Positions 1 to 64,000 of a DNA stretch of 64,000 bases are shown piece by piece. Position numbers and translations under genes: made by a program. The DNA is taken from NCBI GenBank assembly GCA_000091205.1, contig AP006501.2; one strand, given 5' to 3'. This DNA comes from Cyanidioschyzon merolae (Eukaryota). The notes under the pieces were generated by a model. The model was not told the origin of the DNA. It made no database searches and saw nothing but the letters and a program-made list of their open reading frames with translations. How positions within the stretch are numbered: the stretch's first letter is position 1; each line of letters starts with the position of its first letter.

Positions 1-227
1 CATGAAGCAGCACCATCGCAAGCCTCCGGTGAGCCGCATTTCAGGACGTTTAAGAATCCGCTCTCGATGATTCCGGCAACCGGCTGGTGTACGAATCCTG
101 GAGTTATTGCTGGAGAGGTTGCGGATGCTGTGGGCAAAGATGCCATGAACAGCGAAACTGCTGCCAAATTCGCGTACCGCGCATCGATGCTCTAGCGCTT
201 CCTTAAACGACCACTGTTTTCTGCCGA

Positions 228-1385
228 TCAAGCCCGGCAGGAAGCGCGAATCTGTTCCGCGCTTTTGCGGCCGTAGTGGCGGATCCACGGATGCATCGCA
301 GAGAGAACCACCAAAAGCGCCTCTTCGGTTCGGATGGTGCGACTCCCCTGATGCGGGCAAGCATTTACGTAGGCGTCGAACAACTTTGCGACGTCCGGAC
401 TGCCATAGCTTGCTTCGAGTCCGTGGATTCCACCAAATGCAACGAGAAGCTTGCGGAAACCCCCTGGAGGAATGAATGACGCCCTCCGAGCACTCGCCCC
501 ATCGATTTCAGTTTCAGCCGCCGTGCTGTCCGTAGCTCGTTCGGCAGAGCTACCCCAGAGGGTAGCGAAGAGGTCGGTGCCCCGCTCGCTGGTACCTATT
601 TTCACATCAGCGCCGCTCGTGGACAGAGCCTGTACTAAGTTAGCAGCCAGTCGCACTTTGTAGCCCCAGTAAAGCCCAAGCCTTTCGCGGGGCTCATCGC
701 GAGCGACCATCACGGCCCGAGTCCAAGTCCAGCAGCCTTGCATATGTAAAGACGGATGCGAATCCCGTTTACGCTTACGGTTCGAGCCTTGTTCCGCAAC
801 ATAGTGTCCACTCCTCTCTAGTTTCTCGAATCGCACTGTAACGCGCTGTCCGACGGGCAACGGCATGTCAGTGTCGACAGCTACAGGAGCGTCCCAGCCG
901 ACGTGAACGTATCGACTTCGGTCTGACGTTGCGCCAGTGTCTGGAGCGGGTACCACGACCCCCTCGCGGTACGGAGTTCCCTCGTGCCGCCGCGGATGGT
1001 GCGGTGTATCCAGCGGGTTTAACAGTCCAACGTACTGTAGTTCAGGCGTATGCGGAAAAAGCGCCTGTCGCAGGTACTGAGGGCACTCGGCATACTGCAA
1101 AAGTCTCGCTAGATGGGTATCAAAAGCCGTCGACGACGGCGATGAAACGGTGCCCGCGATAGTTGCACGGACACGCTCAGCGAAGATAATGACCTCATCT
1201 ACCTCAAAGATTGCAAGTGCTCTCGCGATCTGCCCCGCAAGGTACGTCTGTAACGCCGGGGTCTGCGCGTTAGCCAGAACGGATCCAGGCAGCGCTACTG
1301 CAAGTGTCCACGAGCGCCCTTTCTGCTCGCTCTTGGTGCAGTTGGAAGCAAGGGCAGTTTCCTGGTGCATGCGTAGAAGGTGCAC
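228..1385 (-). CDS. SPOUT-class putative RNA methyltransferase, DUF171 / C9orf114 (SPOUT1)-like
   Basis: 385-aa ORF. The N-terminal block WTLAVALPGSVLANAQTPALQTYLAGQIARALAIFEVDEVIIF matches the conserved start of the DUF171/UPF0106 family (SVAIPGSI..NAQS..L.TYLAGQIARA..IF.VDEIVVF). A C-terminal Gly-rich SPOUT-knot-like segment LVAFGGIHGLEASYG is also present. Family membership inferred from motif recall, not from a database search. Confidence 0.72.
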   Translation of the reverse strand: MHLLRMHQETALASNCTKSEQKGRSWTLAVALPGSVLANAQTPALQTYLAGQIARALAIFEVDEVIIFAERVRATIAGTVSSPSSTAFDTHLARLLQYAECPQYLRQALFPHTPELQYVGLLNPLDTPHHPRRHEGTPYREGVVVPAPDTGATSDRSRYVHVGWDAPVAVDTDMPLPVGQRVTVRFEKLERSGHYVAEQGSNRKRKRDSHPSLHMQGCWTWTRAVMVARDEPRERLGLYWGYKVRLAANLVQALSTSGADVKIGTSERGTDLFATLWGSSAERATDSTAAETEIDGASARRASFIPPGGFRKLLVAFGGIHGLEASYGSPDVAKLFDAYVNACPHQGSRTIRTEEALLVVLSAMHPWIRHYGRKSAEQIRASCRA

Positions 1386-3417
1386 AGCGCCCTTTGTTTC
1401 GGTTCAGTTATGGGCCAATTAGAAACCGTCTGAGCGCCCTCTGCTCCAGTCGATCTGAGCAACGCTGGGTCAGACAAAAATGTTTCTAAGCGTTGCAAAT
1501 GGCGTCGATGATCCAGTGCGCTGCGCGTCAGCGCGTGCTGAAGTGCTCGTTATTTGAGGACGAAAGCCATTCTGTGACTAGAGACATCTAAAGCCGTGGA
1601 ATAATAGAATAAAAGACTGAACGCCCGCCCTGTACCTGGCTAGCGATTTTTTGCGAACCCTTCCCAGGTGTACAGCCTGCACACTCGAATTCAAGCAGTG
1701 AGGGCGTAAGGATTACACCGTAGCTTAAGGTTGCGTTGTTTTCCTCTGGGACTTGCAAACACGACGCTCTGCCGCCGGAATTTGTTACGTTACCGAAATC
1801 GCCATTTTTCAGGACGCTTTAGAGCAAGTTTTCGTAAATCAATACATGCCATTATCCAACGCTTACGTTCAAGCCTCTACTTGTCAAATTGGACAGCCAG
1901 GAGTGTGCTCAAATCACCGACTTCCCGGGGTTTCGCTTATTTTGTTGCAAGGATGCTCGTTGGGCACAGCGACTTGCGCCGATGGATCGACGAGAACACG
2001 TAGTAGCCCGCGTCGTCCCTTGGCGACGTGCCCACAAGCTCATGCTGAAAGACCACCGCCCGATTCAGGTCCGATGATCGGTTCCGTTCCGAAGACAAAT
2101 CGTCCCCTATTGTGGACATCAGGGAAGCTCCATTCGAATGAAGCATCACAAGTCCCACGGAATATGCCTTAGAGGCTCCTGTCTGTTCTCTTTGCACGGA
2201 ATACGGTTATGGACTCGAACTTGAGCGATCGTAGCGATCGCTTCCTGTAGAGGACGCGTCGCAGCTTAGCACGAAATGAGTGAACATAAATCCAAATTTC
2301 TCGAACAAATCTCCAGCCTGGGTTTTCCGTCGGCCACTCGTTACACCACGGACAACGTTGCATTCCATACAGGCTCTGTCGAATGGAACATGGTGCGCTT
2401 GCACGTCGAGCGTACGACGTCCGCTCCTAGGGGATCGCCCAGAACAAGCTCGCAAACGTAGCGCACAGCGCGCAACGGAGTCGGGCACCCATGGGGGCAC
2501 TCTGCACCCGTCATGGGCATGTACCGGGTGGTGAGGGGAGCGTTCAGGTACCGTGGGGCGGCCCTTGGAGGAAGAGGAGGATGACGAGGAGCTCGTGTGC
2601 ATCTGAGGGAACGCCTGACCAGTCTCAAGTGTCACCCCTGCAGCGGGTACAGCGCGACCGTATGCCAAGACGATTCCCTTATCGCAAACGACGCGCATGT
2701 CGCAACCGCCGCCTGTGCATGAATTGTGTGGACAGCAGCCGAACACCTCAAGCTGACGCCCTCAGTGATATGGCAAAGCCGTTCTGTGTCTGTCCTGCGA
2801 TCGCACCGGCGCTTTAGGAGCCATCGCTGACGCTCAAGGCGGGCTCGGCGCACGAAAGAACTGGAAAACTGCACGGTGTCTTCGAAGGAAGCCCCGATGA
2901 GTGCAACTTGGAAGGAGGCGTAGCGATTGATGCTCCATCGTATGCTGGTATCAAGCGCACAATCGGGGATTCCCGGTCTGGGCAAACCCTCGATCAGAAA
3001 ACAGCTGGAGGCGGCGATATCGAGGACTGCAACGCTACGATCAATATCATTCAACTGCGTACAACCGCGTTGGACAGACAGGAGAGACCGGTATATGTAA
3101 AGCTGAAGATATGAAAGAGAAAAATGATCAGTAACAAGAAACTTGCAAAGGATGGTGTTGATGATATTGGAATAGGCCTAAACTTAAGAGTCTTTGCCCA
3201 AGTTCAGTGAGTGAATCCGTAATACTCTCATGTGACATGGGTGCGAAGAAGATCGGCCAACGTGCATCAACTGCCCGATGCGCGCCAAAATACGCGCGCG
3301 GACGCTGCTCGAACGCGCCTCGGTCGGCAATTTCCCGCGGCAAGCTTCTTCCCGCCTGGTACTCTCTGCCCTGCGTTGGCGTGTACCCAATATTCACAGA
3401 AGAGCCTTTGTGAAAAC

Positions 3418-4206
3418 ATGTTCGAGGCCCGCTTTCCGGAAGCGCTGCTTTTAAAGAAAATACTGGAGGCTATCAAGGACCTAGTCCAGGATGCCAACTT
3501 CGAGTGCACTGAGAGTGGCATCACCCTCCAGGCTATGGACAACGCTCACGTATCGCTCGTCACACTGCTTCTGCGTGGCGAGGGTTTCGACCTCTACCGA
3601 GTCGACAAACCTGAATCGCTTGGTATTAACTTGAACTCTATGTCGAAGATCATGCGTTGTGCGGCGAACAATGACACTGTCACTGTGGACAAACTCGAAG
3701 GTGCTGACACGGTGCGCTTTCTCTTCGAATCGCCGAACGCAGATCGCATGAGCGAGTTCCATCTCAAGTTGATGGATATTGACTCGGAAACGCTTGAGAT
3801 CCCCGAATCCATGTATCACGCTGAGATAGAGTTGCCCAGCGCGGAACTGCGTCGGATCGTGAGTGATCTCTCCACAATGGGCGACTCCGTGCGCATTTCT
3901 GTAAGCAAGGAGGGCGTCCGCTTTACGGTTCGTGGTGACGAAGGGAGTGGAAGCGTGATTCTGCGCCAAAGTACCGGTGTGGATAAGCCGGAGGAGGCGA
4001 TTCATATTGTAATGAACGAACCGGTGGAGCAGAGCTTTGCACTAAAGTACTTGAACTTGTTCTGCAAGGCGGCGCCTTTGAGTGCGCGCGCACAGATCAA
4101 ACTGAGTAAGGATGCTCCACTCTTGGTCAACTTCTCCATGAACAATATCGGATATTTGGCTTACTATTTGGCCCCGAAGATAGGAGATGAAGATATTGAA
4201 GAGTGA
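3418..4206 (+). CDS. PCNA: Proliferating cell nuclear antigen (PCNA), DNA sliding clamp
   Basis: Start taken at the internal ATG at 3418 (MFEARFPEALLLKKILEAIKDL...), which aligns with the canonical PCNA N-terminus ([22 protein letters not shown]). Full-length collinear similarity: LQAMDNAHVSLV, GINLNSMSKIMRCA, QSFALKYLNLFCKAAPLS, YYLAPKIGDED. 262 aa is the canonical length. The ORF-track start at 3232 adds a non-homologous leader. Confidence 0.95.
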   Translation: MFEARFPEALLLKKILEAIKDLVQDANFECTESGITLQAMDNAHVSLVTLLLRGEGFDLYRVDKPESLGINLNSMSKIMRCAANNDTVTVDKLEGADTVRFLFESPNADRMSEFHLKLMDIDSETLEIPESMYHAEIELPSAELRRIVSDLSTMGDSVRISVSKEGVRFTVRGDEGSGSVILRQSTGVDKPEEAIHIVMNEPVEQSFALKYLNLFCKAAPLSARAQIKLSKDAPLLVNFSMNNIGYLAYYLAPKIGDEDIEE

Positions 4207-4830
4207 AACCACAGTCTTTGCTAAGTCCGGAGTCGGAAGAGTTAGGTGGACTTGTTTACTATCTGCAGAACGGATCCTCTGCGATTCTCCCCGGTGGCTT
4301 GCAACTACCTGTGGTTAAAGACTGGACCGCAGGCATCCAATGCGCATGACGCAGGTTACTGCCGATGAGCGTAGGCGCGCTGCGTTTTTAAACTCGAAAT
4401 GAAAACTCGTGCACAGGTTGCCTGATCGAATCTGTCGGCACTCAATACCGCACTCGCAAGCTTTTCTTCTATGTCCAAGTTCAGAACGCCTACTGAAGCT
4501 TGTGAAGCAGCCTCAGGAAGCTGGCAGAAACAACAGCAGTGTCCACATCATCTATTGCAGCTGCAGCGCGCGCGCTGCAACGATCCAGACACATCACCGG
4601 AATGCGCCTGATCCGCAATACTTGAGGCAATGCGTCTCTACCGAAATCCTGGACTCGGAGCATACCATTCATGGATGCGCTCATCGAATTCGAAAGCATA
4701 TACAGGTTTCGCTTCCATGGCATACAATCGGCGACCATGTAGCTGTTGATTTCTCGAACGCTACGTGACTTCCTGGGGCGAAATGAATGGAAGCGTTCTC
4801 CCCGCCGCTAGCGCCATGGCCCAATGCGAT

Positions 4831-6501
4831 TTACTCGACGCGACGCGCCTCTCGTTGACCGGATCGCGAGCTGCCACCCATCGGCGCTGCACCGGTACCG
4901 CTGCCGCTGCCGCCATGTCCACGGCCTGTGCGTCCGTGGCCCCGAAGGCGTCCTGTACCACCCGATGGATGCGTATCTCGGTCAAGAGCGTACCCCAGCG
5001 AGCTTGTTCGGTACGTCAGGGAGCGTGTCGTATCTATGACGTACTCGTAGATGCCAAGTGGTTGGTAACTCATGAGCACCTGATTGCGGCGATCGTCAAT
5101 TTTTGCATCCAGGCGGGCGCTGCGTACGAGACTTGCTACCCAGCGCTCTGCTCGAGCACGATCCATATTCAGTCGATCCGCGAATCCGTGCAAGTCGATG
5201 CAATCATGCGTACGACAATACATCTCAAAGATCAGCTGCAGACCGCTCTCCTGAAAGGCATCAACCGAGTCTCGCAAAAAGTAATCTTGACGCAGTGCGC
5301 TCTCACACTCTCGAAGCATATCTTCTGCTGTGCCCAGATCAAGGTTCCCCCAGAGACTTTCAACAAAACCTACAACAGGGTCTTTGGACAACTTTGCTCC
5401 GTCAAGGTCGATAGAACGCACCACTTCAGCGAACAGGTTCCGTTTCTGCCGTTTGTTGCAGATGGCGAGTGCAGCGACGACGTAGCGATAGAGATGTGCT
5501 GCGTTGGTTTCAATGGCCGTAAAGTAACGTTCGCTGGCGATGTTACCGATCGAGCCGGAAACATTGCGGTCAGTGCCCGCGCCAGACGACGAATGTAGTG
5601 AGAATACCAGGTCGATGAAATAATTCAGTGTGGTTGTGTTTTGGAAAAACACAAAGAGGCCCCAATGCAGCAACCAGGTCCGTTGTTGAAGCTGTTGCAG
5701 TGGGTTCAGCACGGGCGAACTCGATCCTGACAAGGAGGTGATAAATGCACGCAGGTTTTCAATTTCTTGCAACGCTGGTTCCCAACGATTTTCGAGGATC
5801 TCAGAGGCCAGCATTCCCCAGTGCAGCCCCAGGTCACGTTCCCAGTCTAAATCAGGCACGAGCGCGCGATATAGACGCAGCAACTCGCGTGACTCTGCAT
5901 AGTTTCCACAGTCGAACTGAAAGCGAGCATATTCATAAAGGGCATCAAAGAGGTCTTCGGAAAATACGTCCCGTATTTGGCGTACTTTGTCCAAAACGGA
6001 AGCATCCAGTTGTGGCAGTTCCTCTAAGTTGCTCGCCTCAGTTTCACCGTCTATCTTCGCGGTATCGCTTGTCGATGTTGGCGATAAATCCAGGCTCACT
6101 CTCGGCGGTGCTTTATCGTCCACGATGCCAGCCTCATCGGACTTGCTGATTTGCGCCTCTTTTGCCACTTTGCTTACTGCCTGGAGCAGCGGACGCACCT
6201 CAATATGGAGCGTCTTCAGTGCCAAAACTATTGATTCTCGCCTTTCCGCCAGCGCAGCACGCCCTTCCAGACCTCTCTGCTCGTCCTCAGAAAGTGGCTG
6301 GTCCTGCTCAATTTCCTGCCATACTTCCAGTGCATAGTCGATCATGCTTGTGCGCACCAGCGTGTGCAGCAACGCGAGTTGCGCATCCCGTTTTTCCGCG
6401 CGAGTTGGCGCGGTTTCCTCCTGAAACCTAAGCAAGGGTATTATCAAGTGGCGATCGAGGCACGACGTTAATGTCGGGAGTAGATCTTGTGACCACGACA
6501 T
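4831..6501 (-). CDS. EIF3E: Eukaryotic translation initiation factor 3 subunit E (eIF3e / INT6), with a Gly/Arg-rich C-terminal extension
   Basis: 556-aa ORF collinear with eIF3e: FLDRHLIIPLL, YEYARFQFDCGNY, SPLQQLQQRTWLLHWGLFVFF, LRECESAL..DYFL, ADRLNMDRARAERWVASLVRSARLDAKID (PCI domain). The last ~80 aa (GGTGRLRGHGRTGRGHGGSGSGTG...) lie beyond the canonical eIF3e end. Confidence 0.9.
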   Translation of the reverse strand: MSWSQDLLPTLTSCLDRHLIIPLLRFQEETAPTRAEKRDAQLALLHTLVRTSMIDYALEVWQEIEQDQPLSEDEQRGLEGRAALAERRESIVLALKTLHIEVRPLLQAVSKVAKEAQISKSDEAGIVDDKAPPRVSLDLSPTSTSDTAKIDGETEASNLEELPQLDASVLDKVRQIRDVFSEDLFDALYEYARFQFDCGNYAESRELLRLYRALVPDLDWERDLGLHWGMLASEILENRWEPALQEIENLRAFITSLSGSSSPVLNPLQQLQQRTWLLHWGLFVFFQNTTTLNYFIDLVFSLHSSSGAGTDRNVSGSIGNIASERYFTAIETNAAHLYRYVVAALAICNKRQKRNLFAEVVRSIDLDGAKLSKDPVVGFVESLWGNLDLGTAEDMLRECESALRQDYFLRDSVDAFQESGLQLIFEMYCRTHDCIDLHGFADRLNMDRARAERWVASLVRSARLDAKIDDRRNQVLMSYQPLGIYEYVIDTTRSLTYRTSSLGYALDRDTHPSGGTGRLRGHGRTGRGHGGSGSGTGAAPMGGSSRSGQREARRVE

Positions 6502-6832
6502 TGAATCTAGGGTTTAAACTAGCCGCTTTCGTGTTCCTAGGAAAGAGTTTGTAGAAGAGTCCAACCAGCTTGCTCCGATCGTTGCAAGCAACCCGTTGGA
6601 AGCGATCTAGCTGGCGGGTCCAGGCGATTTGGCTTAGCCTGCAGCCTGCCTTTAACAACGATTAAAGGATTTGAGCACAATAAAACCTCAAGTAAAGCAC
6701 GCAAGCCTTTTCACGAAGCCGCTCACGTGGAATAGGAGTTCTGTAACAGTCTTTGCGACGATATGCACTTGCTCGAAGCGGCCGTCGCCGATCGATGGCA
6801 GGCGAGGCCGTCAACCACCCAAACCCGAGCGT

Positions 6833-9020
6833 CTCTAACATAGTCTGCTACCTCTATTATGTTCCACCGCAGGTGCGAGTCCTTTACGGCCTCTTCGCGG
6901 TTTACCGCAGATTCATTCGAAGCGCGTTCATCTTGAAGAAATACAGTATTCAAGGGGAAGGTATGCACGTAAAAGCCGAGGATCCTGGAGGACCGTCATC
7001 CCTGGCTGCCCGAAGAAAACGCAAAAAATCCTCTCATCGCCGATCATCGAGCGAAGACAAGCAAGTTACGAGGAAAAAAACAGAATAGGGGACACAGACG
7101 ATAAAAGGTGTTTGCTAGACGTGACAATGACGAGACTGTTGTGGCGCAGGGGGCGCGAGTACTTGGAATTCTTGCAATGTTGAGCTCCACCAGCGTCAAT
7201 GCACGCAAGGAGTTCGTGAATCGAGACGTGAACGCCGCCATCTATACCAAACGATGTGCGGTGCTGAAGAGGATACCCGAGGCGCTGGCGCGAGCCCGTC
7301 TTGTGAGGCAGCCTCTCAGGCTCGAGGTATACATGCAGAATCTGGAACTGATAGCAGGCGGCCGGTCAGACGAGAGAGTGAGGCGTCTGCGAGTGGGTGT
7401 CTATGTACCTATCATGGTCGTGAACCGCTGCTCGTTGTACCGACTATAAACTTAGAGCAGTGGATTCTGGAACAACTTTTCGAGGGCGCGCTTTTGTTTC
7501 GATTGCTTTTCTCGCAGGTGTTCAACCAAGCAATTGTGTACTTTAGGTTCGGGGGAAAGTCGCGAAACGTTTTGAGCTTTTTATGGCTTGCGTGCGCAAA
7601 CCGCCGTCATTCTGAACTGAAGGCAACGCAATCCGATAAAGTGCATGAATCAGCTGTCTCGTAGTGCCTGTTCCTAGAACTGCGCTCCAAAACGAGAACG
7701 TACCAGACGCCACCTACAAGCCTTGCTCGTTTTCAATCCGTTCCACTCCACAGTTCCGTTCAGAAAAAGCAGAGAAAAAACCACACGATATGAAGATTCT
7801 GTACCGTCGATACCGACGGTAATGAAGAGGCACGGGTGGACGACGCAAAAGCACGTTGCTCCGTGAGACCGTCGTACGTTGAACGAGACGCGCACACTCT
7901 CATACGCACACCCGCGATCGATTACATCATGAAAAGCGAGCGGTTACTACGGGACGGACGAGTGCTCGTCGCTCTCAATGAGACTTCATTCAGAGAAGCG
8001 TGCAGACCTGGACACGGGCGCCCTAACAGGGATCATCGATGTTCGCACACCAGGAACACGCGAGTATTCCGAAAAGATCAGCAGTAGCAGCAGCATGGAA
8101 ATCGTGTGGTCGCCTACTTTTCGCCAAACGGGCGGGATTGCCCAACAGCTCATTCGCGGTCGAGGCAGTCCCCAGGATGCAGAGCTGAAGTGGATGCCCT
8201 GCACGCTTGCTCCGGGGTGCGCCTTAGCGACCATGCGGCACATGCGGACGATATTGGGGCAGGGGCACAGCGAACCGCGCTGGGGCCGCCAACGGTTTCG
8301 GTTGTATAGGCCGAACTGGCGTGCAATCGCCTACGTGGTCAGTCAGTTGGACAAAGCATCGACAGACGTGTCGCATCGTTTGGTGGAGGACGAAGGCGCT
8401 CGACGTATTGCTGCGCGCAAAGCACGTACCCGTGTTCGTTGCGCGAGAGCGCACACCGAGTGCAGGAATCGATGCGGTACGTGCTCCCGTTGATGAGTTC
8501 AAAACGACGTATACGCATCACAAGCATGTGTGCACGCCGAAACGGGTAGAGAAGACGAATGTGAAACGGAACCTGATGCACGACGTGGTGTGCGGGAAGC
8601 GGGGCATCGTCAGGTAGCGACGAGGGTGCAGGTGAGCGGCTGGCAACGGCGTGATTCCCCGAGCAGCCACGCGTGCAAGCACATTCTGCGCGGAGACTTG
8701 GGCGTCTCAACGAGCACCCGGAAGCGTCTCGTGCTTCCGGAGCGTCCATCGGTTTTGCATGAAGCGAGCGCTCGAGGTAGTAATCGGTTCGACCTTCGCG
8801 GCGCCATGGTACTGGAACGCAGAAGGCTTGCGATGAAAAGAATCAGTGGCGGCGAGAGAGGGCTCTGGATTCCCGACTGGAGCTATGCACTGGTACGATA
8901 TGGATCAGCAATCGAGTGAGACTCGTGTACTCTCATATATACGCTGTGATTTGGATTCCCTGGCAGTTGGAGAAAGATCGTGCTGATATACTATCCGATT
9001 TTACTGCGGATATGAAGCGA
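6833..9020. repeat. Inverted-repeat arm A (~2.19 kb), near-identical inverted copy at 24630-26838
   Basis: The six-frame ORFs in 6750-8920 reappear on the opposite strand in 24730-26850: the 129-aa ORFs are identical, the 171-aa ORFs differ at 3 residues, and the 136-aa ORFs at about 4. Boundaries were set by manually aligning the flanks against the reverse complement. No convincing protein-coding content. Confidence 0.85.
7205..7420 (+). repeat. ~200-bp dispersed core repeat, copy 1 of 4 (inside arm A)
   Basis: Shares blocks with 12530-12705 (rc), 26260-26450 (rc) and 28021-28200: gagttcgtgaatcgagacgtgaacg, gtgcggtgctgaag, ctcaggctcgaggtatacatg and gatagcaggcggccgg. About 70% identity among the old copies. 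Confidence 0.7.
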
Positions 9021-9666
9021 GATGCAACACAGTGTTTTGATATAAATCCGCGCATTCAAACCTATAGACTTTCAGATGAACTTTGACACTCGCAACACAA
9101 ATCTCGCTCGTTGGAGCTGCTCGACTCGCGGCGTCTAGCCTTCTCGAAACTGGAATGCGACTGCCGGACAGTCACAGTTGCAAAACGTTCGCTGCGAAAT
9201 CGGTCATTGGGACAGTATTTCCAACCATCCACGGCTATTTCATGTGCAAAAGCTCTCCAAGCCGTAGAATTTGCAGTGTTTTCTTTTTTATAGGCATGCA
9301 CATGAGCTTTCTTATTTTGACGCTCCAAAGAACTAGTGTCTGATTCGGCGATCGTTGCGAGCACCGGAACACGCACGGTGCGTCTGTCGAGCTCAGAACG
9401 CAGCAGGGAGCGGAAGCAGCTGCCACAGGCGAAGACGGCTTGTTTCTCGCCGAGCGAGCGACTTAGAGGACGACCATTTGGCTATCTCGCGTGAAAGTCG
9501 TAGTTGTCGCTTGTTGGGAGCAGTATTCAGGCACAACTACTGCTGTTTGCGTACAAGACTCAATTTTCTGTGCGAGCTCCCGTGGAGCAACGGGGAACGC
9601 TACTACGGACCTACTAGTGTTGCTCTCGAAAGCCGACCGGGACGGCTATCCTGCTCGTCCAGGTCT

Positions 9667-10458
9667 ATGAATGACGACTCACGACGCTATCCCAACTTTA
9701 GTGCGTACTTTCGACCAGTGCAAGACGGCGAACCGCTACCGTCTGCACCGGAGAGTTTGGCGCTGTGGGGTCAGCGCACTGTATGGGGCCTTCTCGGTGG
9801 AGCAGCACTGGGCTTTGGCCAGGGACTTCAACGCGCACGTATGCGAAAAGCGTACCCAATGCCTGCGGGTCTCGTGAACTCGCCATCGAGGCGCCTCGCC
9901 TACTTCGTGACGAGTGGCGTGGTGAGCACCAGTGCTCACCTCGGCCTCTTCGTGGCCCTCTATAGCGCTGTCGACCTCGGTGTTCGGGAATGGTTGCGCT
10001 CGGCGCCTGCTGAGCCTTTAGCAGACGGCTGTATACTCTGTAACTGGACCCGATCGGCGGGCGTTGAACAGTCCAGCGGTCTTGCTGCTGGCTCCATAAC
10101 AGGCTTTCTCTTCCGACTTCCTACCGGTTCTGCCTCGCTAGCTCTTTCTGGAGCTGCATACGGCGCTGGCCTTGGTTTCATAGCAGGCTCCATTGAACGA
10201 TGGCTGCGCAAACTCGAGCACGCTGCTCGTTCAAAGTGGACAGCGCAGCAAGCAGCTGACGAGGTCGACCATAAAGAAGTCGAGCAGGCTGGCACAGCTA
10301 CAGCATCCTCGCCGAAGTCAGGCGCTGTTGATGCCTATATTCTAGCGCTCCAGCAACGGGTTCAGCCAAATACGCATCAGGGATTAGAAGAATGGAGAGC
10401 AAATGGCGAGGTCTCTTCTGAGGAGTCGGAGAAGAATACATCACCCGGTAGCCCTTGA
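9667..10458 (+). CDS. Tim17/Tim22/Tim23/OEP16 (PRAT) family-like small membrane protein (tentative)
   Basis: Gly-rich predicted TM segments (GLLGGAALGFGQGL, GLAAGSITGFLF, GAAYGAGLGFIAGS) with GxxxG spacing typical of preprotein-translocase-family proteins. Start placed at the internal ATG at 9667, because the upstream part of the 9355 ORF looks non-coding. Assignment rests on composition and motif, not on alignment. Confidence 0.35.
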   Translation: MNDDSRRYPNFSAYFRPVQDGEPLPSAPESLALWGQRTVWGLLGGAALGFGQGLQRARMRKAYPMPAGLVNSPSRRLAYFVTSGVVSTSAHLGLFVALYSAVDLGVREWLRSAPAEPLADGCILCNWTRSAGVEQSSGLAAGSITGFLFRLPTGSASLALSGAAYGAGLGFIAGSIERWLRKLEHAARSKWTAQQAADEVDHKEVEQAGTATASSPKSGAVDAYILALQQRVQPNTHQGLEEWRANGEVSSEESEKNTSPGSP

Positions 10459-11463
10459 AATCTTCGGAAAACTGCGAAGAGCGTACGGAGACTCGCTGGA
10501 TATTGGAGACGCCAGCGCTGTGGCGCGCCGTCTTCGCGCATAGTGGCGCCGTTTCGCGCTGTTGATGACTTTCACATTCGAGCAATGTAGTGCATTACTG
10601 TCTCACACGAGACTGTGCGAGAAAGTTTTCACACAAGCTGCTGATTCGAGAGCTCCCATCACGGATGCGATAGAAGACCGGCTGCATCCTAATGAATCAG
10701 ATCTATGACGAATCTCTTGTTCCTGCTCGTCATTTGAGGAAAACTTCCTCAAGCAGATGTGGTATATACCGGTTTCCGATGGCGCAAGATGAGAATTCTA
10801 TTTTTTCGGTGAAATATTTTCTCGGAGGCAGATGCGGCCTGCCTTCCCAAAAGCACGCAAAACGTTCAAACTAGGAGGAGGATGTACCAAAGCGACATCG
10901 TGTGCGGAGTTTATTGGAGCGTAGCTGTGTCCTCAGCTGCGTCTGCGAGCAGTCCATCTCTCATTGCTGATGGGAAACAGGGCCCTATCCAAAGGTCAAA
11001 AAAGCGTCCTACGAGGTTTCATAGCGCTCTCCCCAATCAATGCAAACCTCTCCGCTTGAAGACGCGACATGGGAAGCTCGCGTTTTGATTGTTATCTGTT
11101 GAGGAAACGTGGAAATTCTTCAGCATTTATTGCTACTCGGGCATTGCTATCTGCAGGGCTAGTAAGCGGAATGTAGTGCATCCCTATCATTCAAGTCGCT
11201 CAACACGGGCGCACAGGCGAAACCGCGGCACCGTGGTTCGCGATCGCCGAAGGCTGCATTTTAGATTTCTTGTCGGTTTACGATCGATGAAACGAGCTTA
11301 TTTACTTTGTATGCGCCGCTGCTGTCTACAGGGAAGGCAGAAGCCACTGCTCGTCAACTGCATTTTTGATTGGAGGAGCCTTGCAATCGGCGTCGGTTTT
11401 TGTAATGACACGGAGGCGTTGCGATGGAGTCCACGGGCGGGCACCAAGCCAAGCAATGTAGGT

Positions 11464-11952
11464 TCATGTCGGAGACACATGCGGGGTACCAGCGCCCTGG
11501 TCCACGGATTCGGTTGCCGCAGGAAGTTTCGTACGCGACTGTCTTGCGTCGCCCCAAATTTGGTAGCAGTAGAAGCCAACGCCGAGCCAGAGCGTCAAAA
11601 GCGCCAAAAAAGCTGCTGTCTTCGCGCTTTGCTGAGATGAACTGTAGACTAACGCAAGGACCAGTATAGGGCAGACTCCGTTGAAGGCTATGACGCTCCA
11701 GAATAACCCCCAGGGCGACCTTTTGGGTTTCTCCACGGGGTTTCGCTCTGACGCACCCACGCAGAGCGTACAGCCTCCCGCAGAGGTATGCTTCGGCGCC
11801 TTCGACGAAATCGGCTCCACTCCCGCTGTTCCGTACATGTTGGACAGCTTCTCCCAGTCGTGCCAAGTGACTGGAGCTCTTGCCTGCGGTGCTTGCTGTT
11901 TTCCTGGCACCAGCGATGTCTCGGTCGACAGCTGTGGCGTTTCGGGTCGCAA
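11464..11952 (-). CDS. Hypothetical small membrane protein
   Basis: 162-aa ORF with two strongly hydrophobic stretches (GLFWSVIAFNGVCPILVLALVY, AAFLALLTLWLGVGFYCY). No recognisable family and it overlaps other ORFs; may be spurious. Confidence 0.15.
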   Translation of the reverse strand: MRPETPQLSTETSLVPGKQQAPQARAPVTWHDWEKLSNMYGTAGVEPISSKAPKHTSAGGCTLCVGASERNPVEKPKRSPWGLFWSVIAFNGVCPILVLALVYSSSQQSAKTAAFLALLTLWLGVGFYCYQIWGDARQSRTKLPAATESVDQGAGTPHVSPT

Positions 11953-12439
11953 CTACGTTATGAGCTGCAACGGAGGGCACGATCTCTGCTCTTCAGCAAT
12001 TGGCGCCCTAGTTTCCAGTTCCTATTTCTGCCAGAGTAACCTGCTCGTATGGGAAAGCTGGCCTCGTGAACGCGACTCGCAGGCCGGTACGCAAGATTGC
12101 TCGAGGTTGCAGGTTTTGCAGCGTGGCACTCGCGTAGGGTGCCAAATTTTTAGCTGCGTTTCGAAGGTTCCAAAGCCGACGACTAAGCGAAGCTCTCCGA
12201 CGCTCTGGCAGTTTCCAAGTACGTCAAAAAACAGCCAGCGGTCGTTCCCGTCAACAAGCATAGCAACTCGAGCACTGCGCGAGCGTTTTCATGAGCGTTT
12301 ACTAGAGCAGTAGAGCACGCTTCCAAGACTCACAGCCAGTTTTACGTAACATCGTGCTATTCAGTTGCCCGCCGCTGTGCTCGAGCCCGGACTCCACAAA
12401 ATTATCGCTCTTTACAGATTCCTTGGTTGAAGCAACCAG

Positions 12440-13893
12440 TCAATAAATAAAAATATATCGTCATTGGAACAAAAAATGTTTGTCGAACAGTGAGAGTAAA
12501 CATATAAACTCAAGCGCAGACGACTTCCAGCCATTTTTGACCGGGCACCTGCTATCGGTTTCAGCTTCTCCTTATACACTTCAAGCCTGAAAGGCAGCTT
12601 CACGAAGTTCTCTGGCGTCAGCTATGCGATTCTCGTCTTCAGCACCGCACATCGTCTGATGTTGATATCGGTTTCGAAGTCTCGGCTCACGATCTCCTTG
12701 CATACATTGCTGCTAGTTAACGTTATTTATGCAAGGGTTCCTTGAACTCGTGCCCTTTGTGCCCCTACAGTCTCGTCATCCTACTGTCGGGCAGACACCT
12801 TGCATCGCACATCTCTCATCGTCATCTTTTCCGTGGTCACTTGCTCCTCATCGCTCGATGGTCGCCAAGGAGAGAATTTTTCGCTTGTTCGTCGAACCCG
12901 CAGGCAAGGGGCCTCCAGGACCCTCCACTTCCATGTCCATAAGTTTCCTTTATACAGTATGGTCTTGAAAATGAATGCACCTCTTTATGAACTCAGGTGA
13001 GAAAATTCCTCAAGCGTGAAGCTCTTGCGTAGGAGAGACGAAATGTGCCCCAGTGTGTCGTCGTGTGCTGAAAGCTTCAGCGATTCGGCCAGCGGAGGGA
13101 TCATTACGTTTCACGATCCAAAACGGTCATTCGAAGACGTTGAATCACGGCAATTACGGAGGGATGAAAAGCTACTGTACCCAGGCAGGATCCGCAAATG
13201 CTCGAAACCAAGTCGAATTGTTAAATACCATGTTGATCAATGGAAGGACGTCGCCAGACGTCAGGAGTAAAGTCTTTAATGATTCCACAAACTTGGTGGC
13301 GCTGTTGTATGAGCCTTCTTCACTTGCGAAACTGAGGCCATCAAATGAATCCATTCCAGCTTGAACTGATGAAGATATCATCGTTCTCTTCGAGTACCTT
13401 CATGCATGCATCGGGCCCCCAGTCAGCGAATACCCATCCATGCCCCGATCGTTTTTCCGAAGAAGGTTTCATCGATTTGAAAAACATACCAATGTCTCTG
13501 TGCTTCATATCGATCGCAGCGTTCCGAGAATTCTGTCGTTGCGATTTCGGTGGAAGCTGACGTTCATTGAACTTTGACTTTCTTGTAAGCGTATCCTAGT
13601 GTTTTCAAGACTACACGAACAAACTGCTGAGTAACCGAGACGCCCGTGGAGACTTTCATCGTCCTTTTTGCTTTCCGTAAGGCGATTAACGGGACGTTTT
13701 CTACCACCGACAGCAGGCAATCTCCGAGAATATTGGTTTTTTGCCTGTAGTGTACATGCTTCTCTCCTTCCAGTGTTCCTGAACCATCTGAAACTGTGGT
13801 ATGACTGACCTGCAGAAGGAATGCAGTATTCCGTGTATTGCTCAGTAAAGAACATATACTGGGCATTTCGTCTACATTCTGTGGGGTATCTTG
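12440..13893. repeat. Repeat element B (~1.45 kb), near-identical inverted copy at 26880-28270; possible decayed Tc1/mariner-like element
   Basis: ORFs 13016-13902 recur inverted at 26912-27788: the 103-aa ORFs are identical, and the 116-aa and 93-aa ORFs differ at 1 residue. Minus-strand peptides resemble Tc1/mariner transposase pieces. The HTH-like segment KVSTGVSVTQQFVRVVLKTLGYAYKKV matches ..KVSISTVKRVL....L.G...KKP, and the C-terminal RRCAVLK segment matches RRCQAVID. Size fits Tc1/mariner. I could not find clean terminal inverted repeats or TA duplications. Confidence 0.6.
12530..12705 (-). repeat. ~200-bp dispersed core repeat, copy 2 of 4 (terminal part of element B)
   Basis: The reverse complement aligns with 7205-7420 and 28021-28200. 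Blocks gtgcggtgctgaagacgag and gatagcaggtgcccgg are conserved. Confidence 0.7.
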
Positions 13894-13908
13894 CCGGGCC
13901 ACTTCGAT
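13894..13908. repeat. Target-site duplication (left) of the LINE
   Basis: Exact 15-mer ccgggccacttcgat, also present at 18982-18996, immediately abutting the element termini. Confidence 0.8.
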
Positions 13909-14935
13909 TTTTCTTTAATCACTGACGAAATGTTTACCTAAGCCAGCGTTCTCCGATTATGCGCATTTTTCGTTTCTTAATTTTTTTGTGTTTTTTGTCA
14001 GTGTGAGGTGGGATATCCATCAACCCCCTACCTCCATGTTACATTACCTATACTTCGTCTCGGATATTCTGGTCGTTTCATGCGTCCTATCGGGTGCCGA
14101 GCCTGCCGAAAGCGACAGCAATAGCGCCTATAGCGCCGGTGCAGTCGCTGCACGGAGACAGAACGGCGTTGCCGTACCACAAAGAGCGTCTGCTCGAGGT
14201 GTGCTTCACCCGACGTAGAATCGGGTCTCGTCGTCAGTTTGTGCTCGGATAGTCTGCAAATGCAGGCTTGCCTTCGCTGCAATACACGCTGTAGAAACTT
14301 GGCTGTTAGGATATATCCTGAGAGCCGCCTCTCTCCTTCGTGATCATGCATGGAATGCGTTGTTGTCGGTTGGCAATGCGGGTTTGTGCTTGACACCCAT
14401 CACAGTGGGTAGGCACAAAGAGCACTAAACCCGTGTGCTCATCCGATTCGTTGGACCTGCTGCCTAGAAGGTAGAGTTTGAGTTTATTGGCCACTCATGA
14501 GCGCTGAGGCTCCGTTAGCGCACCATCAGTTGCCAGTGCTACACTCAGAGTGAGTGTCCGGCCTTCGACAATCACGGTGATGTCCAGCTGCTGCTGTCCT
14601 CCAAGGAACTCGCTGCGCTCCTGCTTCGAGCGCGGGCACTGTAAGCTTAAATATGTCAGCGTCTCGGGGATTTCGTCTCGATAGCAGGTACAGTGTGACT
14701 CCCAGTGCGGTTCCAGTGTTCCCGTACGGAGTAGAGCCGGTGCTGGTAGCCAGAAGCCACCAACGCGGATTTTGGCGAGCCACTGGGTACCGCGAGCAAG
14801 TCCCGGGAATTCCAGCGCCTCCCACCAGTACTTGCTTGTGTATGCTAGGTTGTAGTTCCGGTATAGAGTCAAGCCGGCGTTACTGGCGCGACTGGTACCG
14901 TGTCTACCTTCCCATATTGGCGTTCGGACCGTTCG

Positions 14936-17202
14936 CTAGAGGCGGCGGGAGCCTTGTACATTTCTGGGGAACGATTGGAGCGCATTTTCGCGTAAGAGGC
15001 GCTTTAGCCAAATCTGCGCTGATTTCATCCAAGTTTTCTTGCGGTGCGTTGGGGTCTGCATGAAAATCCGACTCAAAGGGGTGCGCATAGTGGGCCCTTT
15101 GGCCCGTATACATGCCCAGCAGCCTGCTGCTATCGCTTCTATCGAGGCTATTTGGAGTTCAAGTCCGAGTGCCAGCGGGTTGGTTGCTCTGCGCTGCATT
15201 GAGCATCCAACAACAACAACGAGTCGCATTGCCCTGTTGGCAGCTGTCTGCAGACGCGAGGCATTTGTGTGCTTCATGCCGCACCATTCAGCACCCCAGG
15301 TCGAAGGCTGGATGATACACATCCTTAGTGCCCTCGTACGGATTGCTAAGGGGATAGAGGGGTCGGATGGGAATGGGCGTGCGATCGCTGTACGTCTATG
15401 CATCTTGGCGATCATCTCGTCGACGTGAGCCTTTTCGTCGAGCGTCGGCGTGAGACAGACCCCCAGGTAGCGATATTTTTCCACGATCGGAATTTCCTGA
15501 TTCTGCAACCGCCATGAGCGATTGCGAATGCTCTGTGAGTCTCCATGGATGACCATGGCGCCGCACTTCAATGCTCCTATGTTCATAACCCAGCGATCGG
15601 CCCAGGCGCTGACTTGTTGCATGCTAGCCGCAAGCGTTTCCGGGGCGGGTGCCAACAGCACGACGTCGTCGGCAAGTAGAAGGCCTGCGAGGCGGTTTCT
15701 ATGTGAGGGCTCCTCATCGGGCATCTCCACAGTCTATCCACGGCACCTCAAGTCCGTATTGTCTGCGGTTGTTCAGCAGATCGTTGATGAAGATGTTGAA
15801 AAGGCGCGGGGATGCGCGGTCGCCCTGTCGCAGTCCACGGCGGATTCTTATCGAAGGGGTTCTTGAGCAGTCGCCCAGTCGGGTGCACATCCACGAGTCT
15901 GCATAGAGCGCACGGAAGAACGCTAAGCACTTTCCGGAGACTCCGGCACGTTCCATCTTCAGAAATGGAGCCTCGTGCGGGACCGTTTCAAAGGCCTTTT
16001 GAAAGTCGATGAAGCATACGTAAGTTGGTTGTTGGCAGCTAATGGAGCGACGTTGCACCACTTCAATGAAGGTCAGGTCATGGCTCATGTACTCCTCGCG
16101 GCTCCGGAATCCAGCCTGTTCTGGGGCGAGGAATTTGCGTTCCTCGAGGCCCCTCTGAGTCCGGTTCGTGAGGTTGGCGCAAAGTAGCTTCATGATTTAC
16201 GGGATGAGGCGCATAGTCCGGTAGATATTCATGTCTGTGGGGTTCGGAGTCCTTTTTGAGGATCGGTACGACCTCGGCAGTCCTCCATACATCTGGGATG
16301 TACGCTTCTTCGAACATGCGTTGGATGAGCTCCAGAAGGCGCTTGCCTAAGATTGTGTCAGGTTCATCTGGTATCGATAGTGTCCCTGTTGTCTCGTCTT
16401 TTGGGGTCGCCAGTTTCATCCACTCCGTAGGGATACCGTCAAAGCCAGGTGTTTTGCGGTTGCATGACCTTAAGAGGGTCCGGACAGATTCAGGCCAGAA
16501 GATTGGGTCGTTCCATACCGGTACCGGGTCGAGGCGCGGTAGTTCTGCAGCATATTGGTGCCAATAGATTGGGTCTTGGCAGTGCCCAGTTGCGTCTTCA
16601 TGCAGCTCTGTCCCGTGGTCTATCCAGGCCTCATTCACTGAGGCACTCTCCGTCCTCAGCGCTTCCTTATAAACAATTGGTGTGAGCCCCAGGCACTTTC
16701 TTGGTGGGTCCAGTCTCGATCGAATGGAGCGCCATGTCTCATCTTCGTTGGTGCTCTCCAGCATAGATTTCGCCAGGGAGGCGATTCTGCGATTTCGATC
16801 CTCCTGTTTGTCTTCTCTGGAAAGTTTCTTCTTTCTTTTGATAGCTTCCTCATGTTGTGCCTGTAGCGCCGTTAGGACTGCCTTCGCTTCCTTGTCTCCG
16901 GCGTTGGCGCGTATGGCGGTGCGGTTGACGATCTTGTTGAGTCGGTGGCATCCATCAATCTGTGCTTTTTTACGTCGTTTCAGGTACTGAGGTTTGCAAC
17001 TGTTGCGTTCTGGTGCAAGCAGTCCCAGTTCTCTGGCAATCTTCTGATTCCCATCTACATACTCGCGTGCCAATTGGTCAAAAGATTTGTATGCACGGCT
17101 TTTCGGATCTTCAACGCTGTGAGCAGGTGCCTGGGTTTGGCGACGGCTTTCTTGAGTTCCAGCTGGGGTGCCCTCTCGGGGGATACCTTGTGATGAGCTC
17201 AT
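14936..17202 (-). pseudogene. LINE ORF2 reverse-transcriptase segments (three overlapping frames)
   Basis: RT motifs are spread over three ORFs (16078-17202, 15714-16193, 14936-15730) whose ends overlap in different frames. This is consistent with frameshift mutations or assembly indels. Confidence 0.8.
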
Positions 17203-17365
17203 TTGGGAGTTCTTTTTTCTATTCTTCTGTTTTTTTCTTGCTGGTCTTTTTCTTCTTCGGGCTCTTTCCTGAGCTGCTTTCTCTGGTTATTCTTCTGGTA
17301 CGTGGATCATGATGCCAGCGTGTCTATCCTTCCGTATCGCCTTGAGTCTCTTTTCCTATTGTAGA

Positions 17366-18148
17366 TCACTCTATTGTTGTCTCTTCTTCGTTAATGTACT
17401 GATAATTCGTTATCTTTTCTCGGAAGGCTGCAAGTGACTTGTTGGTTAGTATCCGGGCTTGGTATGTTGAGGGTGCAATTGCTGGTAACCCTCGCTGTGC
17501 GCTCTGAGTCGTGTCGGCTACTGGTTCAGCATTTTGGTTCCTCGGGCGCGGGTACCATCTGCAGTGGATGGGCCAGTGATCTGAGGCATCCCAAATTCGG
17601 TCAACGGCGGTATGTTGGAGTGCCGGGTCGCATCGGTCGCTTAAGATGTGGTCTATCGATGAGCGAAGCAAACGTTGGTCGGTAATGCGGTGCCACGTCA
17701 GGGGTGAACCTCTACACGGATTCACCGACAGCAATCCGCATCTCATTCGTTGTAGGTGTTGCCTAAGGTGGCCCGCCGACATGTTAAAATCTCCCATAAT
17801 TATCATCGGTTCCTCATTCCGTGTGCGGCGTTTCAATCGCTGGATGTTGGAGGCCAACTCTTTGAGTGCCTGTCGGCGCATCTCACAGGCGTGTGGTATA
17901 TAAATGGAGCCCACAAGCCAAGGTGCAGGCTGACCTGGAATTGTAACACTCACAAAGACCATCCATGGAGACGGGTTGCCGACCGCATAGCAAGTGAGGC
18001 GTCGATCGACAGTGAGCGCAACACCACGTGTGCGTAACGAAGTTGGCTTGTCCGTAGGGTCTACGTACGTTGGTTCAACCGTGTTGTAGCCTGGGATATG
18101 CAGACGATAATACGTCTTTGTGTTCTCTGAGTGTAGTGTCTCCTGCAA
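17366..18148 (-). pseudogene. LINE ORF2 endonuclease-domain segment (frame-separated from the RT segments)
   Basis: APE-like endonuclease motifs (see the LINE feature). Stop codons and frame changes separate it from the RT segment. Confidence 0.8.
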
Positions 18149-18981
18149 TGCCAGGATATGGACGTCTCAGCGTTCCAGGAAGTACCTTACGTCGTCTAGA
18201 ATCGAGGCTACCCCCAAAAATTTTCCATGATGCGAAACCTATCGAGTCGTAGCGCGTAAGGGAATAGGAATAGCGCTGCGGTACTCGAGAGATACGTTGT
18301 CGATTGAGATGCACCCTCCACGGCGTGTGAGAACGCACATGCCACCATTGCCTCCTGCATTCCAGTCGTTCAGTGAGTGTCTGCCGCAGCGCTAGCGTAG
18401 AATCAGATGTACATTAGTCAAAGTCGATTCGAATGCGACCTTTATCTTGCCGGACGCGTGAAGCTCCCCTCAATCACTGGGGATACGCTATGAACCACCC
18501 TGTCAGCGGCTTCGTATCCGCTCCCCAAATACATAGGCGGGCAAGTCGCTTATTCCAGCTTCGATCGCGAACATACTGCCAGCCGTCTTCCAAAGTATCC
18601 GCCGAAATTGTTCCCAAAGTTGAGGTAGGTACCCAATGTAGGAGGTAAACCGGAGCCCGAGTTTAAGGATCGATCCAAGATTTGCGCCCGAACCTGCAGC
18701 GTTGATTCGGGAGGGGCGGATAACTGCTCAGAATTTTCGTCAGCTTTTTCTGCTGCTGCTGCCTCCGCCCCTCCGTTCGTTGCGGTCAAGGTCCCTGGCG
18801 TGGGCTTCCTTCGCCGTCGCCCAAGCACCCCGTGTTTACCCACTTTCAGAGCTTCTCCGGAAAAACTAGACCTCTTAAGCAGGCATGGTGTGTGGGTCTT
18901 TAAGATAGTTGTTCTTTAATAAATAGTTTGCGACTAGTTTGTTTTGTTGTTTTTTATGTACGTTACGATTTTTTTTTCATT

Positions 18982-18996
18982 CCGGGCCACTTCGAT
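18982..18996. repeat. Target-site duplication (right) of the LINE
   Basis: Exact 15-mer ccgggccacttcgat, matching 13894-13908. Confidence 0.8.
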
Positions 18997-19189
18997 CTCA
19001 AGCTATTCACCGCATCGAGGTTGAAACAAAATTCAGCTGGAAAAATATAATGCTGTAGGTGTTGCAGCCTTTTTGGCGTCCCGTCTTACGCAGCAGACTC
19101 TAGGTTGTCATAGGCTTTCGGAGGCACTCGCAGAACGAGCGTCATCTCGGTAGACAAATCAGTCTCAACTCCTCAATTTCTAGACGTGC

Positions 19190-20041
19190 ATGCTTCTGAC
19201 AAACAGCAGACAGCTGGGCTTCGTGGGGCCCGTCCACGGAAGGGGCTCACCAACGCGCTCGCTTGTCGGGCGTTTCCGGAGAGTAGGACGAACGCGCACT
19301 CCCCTTGAACGACTTGTTGCGACTCGAGAATGGGAGCGAGTGACAAATAGTCGCCAGCACCTTGTAGCTGTAGTTGCATTGGTGGCGCTTTTGTCAGGTT
19401 TTCCCGAGTGGACTGGGGGTGCAGCGTTCACGTCCACTTCGACACTTGCTAGTCAGGAGCGCGTAGAGGGCGGAGTCGTGTCGCCCGAGCGCTGGGAACT
19501 CCTTCCTGCACTAGAAGGCAAAGACTATGGGAAACCCCGTATGCGATACTCGGACTTTGTAACGTTACCTGATGGAGTACAGTATCGAGACGTGCGTATT
19601 GGCGACACGGAGATCACACCCCGCCCAGGTGACCGGGTGGTCCTCAACTGGAGTGGGTACACAATTGGTTACTATGGGCGAATTTTCGAGGCTAAAAATC
19701 GAGTACAGGGTGGCGCTTTTGGTGACGACCGCGAATATTCTCGCTACGTCCTTGGCCGAGGGGAACTCGTACCTGCTCTCGAAGAGACTCTGCTGACAAT
19801 GCATCCGGGAGGTGTTAGACAGGTGATCGTTCCGCCCGAGCGCGGGTATCCTCTAGACGGCTCGGACTGGAACCACGATCGTGTCGGACCAAAACCACGG
19901 ACCTTCAGCGGCATGCGTGCTCTCAATTTTGTGCTTGAGAACAAGGGCCTCGTAGACAAGACGCTACTGTTTAACATAGAGTTGATCCGAATTGATCGAC
20001 CTGGCGAAAACGGCTTCGAAACTGTTGGACGACGGCAATGA
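19190..20041 (+). CDS. FKBP-type peptidyl-prolyl cis-trans isomerase, probably organelle (thylakoid-lumen-type) targeted
   Basis: C-terminal ~150 aa form an FKBP domain (GDRVVLNWSGYTIGYYGRIFEAK, YVLGRGELVPALEETLLTMHPGGVRQVIVPPERGYP). The N-terminal ~110 aa are Arg/Ser-rich followed by a hydrophobic stretch (LVAVVALVALLSG), resembling a bipartite targeting sequence. The exact start is uncertain. Confidence 0.8.
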   Translation: MLLTNSRQLGFVGPVHGRGSPTRSLVGRFRRVGRTRTPLERLVATREWERVTNSRQHLVAVVALVALLSGFPEWTGGAAFTSTSTLASQERVEGGVVSPERWELLPALEGKDYGKPRMRYSDFVTLPDGVQYRDVRIGDTEITPRPGDRVVLNWSGYTIGYYGRIFEAKNRVQGGAFGDDREYSRYVLGRGELVPALEETLLTMHPGGVRQVIVPPERGYPLDGSDWNHDRVGPKPRTFSGMRALNFVLENKGLVDKTLLFNIELIRIDRPGENGFETVGRRQ

Positions 20042-20908
20042 ATGACGCACTCCACATTGAGAAAGAGACAGCTCATTGTATTCGCCTTCCATGTTCGCCG
20101 CGCCCCTCAGTTGGAAGCGATGAAGCACGGAAGCCTTCAGTGGCATCTACTTTATGGCGATTGTCAGTGAAATTGCTCAGCAGAGTTCGCCCTCGCTGTG
20201 CTGCTGTTCGTACTGGAGGCGTATACACTACCCACGAACCATATCCATGATAGCATCACTGTTTGCGTTGATCGATCATTTAGCGCATTGCAGGACTGGC
20301 ATCTCGTACTGACTAACATGCTACTGGTCCGTCTCGCACAGCGCAGCGTGAGAAAAATTCATGTCATAATGCGGGCACCTTCGGCGCCATTATGCCGCCG
20401 CCTTGTGCATTTTTGAGTACGCGCTGCATAGAATGTGAAGCGGTGCGAGCGACAGCTGGTTGAGGAAATATGCAGGGCTTTGTTCCGATCACTTTAAAGG
20501 CGACTGCAACAAAACAGAGCTCTGCATTATGGCCAAAAAAAGCGATGATCCCCCCGCAAGAAATGTTACATTCGTGAAAATTGTTCACGTTCAGGCAGGA
20601 TTCTGCTGATGGAGCTCATACGCTTTGGCGTTTGAACGAATCGGCCAAAGTGTGAGCAATGCTTGTGGAGGTGGCGCTCTAATGCGACTAAGACTTCCTA
20701 CGATGCACCGGAGGCCAGCTCTTTAACATTCAAAAACATAATCACTCTCACATCTTGACGGTTCTCCGAGAGCGTTGTGCTTTGCGCATGAGGTTTCCTG
20801 CAAGTCGCGATTATTACTACGGAATGGGTGAATCCACGAAACGAACGCTAGAGAAGTTGTGCTGGCAACACCACGAATACACAGTTTCGAAAAATGTTAA
20901 CACCAGTC

Positions 20909-22456
20909 TCACTGGTGTTTCCGAACGTCATCTATGGGCTTCCTTTCGAGCCCAAGCGTACGTAGGATAACCAATAAAATTAGCTCCTTTGCCATGGCGA
21001 ACATGATATACGGCCGGAAGAGTTGGCTCTTAGGCCGCTGGCCAGTCATGATGCGCGCCCATTCCGCCAAGAATTCATCACCTTGCTTCTCAATGCACAG
21101 CGTCGCCGCATCCAGCAGAATTGGGAAGCGATACAGAATTTGGGCGAGCCGCATGCTCGCTTTGAAGTCATAGCCAAAAGCCCGCATCCAGCGACGTTGA
21201 TAGTTGGACAGGAAACGGGCGGACAAGTCCGAATGTTTGAATGCTTCTTTGAGCACCTCTGCAGCCATCACTCCGGAATCCATTGCATGATGGATGCCCT
21301 CGCCAGTCAGGGGATCGATGAAGCCAGCAGCATCACCAACGATCAGCAAATTATCCGCATAGGATCGTGGCACACCACCCAGTCGCAAAGAGCCAGCCTT
21401 CATGGGCTCTAACTCTGCCCTGGGGCCGAGCGCTCGCGATAAATAGAAGTCCTCTTTCACGAACCCGTGATGCAGGCGGCTCAAATCATCGTTACGCACC
21501 CGCGGATTACCAGGGATGATGTAACAGCAATAGTTCAGCTCGTCGTTCACTTCCCGGAAAATAGCCATGTAGCCCGGTAACAGGTTCAGATTGTAGATCA
21601 CCGTTCCATCCGCAGCATAATTGTGTGAGCCGGCCTTCACATACGCGCGAGAGCACGTACCCTGAGGCGCCTCTTTCACAATACCAAGCTGCATTGCCAA
21701 CCTTGATGGCGCTCCATCGGCACAAACCAACACCCGAGCCTGGTAAGAGGCCTCCTCAGGAGCGCTTCCAGTTCGCTCACCGCTAATGCTCCATAAAGCC
21801 TTTCCTGTGTCGAAACGCGCGCTCTCTACACTTACCTCTTCGAGGAGATTCGCGCCAGCGTAAGCGGCTGATCTTGCCAACTTCTCGTCCAGTACGATGC
21901 GCTTTATCGCAATGACTGCAGATCGAGCCAATTTACCGGAATCACCCTCACCGACCGAGTTACCGATATAAGAATAGCCAGCGGGCGAGACGAGTCCCCC
22001 GTTCGATGCCGGGTGGCCCTTGCCTTCGCGTAGAATCTCGTCCAGTACGCTGCCTTTACCGGTCGCACTCTCCATTCTCTCCATTATATCTTGTGCCAGC
22101 GTGCACACGGCATCACCGCAGATTTTCTGGCGGGGAAACTTTTTCTTCTCTAGGAGAAGAACACGTAAGCCCGCCCGCGCACAAAAGTACGCAGTCACTG
22201 AACCGGCCGGTCCAGCGCCTACTATGCAAACATCGTAAGCATCTTTTGGCAAAGGCGGGTACGACTTGGGACTCGGCTTTACAAGAGTTGTTTCCTTTCT
22301 CCAGGTACGCAGCACCCAGAATATAGAGAGCAACGCGACAAGCACACAGCTCAGCGCTAGCAATGGTATAGGTTTTGTTGCCAGTGCCTCTAAAACTGGC
22401 TCTCGTAGTTTTGCGAAACGAGCGCCAACGCCCTGACTGAGCGCAACGAAGTACAT
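20909..22456 (-). CDS. FAD-dependent oxidoreductase of the geranylgeranyl reductase family (ChlP-like), with an N-terminal TM segment
   Basis: Dinucleotide-binding motif YDVCIVGAGPAGSVTAYFCARAG. KICGDAV matches the GGR CGG/CGD motif. LIVGDAAGFIDPLTGEGIHHAMDSG matches GDAAG..P..GEGI. N-terminal hydrophobic helix PIPLLALSCVLVALLSIFWVL. Confidence 0.7.
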   Translation of the reverse strand: MYFVALSQGVGARFAKLREPVLEALATKPIPLLALSCVLVALLSIFWVLRTWRKETTLVKPSPKSYPPLPKDAYDVCIVGAGPAGSVTAYFCARAGLRVLLLEKKKFPRQKICGDAVCTLAQDIMERMESATGKGSVLDEILREGKGHPASNGGLVSPAGYSYIGNSVGEGDSGKLARSAVIAIKRIVLDEKLARSAAYAGANLLEEVSVESARFDTGKALWSISGERTGSAPEEASYQARVLVCADGAPSRLAMQLGIVKEAPQGTCSRAYVKAGSHNYAADGTVIYNLNLLPGYMAIFREVNDELNYCCYIIPGNPRVRNDDLSRLHHGFVKEDFYLSRALGPRAELEPMKAGSLRLGGVPRSYADNLLIVGDAAGFIDPLTGEGIHHAMDSGVMAAEVLKEAFKHSDLSARFLSNYQRRWMRAFGYDFKASMRLAQILYRFPILLDAATLCIEKQGDEFLAEWARIMTGQRPKSQLFRPYIMFAMAKELILLVILRTLGLERKPIDDVRKHQ

Positions 22457-24629
22457 TTATATTCGGTTGTTGTACGAGATCAAAGCTGGGCTCTGTGCGT
22501 TCAGTTAGAGCTGACTGAATAAGTGCCTCTGCTGAGCGAAATATGCCACTGCCGTTGCAGACTCCGCGTGCAGTTCGTCCATTCGCAAATGCGTGTGAGT
22601 GTGCGTACAATGCGTACGTGCGTGTGTGCATCGCCCACAGCGACGAGCGCCAGCCGTACGAGCGCTTTGGGCCTGCGCGCCATTGCTGCGCCATTCGGTG
22701 GCTGGCTCATGATCGCCGCCGTGCGTGCAGACCTTGAGCGCACCCGCGTCGGAATAAATTGGAGAGAGGCCACGCTCCCAACTCTGGCGTAAAGAATAGA
22801 GAGTGAATCTCTTTATCAAAAAGAAGCGCATTTTCAAGCTTTTTTATGAATTCTTGATTTTTTCTCTTTTCTGTCTTGGAAAACACCGGGCTCTTTTTCC
22901 CATCTAGCTCTGTTGTCAGCAGTCGAGGGGTGTTGATGACAGCGTTCGAGTCCCAATTTTAAGGCTTTCTGATGTTGTCGACGCCGTACATTCGCAGACG
23001 GCTGTTGCGATCTAAGAGAGATCGCCATTTCGATTTCTTCGTATACGGCCTCAATGCGCCATCTGCAGCTGTGATTCTTGGTTATTTTGTGGTGTTCACG
23101 TACGTCAACTACACCTTATCTTCCTCGGGCCGCTCTGCGGCGAGATAACGTTTGCGATGTCATTCAGTGTGTGCCCCCGAGGGTAACGGCGGTTCGCCTC
23201 GATGACCTCCTCCGTATCCGCACCCGACGCCGACCTCCAGCATCACAGTCATCTTCCGGGAAATCCCACGATGGCTAAGCTGTCCGCTGGACACGCAAGC
23301 ACGCGCACCTCCATTCTTTGGAGGATTTGTGGAAAACGATTTTCTCTATGATGAAAAGAGAATCGAAAGGGAAACCCGGGTTGAGAAGCAGTCAGGATTT
23401 TTTGACAAAAGTATGCTGCATTCGTGCAAAGCGGTGATGCAATCACCGCTCGAAGCGGTCGATGCGATGAATCAAGTCCGAGCCCAAGACTCTTTCCCCG
23501 ACACACTTTAGAGATGGGAGCAAATGCGAGCATATCCCGTAAGAGGTATGACGCTCCAATGGAATGCAGTTAGGTCGATATCCATAAAATAGTAGGATTT
23601 AGGGTTCGAAAAGAAGCTTTTATTCTTCTCCTGAGATGTTCAGTGAGGTTTCGGCACGAGCATGTGATGATGTCGTCAAGCTTTCCCCTCATCTATCCAG
23701 GGTGCGACTTGTTCCGCGTACGAGCCTTCTTAAAAAAGACAGATCGAAAACATGAAGAATGCGTGATTTGCGCACGCAGAACGCAAGGGATGGTAATGAG
23801 CGGAGACTTGTTCGAATGAATTGGATAAGAATTTCAGTCATTTTACGAACCCTGCTTCGAAGGCGTCGAGAATCATCTTGATTTTCGGTAAGGTTATGAA
23901 TTCCAGCCGAAAAAGGCAAAGAAGCGACGAAGGAATGAGAAGCGAGAATCCTTAAGTTACGCATGAATGAATAGCCCTTCTTGCTGCACTTCGAATATCG
24001 ACACCGTATATCTGAGGAAAAGTTCCAAAGAGAAGTCAAGAGGGAGCAGTTCTGTTCTCCGTTTTGGTCTGATACAATTGTAAGAGCGGTGCTTGGCGAT
24101 TTCTTCGACACGACGTCGCCGAGTCCCGAGCAAGTGCCCGCTCCGCCAGAGGCACTGGTGGTTGTGTGCGCCAAACTCGACTCTTCTCGACGGACAATTC
24201 ACTGATTCTTTGGGCGTTTGCTTCCTTCAATACGCTTTTGAGGAGGCAGTATCAAACGCCCACTCCACCAGATGCATTCTGAGTTGATTGAAGAAACCTC
24301 GACTCGTCTCCAACAGTACTTTTCGGACTGCCGGGCTATCGACACATTTTCCAGAGGCATCCACTCATACTGGCATGACGCCCCAGCCGCATGCTGGCGA
24401 AGGAAATGAATGGATTTTTTCTCTGCATCTTAATCCACTAGCGCCTGTTCCCTGGGGGACCAAGACTGTAGCAGAAGGCGAAAAATTGGCCAGTGTAAAG
24501 ACTCTATTAGGTTTCCGGACAATGATCATGCAGTTAAAAAATTGCCTCGCCTTCCAGAGCACGTCTGTTGTGTACAAATTTTGTAAGCAGTTTTGGAAAC
24601 GGCTAGGGCTCACGGAAACGTTTCAGCTC

Positions 24630-26838
24630 AACCGCTCGTATATCCGCAGCAAAATCGGATAGTATATCAGCACGATCTTTCTCCAACTGCCAGGGAATCC
24701 AAATCACAGCGTATATATGAGGGTGCAAAAGTCTCACTCGATTGCTGATCCATATCGTACCAGTGCATAGCTCCAGTCGGGAATCCAGAGCCCTCTCTCG
24801 CCGCCACTGATTCTTTTCATCGCAAGCCTTCTGCGTTCCAGTACCATGGCGCCGCGAAGGTCGAACCGATTACTACCTCGAGCGCTCGCTTCATGCAAAA
24901 CCGATGGACGCTCCGGAAGCACGAGACGTTTCCGGGTGCTCGTTGAGACGCCCAAGTCTCCGCGCAGAATGTGCTTGCACGCGTGGCTGCTCGGGGAATC
25001 ACGCCGTTGCCAGCCGCTCACCTGCACCCTCGTCGCTACCTGACGATGCCCCGCTTCCCGCACACCACGTCGTGCATCAGGTTCCGTTTCACATTCATCT
25101 TCTCTACCCGTTTCAGCGTGCACACATTCTTGTGATGCGTATACGTCGTTTTGAACTCATCAACGGGAGCACGTACTGCATCGATTCCTGCACTCGGTGT
25201 GCGCTCTCGCGCAACGAACACGGGTACGTGCTTTGCGCGCAGCAATACGTCGAGCGCCTTCGTCCTCCACCAAACGATGCGACACGTCTGTCGATGCTTT
25301 GTCCAACTGACTGACCACGTAGGCGATTGCACGCCAGTTCGACCTATACAACCGAAACCGTTGGCGGCCCCAGCGCGGTTCGCTGTGCCCCTGCCCCAAG
25401 ATCGTCCGCATGTGCCGCATGGTCGCTAAGGCGCACCCCGGAGCAAGCGTGCAGGGCATCCACTTCAGCTCTGCATCCTGGGGACTGCCTCGACCGCGAA
25501 TGAGCTGTTGGGCAATCCCGCCCGTTTGGCGAAAAGTAGGCGACCACACGATTTCCATGCTGCTGCTACTGCTGATCCTTTCGGAATACTCGCGTGTTCC
25601 TGGTGTGCGAACATCGATGATCCCTGTTAGGGCGCCCGTGTCCAGGTCTGCACGCTTCTCTGAATGAAGTCTCATTGAGAGCGACGAGCACTCGTCCGTC
25701 CCGTAGTAACCGCTCGCTTTTCATGATGTAATCGATCGCGGGTGTGCGTATGAGAGTGTGCGCGTCTCGTTCAACGTACGACGGTCTCACGGAGCAACGT
25801 GCTTTTGCGTCGTCCACCCGTGCCTCTTCATTACCGTCGGTATCGACGGTACAGAATCTTCATATCGTGTGGTTTTTTCTCTGCTTTTTCTGAACGGAAC
25901 TGTGGAGTGGAACGGATTGAAAACGAGCAAGGCTTGTAGGTGGCGTCTGGTACGTTCTCGTTTTGGAGCGCAGTTCTAGGAACAGGCACTACGAGACAGC
26001 TGATTCATGCACTTTATCGGATTGCGTTGCCTTCAGTTAAGAATGACGGCGGTTTGCGCAAGCAAGCCATAAAAAGCTCAAAACGTTTCGCGACTTTCCC
26101 CCGAATCTATAGTACACAATTGCTTGGTTGAACACCTGCGAGAAAAGCAATCGAAACAAAAGCGCGCCCTCGAACAGTTGTTCCAGAATCCACTGCTCTA
26201 AGTTTATAGTCGGTACAACGAGCAGCGGTTCACGACCATGATAGGTACATAGACACCCACTCGCAGACGCCTCACTCTCTCGTCTGACCGGCCGCCTGCT
26301 ATCAGTTCCAGATTCTGCATGTATACCTCGAGCCTGAGAGGCTGCCTCACAAGACGGGCTCGCGCCAGCGCCTCGGGTATCCTCTTCAGCACCGCACATC
26401 GTTTGGTATAGATGGCGGCGTTCACGTCTCGATTCACGAACTCCTTGCGTGCATTGACGCTGGTGGAGCTCAACATTGCAAGAATTCCAAGTACTCGCGC
26501 CCCCTGCGCCACAACAGTCTCGTCATTGTCACGTCTAGCAAACACCTTTTATCGTCTGTGTCCCCTATTCTTCTTTTTTTCCTCGTAACTTGCTTGTCTT
26601 CGCTCGATGATCGGCGATGAGAGGATTTTTTGCGTTTTCTTCGGGCAGCCAGGGATGACGGTCCTCCAGGATCCTCGGCTTTTACGTGCATACCTTCCCC
26701 TTGAATACTGTATTTCTTCAAGATGAACGCGCTTCGAATGAATCTGCGGTAAACCGCGAAGAGGCCGTAAAGGACTCGCACCTGCGGTGGAACATAATAG
26801 AGGTAGCAGACTGTTAGAGACACTCGGGACTGTGCCAG
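24630..26838. repeat. Inverted-repeat arm A' (inverted copy of 6833-9020)
   Basis: See arm A. The A' end at 26838 lies only ~40 bp from the start of B' at 26880. Confidence 0.85.
26260..26450 (-). repeat. ~200-bp dispersed core repeat, copy 3 of 4 (inside arm A')
   Basis: Reverse complement of the 7205-7420 core, as part of the A/A' duplication. Confidence 0.7.
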
Positions 26839-26879
26839 ATCATATGCTTTCAATCCAATTTCGTTTCAGCCTCTGCTGC

Positions 26880-28270
26880 AGCGTATAGCAAGATATCGAA
26901 ATCACTATTGAATGAGCCCTGTAGATCGTAGTCGAATTGCCTGTAGGATATATTCTTTACTGAGCAATACACGGAATACTGCATTCCTTCTGCAGGTCAG
27001 TCATACCACAGTTTCAGATGGTTCAGGAACACTGGAAGGAGAGAAGCATGTACACTACAGGCAAAAACCAATATTCTCGGAGATTGCCTGCTGTCGGTGG
27101 TAGAAAACGTCCCGTTAATCGCCTTACGGAAAGCAAAAAGGACGATGAAAGTCTCCACGGGCGTCTCGGTTACTCAGCAGTTTGTTCGTGTAGTCTTGAA
27201 AACACTGGGATACGCTTACAAGAAAGTCAAAGTTCAATGAACGTCAGCTTCCACCGAAATCGCAACGACAGAATTCTCGGAACGCTGCGATCGATATGAA
27301 GCACAGAGACATTGGTATGTTTTTCAAATCGATGAAACCTTCTTCGGAAAAACGATCGGGGCATGGATGGGTATTCGCTGACTGGGGGCCCGATGCATGC
27401 ATGAAGGTACTCGAAGAGAACGATGATATCTTCATCAGTTCAAGCTGGAATGGATTCATTTGATGGCCTCAGTTTCGCAAGTGAAGAAGGCTCATACAAC
27501 AGCGCCACCAAGTTTGTGGAATCATTAAAGACTTTACTCCTGACGTCTGGCGACGTCCTTCCATTGATCAACATGGTATTTAACAATTCGACTTGGTTTC
27601 GAGCATTTGCGGATCCTGCCTGGGTACAGTAGCTTTTCATCCCTCCGTAATTGCCGTGATTCAACGTCTTCGAATGACCGTTTTGGATCGTGAAACGTAA
27701 TGATCCCTCCGCTGGCCGAATCGCTGAAGCTTTCAGCACACGACGACACACTGGGGCACATTTCGTCTCTCCTACGCAAGAGCTTCACGCTTGAGGAATT
27801 TTCTCACCTGAGTTCATAAAGAATTGTGCTCATTTGAAAATATGTAAAACCCAGGAGACGAGCTGGGGGTGTACAGTTTTGAGGTGGAAATGGAAAAAGA
27901 GCCAGCGGAGCGTTTTAGCGATAGCGAAGCATGGGGAGCTGACGGAGCACCGAATGTCACGTAGGGCACGAGTTCGAGGACTACTTTCTCTGGTGATTTC
28001 CTCCAGCGGCAATTTACGCACTGAGTTCGTGAGCCGAAACTTCAACGTCGCTATCAATATCAGGAGATATGCGGTGCTGAAGACGAGCCCCCAAGACCTG
28101 ACGAAATCTACCTTGGTATTGTAGCCTCTCAGGCTCGAAGTCTACATGGAAAAAGTGACACCATTATCAGGAAGCCGATCACGTTAAGGCGGAGAGGTGT
28201 TTGTGCATAGGCATTAATTTAACGTAAACGGCGGGAATTTTTTTGTTCCATTGAACGTGTATGCGTGTGC
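26880..28270. repeat. Repeat element B' (inverted copy of 12440-13893)
   Basis: See element B. Terminal homology: tttttgttccattgaacg (about 28245) matches tttttgttccaatgacg in the reverse complement of about 12460. Confidence 0.6.
28021..28200 (+). repeat. ~200-bp dispersed core repeat, copy 4 of 4 (terminal part of element B')
   Basis: Aligns with 7205-7420 (gagttcgtgagccgaaac..gcggtgctgaagacgag..ctcaggctcgaagtctacatgg). Confidence 0.7.
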
Positions 28271-28456
28271 GTTTTTTCAGGATCTGGCTGTGTTTCTTTA
28301 ACCAGCTCAGCATTCAGCGTCTCGGTTAGTATTGGGTGCCTTGTCTTGTTAGCGGTAGCGCACAGGGCTTAAAGTGGACAGAAACAGCCACAAGGCGGAC
28401 TAAGGAATAGAACAACCAGAGAGCGTTCTTGCACAGCTTGTGCTAGGGAGGACTCG

Positions 28457-30820
28457 ATGCGAAACGGAGCGAGTTGTAAAAGAAAAAAACGTGAAGAGGA
28501 TTTGCAGGGTGGTCTCATGCCTAGGCGAACGCAACTGAAGCGTCGTACCGTGCGAAAGACGGGCGCAAGCTCTCGACCAAGTCTCCCTACAGAGGCCGAA
28601 CAACGGCGTTTCAACTGCGGAGACTATGTGCTTCTGAGGGCTCCGAAAAAGGAATCACAAGATACTGCAGCGGGGGGTAGTCTGTCGCGGACAATAGCCG
28701 CCACAACTCCGAGGGGCCGCAGACGGAGCCAAGGACCTGAGGATGTCGCAGAGATCGATCTGACGACGTGTTGGATCGCTCAGATTCTCAAGATATCGAG
28801 AGAGAGTACAGGGAACGACGAGCGTATCCTGGTAAAATGGTTTTATCGTATGAAAGACCTCTATCACTGGCATACCACGGTAGGCCACGAGGAGGTCTTT
28901 GAGAGCGAGCATCTCGACGAAAATGAGTCCGATTGCGTCGTCGGTCGGTGCCACATCGTTTGCGAAATGGAATGGCGAATGCTTCTAGAAAAGCGCACCC
29001 GAAGCAGTTCTGTGTCAAAGCAAGAGGAGCTTCGGGTCTTCTTATGCCGGGAACGTTATGACTTTATCACGGGGAGCTTTGCACCGTCCACAATGACGAT
29101 CCAGTGGATTCAGGAGCACCAACCAGACTCTAATTTCGTTGCCTCGAGCATTCAGAGAGACAGTTTTAGTCATCGATCATTGCTCGCTCTGCTTCGTTAC
29201 ATGGTTGAAAACAGCTTTCCCGTCGATAATGATGGCGACTGCGCCGAGCAGGTCGATCTTCATGATACCGGCGATGAAGACGCCTGGGATCCTGCAGAAG
29301 AGCGAGCCCTTCAGCTGCGTCTCCGCTCGAGGCAACGTGCAGCGGCCGGCAGATCGCGCGGCAACAACTGTAGCCAGGAGTCAGATATGACGCCGCGTCC
29401 AAGAGCTGGAGGTCAGCTATTACTCTGGCCGTCCGATGTGGGTGCCCACGAGCACCGCCAATCGAGGATTTCAAAGAACGCCGTTGAGTTCGCGGAGGTA
29501 TCTGAGCCAACGGGGTCCGTCCCCCGTCTACTCCAAGTTTCCCGCTTCGGGGCCCCCCGCGTCCAGTTAGTGTGCCGTGACGTCGAGACTGAGCGTGTCT
29601 TGAAGTTCCTAACCGACTGTTTGCGCGGCTCTTCAGAGCGTTGTCTTTATATTTCCGGAGTACCTGGCACCGGCAAGACGGCTGTAGTCCGTTGTGCTGT
29701 ACAACAACTCGAGCAGCGACGTCAGCAGGGTCAGGTACCGCACTTTCAGTACATCGAGATCAACGGCATGACTATCCCTGATCCAACAAGAGCATATAAC
29801 ATTCTCTTACAACGACTGGGGCACCGCAGCACAGGTGCCGCCGGTGGACGACGGCCACCGGCGCCTGCAGAGGCGGCACGTCTGCTCGATCAGCGTTTCC
29901 GTCAGCGCAGAGGCGTCCATAACAGAAAGCATCATTCATCTATCCTAGTGCTTTTAGATGAAATGGATGCACTCGTTCTGAACCATTCCGCAGCGGCGCA
30001 GAGGGTGCTGTATGACTTCCTTGACTGGGCCAGCCGGCCTGCATCAGAACTAGTCATCATTGGTATTGCGAACACCCTCGATCTACCGGAGCGTCTGTTA
30101 CCTCGGCTTGCGTCCAGGCTCGGAATGAACCGTCAGGTGTTCAAACCCTATTCTGTGACCCAGTTGCAGCAGATTCTTCGCCACAAATTGGGGCCCCAGC
30201 TTTTGCAACATTTCGATGAAGACGCATTAGAGCTCTGCACGCGCAGAGTTGCGGCAGTATCTGGAGATATTCGACGAGCACTGGCCATCTGTTTGCATGC
30301 GTATGCTCGCTCGCATAGCGAGGATTGTTCTTTGAGGGCTTCAGAAAACGAGCATGATCGCCTGGTATCTGCTGTGGATATCGATGAGGCAATTAGAGAG
30401 CTGACTCCGAGCTCTGTCCAGAGTGCTGTGAAACAGCTAAGCCAGATCGAGCAGCAGGTCCTCATGAGTGCAGCACTTTGTGGTAGACAGGCAGTGCAGC
30501 AGGGCTCCGAAACTTTCCGTTTCCAACAGATATGGCATAGATTTCGGCAGTTTCACGCCTCCACAGAAGGTCATCCTGCATACCCGTTGCCCTTGCAGGA
30601 CCAGATCGAAGAGGTCTGGCATATCCTCATGGGTCTTTGTGCCTGCAACCTGCTTAGTTGTTCAGTGCCGTCTTCTTCTTGTGCTTACGCTGGATTTGCG
30701 AGTACTCGACTCCCAAATCTGCACGAAAGCCAATTCGTGTTGAACCCGCTTTTTGACGATATTGCATTTGCATTTCGCGAGAACCGTTCATTTGCGCAAG
30801 CTGCTGGGGAACTTGTATGA
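28457..30820 (+). CDS. ORC1: Origin recognition complex subunit 1 (ORC1), BAH + AAA+ ATPase
   Basis: 787 aa. The N-terminal BAH-like region (ILVKWFYRMKDLYHW..CHIVCEMEW) precedes an AAA+ core with Walker A (LYISGVPGTGKTAVVRCAV) and Walker B (ILVLLDEMDAL). The sensor and winged-helix region contains QVFKPYSVTQLQQILRHKL..AVSGDIRRALAIC. ORC1 is assigned over CDC6 because of the BAH domain and the size. Confidence 0.85.
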   Translation: MRNGASCKRKKREEDLQGGLMPRRTQLKRRTVRKTGASSRPSLPTEAEQRRFNCGDYVLLRAPKKESQDTAAGGSLSRTIAATTPRGRRRSQGPEDVAEIDLTTCWIAQILKISRESTGNDERILVKWFYRMKDLYHWHTTVGHEEVFESEHLDENESDCVVGRCHIVCEMEWRMLLEKRTRSSSVSKQEELRVFLCRERYDFITGSFAPSTMTIQWIQEHQPDSNFVASSIQRDSFSHRSLLALLRYMVENSFPVDNDGDCAEQVDLHDTGDEDAWDPAEERALQLRLRSRQRAAAGRSRGNNCSQESDMTPRPRAGGQLLLWPSDVGAHEHRQSRISKNAVEFAEVSEPTGSVPRLLQVSRFGAPRVQLVCRDVETERVLKFLTDCLRGSSERCLYISGVPGTGKTAVVRCAVQQLEQRRQQGQVPHFQYIEINGMTIPDPTRAYNILLQRLGHRSTGAAGGRRPPAPAEAARLLDQRFRQRRGVHNRKHHSSILVLLDEMDALVLNHSAAAQRVLYDFLDWASRPASELVIIGIANTLDLPERLLPRLASRLGMNRQVFKPYSVTQLQQILRHKLGPQLLQHFDEDALELCTRRVAAVSGDIRRALAICLHAYARSHSEDCSLRASENEHDRLVSAVDIDEAIRELTPSSVQSAVKQLSQIEQQVLMSAALCGRQAVQQGSETFRFQQIWHRFRQFHASTEGHPAYPLPLQDQIEEVWHILMGLCACNLLSCSVPSSSCAYAGFASTRLPNLHESQFVLNPLFDDIAFAFRENRSFAQAAGELV

Positions 30821-31179
30821 AATTTTGAATAGTTTGTTCCATACGGCGAAATTTGAATGCTCGCGAGGAATGAGTCGATAGACTCGTGTTGCTGATTTCA
30901 TTGCTATCCTGAATAGACAAAGCATGCTAATCGGAGCACCATCCCCTGGTCCTCCATCGCCTAGAGCTCAGTCTGTCGATGATGCAACGAAAAATGCATC
31001 GTCATTTCCATGTGTCAATGTGCTTATCAGGCTTATTAGAAATAGATGCCCACGAACGAGGACATATGCTATTGAAGCTTAGTAGGAGCAGTTCCCATCG
31101 CCCGTGGCAGTGTCCTTGTTAGCCTTGATAAGAGCATATGCTCAAGGCCGGTGCTAGCAGTTCAACGCTGACTCGTTCT

Positions 31180-31836
31180 TCAGCGCAGGAATTTCGAAGC
31201 GAGAGCACCTGCCATGAGCAAGCCGAGCAATGGCTGCACAACTGGTTGCCAAAGTATGTACCAAACATCCAACAACGCGCTGTATCCGCTGGTCAACTGA
31301 AGAATAACTCCAACAACAAGCCACGCCATGAAAAAGAACACTAAAAAAGCGTCTGCAATCAACAGGTTTGTGAGCCAGCTACGAAGCCTACCAGCGACAG
31401 GTTTTGACTCTCCAACCTGTATTTTTTCCGCGTTGCCAGGACTCTGGCGTCGGAAACGTTCGATATCCGACAGGAGGTCCTTATTGGGGCCGAGCTTTCG
31501 ATCTCCGGGTCGCCTAGAGGTCCCCGGCCCGTTGCCGTTAAGGGCGAAAACTTCACGAGTTGCTGTTCGAGGCCCTCGACCTGCTCTGTGGGCCGCGCTT
31601 CTAAAAAACGCCAACGCGGCGTTCCTTTCGACGTTGTGTATTCCTGACGTAAGAAAATCTTGCCAGTCAAAGCCGCATCGCCGAGTGGTCTGCCCCTTCA
31701 GGGCCGACACTGCGATGAACATGGCCTCCGAGAGAGCGAACCGATGCGCTTGTCCAGTTCCTGAACGAAACGCAAGACTTGTGAGACCCGTGACACCATC
31801 TACCAAAATACATTTATAAGGGATTATAACTGTCAA
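31180..31836 (-). CDS. Hypothetical protein with C-terminal two-helix membrane anchor
   Basis: 218-aa ORF. The C-terminal 70 aa are strongly hydrophobic (LLIADAFLVFFFMAWLVVGVILQL…LLGLLMAGALASKF). The N-terminal part has low complexity, so this may be only partly coding. Confidence 0.2.
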   Translation of the reverse strand: MTVIIPYKCILVDGVTGLTSLAFRSGTGQAHRFALSEAMFIAVSALKGQTTRRCGFDWQDFLTSGIHNVERNAALAFFRSAAHRAGRGPRTATREVFALNGNGPGTSRRPGDRKLGPNKDLLSDIERFRRQSPGNAEKIQVGESKPVAGRLRSWLTNLLIADAFLVFFFMAWLVVGVILQLTSGYSALLDVWYILWQPVVQPLLGLLMAGALASKFLR

Positions 31837-32857
31837 TTTACGAACTTATTTGTACACTCAGTTTTCGCATAAGCACGCACGCTGGGCAACACAGAATTCA
31901 GAATGAAATGGAAAGGGTCGACTTTATTAACTCGGTCGTCTACGCCAAAGTTTAGGCTTTAGCCCTCTCGTATGAGCGCCAGCCTTCACAGGATACGTCT
32001 CTGACTGTGTCGTCTTCGTCCCTTTTTTCCGGCTTTAAACACCCCGATCGCTCCTCTCCCTCCGTTCCGGGTGTCAGCAGTCCGAGAATATTGATGACAA
32101 CCCGTAAGTCTCAATTTCACAGCTCCCGGATGTTTTTGCCGCGTGCCAGGCGATGTGTTTATCGCAACGCGGGCCTATGCGTGAAAATCATAGACTACAA
32201 CCGGAAGTGGTGTAATTGAGACTTAACTGTTTTCATTAATATTCTCGGACTGCTGACACCCGGAACGGAGGGAAAAGAATGTACAGCACGTCAAAAGCCG
32301 GCGAAAAAGAGTCGATCAGCAAGCAATCACGGAAATATCCCGCAATGGCTAGTGCTCATAACAGAGTGCTAATACCCAAATTTTAGAGTAGCCGCTTTCA
32401 CTCGCGAACTCTGTCGGCATTGATGAAATATGTCCATAATCCAAACAAAAAGGATATTTTAATGCGAGAAGCTTTCGTAACTCTTTCGCTCTAGCCGTGA
32501 CTCCAGCGTAGAGATCTTCCACCATCACTACTGAGGTTGGAAACGAAGGTGCACTCGGGGTTAGGCGACGGGATCGTTCCGGCTTTCGAGTTCGAGTACA
32601 CTTGTAGGCCGGGCTCTCAGAAGTTACTTCGCAAAGGCGATCGGCAATAACATCTGGGCAGCTTTCGAGTCCAGCTGCTTCCTTCAAGTTCTTTTGGGAC
32701 GGAGAATCTTTTACGTTAACTAAGGGTGTCCGATCGCGCGATTGATATCATTTTGTGCAGTGCTTCTCTCCAAAGTACGGCCGCCAGAAACAGAGGCGCA
32801 TCAGTACGATCCAGCAACCCGCTTTCGGGGTATTTGGTAAGAGACGGCTTCTCCTGA

Positions 32858-35800
32858 ATGACGCACGCTCAACAAACCACTGGTACCGTTCTATCCGAGT
32901 CGGAAACCCGACACCTGACAGAAACGCTTCTTCAGATTCTGGAGCCGCATCTTCAATCCTTCAACAGTGCAATAACGCAGGGCCTGCAGCAGGTGCTCCA
33001 CGATATCGAGCCACTTATCCTTGAAGGAACCGTTCAGCAAGCAGCTGACCACGTGTCCAAGGAACGACTTGAGGTCTGGTTTGAAGACCTCCGCCTTCAA
33101 AAGCCGCGTCTGCCCAGGGCTCGCGCGTTGCAGTCTACAGGCAACCTCAGAGCGCGCGGCTTTGCAGATGAACTCGAACTGGGTCTAGATCCTTCAGCGA
33201 TACTCCCGCACCAGTGTCGCGCCCTGCAGTCGTCGTATACAGGCTCGCTAAGCGTCGTTCTCTGCTGGCGAGCGACGCGCATCTCGCACGGCTGTTACCG
33301 GAAAGACAGCACGCTATGTAATACAGCGCTCTGGACAAACGGCTCCTACGCGGAAGATGTTTATCGCAGCGAACGGCATCTGGGCGAGGTTCCCATACTA
33401 GTGGGATCCAAGTTGTGCCACTTAGACGGACTGAGTCCAAACGAGCGCGTTGCACTTCACGAAGAGGAGTACGATTACGGTGGCTACTTCATCGTGAATG
33501 GTGTCGAAAAGCTGCTGCGAATGGTGATTATGCCGCGAGCCAACCATGTGATGGTCATAGCGCGTGATGCAAACGTCCGACGTGGAGAGCACTTCACTCG
33601 CTTCAGTGCAATGATTCGCTGTCGACGCGCTGACCGAGTTCGAGTTGTTACCAATCATCTCCACTACCTTCAAACTGGTCTTCTTAGGCTTCGATTTTCC
33701 GTCAAACGCCAAGAATACTTGCTACCGTTAGGGCTTGTGCTGAAAGCCCTTTACGATCTGGCTGATCGGGAGCTATTTTTGCTGCTCACAATGCCAAGTG
33801 GATGCTGCGGAACTAACGCAGATGAAAACCTCCGCTATATCCGCGAGCGAGCGCTCATGACGGTTCGTGAGCTGCATGTACTAACTGGTGGTGAGGGTAC
33901 CCAGCACGCAGCGCTGTCTTACTTGGGTGCTCGTTTCCGTTGCCTGTTTCCAGAGTACCTGTCTTCTGACGATTCCGATGAGCGCTGTGGCGCGTTTATT
34001 TTGCGTCGATATGTGCTCATTCACCTCGACGATCCACTTCAAAAACTAGAGCTCCTCGCCTATATGTCGCGGAAGCTTTTGCATTATATGACTGGCTGTC
34101 TCGCAGAGGACGATCCAGATTCGCTAGCGAACCAGGAGCTCCTCTTGCCCGGACAGCTTTGGCTGCTTTTCCTCCAGGAGAAGCTCCAAGACGCCCTGTT
34201 CGCGCTACGGGATGAAATTTCCCGGCAGTTGACTCAGCGAGCCAATCAGGGAAGCTTACTAGACCCAGATTTTGTCCGCAAATGTGTAAGCAAACCTCGC
34301 AGTGGTATCAGAGTAGGCGAAAGGATGTTGCACCTGCTATCCACGGGAACAGCGTCCCTGCGGGATGGTGCAGAGTTGCTACAGACGTCGGGTTACAGCA
34401 TCATAGCGGATCGGATCAACTTCCAACGCTTCCTTTCCCACTTCTACAGCGTCCATCGAGGGCAGTACTTTTTGAATCTGCGCACGTCGGAGTCTCGCAA
34501 ACTCAAGCCGGAGACTTGGGGCTTCATCTGTCCGGTGCACACACCCGATGGAGCACCCTGTGGAATTCTCAATCATCTCACGCGAATGTGCCGCGTCGTC
34601 GCGGATCAACAACAGGTACTGCAGGAGCAGAAGCGAATCGAATGGATCTTGGAGACGCTGCCACTGGAGCATCCTCTCGCTCACAACGATGCACTGCTTA
34701 TGCCACCGGCGAATGCAAGACCAGTACTGGTGGATGGTCGGATTCGAGGCTATGTGCATGGAGATGTACCGCTGGGGAAGCTTTTGCGTCAGCAAAAACT
34801 CGAGCATTTCCCCCAAACAGAAATTGTGGATGTGGAGATCCCGCGTCTCTTCCCGAGCGTCATGGTGTTCTCGACACCGTCACGGCTCATGCGCTCAGTG
34901 TGGAATATGCCGCAAGCTGGCATAGAATGGATAGGCACCATGGAGCAACTTTTCATGCCCGTTGACCTGTGCAAGTCGCAGTCGATGTCTCGTGCTGGAA
35001 ACGCAGCCATTCATCGTGAGCTGAGCGCAACGAACATTTTCAGTCTACTGGCCTCGTTTATTCCCTTCAGCAACATGAATCAATCACCGCGAAATATCTA
35101 CCAGTGCCAGATGGGCAAACAAGCCATGGGCGTTCCCTTTCACGATTGGGATCGGAGGTTCGACACCAAGTCCTACCGATTACTGACGCCCCAGCAACCT
35201 TTGGTGCAGAATCGCTCTGAGGCCCAAGCCGGTTGGTCCAAGGTCTTCGGATCGAGCTTCAATGCAGTAGTCGCTGTGATCTCATACACTGGTTACGATA
35301 TGGAGGACGGTATGGTGATCAACCGAGCGAGTCTGGATAGGGGTCTCGCCCACGGAGCGATCTACGGCTGCGAATTCGTGGATCTGGATCAGCTCAATGT
35401 CGCAAAGGATGCCCGGTTCAGCCGACTGCCAGCTGTAGGCGAGCGCATGACACCCGGCTCGGTGCTCTATAGTATTCAGGGCCGGAGACCTCATCTTTAT
35501 CGGAATAGTGAGACGAGTTATGTCGACGCTGTGCTCCTCGCCGAGAATCAACGGCGCGTTGCTATCCGGACCCGGACGCCTCGGCGACCCGTCATCGGGG
35601 ACAAGTTTGCCTCTCGACATGGCCAGAAAGGGGTGCTGTCTGCAATCTGGCCCGCTGAGGATATGCCGTACACGAGCGACGGGATCGTTCCGGATATTCT
35701 CTTCAATCCGAATGGCTTTCCGTCGCGGATGACCATCGGTATGATTGTGGAGTCTATCGCAGGGAAAGCTGCAGCCGTTCACGGCGCTGTGCCAATTGAC

Positions 35801-36385
35801 GCGAGTGCTTTTGAACGAGAAACGGAGGACGCAAGTGATCGCAGTAACGAGCCACCGCACGACTTCTTTGGAAGATTGTTGCTTAATACCGGATACACGT
35901 ACCACGGAACAGAAACGATGTACAACGGTTACACGGGCGAGCCGTTTGTTGTCCAAATATTCATCGGCGTGATTGCCTGGCAGCGACTTCGTCACCATAT
36001 TGCAGACAAGTTTCAGGTGCGAACTGAGGGTATTGTTCACCAGACACTCCGACAACCGCTGCGAGGCCGAAAGCGAGGTGGCGCTATTCGGCTCGGTGAG
36101 ATGGAGCGTGATGCGTTGCTTGCCAGTGGGGCTGCCTACACCCTCCAGGATCGGTTACAGAGCTGTTCAGACTTGCACACTGTATACGTTAGCGCTCTCG
36201 ACGGATCGCTACTCGCACCCATCGCAGCTCCGAACGAACGTCTGGGGGCTACCTCGCGGATCTCGGTCAAGTCCCGGACGAACACCCGCTCCCCAGTCGT
36301 TCGCGTGCACATGCCGTACGCTTTCAAGTATCTTGTTTACGAACTAGCAGCGATGAATATTAGGGTATCGCTTCCCGTTAAGTGA
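32858..36385 (+). CDS. DNA-directed RNA polymerase second-largest subunit, most consistent with Pol I (RPA2/A135)
   Basis: 1175-aa ORF with canonical beta-like subunit motifs: GKQAMG, GYDMEDGMVINRASLDRG, GDKFASRHGQKGVLS, PSRMTIGMIVESIAGKAAAVHG and GEMERDALLASGAAYTLQDRL. The polymerase class is judged from memory of Pol I motifs (HTPDGAPCGILNHL; FPSRMTIGM..ES.AGK) and from size, not from a search. Confidence 0.85.
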   Translation: MTHAQQTTGTVLSESETRHLTETLLQILEPHLQSFNSAITQGLQQVLHDIEPLILEGTVQQAADHVSKERLEVWFEDLRLQKPRLPRARALQSTGNLRARGFADELELGLDPSAILPHQCRALQSSYTGSLSVVLCWRATRISHGCYRKDSTLCNTALWTNGSYAEDVYRSERHLGEVPILVGSKLCHLDGLSPNERVALHEEEYDYGGYFIVNGVEKLLRMVIMPRANHVMVIARDANVRRGEHFTRFSAMIRCRRADRVRVVTNHLHYLQTGLLRLRFSVKRQEYLLPLGLVLKALYDLADRELFLLLTMPSGCCGTNADENLRYIRERALMTVRELHVLTGGEGTQHAALSYLGARFRCLFPEYLSSDDSDERCGAFILRRYVLIHLDDPLQKLELLAYMSRKLLHYMTGCLAEDDPDSLANQELLLPGQLWLLFLQEKLQDALFALRDEISRQLTQRANQGSLLDPDFVRKCVSKPRSGIRVGERMLHLLSTGTASLRDGAELLQTSGYSIIADRINFQRFLSHFYSVHRGQYFLNLRTSESRKLKPETWGFICPVHTPDGAPCGILNHLTRMCRVVADQQQVLQEQKRIEWILETLPLEHPLAHNDALLMPPANARPVLVDGRIRGYVHGDVPLGKLLRQQKLEHFPQTEIVDVEIPRLFPSVMVFSTPSRLMRSVWNMPQAGIEWIGTMEQLFMPVDLCKSQSMSRAGNAAIHRELSATNIFSLLASFIPFSNMNQSPRNIYQCQMGKQAMGVPFHDWDRRFDTKSYRLLTPQQPLVQNRSEAQAGWSKVFGSSFNAVVAVISYTGYDMEDGMVINRASLDRGLAHGAIYGCEFVDLDQLNVAKDARFSRLPAVGERMTPGSVLYSIQGRRPHLYRNSETSYVDAVLLAENQRRVAIRTRTPRRPVIGDKFASRHGQKGVLSAIWPAEDMPYTSDGIVPDILFNPNGFPSRMTIGMIVESIAGKAAAVHGAVPIDASAFERETEDASDRSNEPPHDFFGRLLLNTGYTYHGTETMYNGYTGEPFVVQIFIGVIAWQRLRHHIADKFQVRTEGIVHQTLRQPLRGRKRGGAIRLGEMERDALLASGAAYTLQDRLQSCSDLHTVYVSALDGSLLAPIAAPNERLGATSRISVKSRTNTRSPVVRVHMPYAFKYLVYELAAMNIRVSLPVK

Positions 36386-36752
36386 GTGTGCTCGTGGAAA
36401 CGATTACGTCCATGCAGAACAGACTAAAGAGGTGTCGTTTCCGAGTAAATTTGATGGCCTGTATTGACTGGAGGGGTTACGGATGAAGCGGCAATAAGGG
36501 TAGCGAACTGCTCACAGCAGGTAGGTTCAGCTCGAGTCTCACAGGAAGCCCACGGAAAGTTTTGTTGGCCTGGAGGAAACGCTTTCGCCGAATTTCGTAC
36601 CGAACGAGAACGGCAGCTCGCACTTTGGTTTTTATATACACGGCAGATAGGCTGTTTTCAGCGTTGTGTGGCTTTCAAAAGTGCTGGAGAGCTACCAGTG
36701 CACGCGACAGCTTCCAGACACTGTTAGAGTATACTGCAGAAGGGTGCTTGCT

Positions 36753-38636
36753 CTAAAGCAGCGCGATAAGTTCGCATGCTCTTGCTCGATACGCTTCTGG
36801 CGGGCGCTTCCTTTGCATTTTTTGGGCCACGAGTTCAAATGCGGCAGATTCGCTCATGGAGCCTAGATACTGTCGAGCGAGAAGAAGAAGCTCGCGATCC
36901 TCCTGCGGCGAAAATGGTTCCCACATCAGCTCCTGACAGCGCTCGGTCTGAGCGTGTCGGGCTTCTGTACCGTCCGTCCGTGGGCGTTCCGTTACGTGAC
37001 GGCTGTCGTGAACAACAACTGGAGCTGGCGTTCGCTGCAACCCCTCGCCCGACGCCTGACGTAAAGATGCCTCTTGACGTCGGCGCCTTCGACGAAGTTC
37101 CTTGCGAGCCCTGATGGAAACGCGTCTCCAAACGCGCTCGAGTAGAACCTTATCACGACCCGGAAGGAGGAAGGCTTGGATTGCATCCCAACACTCACCA
37201 TAGGTCATCACGCCGTGACGCAGCAATTCTATTTCCTGTACCGACAGCGGCTGCTGTGCCTTCAACTTCAAGGTTTTGATAGGATTTGCGGGGGCATCCC
37301 GGCGAGTCAATAGTCGATAGCGACCGACGCATTCTTCGAGGTTCCTGTGCGGTAGATAATCGTCGATGTGCTCCTGCCACATAACGCCGTGCCTGCTCAA
37401 ACACCGCTCCAAGAGCGTATCCTCGGCCTCAGTCCAGAATAGTTCTGCATCGGCGCTGCTAGCCAGAGCTCGTAAAATATTCGGATCCGACTCGATATCG
37501 ACGCCGTATGCTAAACGGTATTCTGGTAAAATCATGCTTGGATGGCTCTCGAGGACGGCATAGGCACGTTTTGCCTCTACTGCTGTTACGAGGCCATCCG
37601 GATTCGATAATGCCGGTTTGACAAGCAGCTGCTCGATTTGTTCCAGCAAATCAAGGGGCATCGCGTCGAAAAACGTTCGCTCGATACCACCCAGCGCTCT
37701 GCGGTACTCGCGGGCGACGTCCCGCTTTCGCCGCAAGTCATCAAGCATCATCCAAGCTGCTTCCCGAGCACGTTGGCGATGAACAACATGTTCAGGCGAT
37801 AGGTCAATATTCGCGCGACGTTGCGAAGAAATCAACAGAATGTGAAGAAGAAGCTGCACGTGAATGTGGAGTTGCTTCGAGAGCTCTCTTTCTTGCTCCG
37901 GTTTGAAGAGCTTGAACTTGAGCATCTGGAAAAGCCGTTCGCGTTCACATGAAGCGTTTCCGACCGACGGCGATTCCCGGTGCACTCGTGGCCGTCTTGG
38001 CGTTGCTTCAGTAAAAGCGCGGTGCGGCGTTGTCGTCGACCGAAAACTTTCTGCGCTCTCTTTCATTTCATTTCCTGGAAGCGTTCGCTGGCAGTCCTCT
38101 GCAACCAATTGGTAGAGTTCTTCAGAGCTGATGCGTGCGCCTGTGTCTGCGCGGTATTCTTCGTTGGGTTCAGAGTTCTCAAAGTCGACCTGTCTGAGTT
38201 CGAAGTCCCCATCATCCTCGAAAAGCAGCTCATCTAGTGCAGCCGTAGCAGAAGGAGCCAGCAGTGACGCACAAAACTTTTGGAAAAGTGCCTCGTCGTT
38301 ATCAGCGGTCTCCGCGGAGACAGCACCAGCGCTGCGTTCGCTTTGGACACCTCCCGCCAGAGAAAATGACGTTCCAGAGCGCTCCATAGATGTCATTCGC
38401 CTAGTTCCCTGCGAGGCATCGAACCTTTGATACCGTTCCTGCTTCTGATCTCGCCGCGCTCGCTCAATCGAGTCTGGAACACCTCCCAAAGAGCGTGGTG
38501 CATTTTGCGCTGCGGAAGGCAGTTTTTCGTCCCGCTCCGAACAAGTTGCGCTCGTCGATTCTACTTCATCGCTACTATCTGTCAGCACGTCGTGTTCAAA
38601 AACGACGCCAACTTGATAAATCCTATCCCTGGACAT
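36753..38636 (-). CDS. Myb/SANT-domain nuclear protein (two Myb-like repeats)
   Basis: 627 aa. Repeats WTEAEDTLLERCLSRHGVMWQEHIDDYLPHRNLEECVGRYRLL and PLSVQEIELLRHGVMTYGECWDAIQAFLLPGRDKVLLERVWRR. An acidic N-terminal region is present. The specific orthologue is not identified. Confidence 0.6.
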   Translation of the reverse strand: MSRDRIYQVGVVFEHDVLTDSSDEVESTSATCSERDEKLPSAAQNAPRSLGGVPDSIERARRDQKQERYQRFDASQGTRRMTSMERSGTSFSLAGGVQSERSAGAVSAETADNDEALFQKFCASLLAPSATAALDELLFEDDGDFELRQVDFENSEPNEEYRADTGARISSEELYQLVAEDCQRTLPGNEMKESAESFRSTTTPHRAFTEATPRRPRVHRESPSVGNASCERERLFQMLKFKLFKPEQERELSKQLHIHVQLLLHILLISSQRRANIDLSPEHVVHRQRAREAAWMMLDDLRRKRDVAREYRRALGGIERTFFDAMPLDLLEQIEQLLVKPALSNPDGLVTAVEAKRAYAVLESHPSMILPEYRLAYGVDIESDPNILRALASSADAELFWTEAEDTLLERCLSRHGVMWQEHIDDYLPHRNLEECVGRYRLLTRRDAPANPIKTLKLKAQQPLSVQEIELLRHGVMTYGECWDAIQAFLLPGRDKVLLERVWRRVSIRARKELRRRRRRQEASLRQASGEGLQRTPAPVVVHDSRHVTERPRTDGTEARHAQTERCQELMWEPFSPQEDRELLLLARQYLGSMSESAAFELVAQKMQRKRPPEAYRARACELIALL

Positions 38637-40012
38637 TTAGCACGAAAGATTCCAGCCTTGTCCACTGGAGCGCGGGCCAGCTTAGAGAACTCGCCTCGTG
38701 CCTCAGCTAAGCAAGTTCCGCAAAGTTTCGTGCCTATTCTCCGCGAGCACTCCTCGAACAAACCAGTTCCGCCCCAGAAAACTTTCGAACAGAAGTCAGC
38801 AGAGCAATTGGGCTTCAGAAACAGCGCGAACGCCCTAGTCCTCACTCACGAGGTATCCCAGCTCAGCACGGACACAGGTAAACGTCCGTATCCGGTACAG
38901 GAATGCGCGGTAGCGATCCACCGGTGCGCATCGCGCCAACGCGCACTGCGTCCGCGTTCCCGCTGTGCGTGCAGTGCAGGCACTGCAGGAGCTATTCGCC
39001 CGGTTCATCAGGGCGAATGCGCTGGGTGGCCGCCCGCTGCGGGTGCCCGTGTCAAAGATCATTTGTATAGTTTTATACCGTTTCATAAGCACTGTAGAGC
39101 GAGCCTCTGCCTTCACTCTTCGATGGTGCCCGAAAGCGAAAACGACAACATCCGGCTCATGTAGACGGTACACGCGAATGTTTCACTTGCAATCGACTTC
39201 AGCTTGCGCTCTCTGATACTGTTCGGCAAGGAATGAATCTGTTCGGTGTACGACCGAGTGTCGGGAAACCACCCGGGGCCCTCTCGCGCTGGTGATGCTC
39301 CTCTGCAAGGACTTCACTAAAGCAAGGATCCGCTCAGACATGTCCATGAATGGATTCATTTGTCCGGTTCAAAGTGGAAACGGATTCGGTTGATAGGGTC
39401 TCGTAATTCAGGCGCATTACGCATAGAGTCACAGGTTGGGCTTAGATTTCCGACACGGATCTATCTATACTCGCCGAGAGATGCAAATGATGCCAAATCA
39501 GAGAGCATTCTTCTAAAATACACGTATAACAGCTTCGGCAAGCAGCCAGCAAGACGAGACTAGAGATGTTGCCAATCAGAGATGTTTAACTGTATTCTCG
39601 TTCTTATGCGCAACCGTCGAAAAGTGTCATATTCAGGGCCGATTTCAACTCCACAGACTCCAGTGGGCAGCACAGTGTGGACTAGGTGGCTTGCGGAAAG
39701 GCCAGCGAGCGCGTCCCAAACCGATATCGTTACGTGCTTGGGAGCGCCTCGCAGAAGCCTTACTCCCGCAAACGAACTCGGCCAGGCCCAAGCTCTGGAG
39801 CAATTGATCAACACTAGCGTGCATACCCAACCCCATATGCATTAAAAGGCTTGCTGTGTAAGCGTGGATCTCCGACTAGACCCTGTTTACACGAAACACC
39901 GCGCAGCCCGTCGCTCGCCTCCCTCGTCGGCGACGCAGCAGCCGCTGCCCTGGAACGGCGTCTCGGACGGATTGCCTTCCCACCCCCAATACGGCGCCTT
40001 ACAAGACACGAT

Positions 40013-40216
40013 CTAACCCAGAAGGATATTATTGATGGGAATATGGATTAAACGAATGAAGTACCCAATCAAACCCAGAAGCAGAATACCTAGCAAAACC
40101 GCCTGAGCGACACGTGCATACTCCTTCTGATCTGGTTTCGTACATCGTTTCCAAAGACGCACAGACTTTTCTGCAAAATCAACAATTGGTTTCGATAGTA
40201 GAGAAAGCGCCTCCAT
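40013..40216 (-). CDS. SEC61G: Protein transport protein Sec61 subunit gamma (Sss1/SecE family)
   Basis: 67 aa. [54 protein letters not shown] is nearly collinear with metazoan and yeast Sec61-gamma (…VKDSIRLVKRCTKPDRKEF.KIA…GF.[20 protein letters not shown]). Confidence 0.9.
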   Translation of the reverse strand: [67 protein letters not shown]

Positions 40217-40688
40217 CCGTGTAACTGCCGCAGGGTCAACACCAAGAAGCGTTATGAATGTTCATCGTGCACTCGTGTTCGGCAGGTATGATGGCGACGA
40301 TGTGCGGCCCGCGAAACCGCTCCAGGGCATCGCTCCTCAACTTCATAAACGTTTTCTTTGAGCGACGCAGCTTCTTGACTGGCCTTGGATACCCGATTGC
40401 ACAAGCAATATCGACACCTGGGAGAACTGCAGAGGTGTTGTCGCAAGTATACTCAACATACCATTGGTGCTGAGTTGAAACGAACCCCAGGAATAGCGTC
40501 GGCAACCCTCTCGTGCCGTTCAAGACTCACGTGTACGCTTGCCAACTTGGTGTCTGCTGGTTTTTCTAGCACGCATTGCAAGCGCACTGCTGGAGTCACT
40601 GCAGTAATTTTGAGGCTATAATGCCCAATACACTGGAAGTTTTGCACGCGGCTTCGAAAGTAGAACGTTCTCACAAAGATAGATCGCG

Positions 40689-42053
40689 GTGATGCCTCGC
40701 CCAGAGCGGGAACTTGCCCGAAAGAGGCGTTTTCTTCCCTGGGTAGGGTTTGTTGTGCTGCTGTTGCTGGCACAAGTATGGTTGCAGGCTCGCCAGCCTC
40801 TTCCATACATGGACGAACTCTACCACATACCCGCAGCGAACGCGGTGTGTTGCAGAGTCGTTAGCGTAGCTTGCGAGCAAAATAAGCTATCTGTCGAATG
40901 GGGACGTATCACGACACCACCGGGCGCCTACTACTTTGGCTGTCCTCTATGCTTGCTGTGGCGGGTTTGGCGGTATGCAACATGTCCACCATGGCTCTGG
41001 CGCCTCGCAGTCGGCACGATACCTCTCGCTCTTGCCACAAGGGAATTGATGCTCTTCCCTGGGATGAGTGCCGAGGAAGCAATCACCCTGGCAACGTTTC
41101 TGCCTCTCTTTTTTTCGAGTCTGCTGTGCTACACCGATACTTTGGCTTTCATGCTCTATGTGCGAGCTTGGCGTCAGCAACGCGGGCAACACCCGACTTC
41201 GCCGCTTCAAAGCGCCGTGTTTGGGATGCTCGCTTCATTAACGCGCCAGTCCTACATCGTCTGGCATACTTTTCTGGGGCTCACCGCCCTAGGAGCTGCC
41301 GCAAGCACCACCGCGCAACTGGAGATCATCTTCGCCCACGGAACTGCGGGTCTCGCATATGTGGCCTTTTTCGTATGGCACGTTCTCATCAAAGGAGGGA
41401 GCATCTATCTGGGGGATGCTGAGCGACACGGACTTTCTACACACTGGTCAAACTGTCTCTACTTTGTCACGACCTGGTTTATACTGGCTGGTGGCTGGCG
41501 CGCCTTGTTTCTCCAATCCGCAGGCAACTCATCAGTAGGGAAATACTTGGCTGTAAGAGCGGAAGCCATTCGACAATCCTGGAGAAGATTCATTTGTCTC
41601 ACAACCGTAGCTGCTATAGCTGTACGTCGAGGCACGTGTATTCACCCATTCGTCCTCGCAGATAATCGACACTACGTATTCTATTTCTTTCGGTATTTTA
41701 TCATCCCGGGTAATCTAAGGAGATACACACTGGTCCCGCTGTATGCCGTCAGCATGGCATGCTGGCTGAGTCACTTGCGATCTACAGGCCGCATGGAGCG
41801 TCTCTTGCTATTTTCGGCGACTGCATTGACGCTAGTGCCCAGCAGACTGGTCGAACCAAGATATTTTATTCCACCGGTTGTCGCAACCGAGCTTCTAGCA
41901 GCGCAGCGGCAGCGTAGAACGTTGAGCACTATCCGTATGATTTTGAACCTGCTATTGGCATTCGTCTGTTTATGGTTCTTTCTCGAGAGACCCTTCGAAA
42001 GAACGCCTGATCTGCATATTTCTGATCCAAGTCCAGGTCGTTTTATGCCATAA
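40689..42053 (+). CDS. ALG10: Dol-P-Glc:Glc2Man9GlcNAc2-PP-Dol alpha-1,2-glucosyltransferase (ALG10/DIE2)
   Basis: 454-aa multi-TM protein. N-terminal LPYMDELYHIPAANAV…ITTPPGAYY matches the ALG10 motif DEIFHIPQAQ..C…ITTPPGLY. C-terminal IHPFVLADNRHYVFYFFR matches HPFLLADNRHY. The exact start (ATG at 40689 versus 40692) is uncertain. Confidence 0.8.
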   Translation: MMPRPERELARKRRFLPWVGFVVLLLLAQVWLQARQPLPYMDELYHIPAANAVCCRVVSVACEQNKLSVEWGRITTPPGAYYFGCPLCLLWRVWRYATCPPWLWRLAVGTIPLALATRELMLFPGMSAEEAITLATFLPLFFSSLLCYTDTLAFMLYVRAWRQQRGQHPTSPLQSAVFGMLASLTRQSYIVWHTFLGLTALGAAASTTAQLEIIFAHGTAGLAYVAFFVWHVLIKGGSIYLGDAERHGLSTHWSNCLYFVTTWFILAGGWRALFLQSAGNSSVGKYLAVRAEAIRQSWRRFICLTTVAAIAVRRGTCIHPFVLADNRHYVFYFFRYFIIPGNLRRYTLVPLYAVSMACWLSHLRSTGRMERLLLFSATALTLVPSRLVEPRYFIPPVVATELLAAQRQRRTLSTIRMILNLLLAFVCLWFFLERPFERTPDLHISDPSPGRFMP

Positions 42054-42705
42054 AGCCGTCTATGGACGCCAGAATCTCGGAGGTGTTTCAGGGATCCATT
42101 CTGGAAGAAGAGCCTGAAGCACTGGATACCGCTATGCACTTCAACGCCGAGCGCCTTTGGGCATCGAATCCGTGTATTATGACTTGCAGTTTGGTGGGCG
42201 GCTTGGTATATCGCGAACATTTCTCCCGTTTATATCGTAAGCCTGTGACGTATCATAACCTCCGTCGCCATCTCCAGGAGCATTCTGGCTCGCTTTACCG
42301 CTGGAACATGTGGATTGCTGCCCCAGACACGCTTAATATGCTCTTCCAGATTCAAATTCGGGTTTCTTATGGGTTTGGGACCAATTATTCACGCTGCCCC
42401 CGATGTCCGCACGGCGCCTATACTCAAGTTCTGAGACTACGAAGCTGTTTGTACAGTAATCAGGACAGACAAAGAAGAAATGGCATTTTTCACGTACCTG
42501 CGTCGCATGTAGTTGGTAATGAGCATTTTGCTCTATCGGAGCTGACCCGAATATGCCTTGTAGTAGATATTCGTTGGACAAGCCGCTTACTCTCCTGGAA
42601 GTAAAAAACGTTCCCGTGATACTCCTTGCAGCCCCCTGGAGTGGCGTTGTAGAGTCCTCGTGAGATGTCCTATCTTGACTCAGTGTGATGGTCAACTTCT
42701 GCCAG

Positions 42706-43761
42706 CTATAGCCTCGAAGTTCTTTCGAACGCGTTGCAGAGGACTTCACAAAAGTTACGCCAGGCAGAGCCCCTATCATACGGGAAGTGCACTGGAGGCG
42801 GATTGCTGTCCTGAAGATCCAACCCGGTTCCCGGAGGCGCTCCACGATGATTCCATGGCCAACTTTGATGTGTAGACGAAACCAGATCTGCAGCCTTTGC
42901 GTGCTCATGCTTATCACCCAAATTTTCATCTCGTTCCTGGAACATAGACCTGTGGGAATCATCCACAAATTCTAAAGTTGGAAATGTTTCGAAGATCAAA
43001 TCCTGCGGCTCAGGAGCTTCTAACCCTTCTCTAGTAGTCTGAAGCTCCTTCCAGGCGAAGAGCACTGCTTTCCACTTGTAGTACTCCTTAAATGTCATGT
43101 TTTTGCTCGCTAGATAGAGATGGAAACCAAATAAGTACACAACTACACAGAGCAAAAACGAGAAGCTAAGCACACAAAAAAATTCATCGAAATACATGCA
43201 TTCTAGTCTTTGGGTATCCACTCTGCGGCTTCCTGTCCAAAACGCCTCAAAAGGCGGCCCACAGCGCTGTATTTGATCCAAGAGAGCGGAGGCGCTGATG
43301 AGAAACCCATGGATAACGGCACAGACATGCAGGAACAAAAACAAAATAAAATGGGGGCGGTTTCTCCGCCCAATATCGTTATTCACCCATAAACAATAGT
43401 GATCATGGCACTCGATGCAGCGATCCGTCACACTTGAGTGTGAAACGCGGGGCAGTCGCCCCAGTCCGCAGAACTCGCACTTGACACCTGCTACGTACAA
43501 AACGCCGTCATATCTGGGTTCCCTCTCTGCAGCCGACTTGACAGCTGCTGCGGTAACAGTACCGGGGTCACGCAAAGATACGCTCAATAAGGCCCCAAAC
43601 AGCACGACTTGCCAGCAAAAAATATGCCAGTGCGCTGCGTAAGGGAAAGTTTTCTGCGGCAAGTCCCTGTCCAATGCGAGGAAGAGTACGCAGAAAGTAA
43701 GACCTGAGACTAAGGGATAGGCGAAGGGTCCGTACCTTTGCAAACGGGATTTCGGAAGCAT
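42706..43761 (-). CDS. zDHHC-family protein S-acyltransferase (palmitoyltransferase), DHYC variant
   Basis: 351 aa with four predicted TM helices. Cys-rich domain: KCEFCGLGRLPRVSHSSVTDRCIECHDHYCLWVNNDIG. Confidence 0.8.
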   Translation of the reverse strand: MLPKSRLQRYGPFAYPLVSGLTFCVLFLALDRDLPQKTFPYAAHWHIFCWQVVLFGALLSVSLRDPGTVTAAAVKSAAEREPRYDGVLYVAGVKCEFCGLGRLPRVSHSSVTDRCIECHDHYCLWVNNDIGRRNRPHFILFLFLHVCAVIHGFLISASALLDQIQRCGPPFEAFWTGSRRVDTQRLECMYFDEFFCVLSFSFLLCVVVYLFGFHLYLASKNMTFKEYYKWKAVLFAWKELQTTREGLEAPEPQDLIFETFPTLEFVDDSHRSMFQERDENLGDKHEHAKAADLVSSTHQSWPWNHRGAPPGTGLDLQDSNPPPVHFPYDRGSAWRNFCEVLCNAFERTSRL

Positions 43762-45362
43762 TGAGTTCGGGGTTTCCCTGCAGCCATAACTTGACTGTTT
43801 CTCGTGAAGGTCTCAACAAGCGCAACGCCCTTCAAGTCTGGATTGGAGGAGCCGCGAATGATAGAGCCTTGGCATGATCAGAGTGACCACTAGGCCCGAA
43901 ACCCTTGGCGGAATGAAATTGAGTGGATCGTCTGGCTCGGGTGTACACTCTTAAGTTTGGGTCGTTCCGATTGTCATTAACACAAGCACTTTTGGGCTTT
44001 TTTGTGACTGCTTCCTTTTCTTCTCTCTCATCTTCCTCTCTAGATACGCCGATCACTCCTTTCTCTCCAGCTTTGTAGTCAGCAACAGAAGGGTATTACT
44101 GATATCATTCAGGTGCTTGGTTCGCTTCTTGCGGATGTTGTCGACCCGTGTCATACACGAGCGTGAGCTGCGAACTACCCGGTGATTCCCACTTTGCATC
44201 TTCTCAGAATGCAGCCTTGGTGCTAACTTCGCAGCGGTGACACTTGACTGTGGTCGAATATTCCCATAGGTCCACAATACCTCCTCCAATTCCGAGGGTC
44301 AATATGTGCCCCGTGGAGGCTTGTCTCATTGCATCGTTCATGTCCTGGACGGGTTTAGAAGCCACGCCTCGATTCCCTCTCTCCGTTCCTGTGCCTCTTG
44401 TCGTGCACTGAGTTCATGAAGTTTCCTGCCAGTGGTTCCCTTGGCGAGTGCTCTGTCGGCTGCACGTGTCAGCGCTTGCTGTTCAAATCCACAAACGTAT
44501 GTGGAACGAGATGTTTTCCATAATGAAACACGTATCCGAAGAAAACGATTGGCCACAAATCAAATGCAGAGATTTGGACCCATCCACGCATAGCTCATGC
44601 GACGCTGTGACGCACTCTCTACTGGAAATGAACGGTTTTATGACTGAAATCCGACTGCAAGGCCTCTCTCCATGCAAAACAGAAGACATGCGAGCACAAG
44701 GGAGAATATCCCATGAGCGGTATCACGCAGGTGTCGAACGTCGCATCGTGGCGGGCCACAAAGAGATGGGGATATCCGATAGGGACAGGATCGATTATTT
44801 GAGGTGACAATTTGGGTGGACTTCTGTCATGCGTTTGTGAATGAGCTGCCAAGGGATGACGCTGCGTTTTCTCCTTGTCAATGCACCGGTACGAGTTTAT
44901 GCGCCCTGGAGCTGCTTTGCACCAGAAAGATCATAAATTTTGAGAATGCGTGATTTGAGCGCGCGACACGTGAGAGAAGGTGAGACTTAGGGACGTGTGC
45001 GTGCAAATAGGAAAACAATATCATATGCTATTTGACGCACCCTAGCTCGAGGGCGTCGCGAATAGACTTGATTTCGGTGACGCAAAGAATTCCGAGATTA
45101 AAGTTTTGGAGACACTATGCGGATCCGAATGCGAAGAAGACCTAGAGTAGGACTGAATCCGTATGCCACCGTTACTGCACACTGAACGTCGAGGCTGTCA
45201 TTCTAAACCTAGTTCGAAAAAAATTTTAAGGCAGAATGAGGGCAAGCATTTCAATGTCCCATTTTTACCCGACACGGACACTGGCTATGCGCCGTTCTGT
45301 ATCCTGGAGTACCTATTCGAACCATGAACCTCTTGGTGGACTAAAGTGCTCTCTAGAGCGTA

Positions 45363-47900
45363 ATGGGGGACCTTTCGCTGGGATTTGAGAAGTCCTGCGT
45401 TGAAATCGAACAAAAGCTGGTCGGTTGCCGCCGAGCTGGGTACCACGCTCTAGACTGTATTCGGTTGAAGTGCAGTTCCGAAGGTGCTGCTGTCACACAA
45501 TCGTTGCTTGCTTTCAGCAACGATCGAGCAGTTTACGTCACGAACCTGACAGGAATTAGGTACTCACTCGTTAGCCACGAAGGCATCGTAAACTGTCTGC
45601 GTTGGCAGCGACTCGGAGGTCAGGGCAACCTTTACGGCACGGGAGTACTCGTGAGTGGCGACGCAGCCGGCGCTCTGTGCGTTTGGCGCCCGCAGGGCTT
45701 GATTCATCGTTTCGACCTGGCGAAGCTATTCTCAACGACAGATTCTGCGACGGATCACTCACTCTTTTCGATTGTTTGTTTAGCAGTTCCGCCTGGTGCC
45801 GGCGAAGTGGCAACTGTTGGTACGAGCGGGCCGCTCTTCAGTTGTACTTCTGGTGGCTATCTTTATGCATTTGAGTATGCGAACACGGCATCGGCAGTAC
45901 AACTTACAGCCTTGCCTGAGAGTGTAGACTGCTTGCCTTTGGGTTCTGGAGCGATACGATCGGAGCAATCTTTTGATGGATGCTATCTCGTGTTTGTTGG
46001 CAATACCATAGGTACCATTGAAGGTTTTTTGTATAACAGCAAGCACCAAACATTCGCAAGAACAACAACAATCGAAGGACATGCAGACTGTATTCGAGAC
46101 GTGGCGCTGCACGTGATGGACATCCGAAATCAATGCGCCGATCAACTGCAAAATCGACGGAATGCTACTGGGCACGTCTTACTCGCGTCTGCGAGTCAAG
46201 ACGGCACAGCTCGCTTGTGGCTCGTCGCGTCGAGCACGCATCAGGGACATTTGGATTTAATAGATGACCCGGAGTGCCTTACGGTGCTCTATGATCATCA
46301 GTCAGCTGTTACCACTGTGAAATTTATCCGGGGCTCGTGTTGTGCAGACGAGAGGCCTCGTTTGTTGACGGCAGCCTTTGACCGCACCGTGAAGCTCTGG
46401 GAGCTGAGTGGGGATTCAGCGCCAAGGATTCAGCGTGTTGCAGAGATGGGTGTTATCGGTGAGCAAAGCTCCTTCCATGGGTTCTACAGCGCCGCCTACG
46501 GGGAATGGGATGACGGTCAAAGCGTTGTTTTCGCAACAACCTACACTGGTGCCGTCTTCCAGTGGCGGAATGCATCATCTCAGAATCTGTGGCGTAACGA
46601 TGAGCCGTGCATTAGGGGGCACAACCTGGGCGTTACTGATTTGGACTGGTGCCCCCCTGATGGCTTGATGCTCGTCACCGTTTCGCGGGATATGACGTGC
46701 AGACTCTTTGCTAAGGCGCAGGTCACCACTGCGTATCAGTGGGTGGAATTAGCACGCCCTCAGGTGCACGGTCACGAAATTTTCGCTGTTCGCTTTGTCG
46801 GAAAAAGTGGGCTGAAACTAGCATCTGCTGCAGAAGAAAAAGCGGTGCGTTTGTTTGATGCTCCCCAGCAGTTTGTCGAGGAATTATCTGGTATATTGCA
46901 AACAACGAGGCCGGAGGCCTGTTCTGACGGAAAGCCGCGTCCCGTTCGAGCGTCCCGCATCGCGCTTTCCCTTACGAACCAACCTGAGTATGAAGCATCA
47001 GAATCAAACGAGGGTGAGGAGATTCATAGGGACCTGAGCCCCAGCGCCGGACGACTCGGAAGGTTCCCTGCATCGGGCGCTTCGCCTCGAACGGAGGCGA
47101 CACTTCAGCAAGACACTCTATGGCCAGAGTGCGAGCAACTATTTGCTCATCCAAACAATGTTCAGCGGTTGGATTCCATCGAGCAACAGGACGGCTCTTT
47201 CATCCTAGCCTCTGCCTGTGTCGCACAATCTATGCGGGAATCCGCTATTCAGCTGTGGGAGATTCAAGATGCGGCTGTTGAACTCCATGATCTTCGTTGC
47301 CATGATCTGACCGTGACGGACCTTCGTTTCGCGTATAGGATCGTAGGAAAAACCCGACGGAACCTCCTGCTGTCCGTGGCGAGGGATCGCTCGTGGATTG
47401 TGTGGAATGTGCATTCCCGAGAGGTTATCTCGCGGAGAAAGAATGCACATGCGCGAATGATCCTCACATGCGCTTGGGTGGATCCCCAACAAGGGCTTTT
47501 CGCCACTGGTGGACGGGACAAGTGCATTCACTTGTGGCAAGTTTCGAATTTCGATGCTCCAGAAGCAGAATCCTTGGCAGAGCCTCTTCAGTCGTGGCGT
47601 CTGCACAGTGCCGTCACGGCGATGGATGTGTTCAGTGACAGGCCGGATCGCGCCATCGTCCTCGCTGGCCTTGAGTCCGGAGCTCTTCACGGTTTCAGCG
47701 TGAGCACGGTGGCGCCTTACTGCTCGAAAGCGCTCCAGATGTCTGAAAACGTCCGACACGTTCGAGCGGTAAGTCGAATTCGTTTTCGACCCCGATCGAG
47801 AGGTGTGTTTGCGTCCTGCAGTGAAGATGGTAGCGTGATGATAGCGCGTATACTCACTACGGAAAAGAACGAGGTTGCTGACACCGTTTCTACTTTCTAA
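45363..47900 (+). CDS. ELP2: Elongator complex protein 2 (ELP2), WD40 repeat protein
   Basis: 845 aa with multiple WD repeats (LASASQDGTARLW, LTAAFDRTVKLWEL, GGRDKCIHLWQV, SCSEDGSVMIARI). Collinear ELP2-specific stretches: TCRLFAKAQ..WVELARPQVHGHEIFAV…ASAAEEKAVRLFDAPQQFVEEL (ELP2: TTRLFAPW…EIARPQIHGYDL…[22 protein letters not shown]) and DTLWPECEQLF (NTLWPEVQKLY). Confidence 0.8.
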   Translation: MGDLSLGFEKSCVEIEQKLVGCRRAGYHALDCIRLKCSSEGAAVTQSLLAFSNDRAVYVTNLTGIRYSLVSHEGIVNCLRWQRLGGQGNLYGTGVLVSGDAAGALCVWRPQGLIHRFDLAKLFSTTDSATDHSLFSIVCLAVPPGAGEVATVGTSGPLFSCTSGGYLYAFEYANTASAVQLTALPESVDCLPLGSGAIRSEQSFDGCYLVFVGNTIGTIEGFLYNSKHQTFARTTTIEGHADCIRDVALHVMDIRNQCADQLQNRRNATGHVLLASASQDGTARLWLVASSTHQGHLDLIDDPECLTVLYDHQSAVTTVKFIRGSCCADERPRLLTAAFDRTVKLWELSGDSAPRIQRVAEMGVIGEQSSFHGFYSAAYGEWDDGQSVVFATTYTGAVFQWRNASSQNLWRNDEPCIRGHNLGVTDLDWCPPDGLMLVTVSRDMTCRLFAKAQVTTAYQWVELARPQVHGHEIFAVRFVGKSGLKLASAAEEKAVRLFDAPQQFVEELSGILQTTRPEACSDGKPRPVRASRIALSLTNQPEYEASESNEGEEIHRDLSPSAGRLGRFPASGASPRTEATLQQDTLWPECEQLFAHPNNVQRLDSIEQQDGSFILASACVAQSMRESAIQLWEIQDAAVELHDLRCHDLTVTDLRFAYRIVGKTRRNLLLSVARDRSWIVWNVHSREVISRRKNAHARMILTCAWVDPQQGLFATGGRDKCIHLWQVSNFDAPEAESLAEPLQSWRLHSAVTAMDVFSDRPDRAIVLAGLESGALHGFSVSTVAPYCSKALQMSENVRHVRAVSRIRFRPRSRGVFASCSEDGSVMIARILTTEKNEVADTVSTF

Positions 47901-48300
47901 CTGTTGTACCGTGGCGAAACAACTTGCTGCTATTATGCGTTTAGGTAATATGCACGAAATCATTCTTTCTTGACATCGCGGATTCGATAATCAGGCACCC
48001 GGTACCCGATCCATTCTGAAGCAGGGACGATGCAGTATCGAACCAGAATCAACTGGAGTGTGACTGCCAGAAGGCTCGTGTGCGAAAAACTGCCACCAGC
48101 GTGCGCGCCGAATGCCCACGACGTATGCGGGTCTGTCTAGTCCCGCCTGCCAACGCAACCCGACATGGCCTCCGTACGCTTGAAGGTACCCAATGTGCCG
48201 CTATCTGGAGTGCGCTGCTCCCTATAACCATGTCTCTTTTCATCAAGCGCGAGATCTCAATCAAATACTCTTCCCGCACAACTCCCCCCGCGACAGCCGC

Positions 48301-51300
48301 TCACTCATCCTCGTTGTCGGCGTCTTCCACCTCATGTTCAAGAAGACTACCGGCCATAGACAAGATCTCTACCTCGCCTGACTTGAGCCGTGCTAGAGTC
48401 TGGGCATATGACGACATGGCATGGGTCTCGTTGCCGCCAAGATGGTCTCGTACCCGACAGGTCTCAAGAACGTCCTCGAATGCAAGCAAACGCGTTCGCA
48501 ATCGTTCAATCTGATACTTGTCTTGCACAAGGATTTCAAAGAATAGTATCGCAGTATCTCTGGATATGCGGCTGGATGATCCCACAATCGAGATGCCCTC
48601 ACTCGAGATCGTACCTGCAATCCGTGACAGTAGACCAGGGCCATCGCGCGCCATCAGCGCGAGGCGCACTGGATAGCGTGAACGCGGCGCGCACCAGCGC
48701 ACGCTCACGCATGCCTCGGGATCACCGCGGAGGCTCGCGAGGCAGCGCACGCAGCGGAGGCGATGGACTTCAAAGGCGGCGGGTACTCCGTGGCTTGCCG
48801 GCCGAATTCGGATCGCAACAATACGATCGCCTGGTACGGGATTGCAGCAGCACGCAGCGAAACACTCTGGGTGAATGTCCTCACACGCTTCAGCTGCATT
48901 ACTTGCACCACTGGACAAGGTTCGACTTGAAGACGAATCCGTTCCAGGTTGACGCTCACGTTCAGGAAGTGAGCGTTCTAGGTATCGCTCAGCGTCCTTT
49001 TCTGGAAATTCGGCTGCTTCGAGGGTCTGGTAATTGGCTGGCGGATCGCGAGCACTCGACCTCAAGTAAAGAGGACTTGTTTCCTCTTCCGCAAATGTTC
49101 CATCGATTTCTGTATCAGGGACGCCAGTGTCAGCTGCAGCGTGCACATCGTTGTTACTTGCTGCAGTTGTATGCAGCTCTTCAAGAGTGCGGATGCGATC
49201 TGGATCAATATCCCGACAAAAATGGCATAAAATTTTTGCGGCAGCTGTTAATCCTCCGAATCGATGCACATAAACGAGCAGATCTTCCAAACATCGGATT
49301 TCAAGGGCTCGGGCCGGTGCGCAAACTTTCGGCACCAGTATAGGGAGGGCTGATTCCAAGACCAAGTCATTTGGAATCTCGTTCTCGTCCACACAAAGAT
49401 GCCGCGCTGCTGCTTGAAGAAGCTCTCTACCTCGCTCGCATGCCTCCTTCACTTCACGAGATCGAAGGAATCGGCGAATCTTCTGCTTGGCAGTGCGTGA
49501 ACGCGCGTAACGAAGCCACTCGCGGCTAGGCCCAGGTGCAGCCGGCGATGTAATGATTTTGATGCTATCCGCATTGCTGAGCTCGTAATCGAGCGGCACA
49601 AACCGGCCGGCTACACGAGCCCCGATCATTTGATTTCCTACGTCTGAGTGAATATGGTAGGCAGCATCTACGACAGTAGAGCCTTTCGGAAGATCCAAAA
49701 TGTAATTTTTCGGCGTGAATACGTAGACTCGATTCCCCAGGAGATCCTTCTGAACCGCATCAACACAGTCCTTGGAGTTCCCCGAATATTCCTTGCAGTA
49801 CTCCAGAATGTTGCGGAGCCAGTCTTCTGAGTGTTTTTGCCAGTGGTTTTGCGGTGAATGCAGCGTCCCATTTCCTGCCGCTTGTTGTCCACTTCGGAGC
49901 CTCGTTTCTGGCCAGAATTCCATAGCAATACCATATTCTGCTTGAACGTGCATGCTATCTGTGAAGATCTGCACCTCCACGGGGTGGAATCCACCCTTCG
50001 GACCCAGAAGCACCAGCGTGTGTAAACTCTGGTAGCCATTCGGTTTCGGATACGCAACAAAATCCTTCACATGCCCTGGAAATGGTCGGAAAAGCGAATG
50101 TACACGCCCCAGGATATGATAGCAGATATTTCTACCGAATGAAGGATCATAGTGCTCCTCGCTGAGTCCGACAATAATTTGCACAGTAGCGAGGTCATGG
50201 ATATTTTCCAGCCGTGCACCCTGCAAAATTCTTTGGTAGATGGAGAACAGATTTTTGAGAGCTACCTTCGTGCAGATCTCCCGCACCAAGGGTTTCAAGA
50301 TAGAGTCGTTCTCCAGAGAATCCACTAGAGCGTCCGCCGCGTGAGCCAGATTCATCTCAAGGTTCGTGCGATCTTTGTATATTCGCACTTGTTCGGAAAG
50401 TAGGCCATACTCTTTTGGATGCAAAAAGCGGAACGATAAGTCTTCCAACTCGGACGCTATTCGAGCCAGCCCGAGACGATGTGCGAGCGGCACAAATATC
50501 CCCAAGGTCTCCTGCGCGATGCTCTGCTGCTTGAGTGGTGGCATATGCTCCAAAGTTCGCATATTATGGAGTCGATCTGCCAGCTTCACGACTATAACCC
50601 GAATATCCTCCGCCATAGAGACAAACATGCGACGGATATACTCTGCCTGTTGCTCCTCTTTGCTGGATTTCCGAAAGTTCGGAGCTGCTCCGTTCGGCGA
50701 GTGCTCGGTCACAGTGCCGTTCGCGACTGTAGCCCTAATCTCGAAGTTCTGGTCAAGAGTTGAGGCGTCTATTTCTTCGCCTCCAGCCAGGTCATGATCG
50801 AGCCGTAAGCCCTTGAACTTGCTCCGAACTGCTGCAGCTGCGGCAGTTGCTGCCGCGGCTGCCGCTGATGCCGCTGCAGCAATCATGGAGACCGGAGCCA
50901 TGAGTGCACCATTGGCACCGCTAACAGCGTTGCTCGGTTTCATCTTTCTGGCTATTTTGGAGACTTTGGTTTCCGATTCAACAATATTTCGAACAACATG
51001 GCCAAAAAGACTTTCAACAGCATCAAGAGTGAGGTCTGTGTCCTCGACGGTATCGTGTAAGAGCCCAGCGATGAGTGTGTCAACGTCCATCCGAAGTTCC
51101 GCGAGAAGAAGAGCAACTGCGACGGGATGTGTGATGAAGGGCTCACCAGACCGACGAAGCTGCCCACTGTGCGCCGCAAATGCCACTTCGAGGGCACGGT
51201 GCAGACTCTCTATGGCCTCCTTGTCAAGGTAGTTCGCCTTTTCCCGTAAGCTGTGGAAAGACTGTGTAAACAACTCCCTCTCCGCGTGTGTAAGCGTCCG

Positions 51301-51540
51301 AGGCTTGCTCTCTGGAGAAACACCATCTAAGCTGCCTTTCGTGATCTGAAAGTCACTACCCGAGAGCAACAGGTCCTTCAAGACTTTTCGACAACGGGGA
51401 CGACGAATAGTTGGTCTCTCGAAGCGTCTTTGATTCGGAGACCAAAAGAGCGTCTTCGTTGTACTCAGATTGGTTGCGTAATTGTTGCTCTCGCGATAGC
51501 TCCTGGGAGCGTACACTGAAATGAAAGAAGGGCACTCCAT
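48301..51540 (-). CDS. RelA/SpoT homologue (RSH) (p)ppGpp synthetase/hydrolase, plant/algal-type
   Basis: 1079 aa. HD hydrolase motif (FITHPVAVALLLAELRMD…LLHDTVEDTDLT). Synthetase domain (VHSLFRPFPGHVKDFVAYPKPNGYQSLHTLVLLGPKGGFHPVEVQIFTDSMHVQAEYGIAMEFW). TGS domain (VYVFTPKNYILDLPKGSTVVDAAYHIHSDVGNQMIGARV) and a C-terminal ACT-like region. An alanine tract interrupts the linker. Confidence 0.9.
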   Translation of the reverse strand: MECPSFISVYAPRSYRESNNYATNLSTTKTLFWSPNQRRFERPTIRRPRCRKVLKDLLLSGSDFQITKGSLDGVSPESKPRTLTHAERELFTQSFHSLREKANYLDKEAIESLHRALEVAFAAHSGQLRRSGEPFITHPVAVALLLAELRMDVDTLIAGLLHDTVEDTDLTLDAVESLFGHVVRNIVESETKVSKIARKMKPSNAVSGANGALMAPVSMIAAAASAAAAAATAAAAAVRSKFKGLRLDHDLAGGEEIDASTLDQNFEIRATVANGTVTEHSPNGAAPNFRKSSKEEQQAEYIRRMFVSMAEDIRVIVVKLADRLHNMRTLEHMPPLKQQSIAQETLGIFVPLAHRLGLARIASELEDLSFRFLHPKEYGLLSEQVRIYKDRTNLEMNLAHAADALVDSLENDSILKPLVREICTKVALKNLFSIYQRILQGARLENIHDLATVQIIVGLSEEHYDPSFGRNICYHILGRVHSLFRPFPGHVKDFVAYPKPNGYQSLHTLVLLGPKGGFHPVEVQIFTDSMHVQAEYGIAMEFWPETRLRSGQQAAGNGTLHSPQNHWQKHSEDWLRNILEYCKEYSGNSKDCVDAVQKDLLGNRVYVFTPKNYILDLPKGSTVVDAAYHIHSDVGNQMIGARVAGRFVPLDYELSNADSIKIITSPAAPGPSREWLRYARSRTAKQKIRRFLRSREVKEACERGRELLQAAARHLCVDENEIPNDLVLESALPILVPKVCAPARALEIRCLEDLLVYVHRFGGLTAAAKILCHFCRDIDPDRIRTLEELHTTAASNNDVHAAADTGVPDTEIDGTFAEEETSPLYLRSSARDPPANYQTLEAAEFPEKDAERYLERSLPERERQPGTDSSSSRTLSSGASNAAEACEDIHPECFAACCCNPVPGDRIVAIRIRPASHGVPAAFEVHRLRCVRCLASLRGDPEACVSVRWCAPRSRYPVRLALMARDGPGLLSRIAGTISSEGISIVGSSSRISRDTAILFFEILVQDKYQIERLRTRLLAFEDVLETCRVRDHLGGNETHAMSSYAQTLARLKSGEVEILSMAGSLLEHEVEDADNEDE
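50800..50900 (-). repeat. GCN-codon (poly-alanine) simple repeat within the RSH coding sequence
   Basis: gctgcagctgcggcagttgctgccgcggctgccgctgatgccgctgcagc encodes AAASAAAAAATAAAAAV in the RSH frame. Confidence 0.8.
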
Positions 51541-51760
51541 AACTCAGGCCAGCAGCCCTGTCGAGAGCCAAACGTCAGGTCTTCCCAAGCACAGCCTGTC
51601 CCAGAGGTAGCGTCCTCCAAAGGAGAACAACAGTTGGATTCGAGCTCCGTCCGAGACCGATTAACTCTCTAGATTGTACATACCGCTGCGAACGGCGCTA
51701 TCATGGATTCCGTCACGCGCGTCTGGGCCGCGATGGAAGCGAATTTCGCGAGGGCGCGAT

Positions 51761-52031
51761 TTTTCTTTAATCATTGACGAAATGTTTACCTGGGCCAGCG
51801 TTCTCCGATTATGCGCATTTTTCTTTTCTTACTTTTTTTGTGTTATTTTTCAGTGCGCGGTGAAGTATCCACCAAATGCCCTACCTCCAAGTTACATCAC
51901 CTATACTTATTCTCGGATATTCTGGTCGTTTCATACGTCCTATCGTGTGCCGAGCCTGCGGCATGCGACCGCAATGGCGCCAATAGCGCCGGTGCAGTCG
52001 CTGCACGGAGACAGAACGGCGTTGGCGAACT
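51761..52031 (-). mobile_element. 5'-truncated copy (271 bp) of the 3' end of the LINE at 13909-18981
   Basis: Collinear with 13909-14190 in the same orientation, at about 85-90% identity (ttttctttaatcattgacgaaatgtttacc…ggtgcagtcgctgcacggagacagaacggcgtt). Flanked by an exact 13-bp direct repeat gcgagggcgcgat at 51748-51760 and 52032-52044. Confidence 0.75.
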
Positions 52032-55000
52032 GCGAGGGCGCGATGGGGACTTCCTGTACTTCACCTCAACTGTATTCCATCCTATGTGAATGTTACCATA
52101 TGCTTTTTCGCAGTTTTATAGCATATGCGTTCGAATCGCGTACATTTGAAGGGACAAAAAAACCAAGGGACGCTATGGACATGGAATTCGGGGATCCTGG
52201 AGGCCCGGTGTCGCTGGCTGCCGGAGAAAAGGGAAAATAGTAACAAGCCCAGGGAACGGTAGAAGACGAAGAAGCAGAAGCAGAAGGCCAGACGTCAGAA
52301 GCGACTCGAAAAATGACGCAACTACGAGAATTTCGTGGAAGCCTTTCTTCGACGCAATATCAAGGATCCCTAAAAGCAAAAGAAGCAAGAGGCCAACAGA
52401 AACAGTGTCGCGTCCCACTTCATGAGTGTTTGTAACGCTTCCCTAGAAAAGATGCATTTTGTGAGGGACATGTACCACGACGTAGCGGATACCAAAACAG
52501 TCAAAGTTCCGGAAGAATTTTTCACGGTTACCTCCATCTGGCACCTGATGGCTGCCACAGGGGAAATGTCGGGGAGGAACGATCCAGTGCACGCCTTCTA
52601 CGAAAACTATCCCTTCTGCAGCATCAACGGTACTCGATGCAGGGCTGACTCGGGTATTTACACTTACGAGGCGATAGAGTATCTCACGAACCTGGGGAAC
52701 CAAACAATCGTAAACCACGAACGGTTCATCAAAGGCTGCATCTTTGCGCTCTACTCGGCCTGTCTCATAGGGTGGGTGACCATCATCGATAGCTCGACTA
52801 GAGATCGCCAGTATGAATAAGAGATCGAATTCTTCGACGAGGAGACATCACACAGGAGCACTACTGAAGGTTCTGTGATCCGTGCGGCTATTAAAGAGCA
52901 ACGTGGGGCCTCGAGGCTAGCGGATCAGCAGAAAACGTATCAGATATGAAAAAACATGAAAAGGAATTTTATCCCCTATCCTGCGCTATGTCGTATTTTT
53001 GAACAGAGAACTCGAGCGCAGGGCCAAAACGGAGCAGGGTGTGGAAGAAAATGAGGAGTCGATGGGGCGGCGGACTGCGCCTTTGGGGAAGCGCTTCAAA
53101 ATCGTACTGTTATGCAACATCAAGTCATATTTTGTGAAAATCGACCCCAGAGTCCTTTACGGCACACTGAAGGAGGTAAGTTCGGATTTCGATGTAAGCA
53201 ACTTGGAATTTACGGGCGAAAACCTGGAGACTCATTGGAAGCACATCTTCGATTTCAAACGTCTCAAAATGAGCAAGAAAAAGGTATTCAAGGAGATGAT
53301 CGAAAGCGATGGAGTATCCATACGCGTTGACTACAGGTGCTTGAAGGTGGATCGTCCTGTTTTGTCCTCGATATCGCGGGTGACGAAGCGTGACGAAATG
53401 AATGATGCGGACCCTACGACGTAGGAGGTGCAGGCGAAGGACCTCGTCGCCGGCGTGGACCGTGGGAACACGAATATCATGACCATTGCTGTTTCCATGC
53501 ATGGGAAAAATGCAAGGGCTCCCATCGCACAGGTGCAGCAAATGGAGAGCATAACCTCTGGACTTGTGACGACGCGGTTAACGACTTTTGCAATGAAACC
53601 CGCAGCGTATGGCACATTTACCTGAGCGGTTATACTCAGACCAGTGGATTTTGGAGTACATGTGCCAGCAACCCATTTTGTTATTGTTTCTTTTGCTCCC
53701 AGGCATTCAAAGAAAGCAATGGATCCCTTAGATTCGATAATTGTGGAGAAGAGACCTCAAACTGTCACTTTTAGCCTGCGAGCAATGATCTGACTCGTTC
53801 AATTCGGTCATTCTGCCATCAGCAGGTGGATGGATCACCTTTATCGTCGTCTTTGACTTGAACTTCGTGCATGAAAGGCAAAACTTAACAAACTCCCTCA
53901 CATAGACAGAATCGGCATCGATCCGTTCCACTCCATACACTCTCGCAGAAATTCTGCCGAAGAACCCAAATCGTGTGGAGTCCCCAGTCCTTTGATGCGA
54001 GGGATGATGAAGAGACACGAATGGACGAAGGAAAAAGCATGCTTCTTTGGGAGTTAATTGCGTGTTTGACGGGCCATTACCGACTCTGTACCGATGTAGA
54101 AGGCTTTTTCCAGAAGCGATATGTTTCGGCCTCTTACGATGAGACCTCTTTCGGAAGAAATGCGAAAGATGTTGATGAATACTTCACGAAGAAGGACAAC
54201 AAATGTTGTTCGTAATGAAGAGACAAGCTAGAATAATGACGACATCAGCCCATGCGCAGATTCCATCGAGTGGTAGTACGCAGGTCGCCAAACCTAGGGG
54301 ATCCCTCAGCAACCCATGCATCCTCGGGGCGCTATGTGGCACCTCCATTGTATATTTTTCTTGATTTGAGATGAAGTTGCTTTCCATAACTCTCTAGCGA
54401 TCAAGGAATAAGCAGCTGAGATAAGCGTTGAGCTGCCCTACATATCGGTCCATTCTTGCATGCAAAATCCGGTCGAGTGCGTCCTCTCGATTGCTATACG
54501 ATATTTTCTCGGCCTCGAATTCATAGACGAGACGTTTGCGTCCGTAACAAAGCAGTTCTTCGATAGATCCTTCTTCAACAAGTAATTCTCTACCTTAACC
54601 AGCTTTCAAATGCCCTGTGGCTCTTCCGATCTTTCGGACAAGGGTGTGCAAAAGCGCGCTCTGGCAGTGGAAGTGCCCGCGGCGAAGAAGATGCAAGAAG
54701 GTCACGGAGCATAGTAGAGACACATCTGCATTGTGGTTAGCGTCCGTCCCGCCGTCCTTCTAGTGTATCCAAGTCCCCGGGAGAATAAGATTACAAATAT
54801 AGCTACCGGATCTATGCTACTCTGCTAAGAAAAAGAAAAGGCGAGGAAGCAGAAGAACAAGCGACCAGACAGAGAAAGATACTGTCTGAAAGAAGAGGAG
54901 GAATAGGAAGGGATAACAGTAGGACACGGATTCAATCTTAGAATACCTTTAAGGTCTCTCTGCTAAAAATTGCCAAGAGGATATTTTTCCAATCGTTGAG

Positions 55001-56552
55001 ATTAAGGACGCCGTTAGGGACCGTATTGCACCTTGCTCGAGGACAATTCACCAGGCCTGCATAACATTGACACATCTCGTCAATGAATTGCTCGGCGTTC
55101 CAGGTGCGGAACTCCAAGGTACCCGCATTCCAATGGAATTTTTCGATCAAATATTCGTGCCAGAACTGAGACCCGGGACAGAAGCTGCGATACGACCTGA
55201 TATATCCAGAGCTCTAAATCATCATGAACCGGGCGGAATAGACACCAGGGGGCATACCAATATCGGGAATTTCAGTAGCTAGACCTCCATCTCGACGCTC
55301 TGCTTACGGTATTGATCTGAGAGGGATGATTTGTGCGCTTCTCTCACGGTATATGATGGTTCGGATGGCGCATGAGGACGATCCTTGGCTGGGATACCTG
55401 AGACGGTGCTGGTTTCGCCGCAAGTCTTGTTTGTATGGAGGTAAAACGTGCATTTGCGAAATTCGGGAATGGAAGAAATAGAAAATATCTGATAAGTTGC
55501 GTTGTTCGGGGGTTGCCTATGTCGCTTAACTTGCCGAAGAGCGCAAGGGCTCCACCCCTGCTCCTTCACAAAAAGCGCACAATGAGTGAAGGAATCGCTT
55601 CTGTTCGATTCCAATCGATGCTTTTGAGAGAACACTGACGCATCATGAGCTCGAGTGCACGCTGGAAAAGGTACAGAAACAAAGGGGGAAACAGAGCCGA
55701 ATGCAAGTGATGATACACAGTAAGTTGATCGAACTTCAAACGGCAAGGGAATCGAAGTAAAGAGGCTTGCTATGGATAATTTCACTAGGATCCATGAGCG
55801 TAAGCATGTCCTGCACCAGGACTTGAATGCTTCGAGAATCATCCGGAAATGTCTCGTACTTTCGGAACTTCCTGCCGCTGCTGGCGAGCGACGATTCAAG
55901 GGAATCATTTAGCGCTCAGTCTGGGCATTCTGATGAAACGTTGAGAAGCACGGATGAAAAACGTGAGTCGCCCGGAGAGATTGGAAGTGATTCCCGCCTG
56001 GAGCGAGTCACTGGTATGGCACAGTTCAGCAAACCACCAAGACCTAAACTCGATATCCATTCACGGAAAACGGTTTTCCATGAGACTAGCTAAACGATAT
56101 CTCGAGTTCGACTATTTGGTTTTAAATAGTATATTTTAACTTGTCCTGGCAAGCATGATCGTTTCTTCGAACGCCCTGCTGGGCATGAAGGTAGCCTCTA
56201 CATACAGCGGAGCTATGAGTCGGCGAGCTTCTCTCAGCCTCGTGAAAAGCCATTCAACACAAATACGTTTCAAATCAATGGCATGCCTCAGATTATCTTC
56301 ATCATACACAGGTCATCCACTACATACAGCATGAGTAGGCATTGATACTCCGCCAATCCTCCGTTTGGAGCGTCTGCCTGGAACGCCAAGCGTATCTTTC
56401 TCCGGGTGGCACAGTGTGCGGCCCAGCACGAGGACCAGATCCGACCGAAATGCACAGCGAACAGAATGTTTCGCAGCTGTTCCGCGATGTGTCGCAAGCT
56501 CTAGCAACGGGAGAGCTGTCGCAGATCGCACTTTTGACTAACTATTACTTCA

Positions 56553-57938
56553 ATGGCACAAAATGTCGAAGATGCAAGGCTCAAAGCTGAAGAGGAGGAA
56601 CAACTGCAGCGGAGCTTGTTGAGCATATTCCTACGGCGTCGCGATATTTGGGAGGAAGTTTGTGGCGACTTGCTCTTCGATCCGCTTTACGAATGGTGTG
56701 ATTACCCGACAGCTAAGGACCAGCGTGCAGTTGAACGTGCTATCATCGATGTTGATTTCGGACGGGCGGTCGTGCTGCTTCGACAGAAAAGATTCACGGA
56801 CGACGACGATAGCATCCTGGAGCGACGACTCGTCGGGCTGCTTCGCTGTTTATATCTGCAAGAGCCTCCATCGTCTTTGGTCCAAGACTTAGAGGCAGAA
56901 TTCTGCCAAGAGCACTTCACAAGGGAAAAGCACTTTAACTTTATGGACGGTGTACTGGACTCTCGTCGCGAGCTCGGAGAGGAATACCTCAGCCTTGAGG
57001 CCAGCCAGACTTGGATATTGTACTGGATTGCACACTCGCTGAATATTTTGGGCCGTAAGCTAACTGAATCTGAAGCCCGGGGCATCACTCGGTTCTGCTT
57101 GGAATGCCGAACGGAACAAGGTGGCTTTGGTGGGGGTATCGGCCATCATCCTCACGCAGCCGCGACGTTTGCAGCGACGTCGGCCCTTTTCATTGCCGGC
57201 ACTGTGTTGCCTGAAGCATTTGAGGTCTTGGATAGGCGGAAGTTCTTGCACTGGGTTCTGAGAGATCTGAAAATATCTCTGCCGGAGGGCGCCGCTTTTC
57301 GTGTGACAAGAGACGGAGAATCCGACGTTCGAGCAACGTATTGCGTTCTTGCTACAGCCTCGCTTTTGGGTGTACTAACAGAAGAGCTTGCCTCCGGAGT
57401 AGCTTCATGGATCTCTTGTTTACGTGCATTCGATGGAGGTTTCGGAGGTGAACCTTATAATGAGTCTCATGGAGGCTACACGTTTTGTGCTTTGGCTAGC
57501 CTGAGAATTCTGAACGATTCTGGGTTTTTATCCGAAAAGGAATTTGAAAGTTTGGTTAATCCATGCAGAAAATGGCTTCTCCTAAGACAGCGGCAGTTCG
57601 AGGGAGGATTCCAGGGAAGACCGAATAAACTTGTGGATGCTTGTTACGCGTATTGGATTGGAGCTTCTTGCAAAATAGTGGACGTTGAGTTCAACGCATC
57701 AGCGTTGGCAAGGTATCTGCTGCGCTACTGCCAGGACTTCGAGACAGGTGGCTTTCGGGACAAACCGGGTTCAGACCCTGATTTTTATCACACGTGCTAT
57801 GCTTTAAGCGGCTTGTGTCTCACGGGTTGGCATGCTCTCGGCGAAAATGGAACCAAAGTCGAGCTACTTGAATTAGACCCCATTTATAATCTCACAACGA
57901 ATGCGCTCAAACAAGCGAAGGAGTTTTTCGCAGACTAG
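56553..57938 (+). CDS. Protein farnesyltransferase beta subunit (prenyltransferase beta repeats)
   Basis: 461 aa. Five prenyltransferase/squalene-cyclase-type repeats (GGFGGGIGHHPHAAATFAATSAL; GGFGGEPYNESHGGYTFCALASL; EGGFQGRPNKLVDACYAYWIG; ETGGFRDKPGSDPDFYHTCYALSGL). N-terminal FTREKHFNFMDGVL…ASQTWILYWIAHSL is collinear with FNTB (LQREKHFHYLKRGL…ASRPWLCYWILHSL). Size and the REKHF motif favour FTase-beta over GGTase-I beta. Confidence 0.75.
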   Translation: MAQNVEDARLKAEEEEQLQRSLLSIFLRRRDIWEEVCGDLLFDPLYEWCDYPTAKDQRAVERAIIDVDFGRAVVLLRQKRFTDDDDSILERRLVGLLRCLYLQEPPSSLVQDLEAEFCQEHFTREKHFNFMDGVLDSRRELGEEYLSLEASQTWILYWIAHSLNILGRKLTESEARGITRFCLECRTEQGGFGGGIGHHPHAAATFAATSALFIAGTVLPEAFEVLDRRKFLHWVLRDLKISLPEGAAFRVTRDGESDVRATYCVLATASLLGVLTEELASGVASWISCLRAFDGGFGGEPYNESHGGYTFCALASLRILNDSGFLSEKEFESLVNPCRKWLLLRQRQFEGGFQGRPNKLVDACYAYWIGASCKIVDVEFNASALARYLLRYCQDFETGGFRDKPGSDPDFYHTCYALSGLCLTGWHALGENGTKVELLELDPIYNLTTNALKQAKEFFAD

Positions 57939-58014
57939 ATATACTATTATTTAGTCGTCGATTTGATTTGGGAATAGACGCTAAAGCAGCTTAAACCAAC
58001 AAAACTCTAAGATT

Positions 58015-58497
58015 TTACTTGCCTTTCTGCTCACGGGACGATTTCTTGCTGGACTGAAAGTCGAGGGCCCATAGGCTTGGAGGAATACTGATACGCATCA
58101 ACACGTAGTGAAAATCTAGGTGTTCGCAAGGTCTTAGTTCTTCTTTTGGTCTTATGTACAAAGAATGCTGACCATGTGCTGAGTATGACGACATAGCTCC
58201 AGATGCATGCAGAGTAAGGTACTCTCTTATGTAGCGTCCACTAATTTGGATAGTATGTTTGAGATTGCACGGAGACGAAACAGAAAACCAATCGCATAAT
58301 TCGCGCGCGGCGTACGGAAGATTTTTGTGCTCGATCTCAATTACTGGCCGGCGCGCCAGCCCAAATTTCGGTCTCGCTGGCAATCGTACAGGAGAGAACA
58401 ATATTTTCTCGACATGGGAAAATGTATTCGTGTGGTAGCACTTAGACTGAAATCTCGATCTTACCCGTAAATCTATTCCTCGTAACCAATCTCTCAA
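58015..58497 (-). CDS. Hypothetical protein (160 aa), no recognisable family
   Basis: An ORF in an otherwise gene-free 1.2-kb gap. Codon usage is unremarkable and I recognise no motifs. Confidence 0.15.
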   Translation of the reverse strand: MRDWLRGIDLRVRSRFQSKCYHTNTFSHVEKILFSPVRLPARPKFGLARRPVIEIEHKNLPYAARELCDWFSVSSPCNLKHTIQISGRYIREYLTLHASGAMSSYSAHGQHSLYIRPKEELRPCEHLDFHYVLMRISIPPSLWALDFQSSKKSSREQKGK

Positions 58498-59214
58498 AGG
58501 TTGCGGCAGCGGATGTTACGTTTTTTTCGCTTAAAAGCTCTCACACGGAGTTTCCATTTGCTTGGTTTTTATTCGATCCATGCCTCTCGCATATGCTGCA
58601 AATTATTCGTATACGTGAAGCTTCAGCTTCTCTTTGATTTTTGGTTCTGCTATGTTTCGCTAGCAAGCATTCGAGTCTGTTCTTTGGCTCCTGCAGAGCA
58701 GCGCTTGCTAAGGTCTATGCATTGATTTCAAATGAACACTGGAGGCCCGCTTGCAGGAGTGCGGGCTGTGGAAATCCCCAACATGCAGGTGCCTGTCATA
58801 CTTTGCTGAAGGCCAGTAGAATCACGCTCGGAACCGGTTACCCTTTACTGACGGCAGCAAGTATCCTCTTGAATTCTGAGATTTGGTACAGTGGAGCATA
58901 AGCGTCGGCGATGAGCTCGTAGCCGATACGTGCAGCCCTTGAAAAAATCAGCTTTTTAGAACTCAGTCAACCGCCTCCACACGCCTTTCCCTGCTTGTTT
59001 TACTCACTCCTGACAGCGAACGCATGTCTTTTCTGTCTCTGGCTGGAAGCCAACGTCTGGATAGGCACTAGCCGCGTTGCCAGGAAGCGAGGATTCCAAC
59101 AGAAGTTCGTTCCAGAGTTTGAGAGTAAAGCATCAAATTTTGGGTTCGGATTTCTGCATTACTGCTCACTTGAGAACAACATCCGACCTTGAAAAGATGC
59201 CATACATTCGCGGC

Positions 59215-62200
59215 CTAGAGGGCATTTCGCGAGGTGATAGATTTGTTGAAACGTATTGAGACTGTCGCATGAGCCGAATCCTTCTCGAGTGCAGGACAAC
59301 CAAATCCGCCGCGCACATAGAACTCCTGCTCGGATTGCTCGCTTGCTTGAGTTCCATCCTCGTCTGAGCCTTCATCATAGACGCTATCTATGTCGCACCT
59401 TTCAGAGGCCTCAATGTCGTCAGAGAAACTGTCTTCCGAATCTAAGAAATCTGTTTGGCTTGCGTCTGAAACGATGTCAGTACTGTCTCGGTCTTCACCG
59501 CCGAAGATGAGCTCCAATGCATTGTTCGTTCGGGTAGAGGATGTTGGGCCGTGCAGAAGCCCTTCGATATCATATGAATACAGTTTGCACCATGAAATAA
59601 TTTCGCCGCGGAGCTCCTCTGTTCGAAGCAATATTCGTGGAGAAAGTTTCATGAGCCGCTTATTCGCAGAGTTGTCAAAACTGCCGACTTCAGTGAACGA
59701 ATTAGACATCTTTGTTGCTTCACATAAAGTTTCACACAAGTTCAGCGCTTTCGCGAAAACGAAAGCGATCGCATCGCGGACGGTGACGAGCTCCATCCCC
59801 TGTGGCGGTTGAACACGATTGAGGCGGTCCAGTCGAGAACGTAGTACAGGCAAGACTGCGAGAAGCTCACTGAAGAAGACCACCCTACAGGTTTGACGGT
59901 CGGATCGAGCATTCTGTACCACCGCGAATACCCGCCTGCAAACCTCAATGCTAAAATGGGAGGATCGAAGTTGATTTCGCAGGTGACCGTGTGATTCTCG
60001 AATGAGCAATCGAGGGAGGCATAGCGCAATCCACGGGATTGACGCATTCGTCACACAGTTGAAACGAGGATGCGTACTCGGTGAGCTCCAGTTTTCAAGT
60101 ACATCTAGCAACTGCCCGACCTCATTCGGTAGGCAACTTTCCGGCAGACTGTATAACCATTTCCAAACGCGATAGCGCTCCGAAAGAAAAGGATGTCGAG
60201 AGTTGCCCCCACATGGCGAATTCAAATACTTCCGAACTATCTTAGCATTCGGTTCTGCATCGAACTTTCTGGTAAGCGCGTACTTCCGAAGCATTGTACA
60301 GCGCTCCCGCAATTGCAATGCAAAGGAGCACGATGGATGAGTTTGTTTCCAGTGCTTGATACGCAGCTTTGCACAGGTCTCGAACACGTTAGTGGCCAGG
60401 ATAGCCTCCAGGACTGTTCGAGCACCGTGTGTCAACGTCTCAAAATATTCAAGCACATCGAAAACCAGATTCTGTTCGATCTCTGTGCCGCCGGCGCCTA
60501 TGTAGTACCAGACAGTCAGGTGCCAAAGACGCAGGAGTGCCGGCGCCAACGCCATACACAGCGGACTCGTTTCACGCATGCATAGACATGTTTTCTCGCA
60601 CAGGTAGCTCAGCCAGGCGGGATTCCACAGATCTGCAAAGTGCTTCAATCCGCCAAGATCTTCAGTGATACCTGTTTCGAGTTCGTCTAGGAGGCAGAAA
60701 ATCTGACCTGTGCTATGCAAGAGATCAGACTTAATGATCCGCTGAACTAGCAGAGGGACATTTGTCTCTTCAGAAATGGATCTATATAGGGCCTCGATTC
60801 TTGTCATGGCATTTCTAGAATCAGGAGCGCGCTCAAGGAAAATGAAGATTCCAACAGCTATCGCCCTCTCCAGCTGGTCTAACGCATGAGCAAAGACCCA
60901 AGCAAGCTCAGGTGGAACGGGTCTGCGACAATGTTCCATTGCACCTAGCAGAATTTCCCGTCCGTGAATTGCACATTCCACAGCTTTTGAGACCTCAACA
61001 GTTTGCATAGAGCATATGTCGGTCGCAAGCTCAGTGAGGACACTGCTGAAATTCTCAGAGGGGCCTGTAGGCTCCTGCTCGTATGCCGCAAAAATAGATG
61101 CCTCGTAGAGTTTGAAAACGTTTCGAGGTACAGCCACCTGAAAGTCTCTCCATGAGCTATCTGTGCACGCAATATACGCACGAAGCGCTTGCCGCGTGAA
61201 ATGAGGCATGCTCTTCGAGAGTGATTTCGTCCGAAATATTCGACAGCCATGAAATATGTCGCTTGGGATGATTTTCTCTAGTATAGCAGCAAAACCATCC
61301 GGATTGATTCCATGTTCAGCAGAATCAGCAATGAGGCCGAGCAGGCTCGCCGCGAAAACTTCTTGAGCATCCATAGGAACGTTTTCCAGAATACTCCTGA
61401 GAACGACAAGTCGCTCCTGCTCGTCGCATCCGCGCGTAGTTGCTCGAACGTACAGTCGAGCCATGCTGCAAGCAGTATTCCACTGCCATAACGCTTGTTT
61501 CCGTATCAGCGAGCTTAAATTTGAAAGAATCCTCGAATCCTTTTCCCCCAGCGTTTGAAAAACGAGTGCGAACATATCAAGCATTGTCTCTGTCTGCAGC
61601 ATGTGCGAGAACGAAGAGACGCGATCCAGAATGAGTGGGGCGAATGGTAGCATCGTTTGCGTACGCGATCGACATAGCTCAAGTAAGGCAGAGGCGGCCT
61701 TGATTCTAAAAGCTCCCCCATGCTTTCGTGAGCTGCGGTACTTCGCAGATTGAAGAGGTACTGCACCACTGAAACACACTCCAAGAAGGTCTTTCACGAT
61801 ATCGGATCTTATGGACGCGTAAGAATCAAAAAATGTTGGCAAGCATACCTCAAGAACATCCCAGGATTTCTCGTGGGAACACAGAATTCGCAGAAAACGC
61901 AGCGCCCCAGTCGGAAATCTTTCAAATGCCGACATGTATGTTGCTAAGATACCGCGCAAGCACATTGCGTTCAAGCGTCGTGCAATCAGACTCTCTGAGA
62001 TAGCAATCTCAGCTATCCTGTCCATCCGAATTCGAGAAAGCATAAACAGCCAAAGACAGAAATCAAATGGCGAGATTTGGTCTGGAGACGGCCTATATCG
62101 AAACCTATTACGATGCCCATTCCGCGCATTCGAAGCCTTGCGTGGATGCCCCAGATCATCAAGGCACTTTTTCTCATCGCGCCCTTCGGTAAAACTATCA

Positions 62201-62820
62201 CTGAAGATCCTCTCCAGAACGTAACGGTCTATTCGTGAAACATCATCCAGCACTTCCACGACGAGAAAAAGAAGTTCAGGGGATGCGTCTTTCAGGTACT
62301 CGCGGATACGCTTGAAAAAAAGACCGCTCTTGGAACCTGACAGTTTGAGAAGTGCTCGAATAAGCGACGGAATTTCATTCTCTTCTACGTTGCCTAAGGA
62401 CTGCAGCGCAAGTTCGACTACGCCAGCGTGGAGTTTTCCTGACAGAGGCAACTCGCTGGCTGAAGCCAGTACTGGCACGAGCAAACTGCGGTCTAAAGCG
62501 ACGAGTTCCTTGTAGACTAGGAACGCGTTGTTGACGTCTTCCTGGCTACCAGATATAATATGCGCGGAGTAAGGCAGCAAGGTCCTAGGGTACAACGGCA
62601 GCAGCTCGAGAAAACGCTCCGTTACGGCTGGGGACGGTTGGCAGACGTGCTGCTTGATGATTTTGCAAGCTTCATCGAGAGCTTCTTCCTCTCCCAACTC
62701 CGAGGCAATCTCTAGCAGAAACAGTCCTGCTTCAGAACAAGTATCCCGTTGAGCTAGTAGTGAAATAGTTTCAGTAAGTTGCGCAGCGCCTATGGCCCGT
62801 AGCAGGTTTTTTGTGCTCAT
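59215..62820 (-). CDS. Large (1201 aa) alpha-helical-repeat protein with strongly acidic C-terminal tail; function unknown
   Basis: A single uninterrupted 3.6-kb ORF in a GC-rich, gene-like context. The predicted protein is leucine-rich and helical (HEAT/ARM-like composition). C-terminal DSEDSFSDDIEASERCDIDSVYDEGSDEDGTQASEQSEQE. No confident family assignment. Confidence 0.55.
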   Translation of the reverse strand: MSTKNLLRAIGAAQLTETISLLAQRDTCSEAGLFLLEIASELGEEEALDEACKIIKQHVCQPSPAVTERFLELLPLYPRTLLPYSAHIISGSQEDVNNAFLVYKELVALDRSLLVPVLASASELPLSGKLHAGVVELALQSLGNVEENEIPSLIRALLKLSGSKSGLFFKRIREYLKDASPELLFLVVEVLDDVSRIDRYVLERIFSDSFTEGRDEKKCLDDLGHPRKASNARNGHRNRFRYRPSPDQISPFDFCLWLFMLSRIRMDRIAEIAISESLIARRLNAMCLRGILATYMSAFERFPTGALRFLRILCSHEKSWDVLEVCLPTFFDSYASIRSDIVKDLLGVCFSGAVPLQSAKYRSSRKHGGAFRIKAASALLELCRSRTQTMLPFAPLILDRVSSFSHMLQTETMLDMFALVFQTLGEKDSRILSNLSSLIRKQALWQWNTACSMARLYVRATTRGCDEQERLVVLRSILENVPMDAQEVFAASLLGLIADSAEHGINPDGFAAILEKIIPSDIFHGCRIFRTKSLSKSMPHFTRQALRAYIACTDSSWRDFQVAVPRNVFKLYEASIFAAYEQEPTGPSENFSSVLTELATDICSMQTVEVSKAVECAIHGREILLGAMEHCRRPVPPELAWVFAHALDQLERAIAVGIFIFLERAPDSRNAMTRIEALYRSISEETNVPLLVQRIIKSDLLHSTGQIFCLLDELETGITEDLGGLKHFADLWNPAWLSYLCEKTCLCMRETSPLCMALAPALLRLWHLTVWYYIGAGGTEIEQNLVFDVLEYFETLTHGARTVLEAILATNVFETCAKLRIKHWKQTHPSCSFALQLRERCTMLRKYALTRKFDAEPNAKIVRKYLNSPCGGNSRHPFLSERYRVWKWLYSLPESCLPNEVGQLLDVLENWSSPSTHPRFNCVTNASIPWIALCLPRLLIRESHGHLRNQLRSSHFSIEVCRRVFAVVQNARSDRQTCRVVFFSELLAVLPVLRSRLDRLNRVQPPQGMELVTVRDAIAFVFAKALNLCETLCEATKMSNSFTEVGSFDNSANKRLMKLSPRILLRTEELRGEIISWCKLYSYDIEGLLHGPTSSTRTNNALELIFGGEDRDSTDIVSDASQTDFLDSEDSFSDDIEASERCDIDSVYDEGSDEDGTQASEQSEQEFYVRGGFGCPALEKDSAHATVSIRFNKSITSRNAL

Positions 62821-62978
62821 GTGTACTAGAGCTCATGGAAAATAAATGAATTTTTCGCGCGCAAATTTCTTCGCGAAGCGCAGTTCTCGTTCGGCAGTGT
62901 ATGCCGTCGCAAACTTTAAGGCACTGGAGCGGGCGTGCCGACAGTCCAGAGTTTTTGAGTTTTGTCAGACAATTGGTA

Positions 62979-64000
62979 GAAGATCAAGGCGAAGTTGAGA
63001 AAACAAGTTTAGATCAGCTCGTAACCGAGATTTCCAAGGTCTTTGTTGGTTTCTCACGTCTGCCTACCCGGGCAAAGTTCCAGGCAGCCGCGAAAGCTCT
63101 TACGCTCGTGCAAAGTGTCGAACAGAACGTGAACACGGAGGTTTATCGTGCCGCAGGTTGCGCTCGCCTACCTTCCAAAGTTGGATCGCGGATCCCTGAT
63201 GGTAACCACTTCGTCACTTCCGTTCAGGAGAGTTCCCGTGAGACGACAGCATCAGTAAAAAGGCACCGACAAGTAGACCCCAACATGCCCCATACGCCGC
63301 CGAGGGCGCCCTTAAGTCGGAGTTCTTTTTTAACTGCCCGCCCGAAACAACGATATGAAGACATCGGAGGTATCGAAAGCATACTGAGTCATATTCGTGA
63401 GCTTGTAGAATGGCCGCTTCGGTACACAGAGCTCTACAAACATCTCGGAGTTGATCCACCTCGAGGTGTGCTGCTTCACGGGCCCCCTGGCTGCGGTAAA
63501 ACTCTCCTTGCCAATGCAATTGCCGGCGAGCTCGGTGTTCCGTTCTTGCGATTGTCGGCGCCAGAACTTATTGCGGGAATCTCGGGAGAATCAGAGCAAC
63601 GTGTCCGTTCCTTATTTGACGAGGCGAAGTCGTTGGCGCCTTCACTTATCTTTATTGATGAAATCGATGCAGTCACATCAAGAAGAGAGACTTCCAGCAG
63701 AGAGATGCAAAATCGTGTTATCGCCCAGCTTCTTTCGTGTTTGGATTCTATATCTTTGCAGGAGACTGGCGACCGGTTGGTGATCGTTATCGGCGCAACA
63801 AACAGAGCTGAAGCACTAGACCCCGCTCTTCGACGCGCAGGACGATTTGACCGAGAAATTGAAATAGGGGCCCCTGATGAGGAAGCACGTGAAAAAATAC
63901 TGCGGAATGTAACCAGGAGAATGCTTCTCTCCGAAGATTTCAACTTCAGAACGATTGCGCGCCGTACCGCCGGATACGTGGGTGCGGACCTCGCAGCACT
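62979..64000 (+). CDS. AAA+ ATPase of the CDC48/NVL(Rix7) subfamily, 5' portion (runs off the window end; start codon uncertain)
   Basis: Manual translation of the frame opening after the TAG at 62976 gives …RYEDIGGIESILSHIRELVEWPLRYTELYKHLGVDPPRGVLLHGPPGCGKTLLANAIAGELGVPFLRLSAPELIAGISGESEQRVRSLFDEAKSLAPSLIFIDEIDAV…VIVIGATNRAEALDPALRRAGRFDREIEIGAPDEEAREKIL. It contains Walker A, Walker B, sensor-1 and arginine-finger motifs. The first in-frame ATG is at 63285; the ~100 aa before it look N-domain-like. Confidence 0.8.

What the first reader, a model, noticed from the sequence alone, without database searches (positions are those of the whole stretch)
51748..52044. 5'-truncated daughter copy of the same LINE with its own 13-bp TSD
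51761-52031 aligns with the 3' terminal ~280 bp of the LINE (13909-14190) in the same orientation. It starts at exactly the same 3' terminus (ttttctttaatca…). It is flanked by a perfect direct repeat gcgagggcgcgat (51748-51760 and 52032-52044). A sharp 5' truncation with fresh TSDs is the classic signature of target-primed reverse transcription. This shows that the 3' ~270 bp, including the region at 13988-14218 that the ORF track shows as a small ORF, is retrotransposon 3' UTR and not a host gene. It also shows that the family has been active at least twice in this 64-kb window.
Basis: seen in the sequence. Interest (0 to 1): 0.55.

Follow-up and report, generated by a model that had tools for sequence, protein, structure and literature searches.

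The report
Truncated LINE tail copy, red alga

Summary
Window 51761-52031 matches the 3' end of the LINE at 13909-18981 at 89% identity, in the same orientation. It ends at the same terminus and is flanked by a perfect 13-bp direct repeat. Homology stops at the repeat.

The window is C. merolae 10D chromosome 19. The LINE lies on the minus strand. It is 5,073 bp long, encodes an APE endonuclease and a reverse transcriptase, is riddled with frameshifts, and has its own 15-bp duplication.

The retrotransposition reading is supported. Among 23 independent short copies from C. merolae-complex metagenome contigs, the modal duplication is 13 bp and the target consensus is C|ATCG. Copy B fits both.

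- A and B are about 11% diverged siblings, not parent and daughter.
- The perfect duplication does not prove a recent insertion.
- A third, older copy lies at 2746-3003.
- Ten independent copies start at exactly LINE nt 4783. B, which starts at nt ~4799-4805, may therefore be a slightly truncated copy of a discrete ~290-nt short form rather than a truncated full LINE.

This is an ordinary transposon feature of low interest. The target preference and the short form are modest additions.

The parts
51761..52031 (-). Copy B: a 271-bp retrocopy of LINE nt ~4799/4805-5073 (3' UTR only). Its 3' terminus ...TGATTAAAGAAAAA lies at the left (51761).
   Evidence: 89% identity to 13909-14177/14185. Shares the terminus TGATTAAAGAAAA only with copy A among 113 loci.
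51748..51760 (.). Target-site duplication of B, the copy next to the element's 3' end. It reads gcgagggcgcgat on +, which is ATCGCGCCCTCGC in element orientation.
   Evidence: Read directly. Scored 13/13 by the TSD finder.
52032..52044 (.). Target-site duplication of B, the copy next to the element's 5' end.
   Evidence: Read directly. It is preceded in element orientation by C, giving the family target C|ATCG.
13909..18981 (-). Copy A: a full-length but dead 5,073-bp non-LTR retrotransposon of the same subfamily.
   Evidence: Boundaries are set by the 15-bp TSD. Reading frames are broken into many pieces. The RT is 80-83% identical to C. merolae 'retroelement, alive' proteins.
13894..13908 (.). 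TSD of copy A (CCGGGCCACTTCGAT on +, ATCGAAGTGGCCCGG in element orientation), 3'-side copy.
   Evidence: Exact 15-mer repeat found by k-mer search.
18982..18996 (.). TSD of copy A, 5'-side copy.
   Evidence: Exact 15-mer repeat.
17366..18148 (-). APE-type endonuclease domain of copy A.
   Evidence: Pfam Exo_endo_phos at 5e-9 and Exo_endo_phos_2 at 3e-6.
14936..16193 (-). Reverse transcriptase domain of copy A, split over two frames.
   Evidence: Pfam RVT_1 at 4e-12 and 2e-3. PDB matches to R2 and L1 ORF2p RT.
13909..14199 (-). The 291-nt 3' module of copy A (LINE nt 4783-5073). It corresponds to the recurrent short form and contains a covarying stem.
   Evidence: Nine independent metagenome copies plus window copy C start at nt 4783. 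Covariation is at alignment columns 55-62/82-89.
2746..3003 (+). Copy C: an older, ~75-78% identical copy of the whole short module. It starts at the canonical CCTCAAGC and lacks the internal A-rich ~27 nt. Its TSD is no longer recognisable.
   Evidence: BLAST hit 2743-2861. Full-length alignment.

Best explanation
Copy B is a dead-on-arrival retrocopy of the 3'-terminal ~270 nt (3' UTR) of the Cyanidioschyzon merolae APE-type non-LTR retrotransposon family. It belongs to the same subfamily as the degenerate full-length copy A.

Inferred mechanism, target-primed reverse transcription:
1. The element's endonuclease nicked the window's + strand at 5'-CGAT|G-3'. In element orientation this is the target C|ATCG.
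2. The freed 3' OH primed reverse transcription from the short A-tail of a family RNA.
3. cDNA synthesis, or the template, ended about 270 nt in.
4. The second strand was cut 13 nt away, and fill-in produced the 13-bp duplication.

Shown here: the homology, the shared terminus, the TSD, the family-typical target and TSD length, and the APE and RT domains in the partner.

Inferred only: the order of nicks, and whether the template was a full LINE RNA or a short RNA.

The copy is non-coding. It sits 208 bp upstream of the RelA/SpoT-homologue gene start and has no demonstrated function.
For: Homology and boundaries. Perfect 13-bp TSD.

The partner is a bona fide LINE with APE and RT and its own 15-bp TSD.

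Organism and family are known. Exact protein matches to C. merolae 10D come. The genome paper reports 26 non-LTR class I elements (PMC1955436).

Family behaviour was taken from 112 metagenome loci that belong to the C. merolae species complex.
- 31 dereplicated short copies have many different 5' ends.
- 23 of them have clear TSDs with a mode of 13 bp.
- The target consensus is C(19/23)|A(20)T(16)C(18)G(18).
- 14 of 23 targets contain ATCG at the junction, against a background frequency of 0.55% (P ~ 2e-26).

B's TSD is 13 bp and reads C|ATCG.... Among all loci, only A and B end in TGATTAAAGAAAAA, and A is B's nearest sampled relative.
Against: No empty-site allele was found. An exact 24-mer spanning the predicted empty site gave 0 hits. 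The nearest non-identical orthologues of the flanking gene are only 66-69% identical, too distant to align intergenic DNA.

The A-tail is only 5 nt.

The 5' junction cannot be placed more exactly than nt ~4794-4805.
Confidence: 0.9

Rival explanations
1. B was made by the same TPRT mechanism, but the template was not a full-length LINE RNA. It was a discrete ~290-nt non-autonomous RNA consisting only of LINE nt 4783-5073, a tail-only SINE-like short form. On this reading B is an almost complete copy that lost only its first 15-22 nt.
For: Nine metagenome loci with unrelated flanks begin at exactly nt 4783 (CCTCGAGCCGAC), and in most of them the TSD abuts that base directly. Two more start at 4785 and 4786.

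Window copy C also starts there.

These account for about a third of 32 independent short copies. A uniform spread would give ~0.15 per position.

Nt 4783 lies ~110-150 nt downstream of the ORF2 stop, so it is not a coding boundary.

The tail carries a stem with compensatory changes.
Against: - B itself does not start at 4783.
- Many other copies start at scattered positions from 4805 to 4997, as simple truncation predicts.
- No Pol III-type head, tRNA or known ribozyme was detected.
- The single-sequence fold is not unusually stable (z = -0.47).
- A reverse-transcription stop or RNA-cleavage hotspot in full LINE RNA would give the same pile-up.
- B's closest relative is the LINE-attached tail A.
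Confidence: 0.35
2. B is literally a daughter of the copy at 13909-18981. That copy was transcribed, and its RNA was reinserted 38 kb away.
For: A is B's closest sampled relative, and the two share a unique 3' terminus.
Against: A and B differ at about 11% of positions.

A is an inserted copy with its own TSD and has multiple frameshifts and stops.

The collection searched did not include the other ~25 class I elements of strain 10D. Look-ups of the two annotated 'alive' proteins failed. A closer source could therefore easily exist.
Confidence: 0.04
3. B arose by DNA-level duplication, gene conversion or capture of a LINE fragment at a double-strand break, not by endonuclease-dependent retrotransposition.
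For: Only the absence of a long poly(A) tail and the lack of an empty-site allele.
Against: Homology ends exactly at the LINE's own 3' terminus and at a TSD.

The flanks of A and B are unrelated.

The TSD length and the C|ATCG target are those of dozens of independent insertions. Break-capture events typically lack both.
Confidence: 0.02

Closest known systems
C. merolae class I (non-LTR) retroelements, annotated 'retroelement, alive' or dead (Matsuzaki 2004; Nozaki 2007, PMC1955436)
   Same: Same organism and same family. The RT of copy A is 80-83% identical to two annotated C. merolae retroelement proteins. The genome paper reports 26 such elements, 3 of them intact, all non-LTR.
   Different: Those 26 were counted by RT similarity. 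B and C carry no coding sequence, so they were probably not counted. I found no published description of the family's TSD length, target motif or short copies.
5'-truncated L1 insertions in mammals (TPRT, endonuclease-dependent)
   Same: - An APE and RT partner element.
- Variable 5' truncation.
- TSDs of about 13-15 bp.
- A copy that is dead on arrival.
- Possible microhomology at the 5' junction: CGCCCTC at the end of B's TSD equals family consensus nt 4794-4800.
   Different: The target is C|ATCG rather than TT|AAAA. The A-tail is only 5-9 nt. A conserved structured 3' UTR suggests tail recognition (the 'stringent' type) rather than poly(A) recognition, but that was not tested.
Non-autonomous partners that share a LINE's 3' tail: UnaSINE1/UnaL2-type SINEs, ingi/RIME, R2 SIDEs, and extremely truncated CR1 copies
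   Same: Short elements that carry the LINE's 3' UTR and use its insertion machinery. There is a recurrent discrete 5' end at nt 4783. Internally deleted derivatives also exist (L075/L107, L092).
   Different: There is no tRNA, 7SL or 5S head, no LINE 5' segment and no detectable ribozyme. The short form is simply the last 290 nt of the UTR.
Galdieria LINE reverse transcriptases
   Same: These are the nearest named relatives outside Cyanidioschyzon, with 40-43% RT identity.
   Different: They are only distantly related. The clade of this LINE was not determined, and no RNase H or zinc-knuckle domain was detected in copy A.

Membership tests
Non-LTR (LINE) retrotransposon insertion made by TPRT | Colinear homology to the 3' end of an autonomous LINE, ending at the same 3' terminus | tested here: met
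   89% identity over ~270 bp, with both copies ending ...TGATTAAAGAAAAA.
Non-LTR (LINE) retrotransposon insertion made by TPRT | The partner element encodes an endonuclease and a reverse transcriptase | tested here: met
   Pfam Exo_endo_phos and RVT_1 hits on minus-strand ORFs of 13909-18981.
Non-LTR (LINE) retrotransposon insertion made by TPRT | A target-site duplication directly abutting both ends | tested here: met
   Perfect 13-bp repeat. The family mode is 13 bp.
Non-LTR (LINE) retrotransposon insertion made by TPRT | The same target-site preference as other family members | tested here: met
   B's target is C|ATCG. The family consensus is C|ATCG in 14/23 independent copies, against a 0.55% background.
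Non-LTR (LINE) retrotransposon insertion made by TPRT | An empty-site allele with a single copy of the TSD | tested here: inconclusive
   A 24-mer spanning the predicted empty site gave 0 metagenome hits. The two near-identical strains are both filled. More distant orthologues are too diverged.
Non-LTR (LINE) retrotransposon insertion made by TPRT | An RNA intermediate and endonuclease nicking at the target | not testable with these tools
   This needs a retrotransposition or nicking assay.
SINE (Pol III-transcribed, tRNA/7SL/5S head plus LINE-derived tail) | A Pol III-type head derived from a small RNA | tested here: not met
   ARAGORN found no tRNA in the window. Rfam gave no tRNA, 7SL or 5S match on copy A's tail or on three short copies.
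SINE (Pol III-transcribed, tRNA/7SL/5S head plus LINE-derived tail) | A discrete 5' end shared by independent copies | tested here: inconclusive
   This is met at family level: 9 loci plus window copy C start at nt 4783. B itself starts 15-22 nt further in.
SINE (Pol III-transcribed, tRNA/7SL/5S head plus LINE-derived tail) | A 3' tail shared with the partner LINE | tested here: met
   The whole short form equals LINE nt 4783-5073.
Segmental or DNA-level duplication | Homology extending into the flanks on both sides | tested here: not met
   Alignment identity collapses outside 13905-14185 / 51757-52030.

The most novel reading that the evidence does not exclude
The C. merolae LINE family has two undescribed properties, and B exemplifies both.
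1. Its endonuclease has an unusually specific 5-bp target, C|ATCG, with a fixed ~13-bp stagger.
2. It mobilises a discrete ~290-nt tail-only RNA with a precise 5' end at nt 4783, and possibly a second one at nt 4509. This RNA has no Pol III head. It would presumably be made by an internal promoter or by an unrecognised self-cleaving or processing site in the 3' UTR.

If so, tail-only copies outnumber the 26 annotated retroelements in one of the most transposon-poor free-living eukaryotes.
Probability: 0.45. Interest if true: 0.45.

Novelty: new member of a known kind. Interest (0 to 1): 0.2.

Why it matters
For this window it matters little. It is a correct repeat annotation, and it removes a spurious small ORF (13988-14218) from consideration as a gene.

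More broadly, C. merolae is used as a minimal-genome model with '0.7% transposons, 26 retroelements'. That count was based on RT similarity and misses coding-free tail copies such as B and C.

The family-level by-products are useful for annotating Cyanidiales genomes. These are the strong C|ATCG target preference, the 13-bp stagger and the recurrent 290-nt short form. They also give a testable handle on how this LINE's endonuclease and RT recognise target and template.

B lies 208 bp upstream of the RelA/SpoT-homologue gene, and C lies upstream of PCNA. Promoter effects are therefore conceivable but were not tested.

Tried and rejected
- **Empty-site search.** An exact 24-mer (ATTTCGCGAGGGCGCGATGGGGAC) in metagenome contigs gave no hits.
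- **Other 10D LINE copies.** Look-ups of the two annotated 'retroelement, alive' proteins returned nothing on record.
- **Empty site via the flanking RSH gene.** The nearest non-identical orthologues are 66-69% identical (Cyanidiococcus-like), so intergenic DNA is not alignable.
- **Ribozyme or small-RNA origin of the nt-4783 end.**
  - Rfam on copy A's tail returned only a chance miRNA hit at E = 6.9.
  - Rfam on three short copies returned nothing.
  - ARAGORN found no tRNA.
  - I tried an HDV-like P1 pairing by eye, but the candidate 3' strand (CTCGG) is replaced by CACTAGG in many copies, so I dropped it.
- **Unusual thermodynamic stability of the tail.** z = -0.47, not significant.
- **RIP-like or C-to-T-biased decay between A and B.** Not seen: 12 transitions against 17 transversions.
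- **Clade assignment of the LINE.** Pfam found only APE and RT domains, and PDB matches to R2 and L1 were similarly weak. The clade is left unassigned.
- **Whether the metagenome loci come from another species.** Rejected. Eight of eight host ORFs that could be looked up cluster at >=90% identity with C. merolae 10D proteins, and one is identical.

Full report
**Observation**

Reading the window directly shows gcgagggcgcgat at 51748-51760 and again at 52032-52044. The match is 13/13, and the bases just outside differ. Between the two repeats, 51761-52031 aligns with 13909-14185 at 89% identity on the same strand. Outside 13905-14185 / 51757-52030 the alignment collapses. The refuting condition of homology extending into the flanks is therefore not met. 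Four extra matching bases (cgat) sit next to the shared terminus. They belong to two different target duplications and are explained below.

**What the partner is**

The long element lies on the minus strand. A k-mer search found an exact 15-bp repeat, CCGGGCCACTTCGAT, at 13894-13908 and 18982-18996. This delimits a 5,073-bp element at 13909-18981.

Minus-strand ORFs give Pfam hits to an APE-type endonuclease (17366-18148) and to reverse transcriptase (14936-16193). PDB sequence matches are to R2 and L1 ORF2p RTs. The coding region is broken into many frames, so this copy is dead.

In element orientation it starts AATGAAAAAAAAATCG... and ends ...GTCAGTGATTAAAGAAAAA.

**Organism and prior knowledge**

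Two neighbouring ORFs are exact matches to C. merolae 10D proteins BAM82742 and BAM82743, on a 1,282,939-bp contig. That length is chromosome 19 (table in PMC11050394).

The RT is 80-83% identical to two C. merolae proteins annotated 'retroelement, alive'. It is 40-43% identical to Galdieria RTs.

The 100%-complete genome paper reports 26 class I elements, all non-LTR and three of them intact, detected by RT similarity (PMC1955436). The family is therefore known. I found no description of its TSDs, target or short copies.

**Family behaviour from related sequences**

A conserved 27-mer from the tail retrieved 112 metagenome loci. Host ORFs on eight of these loci fall in >=90%-identity clusters with C. 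merolae 10D proteins from several chromosomes, and one is identical. The loci therefore represent the C. merolae species complex.

Some loci correspond to the window's own copies:
- L040 and L081 are the copy-B locus at 99.5% identity and carry the same insertion and TSD.
- L004, L022, L058 and L111 carry copy A.

After dereplication by flanks there are 31 independent short copies. Twenty-three have clear TSDs, with lengths of 11-15 bp, a mode of 13, and two outliers of 25 and 27 bp.

Aligned at the TSD start, the upstream copy gives C at -1 (19/23), then A (20), T (16), C (18), G (18). ATCG occurs at the junction in 14 of 23 copies against a background frequency of 0.55% (binomial P ~ 2e-26).

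Copy B (CCCC|ATCGCGCCCTCGC, 13 bp) and copy A (GAG|ATCGAAGTGGCCCGG, 15 bp) both fit. This explains the shared 'cgat'.

By inference, the first nick is on the strand that is + in the window, at 5'-CGAT|G-3'. The second nick is ~13 nt away.

**Relationship of A and B**

Among all 113 loci plus the window, only A and B end in TGATTAAAGAAAAA. Every other copy ends ...TGAAAAAAA or similar. A is also B's nearest sampled relative. They therefore belong to one subfamily.

They nevertheless differ at about 11% of sites, with no transition bias, and A is itself an old inserted copy. 'Daughter of that copy' is not supported. 'Fresh' is not shown either, since B is fixed in the near-identical strains sampled.

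**Is B a truncated LINE or a near-complete short form?**

The 5' ends of short copies are scattered between nt 4805 and 4997 of the LINE, as simple truncation predicts. Nine loci with unrelated flanks, however, begin at exactly nt 4783 (CCTCGAGCCGAC), mostly with the TSD abutting. Two more begin at 4785 and 4786.

A third copy in the window itself, 2746-3003 on the + strand, also begins there. It is ~75-78% identical and lacks the internal A-rich stretch.

Three better-preserved copies place the ORF2 stop near nt 4630-4670, so nt 4783 is inside the 3' UTR. A second recurrent start at nt 4509 was seen in two independent loci, one with a 13-bp ATCG-type TSD.

I could not find a cause for the discrete end:
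- There was no Rfam ribozyme or small-RNA match on copy A's tail or on three short copies.
- ARAGORN found no tRNA.
- The fold is not unusually stable.

An RNAalifold run on 15 diverse copies does show one stem (alignment columns 55-62/82-89) with compensatory changes in 3-5 sequences. That is consistent with a structured, RT-recognised tail, but those sequences are related, so the number of independent events is small.

B starts at nt ~4799-4805, which is 15-22 nt inside the short-form start. The last 7 nt of its TSD (CGCCCTC) equal family consensus nt 4794-4800. The 5' junction may therefore have formed by microhomology, and it cannot be placed more precisely.

I rate 'short-form template' at about 0.35 and 'truncated longer RNA' as somewhat more likely. 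Either way the mechanism is TPRT.

**The small ORF**

The ORF at 13988-14218 (76 aa, GTG start) is antisense to the 3' UTR. In B the same frame runs out through the TSD into the flank. Independent copies carry 4-nt and other indels within it. It is not a conserved gene.

**Context**

B lies 208 bp upstream of the start of a 1,079-aa RelA/SpoT homologue at 48301-51540, minus strand. C lies between an RNA methyltransferase gene and PCNA. No functional consequence was tested.

**Verdict**

The feature is an ordinary coding-free copy of a known LINE family in a known genome, so interest is low.

The target motif, the 13-bp stagger and the recurrent 290-nt short form are modestly new family-level facts. 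They need a whole-genome census and RNA-end mapping to confirm.

Noticed in passing
window 2746-3003 (+): A third, older copy (C) of the LINE tail module, ~75-78% identical. It starts at the canonical short-form start CCTCAAGC, lacks the internal A-rich ~27 nt, and has a decayed TSD. It lies upstream of the PCNA gene (3232-4206).
   Followed up: yes
window 6824-9013 vs 24640-26828, and 12969-13875 vs 26928-27835: Two pairs of inverted repeats, 98.5-99% identical. The right-hand copies form one ~3.2-kb unit.

Metagenome contigs L022, L111 and L004 join window 38646->26928 directly to 13876->16051. L058 is collinear with the window. This suggests either an inversion polymorphism of 13876-26927 (which contains LINE A) mediated by the 909-bp repeats, or an assembly ambiguity.

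The unit's size recalls the 3.2-kb dispersed repeats and the CMe-1A Fanzor elements described for C. merolae (PMC1955436, PMC3627910). No Fanzor ORF was detected here.
   Followed up: partly
window 52101-53449: A dispersed repeat, 67-69% identical to segments in at least 15 metagenome loci. LINE ends lie within 70-215 bp of its left edge in the window (copy B), L102/L054, L032/L045/L025, L094 and L001. This could be a preferred neighbourhood or a coincidence of two abundant families.
   Followed up: partly
window 12500-13894 and 26839-28252: Members of another dispersed family, 67-70% identical to many loci. LINE A's insertion site lies 19 bp beyond the end of the high-identity repeat.
   Followed up: no
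L014, L033, L048, L105 (period ~150 bp); L061, L109, L019, L069, L070 (period ~116 bp): Short tandem arrays built from partial LINE-tail units (nt ~4917-5054 and ~4961-5054). These are satellite-like amplification of tail fragments.
   Followed up: no
L075/L107 (nt ~30-792 + 1567-2613 + 4779-5062); L092 13645-14796 (nt 86-682 + 4501-5063); L001/L112 (lack nt 793-1566): Internally deleted derivatives of the LINE. One deletion junction (2613 -> 4779) falls within 4 nt of the recurrent short-form start.
   Followed up: partly
L012 9535 and L032 1301 (LINE nt 4509): A second recurrent 5' end (TACCTTCTAGGCA) in two independent loci. One has a 13-bp ATCG-type TSD and is inserted right after another tail fragment.
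   Followed up: partly
L092 2672-3182 vs L107 10293-9770: A 4783-start short copy and an internally deleted LINE share ~235 bp of 3' flank at 84% identity, but their 5' flanks are unrelated. This may be 3' transduction or a duplicated block.
   Followed up: partly
window 13909-14199 (-), alignment A4 columns 55-62/82-89: A stem in the LINE 3' UTR (around GCGAC.GCA...TGC.GTCGC) keeps pairing through double changes in 3-5 of 15 copies from different subfamilies. It is a possible RT-recognition structure.
   Followed up: partly
window 52032-52044 and L093 9348: Target sequence at the 5' junction resembles the element sequence just upstream of the truncation point. In B this is CGCCCTC. In L093 it is 11 nt, CGAGCGCACGC, against element CGAGCCGACGC. 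This hints at microhomology-mediated 5' joining.
   Followed up: no
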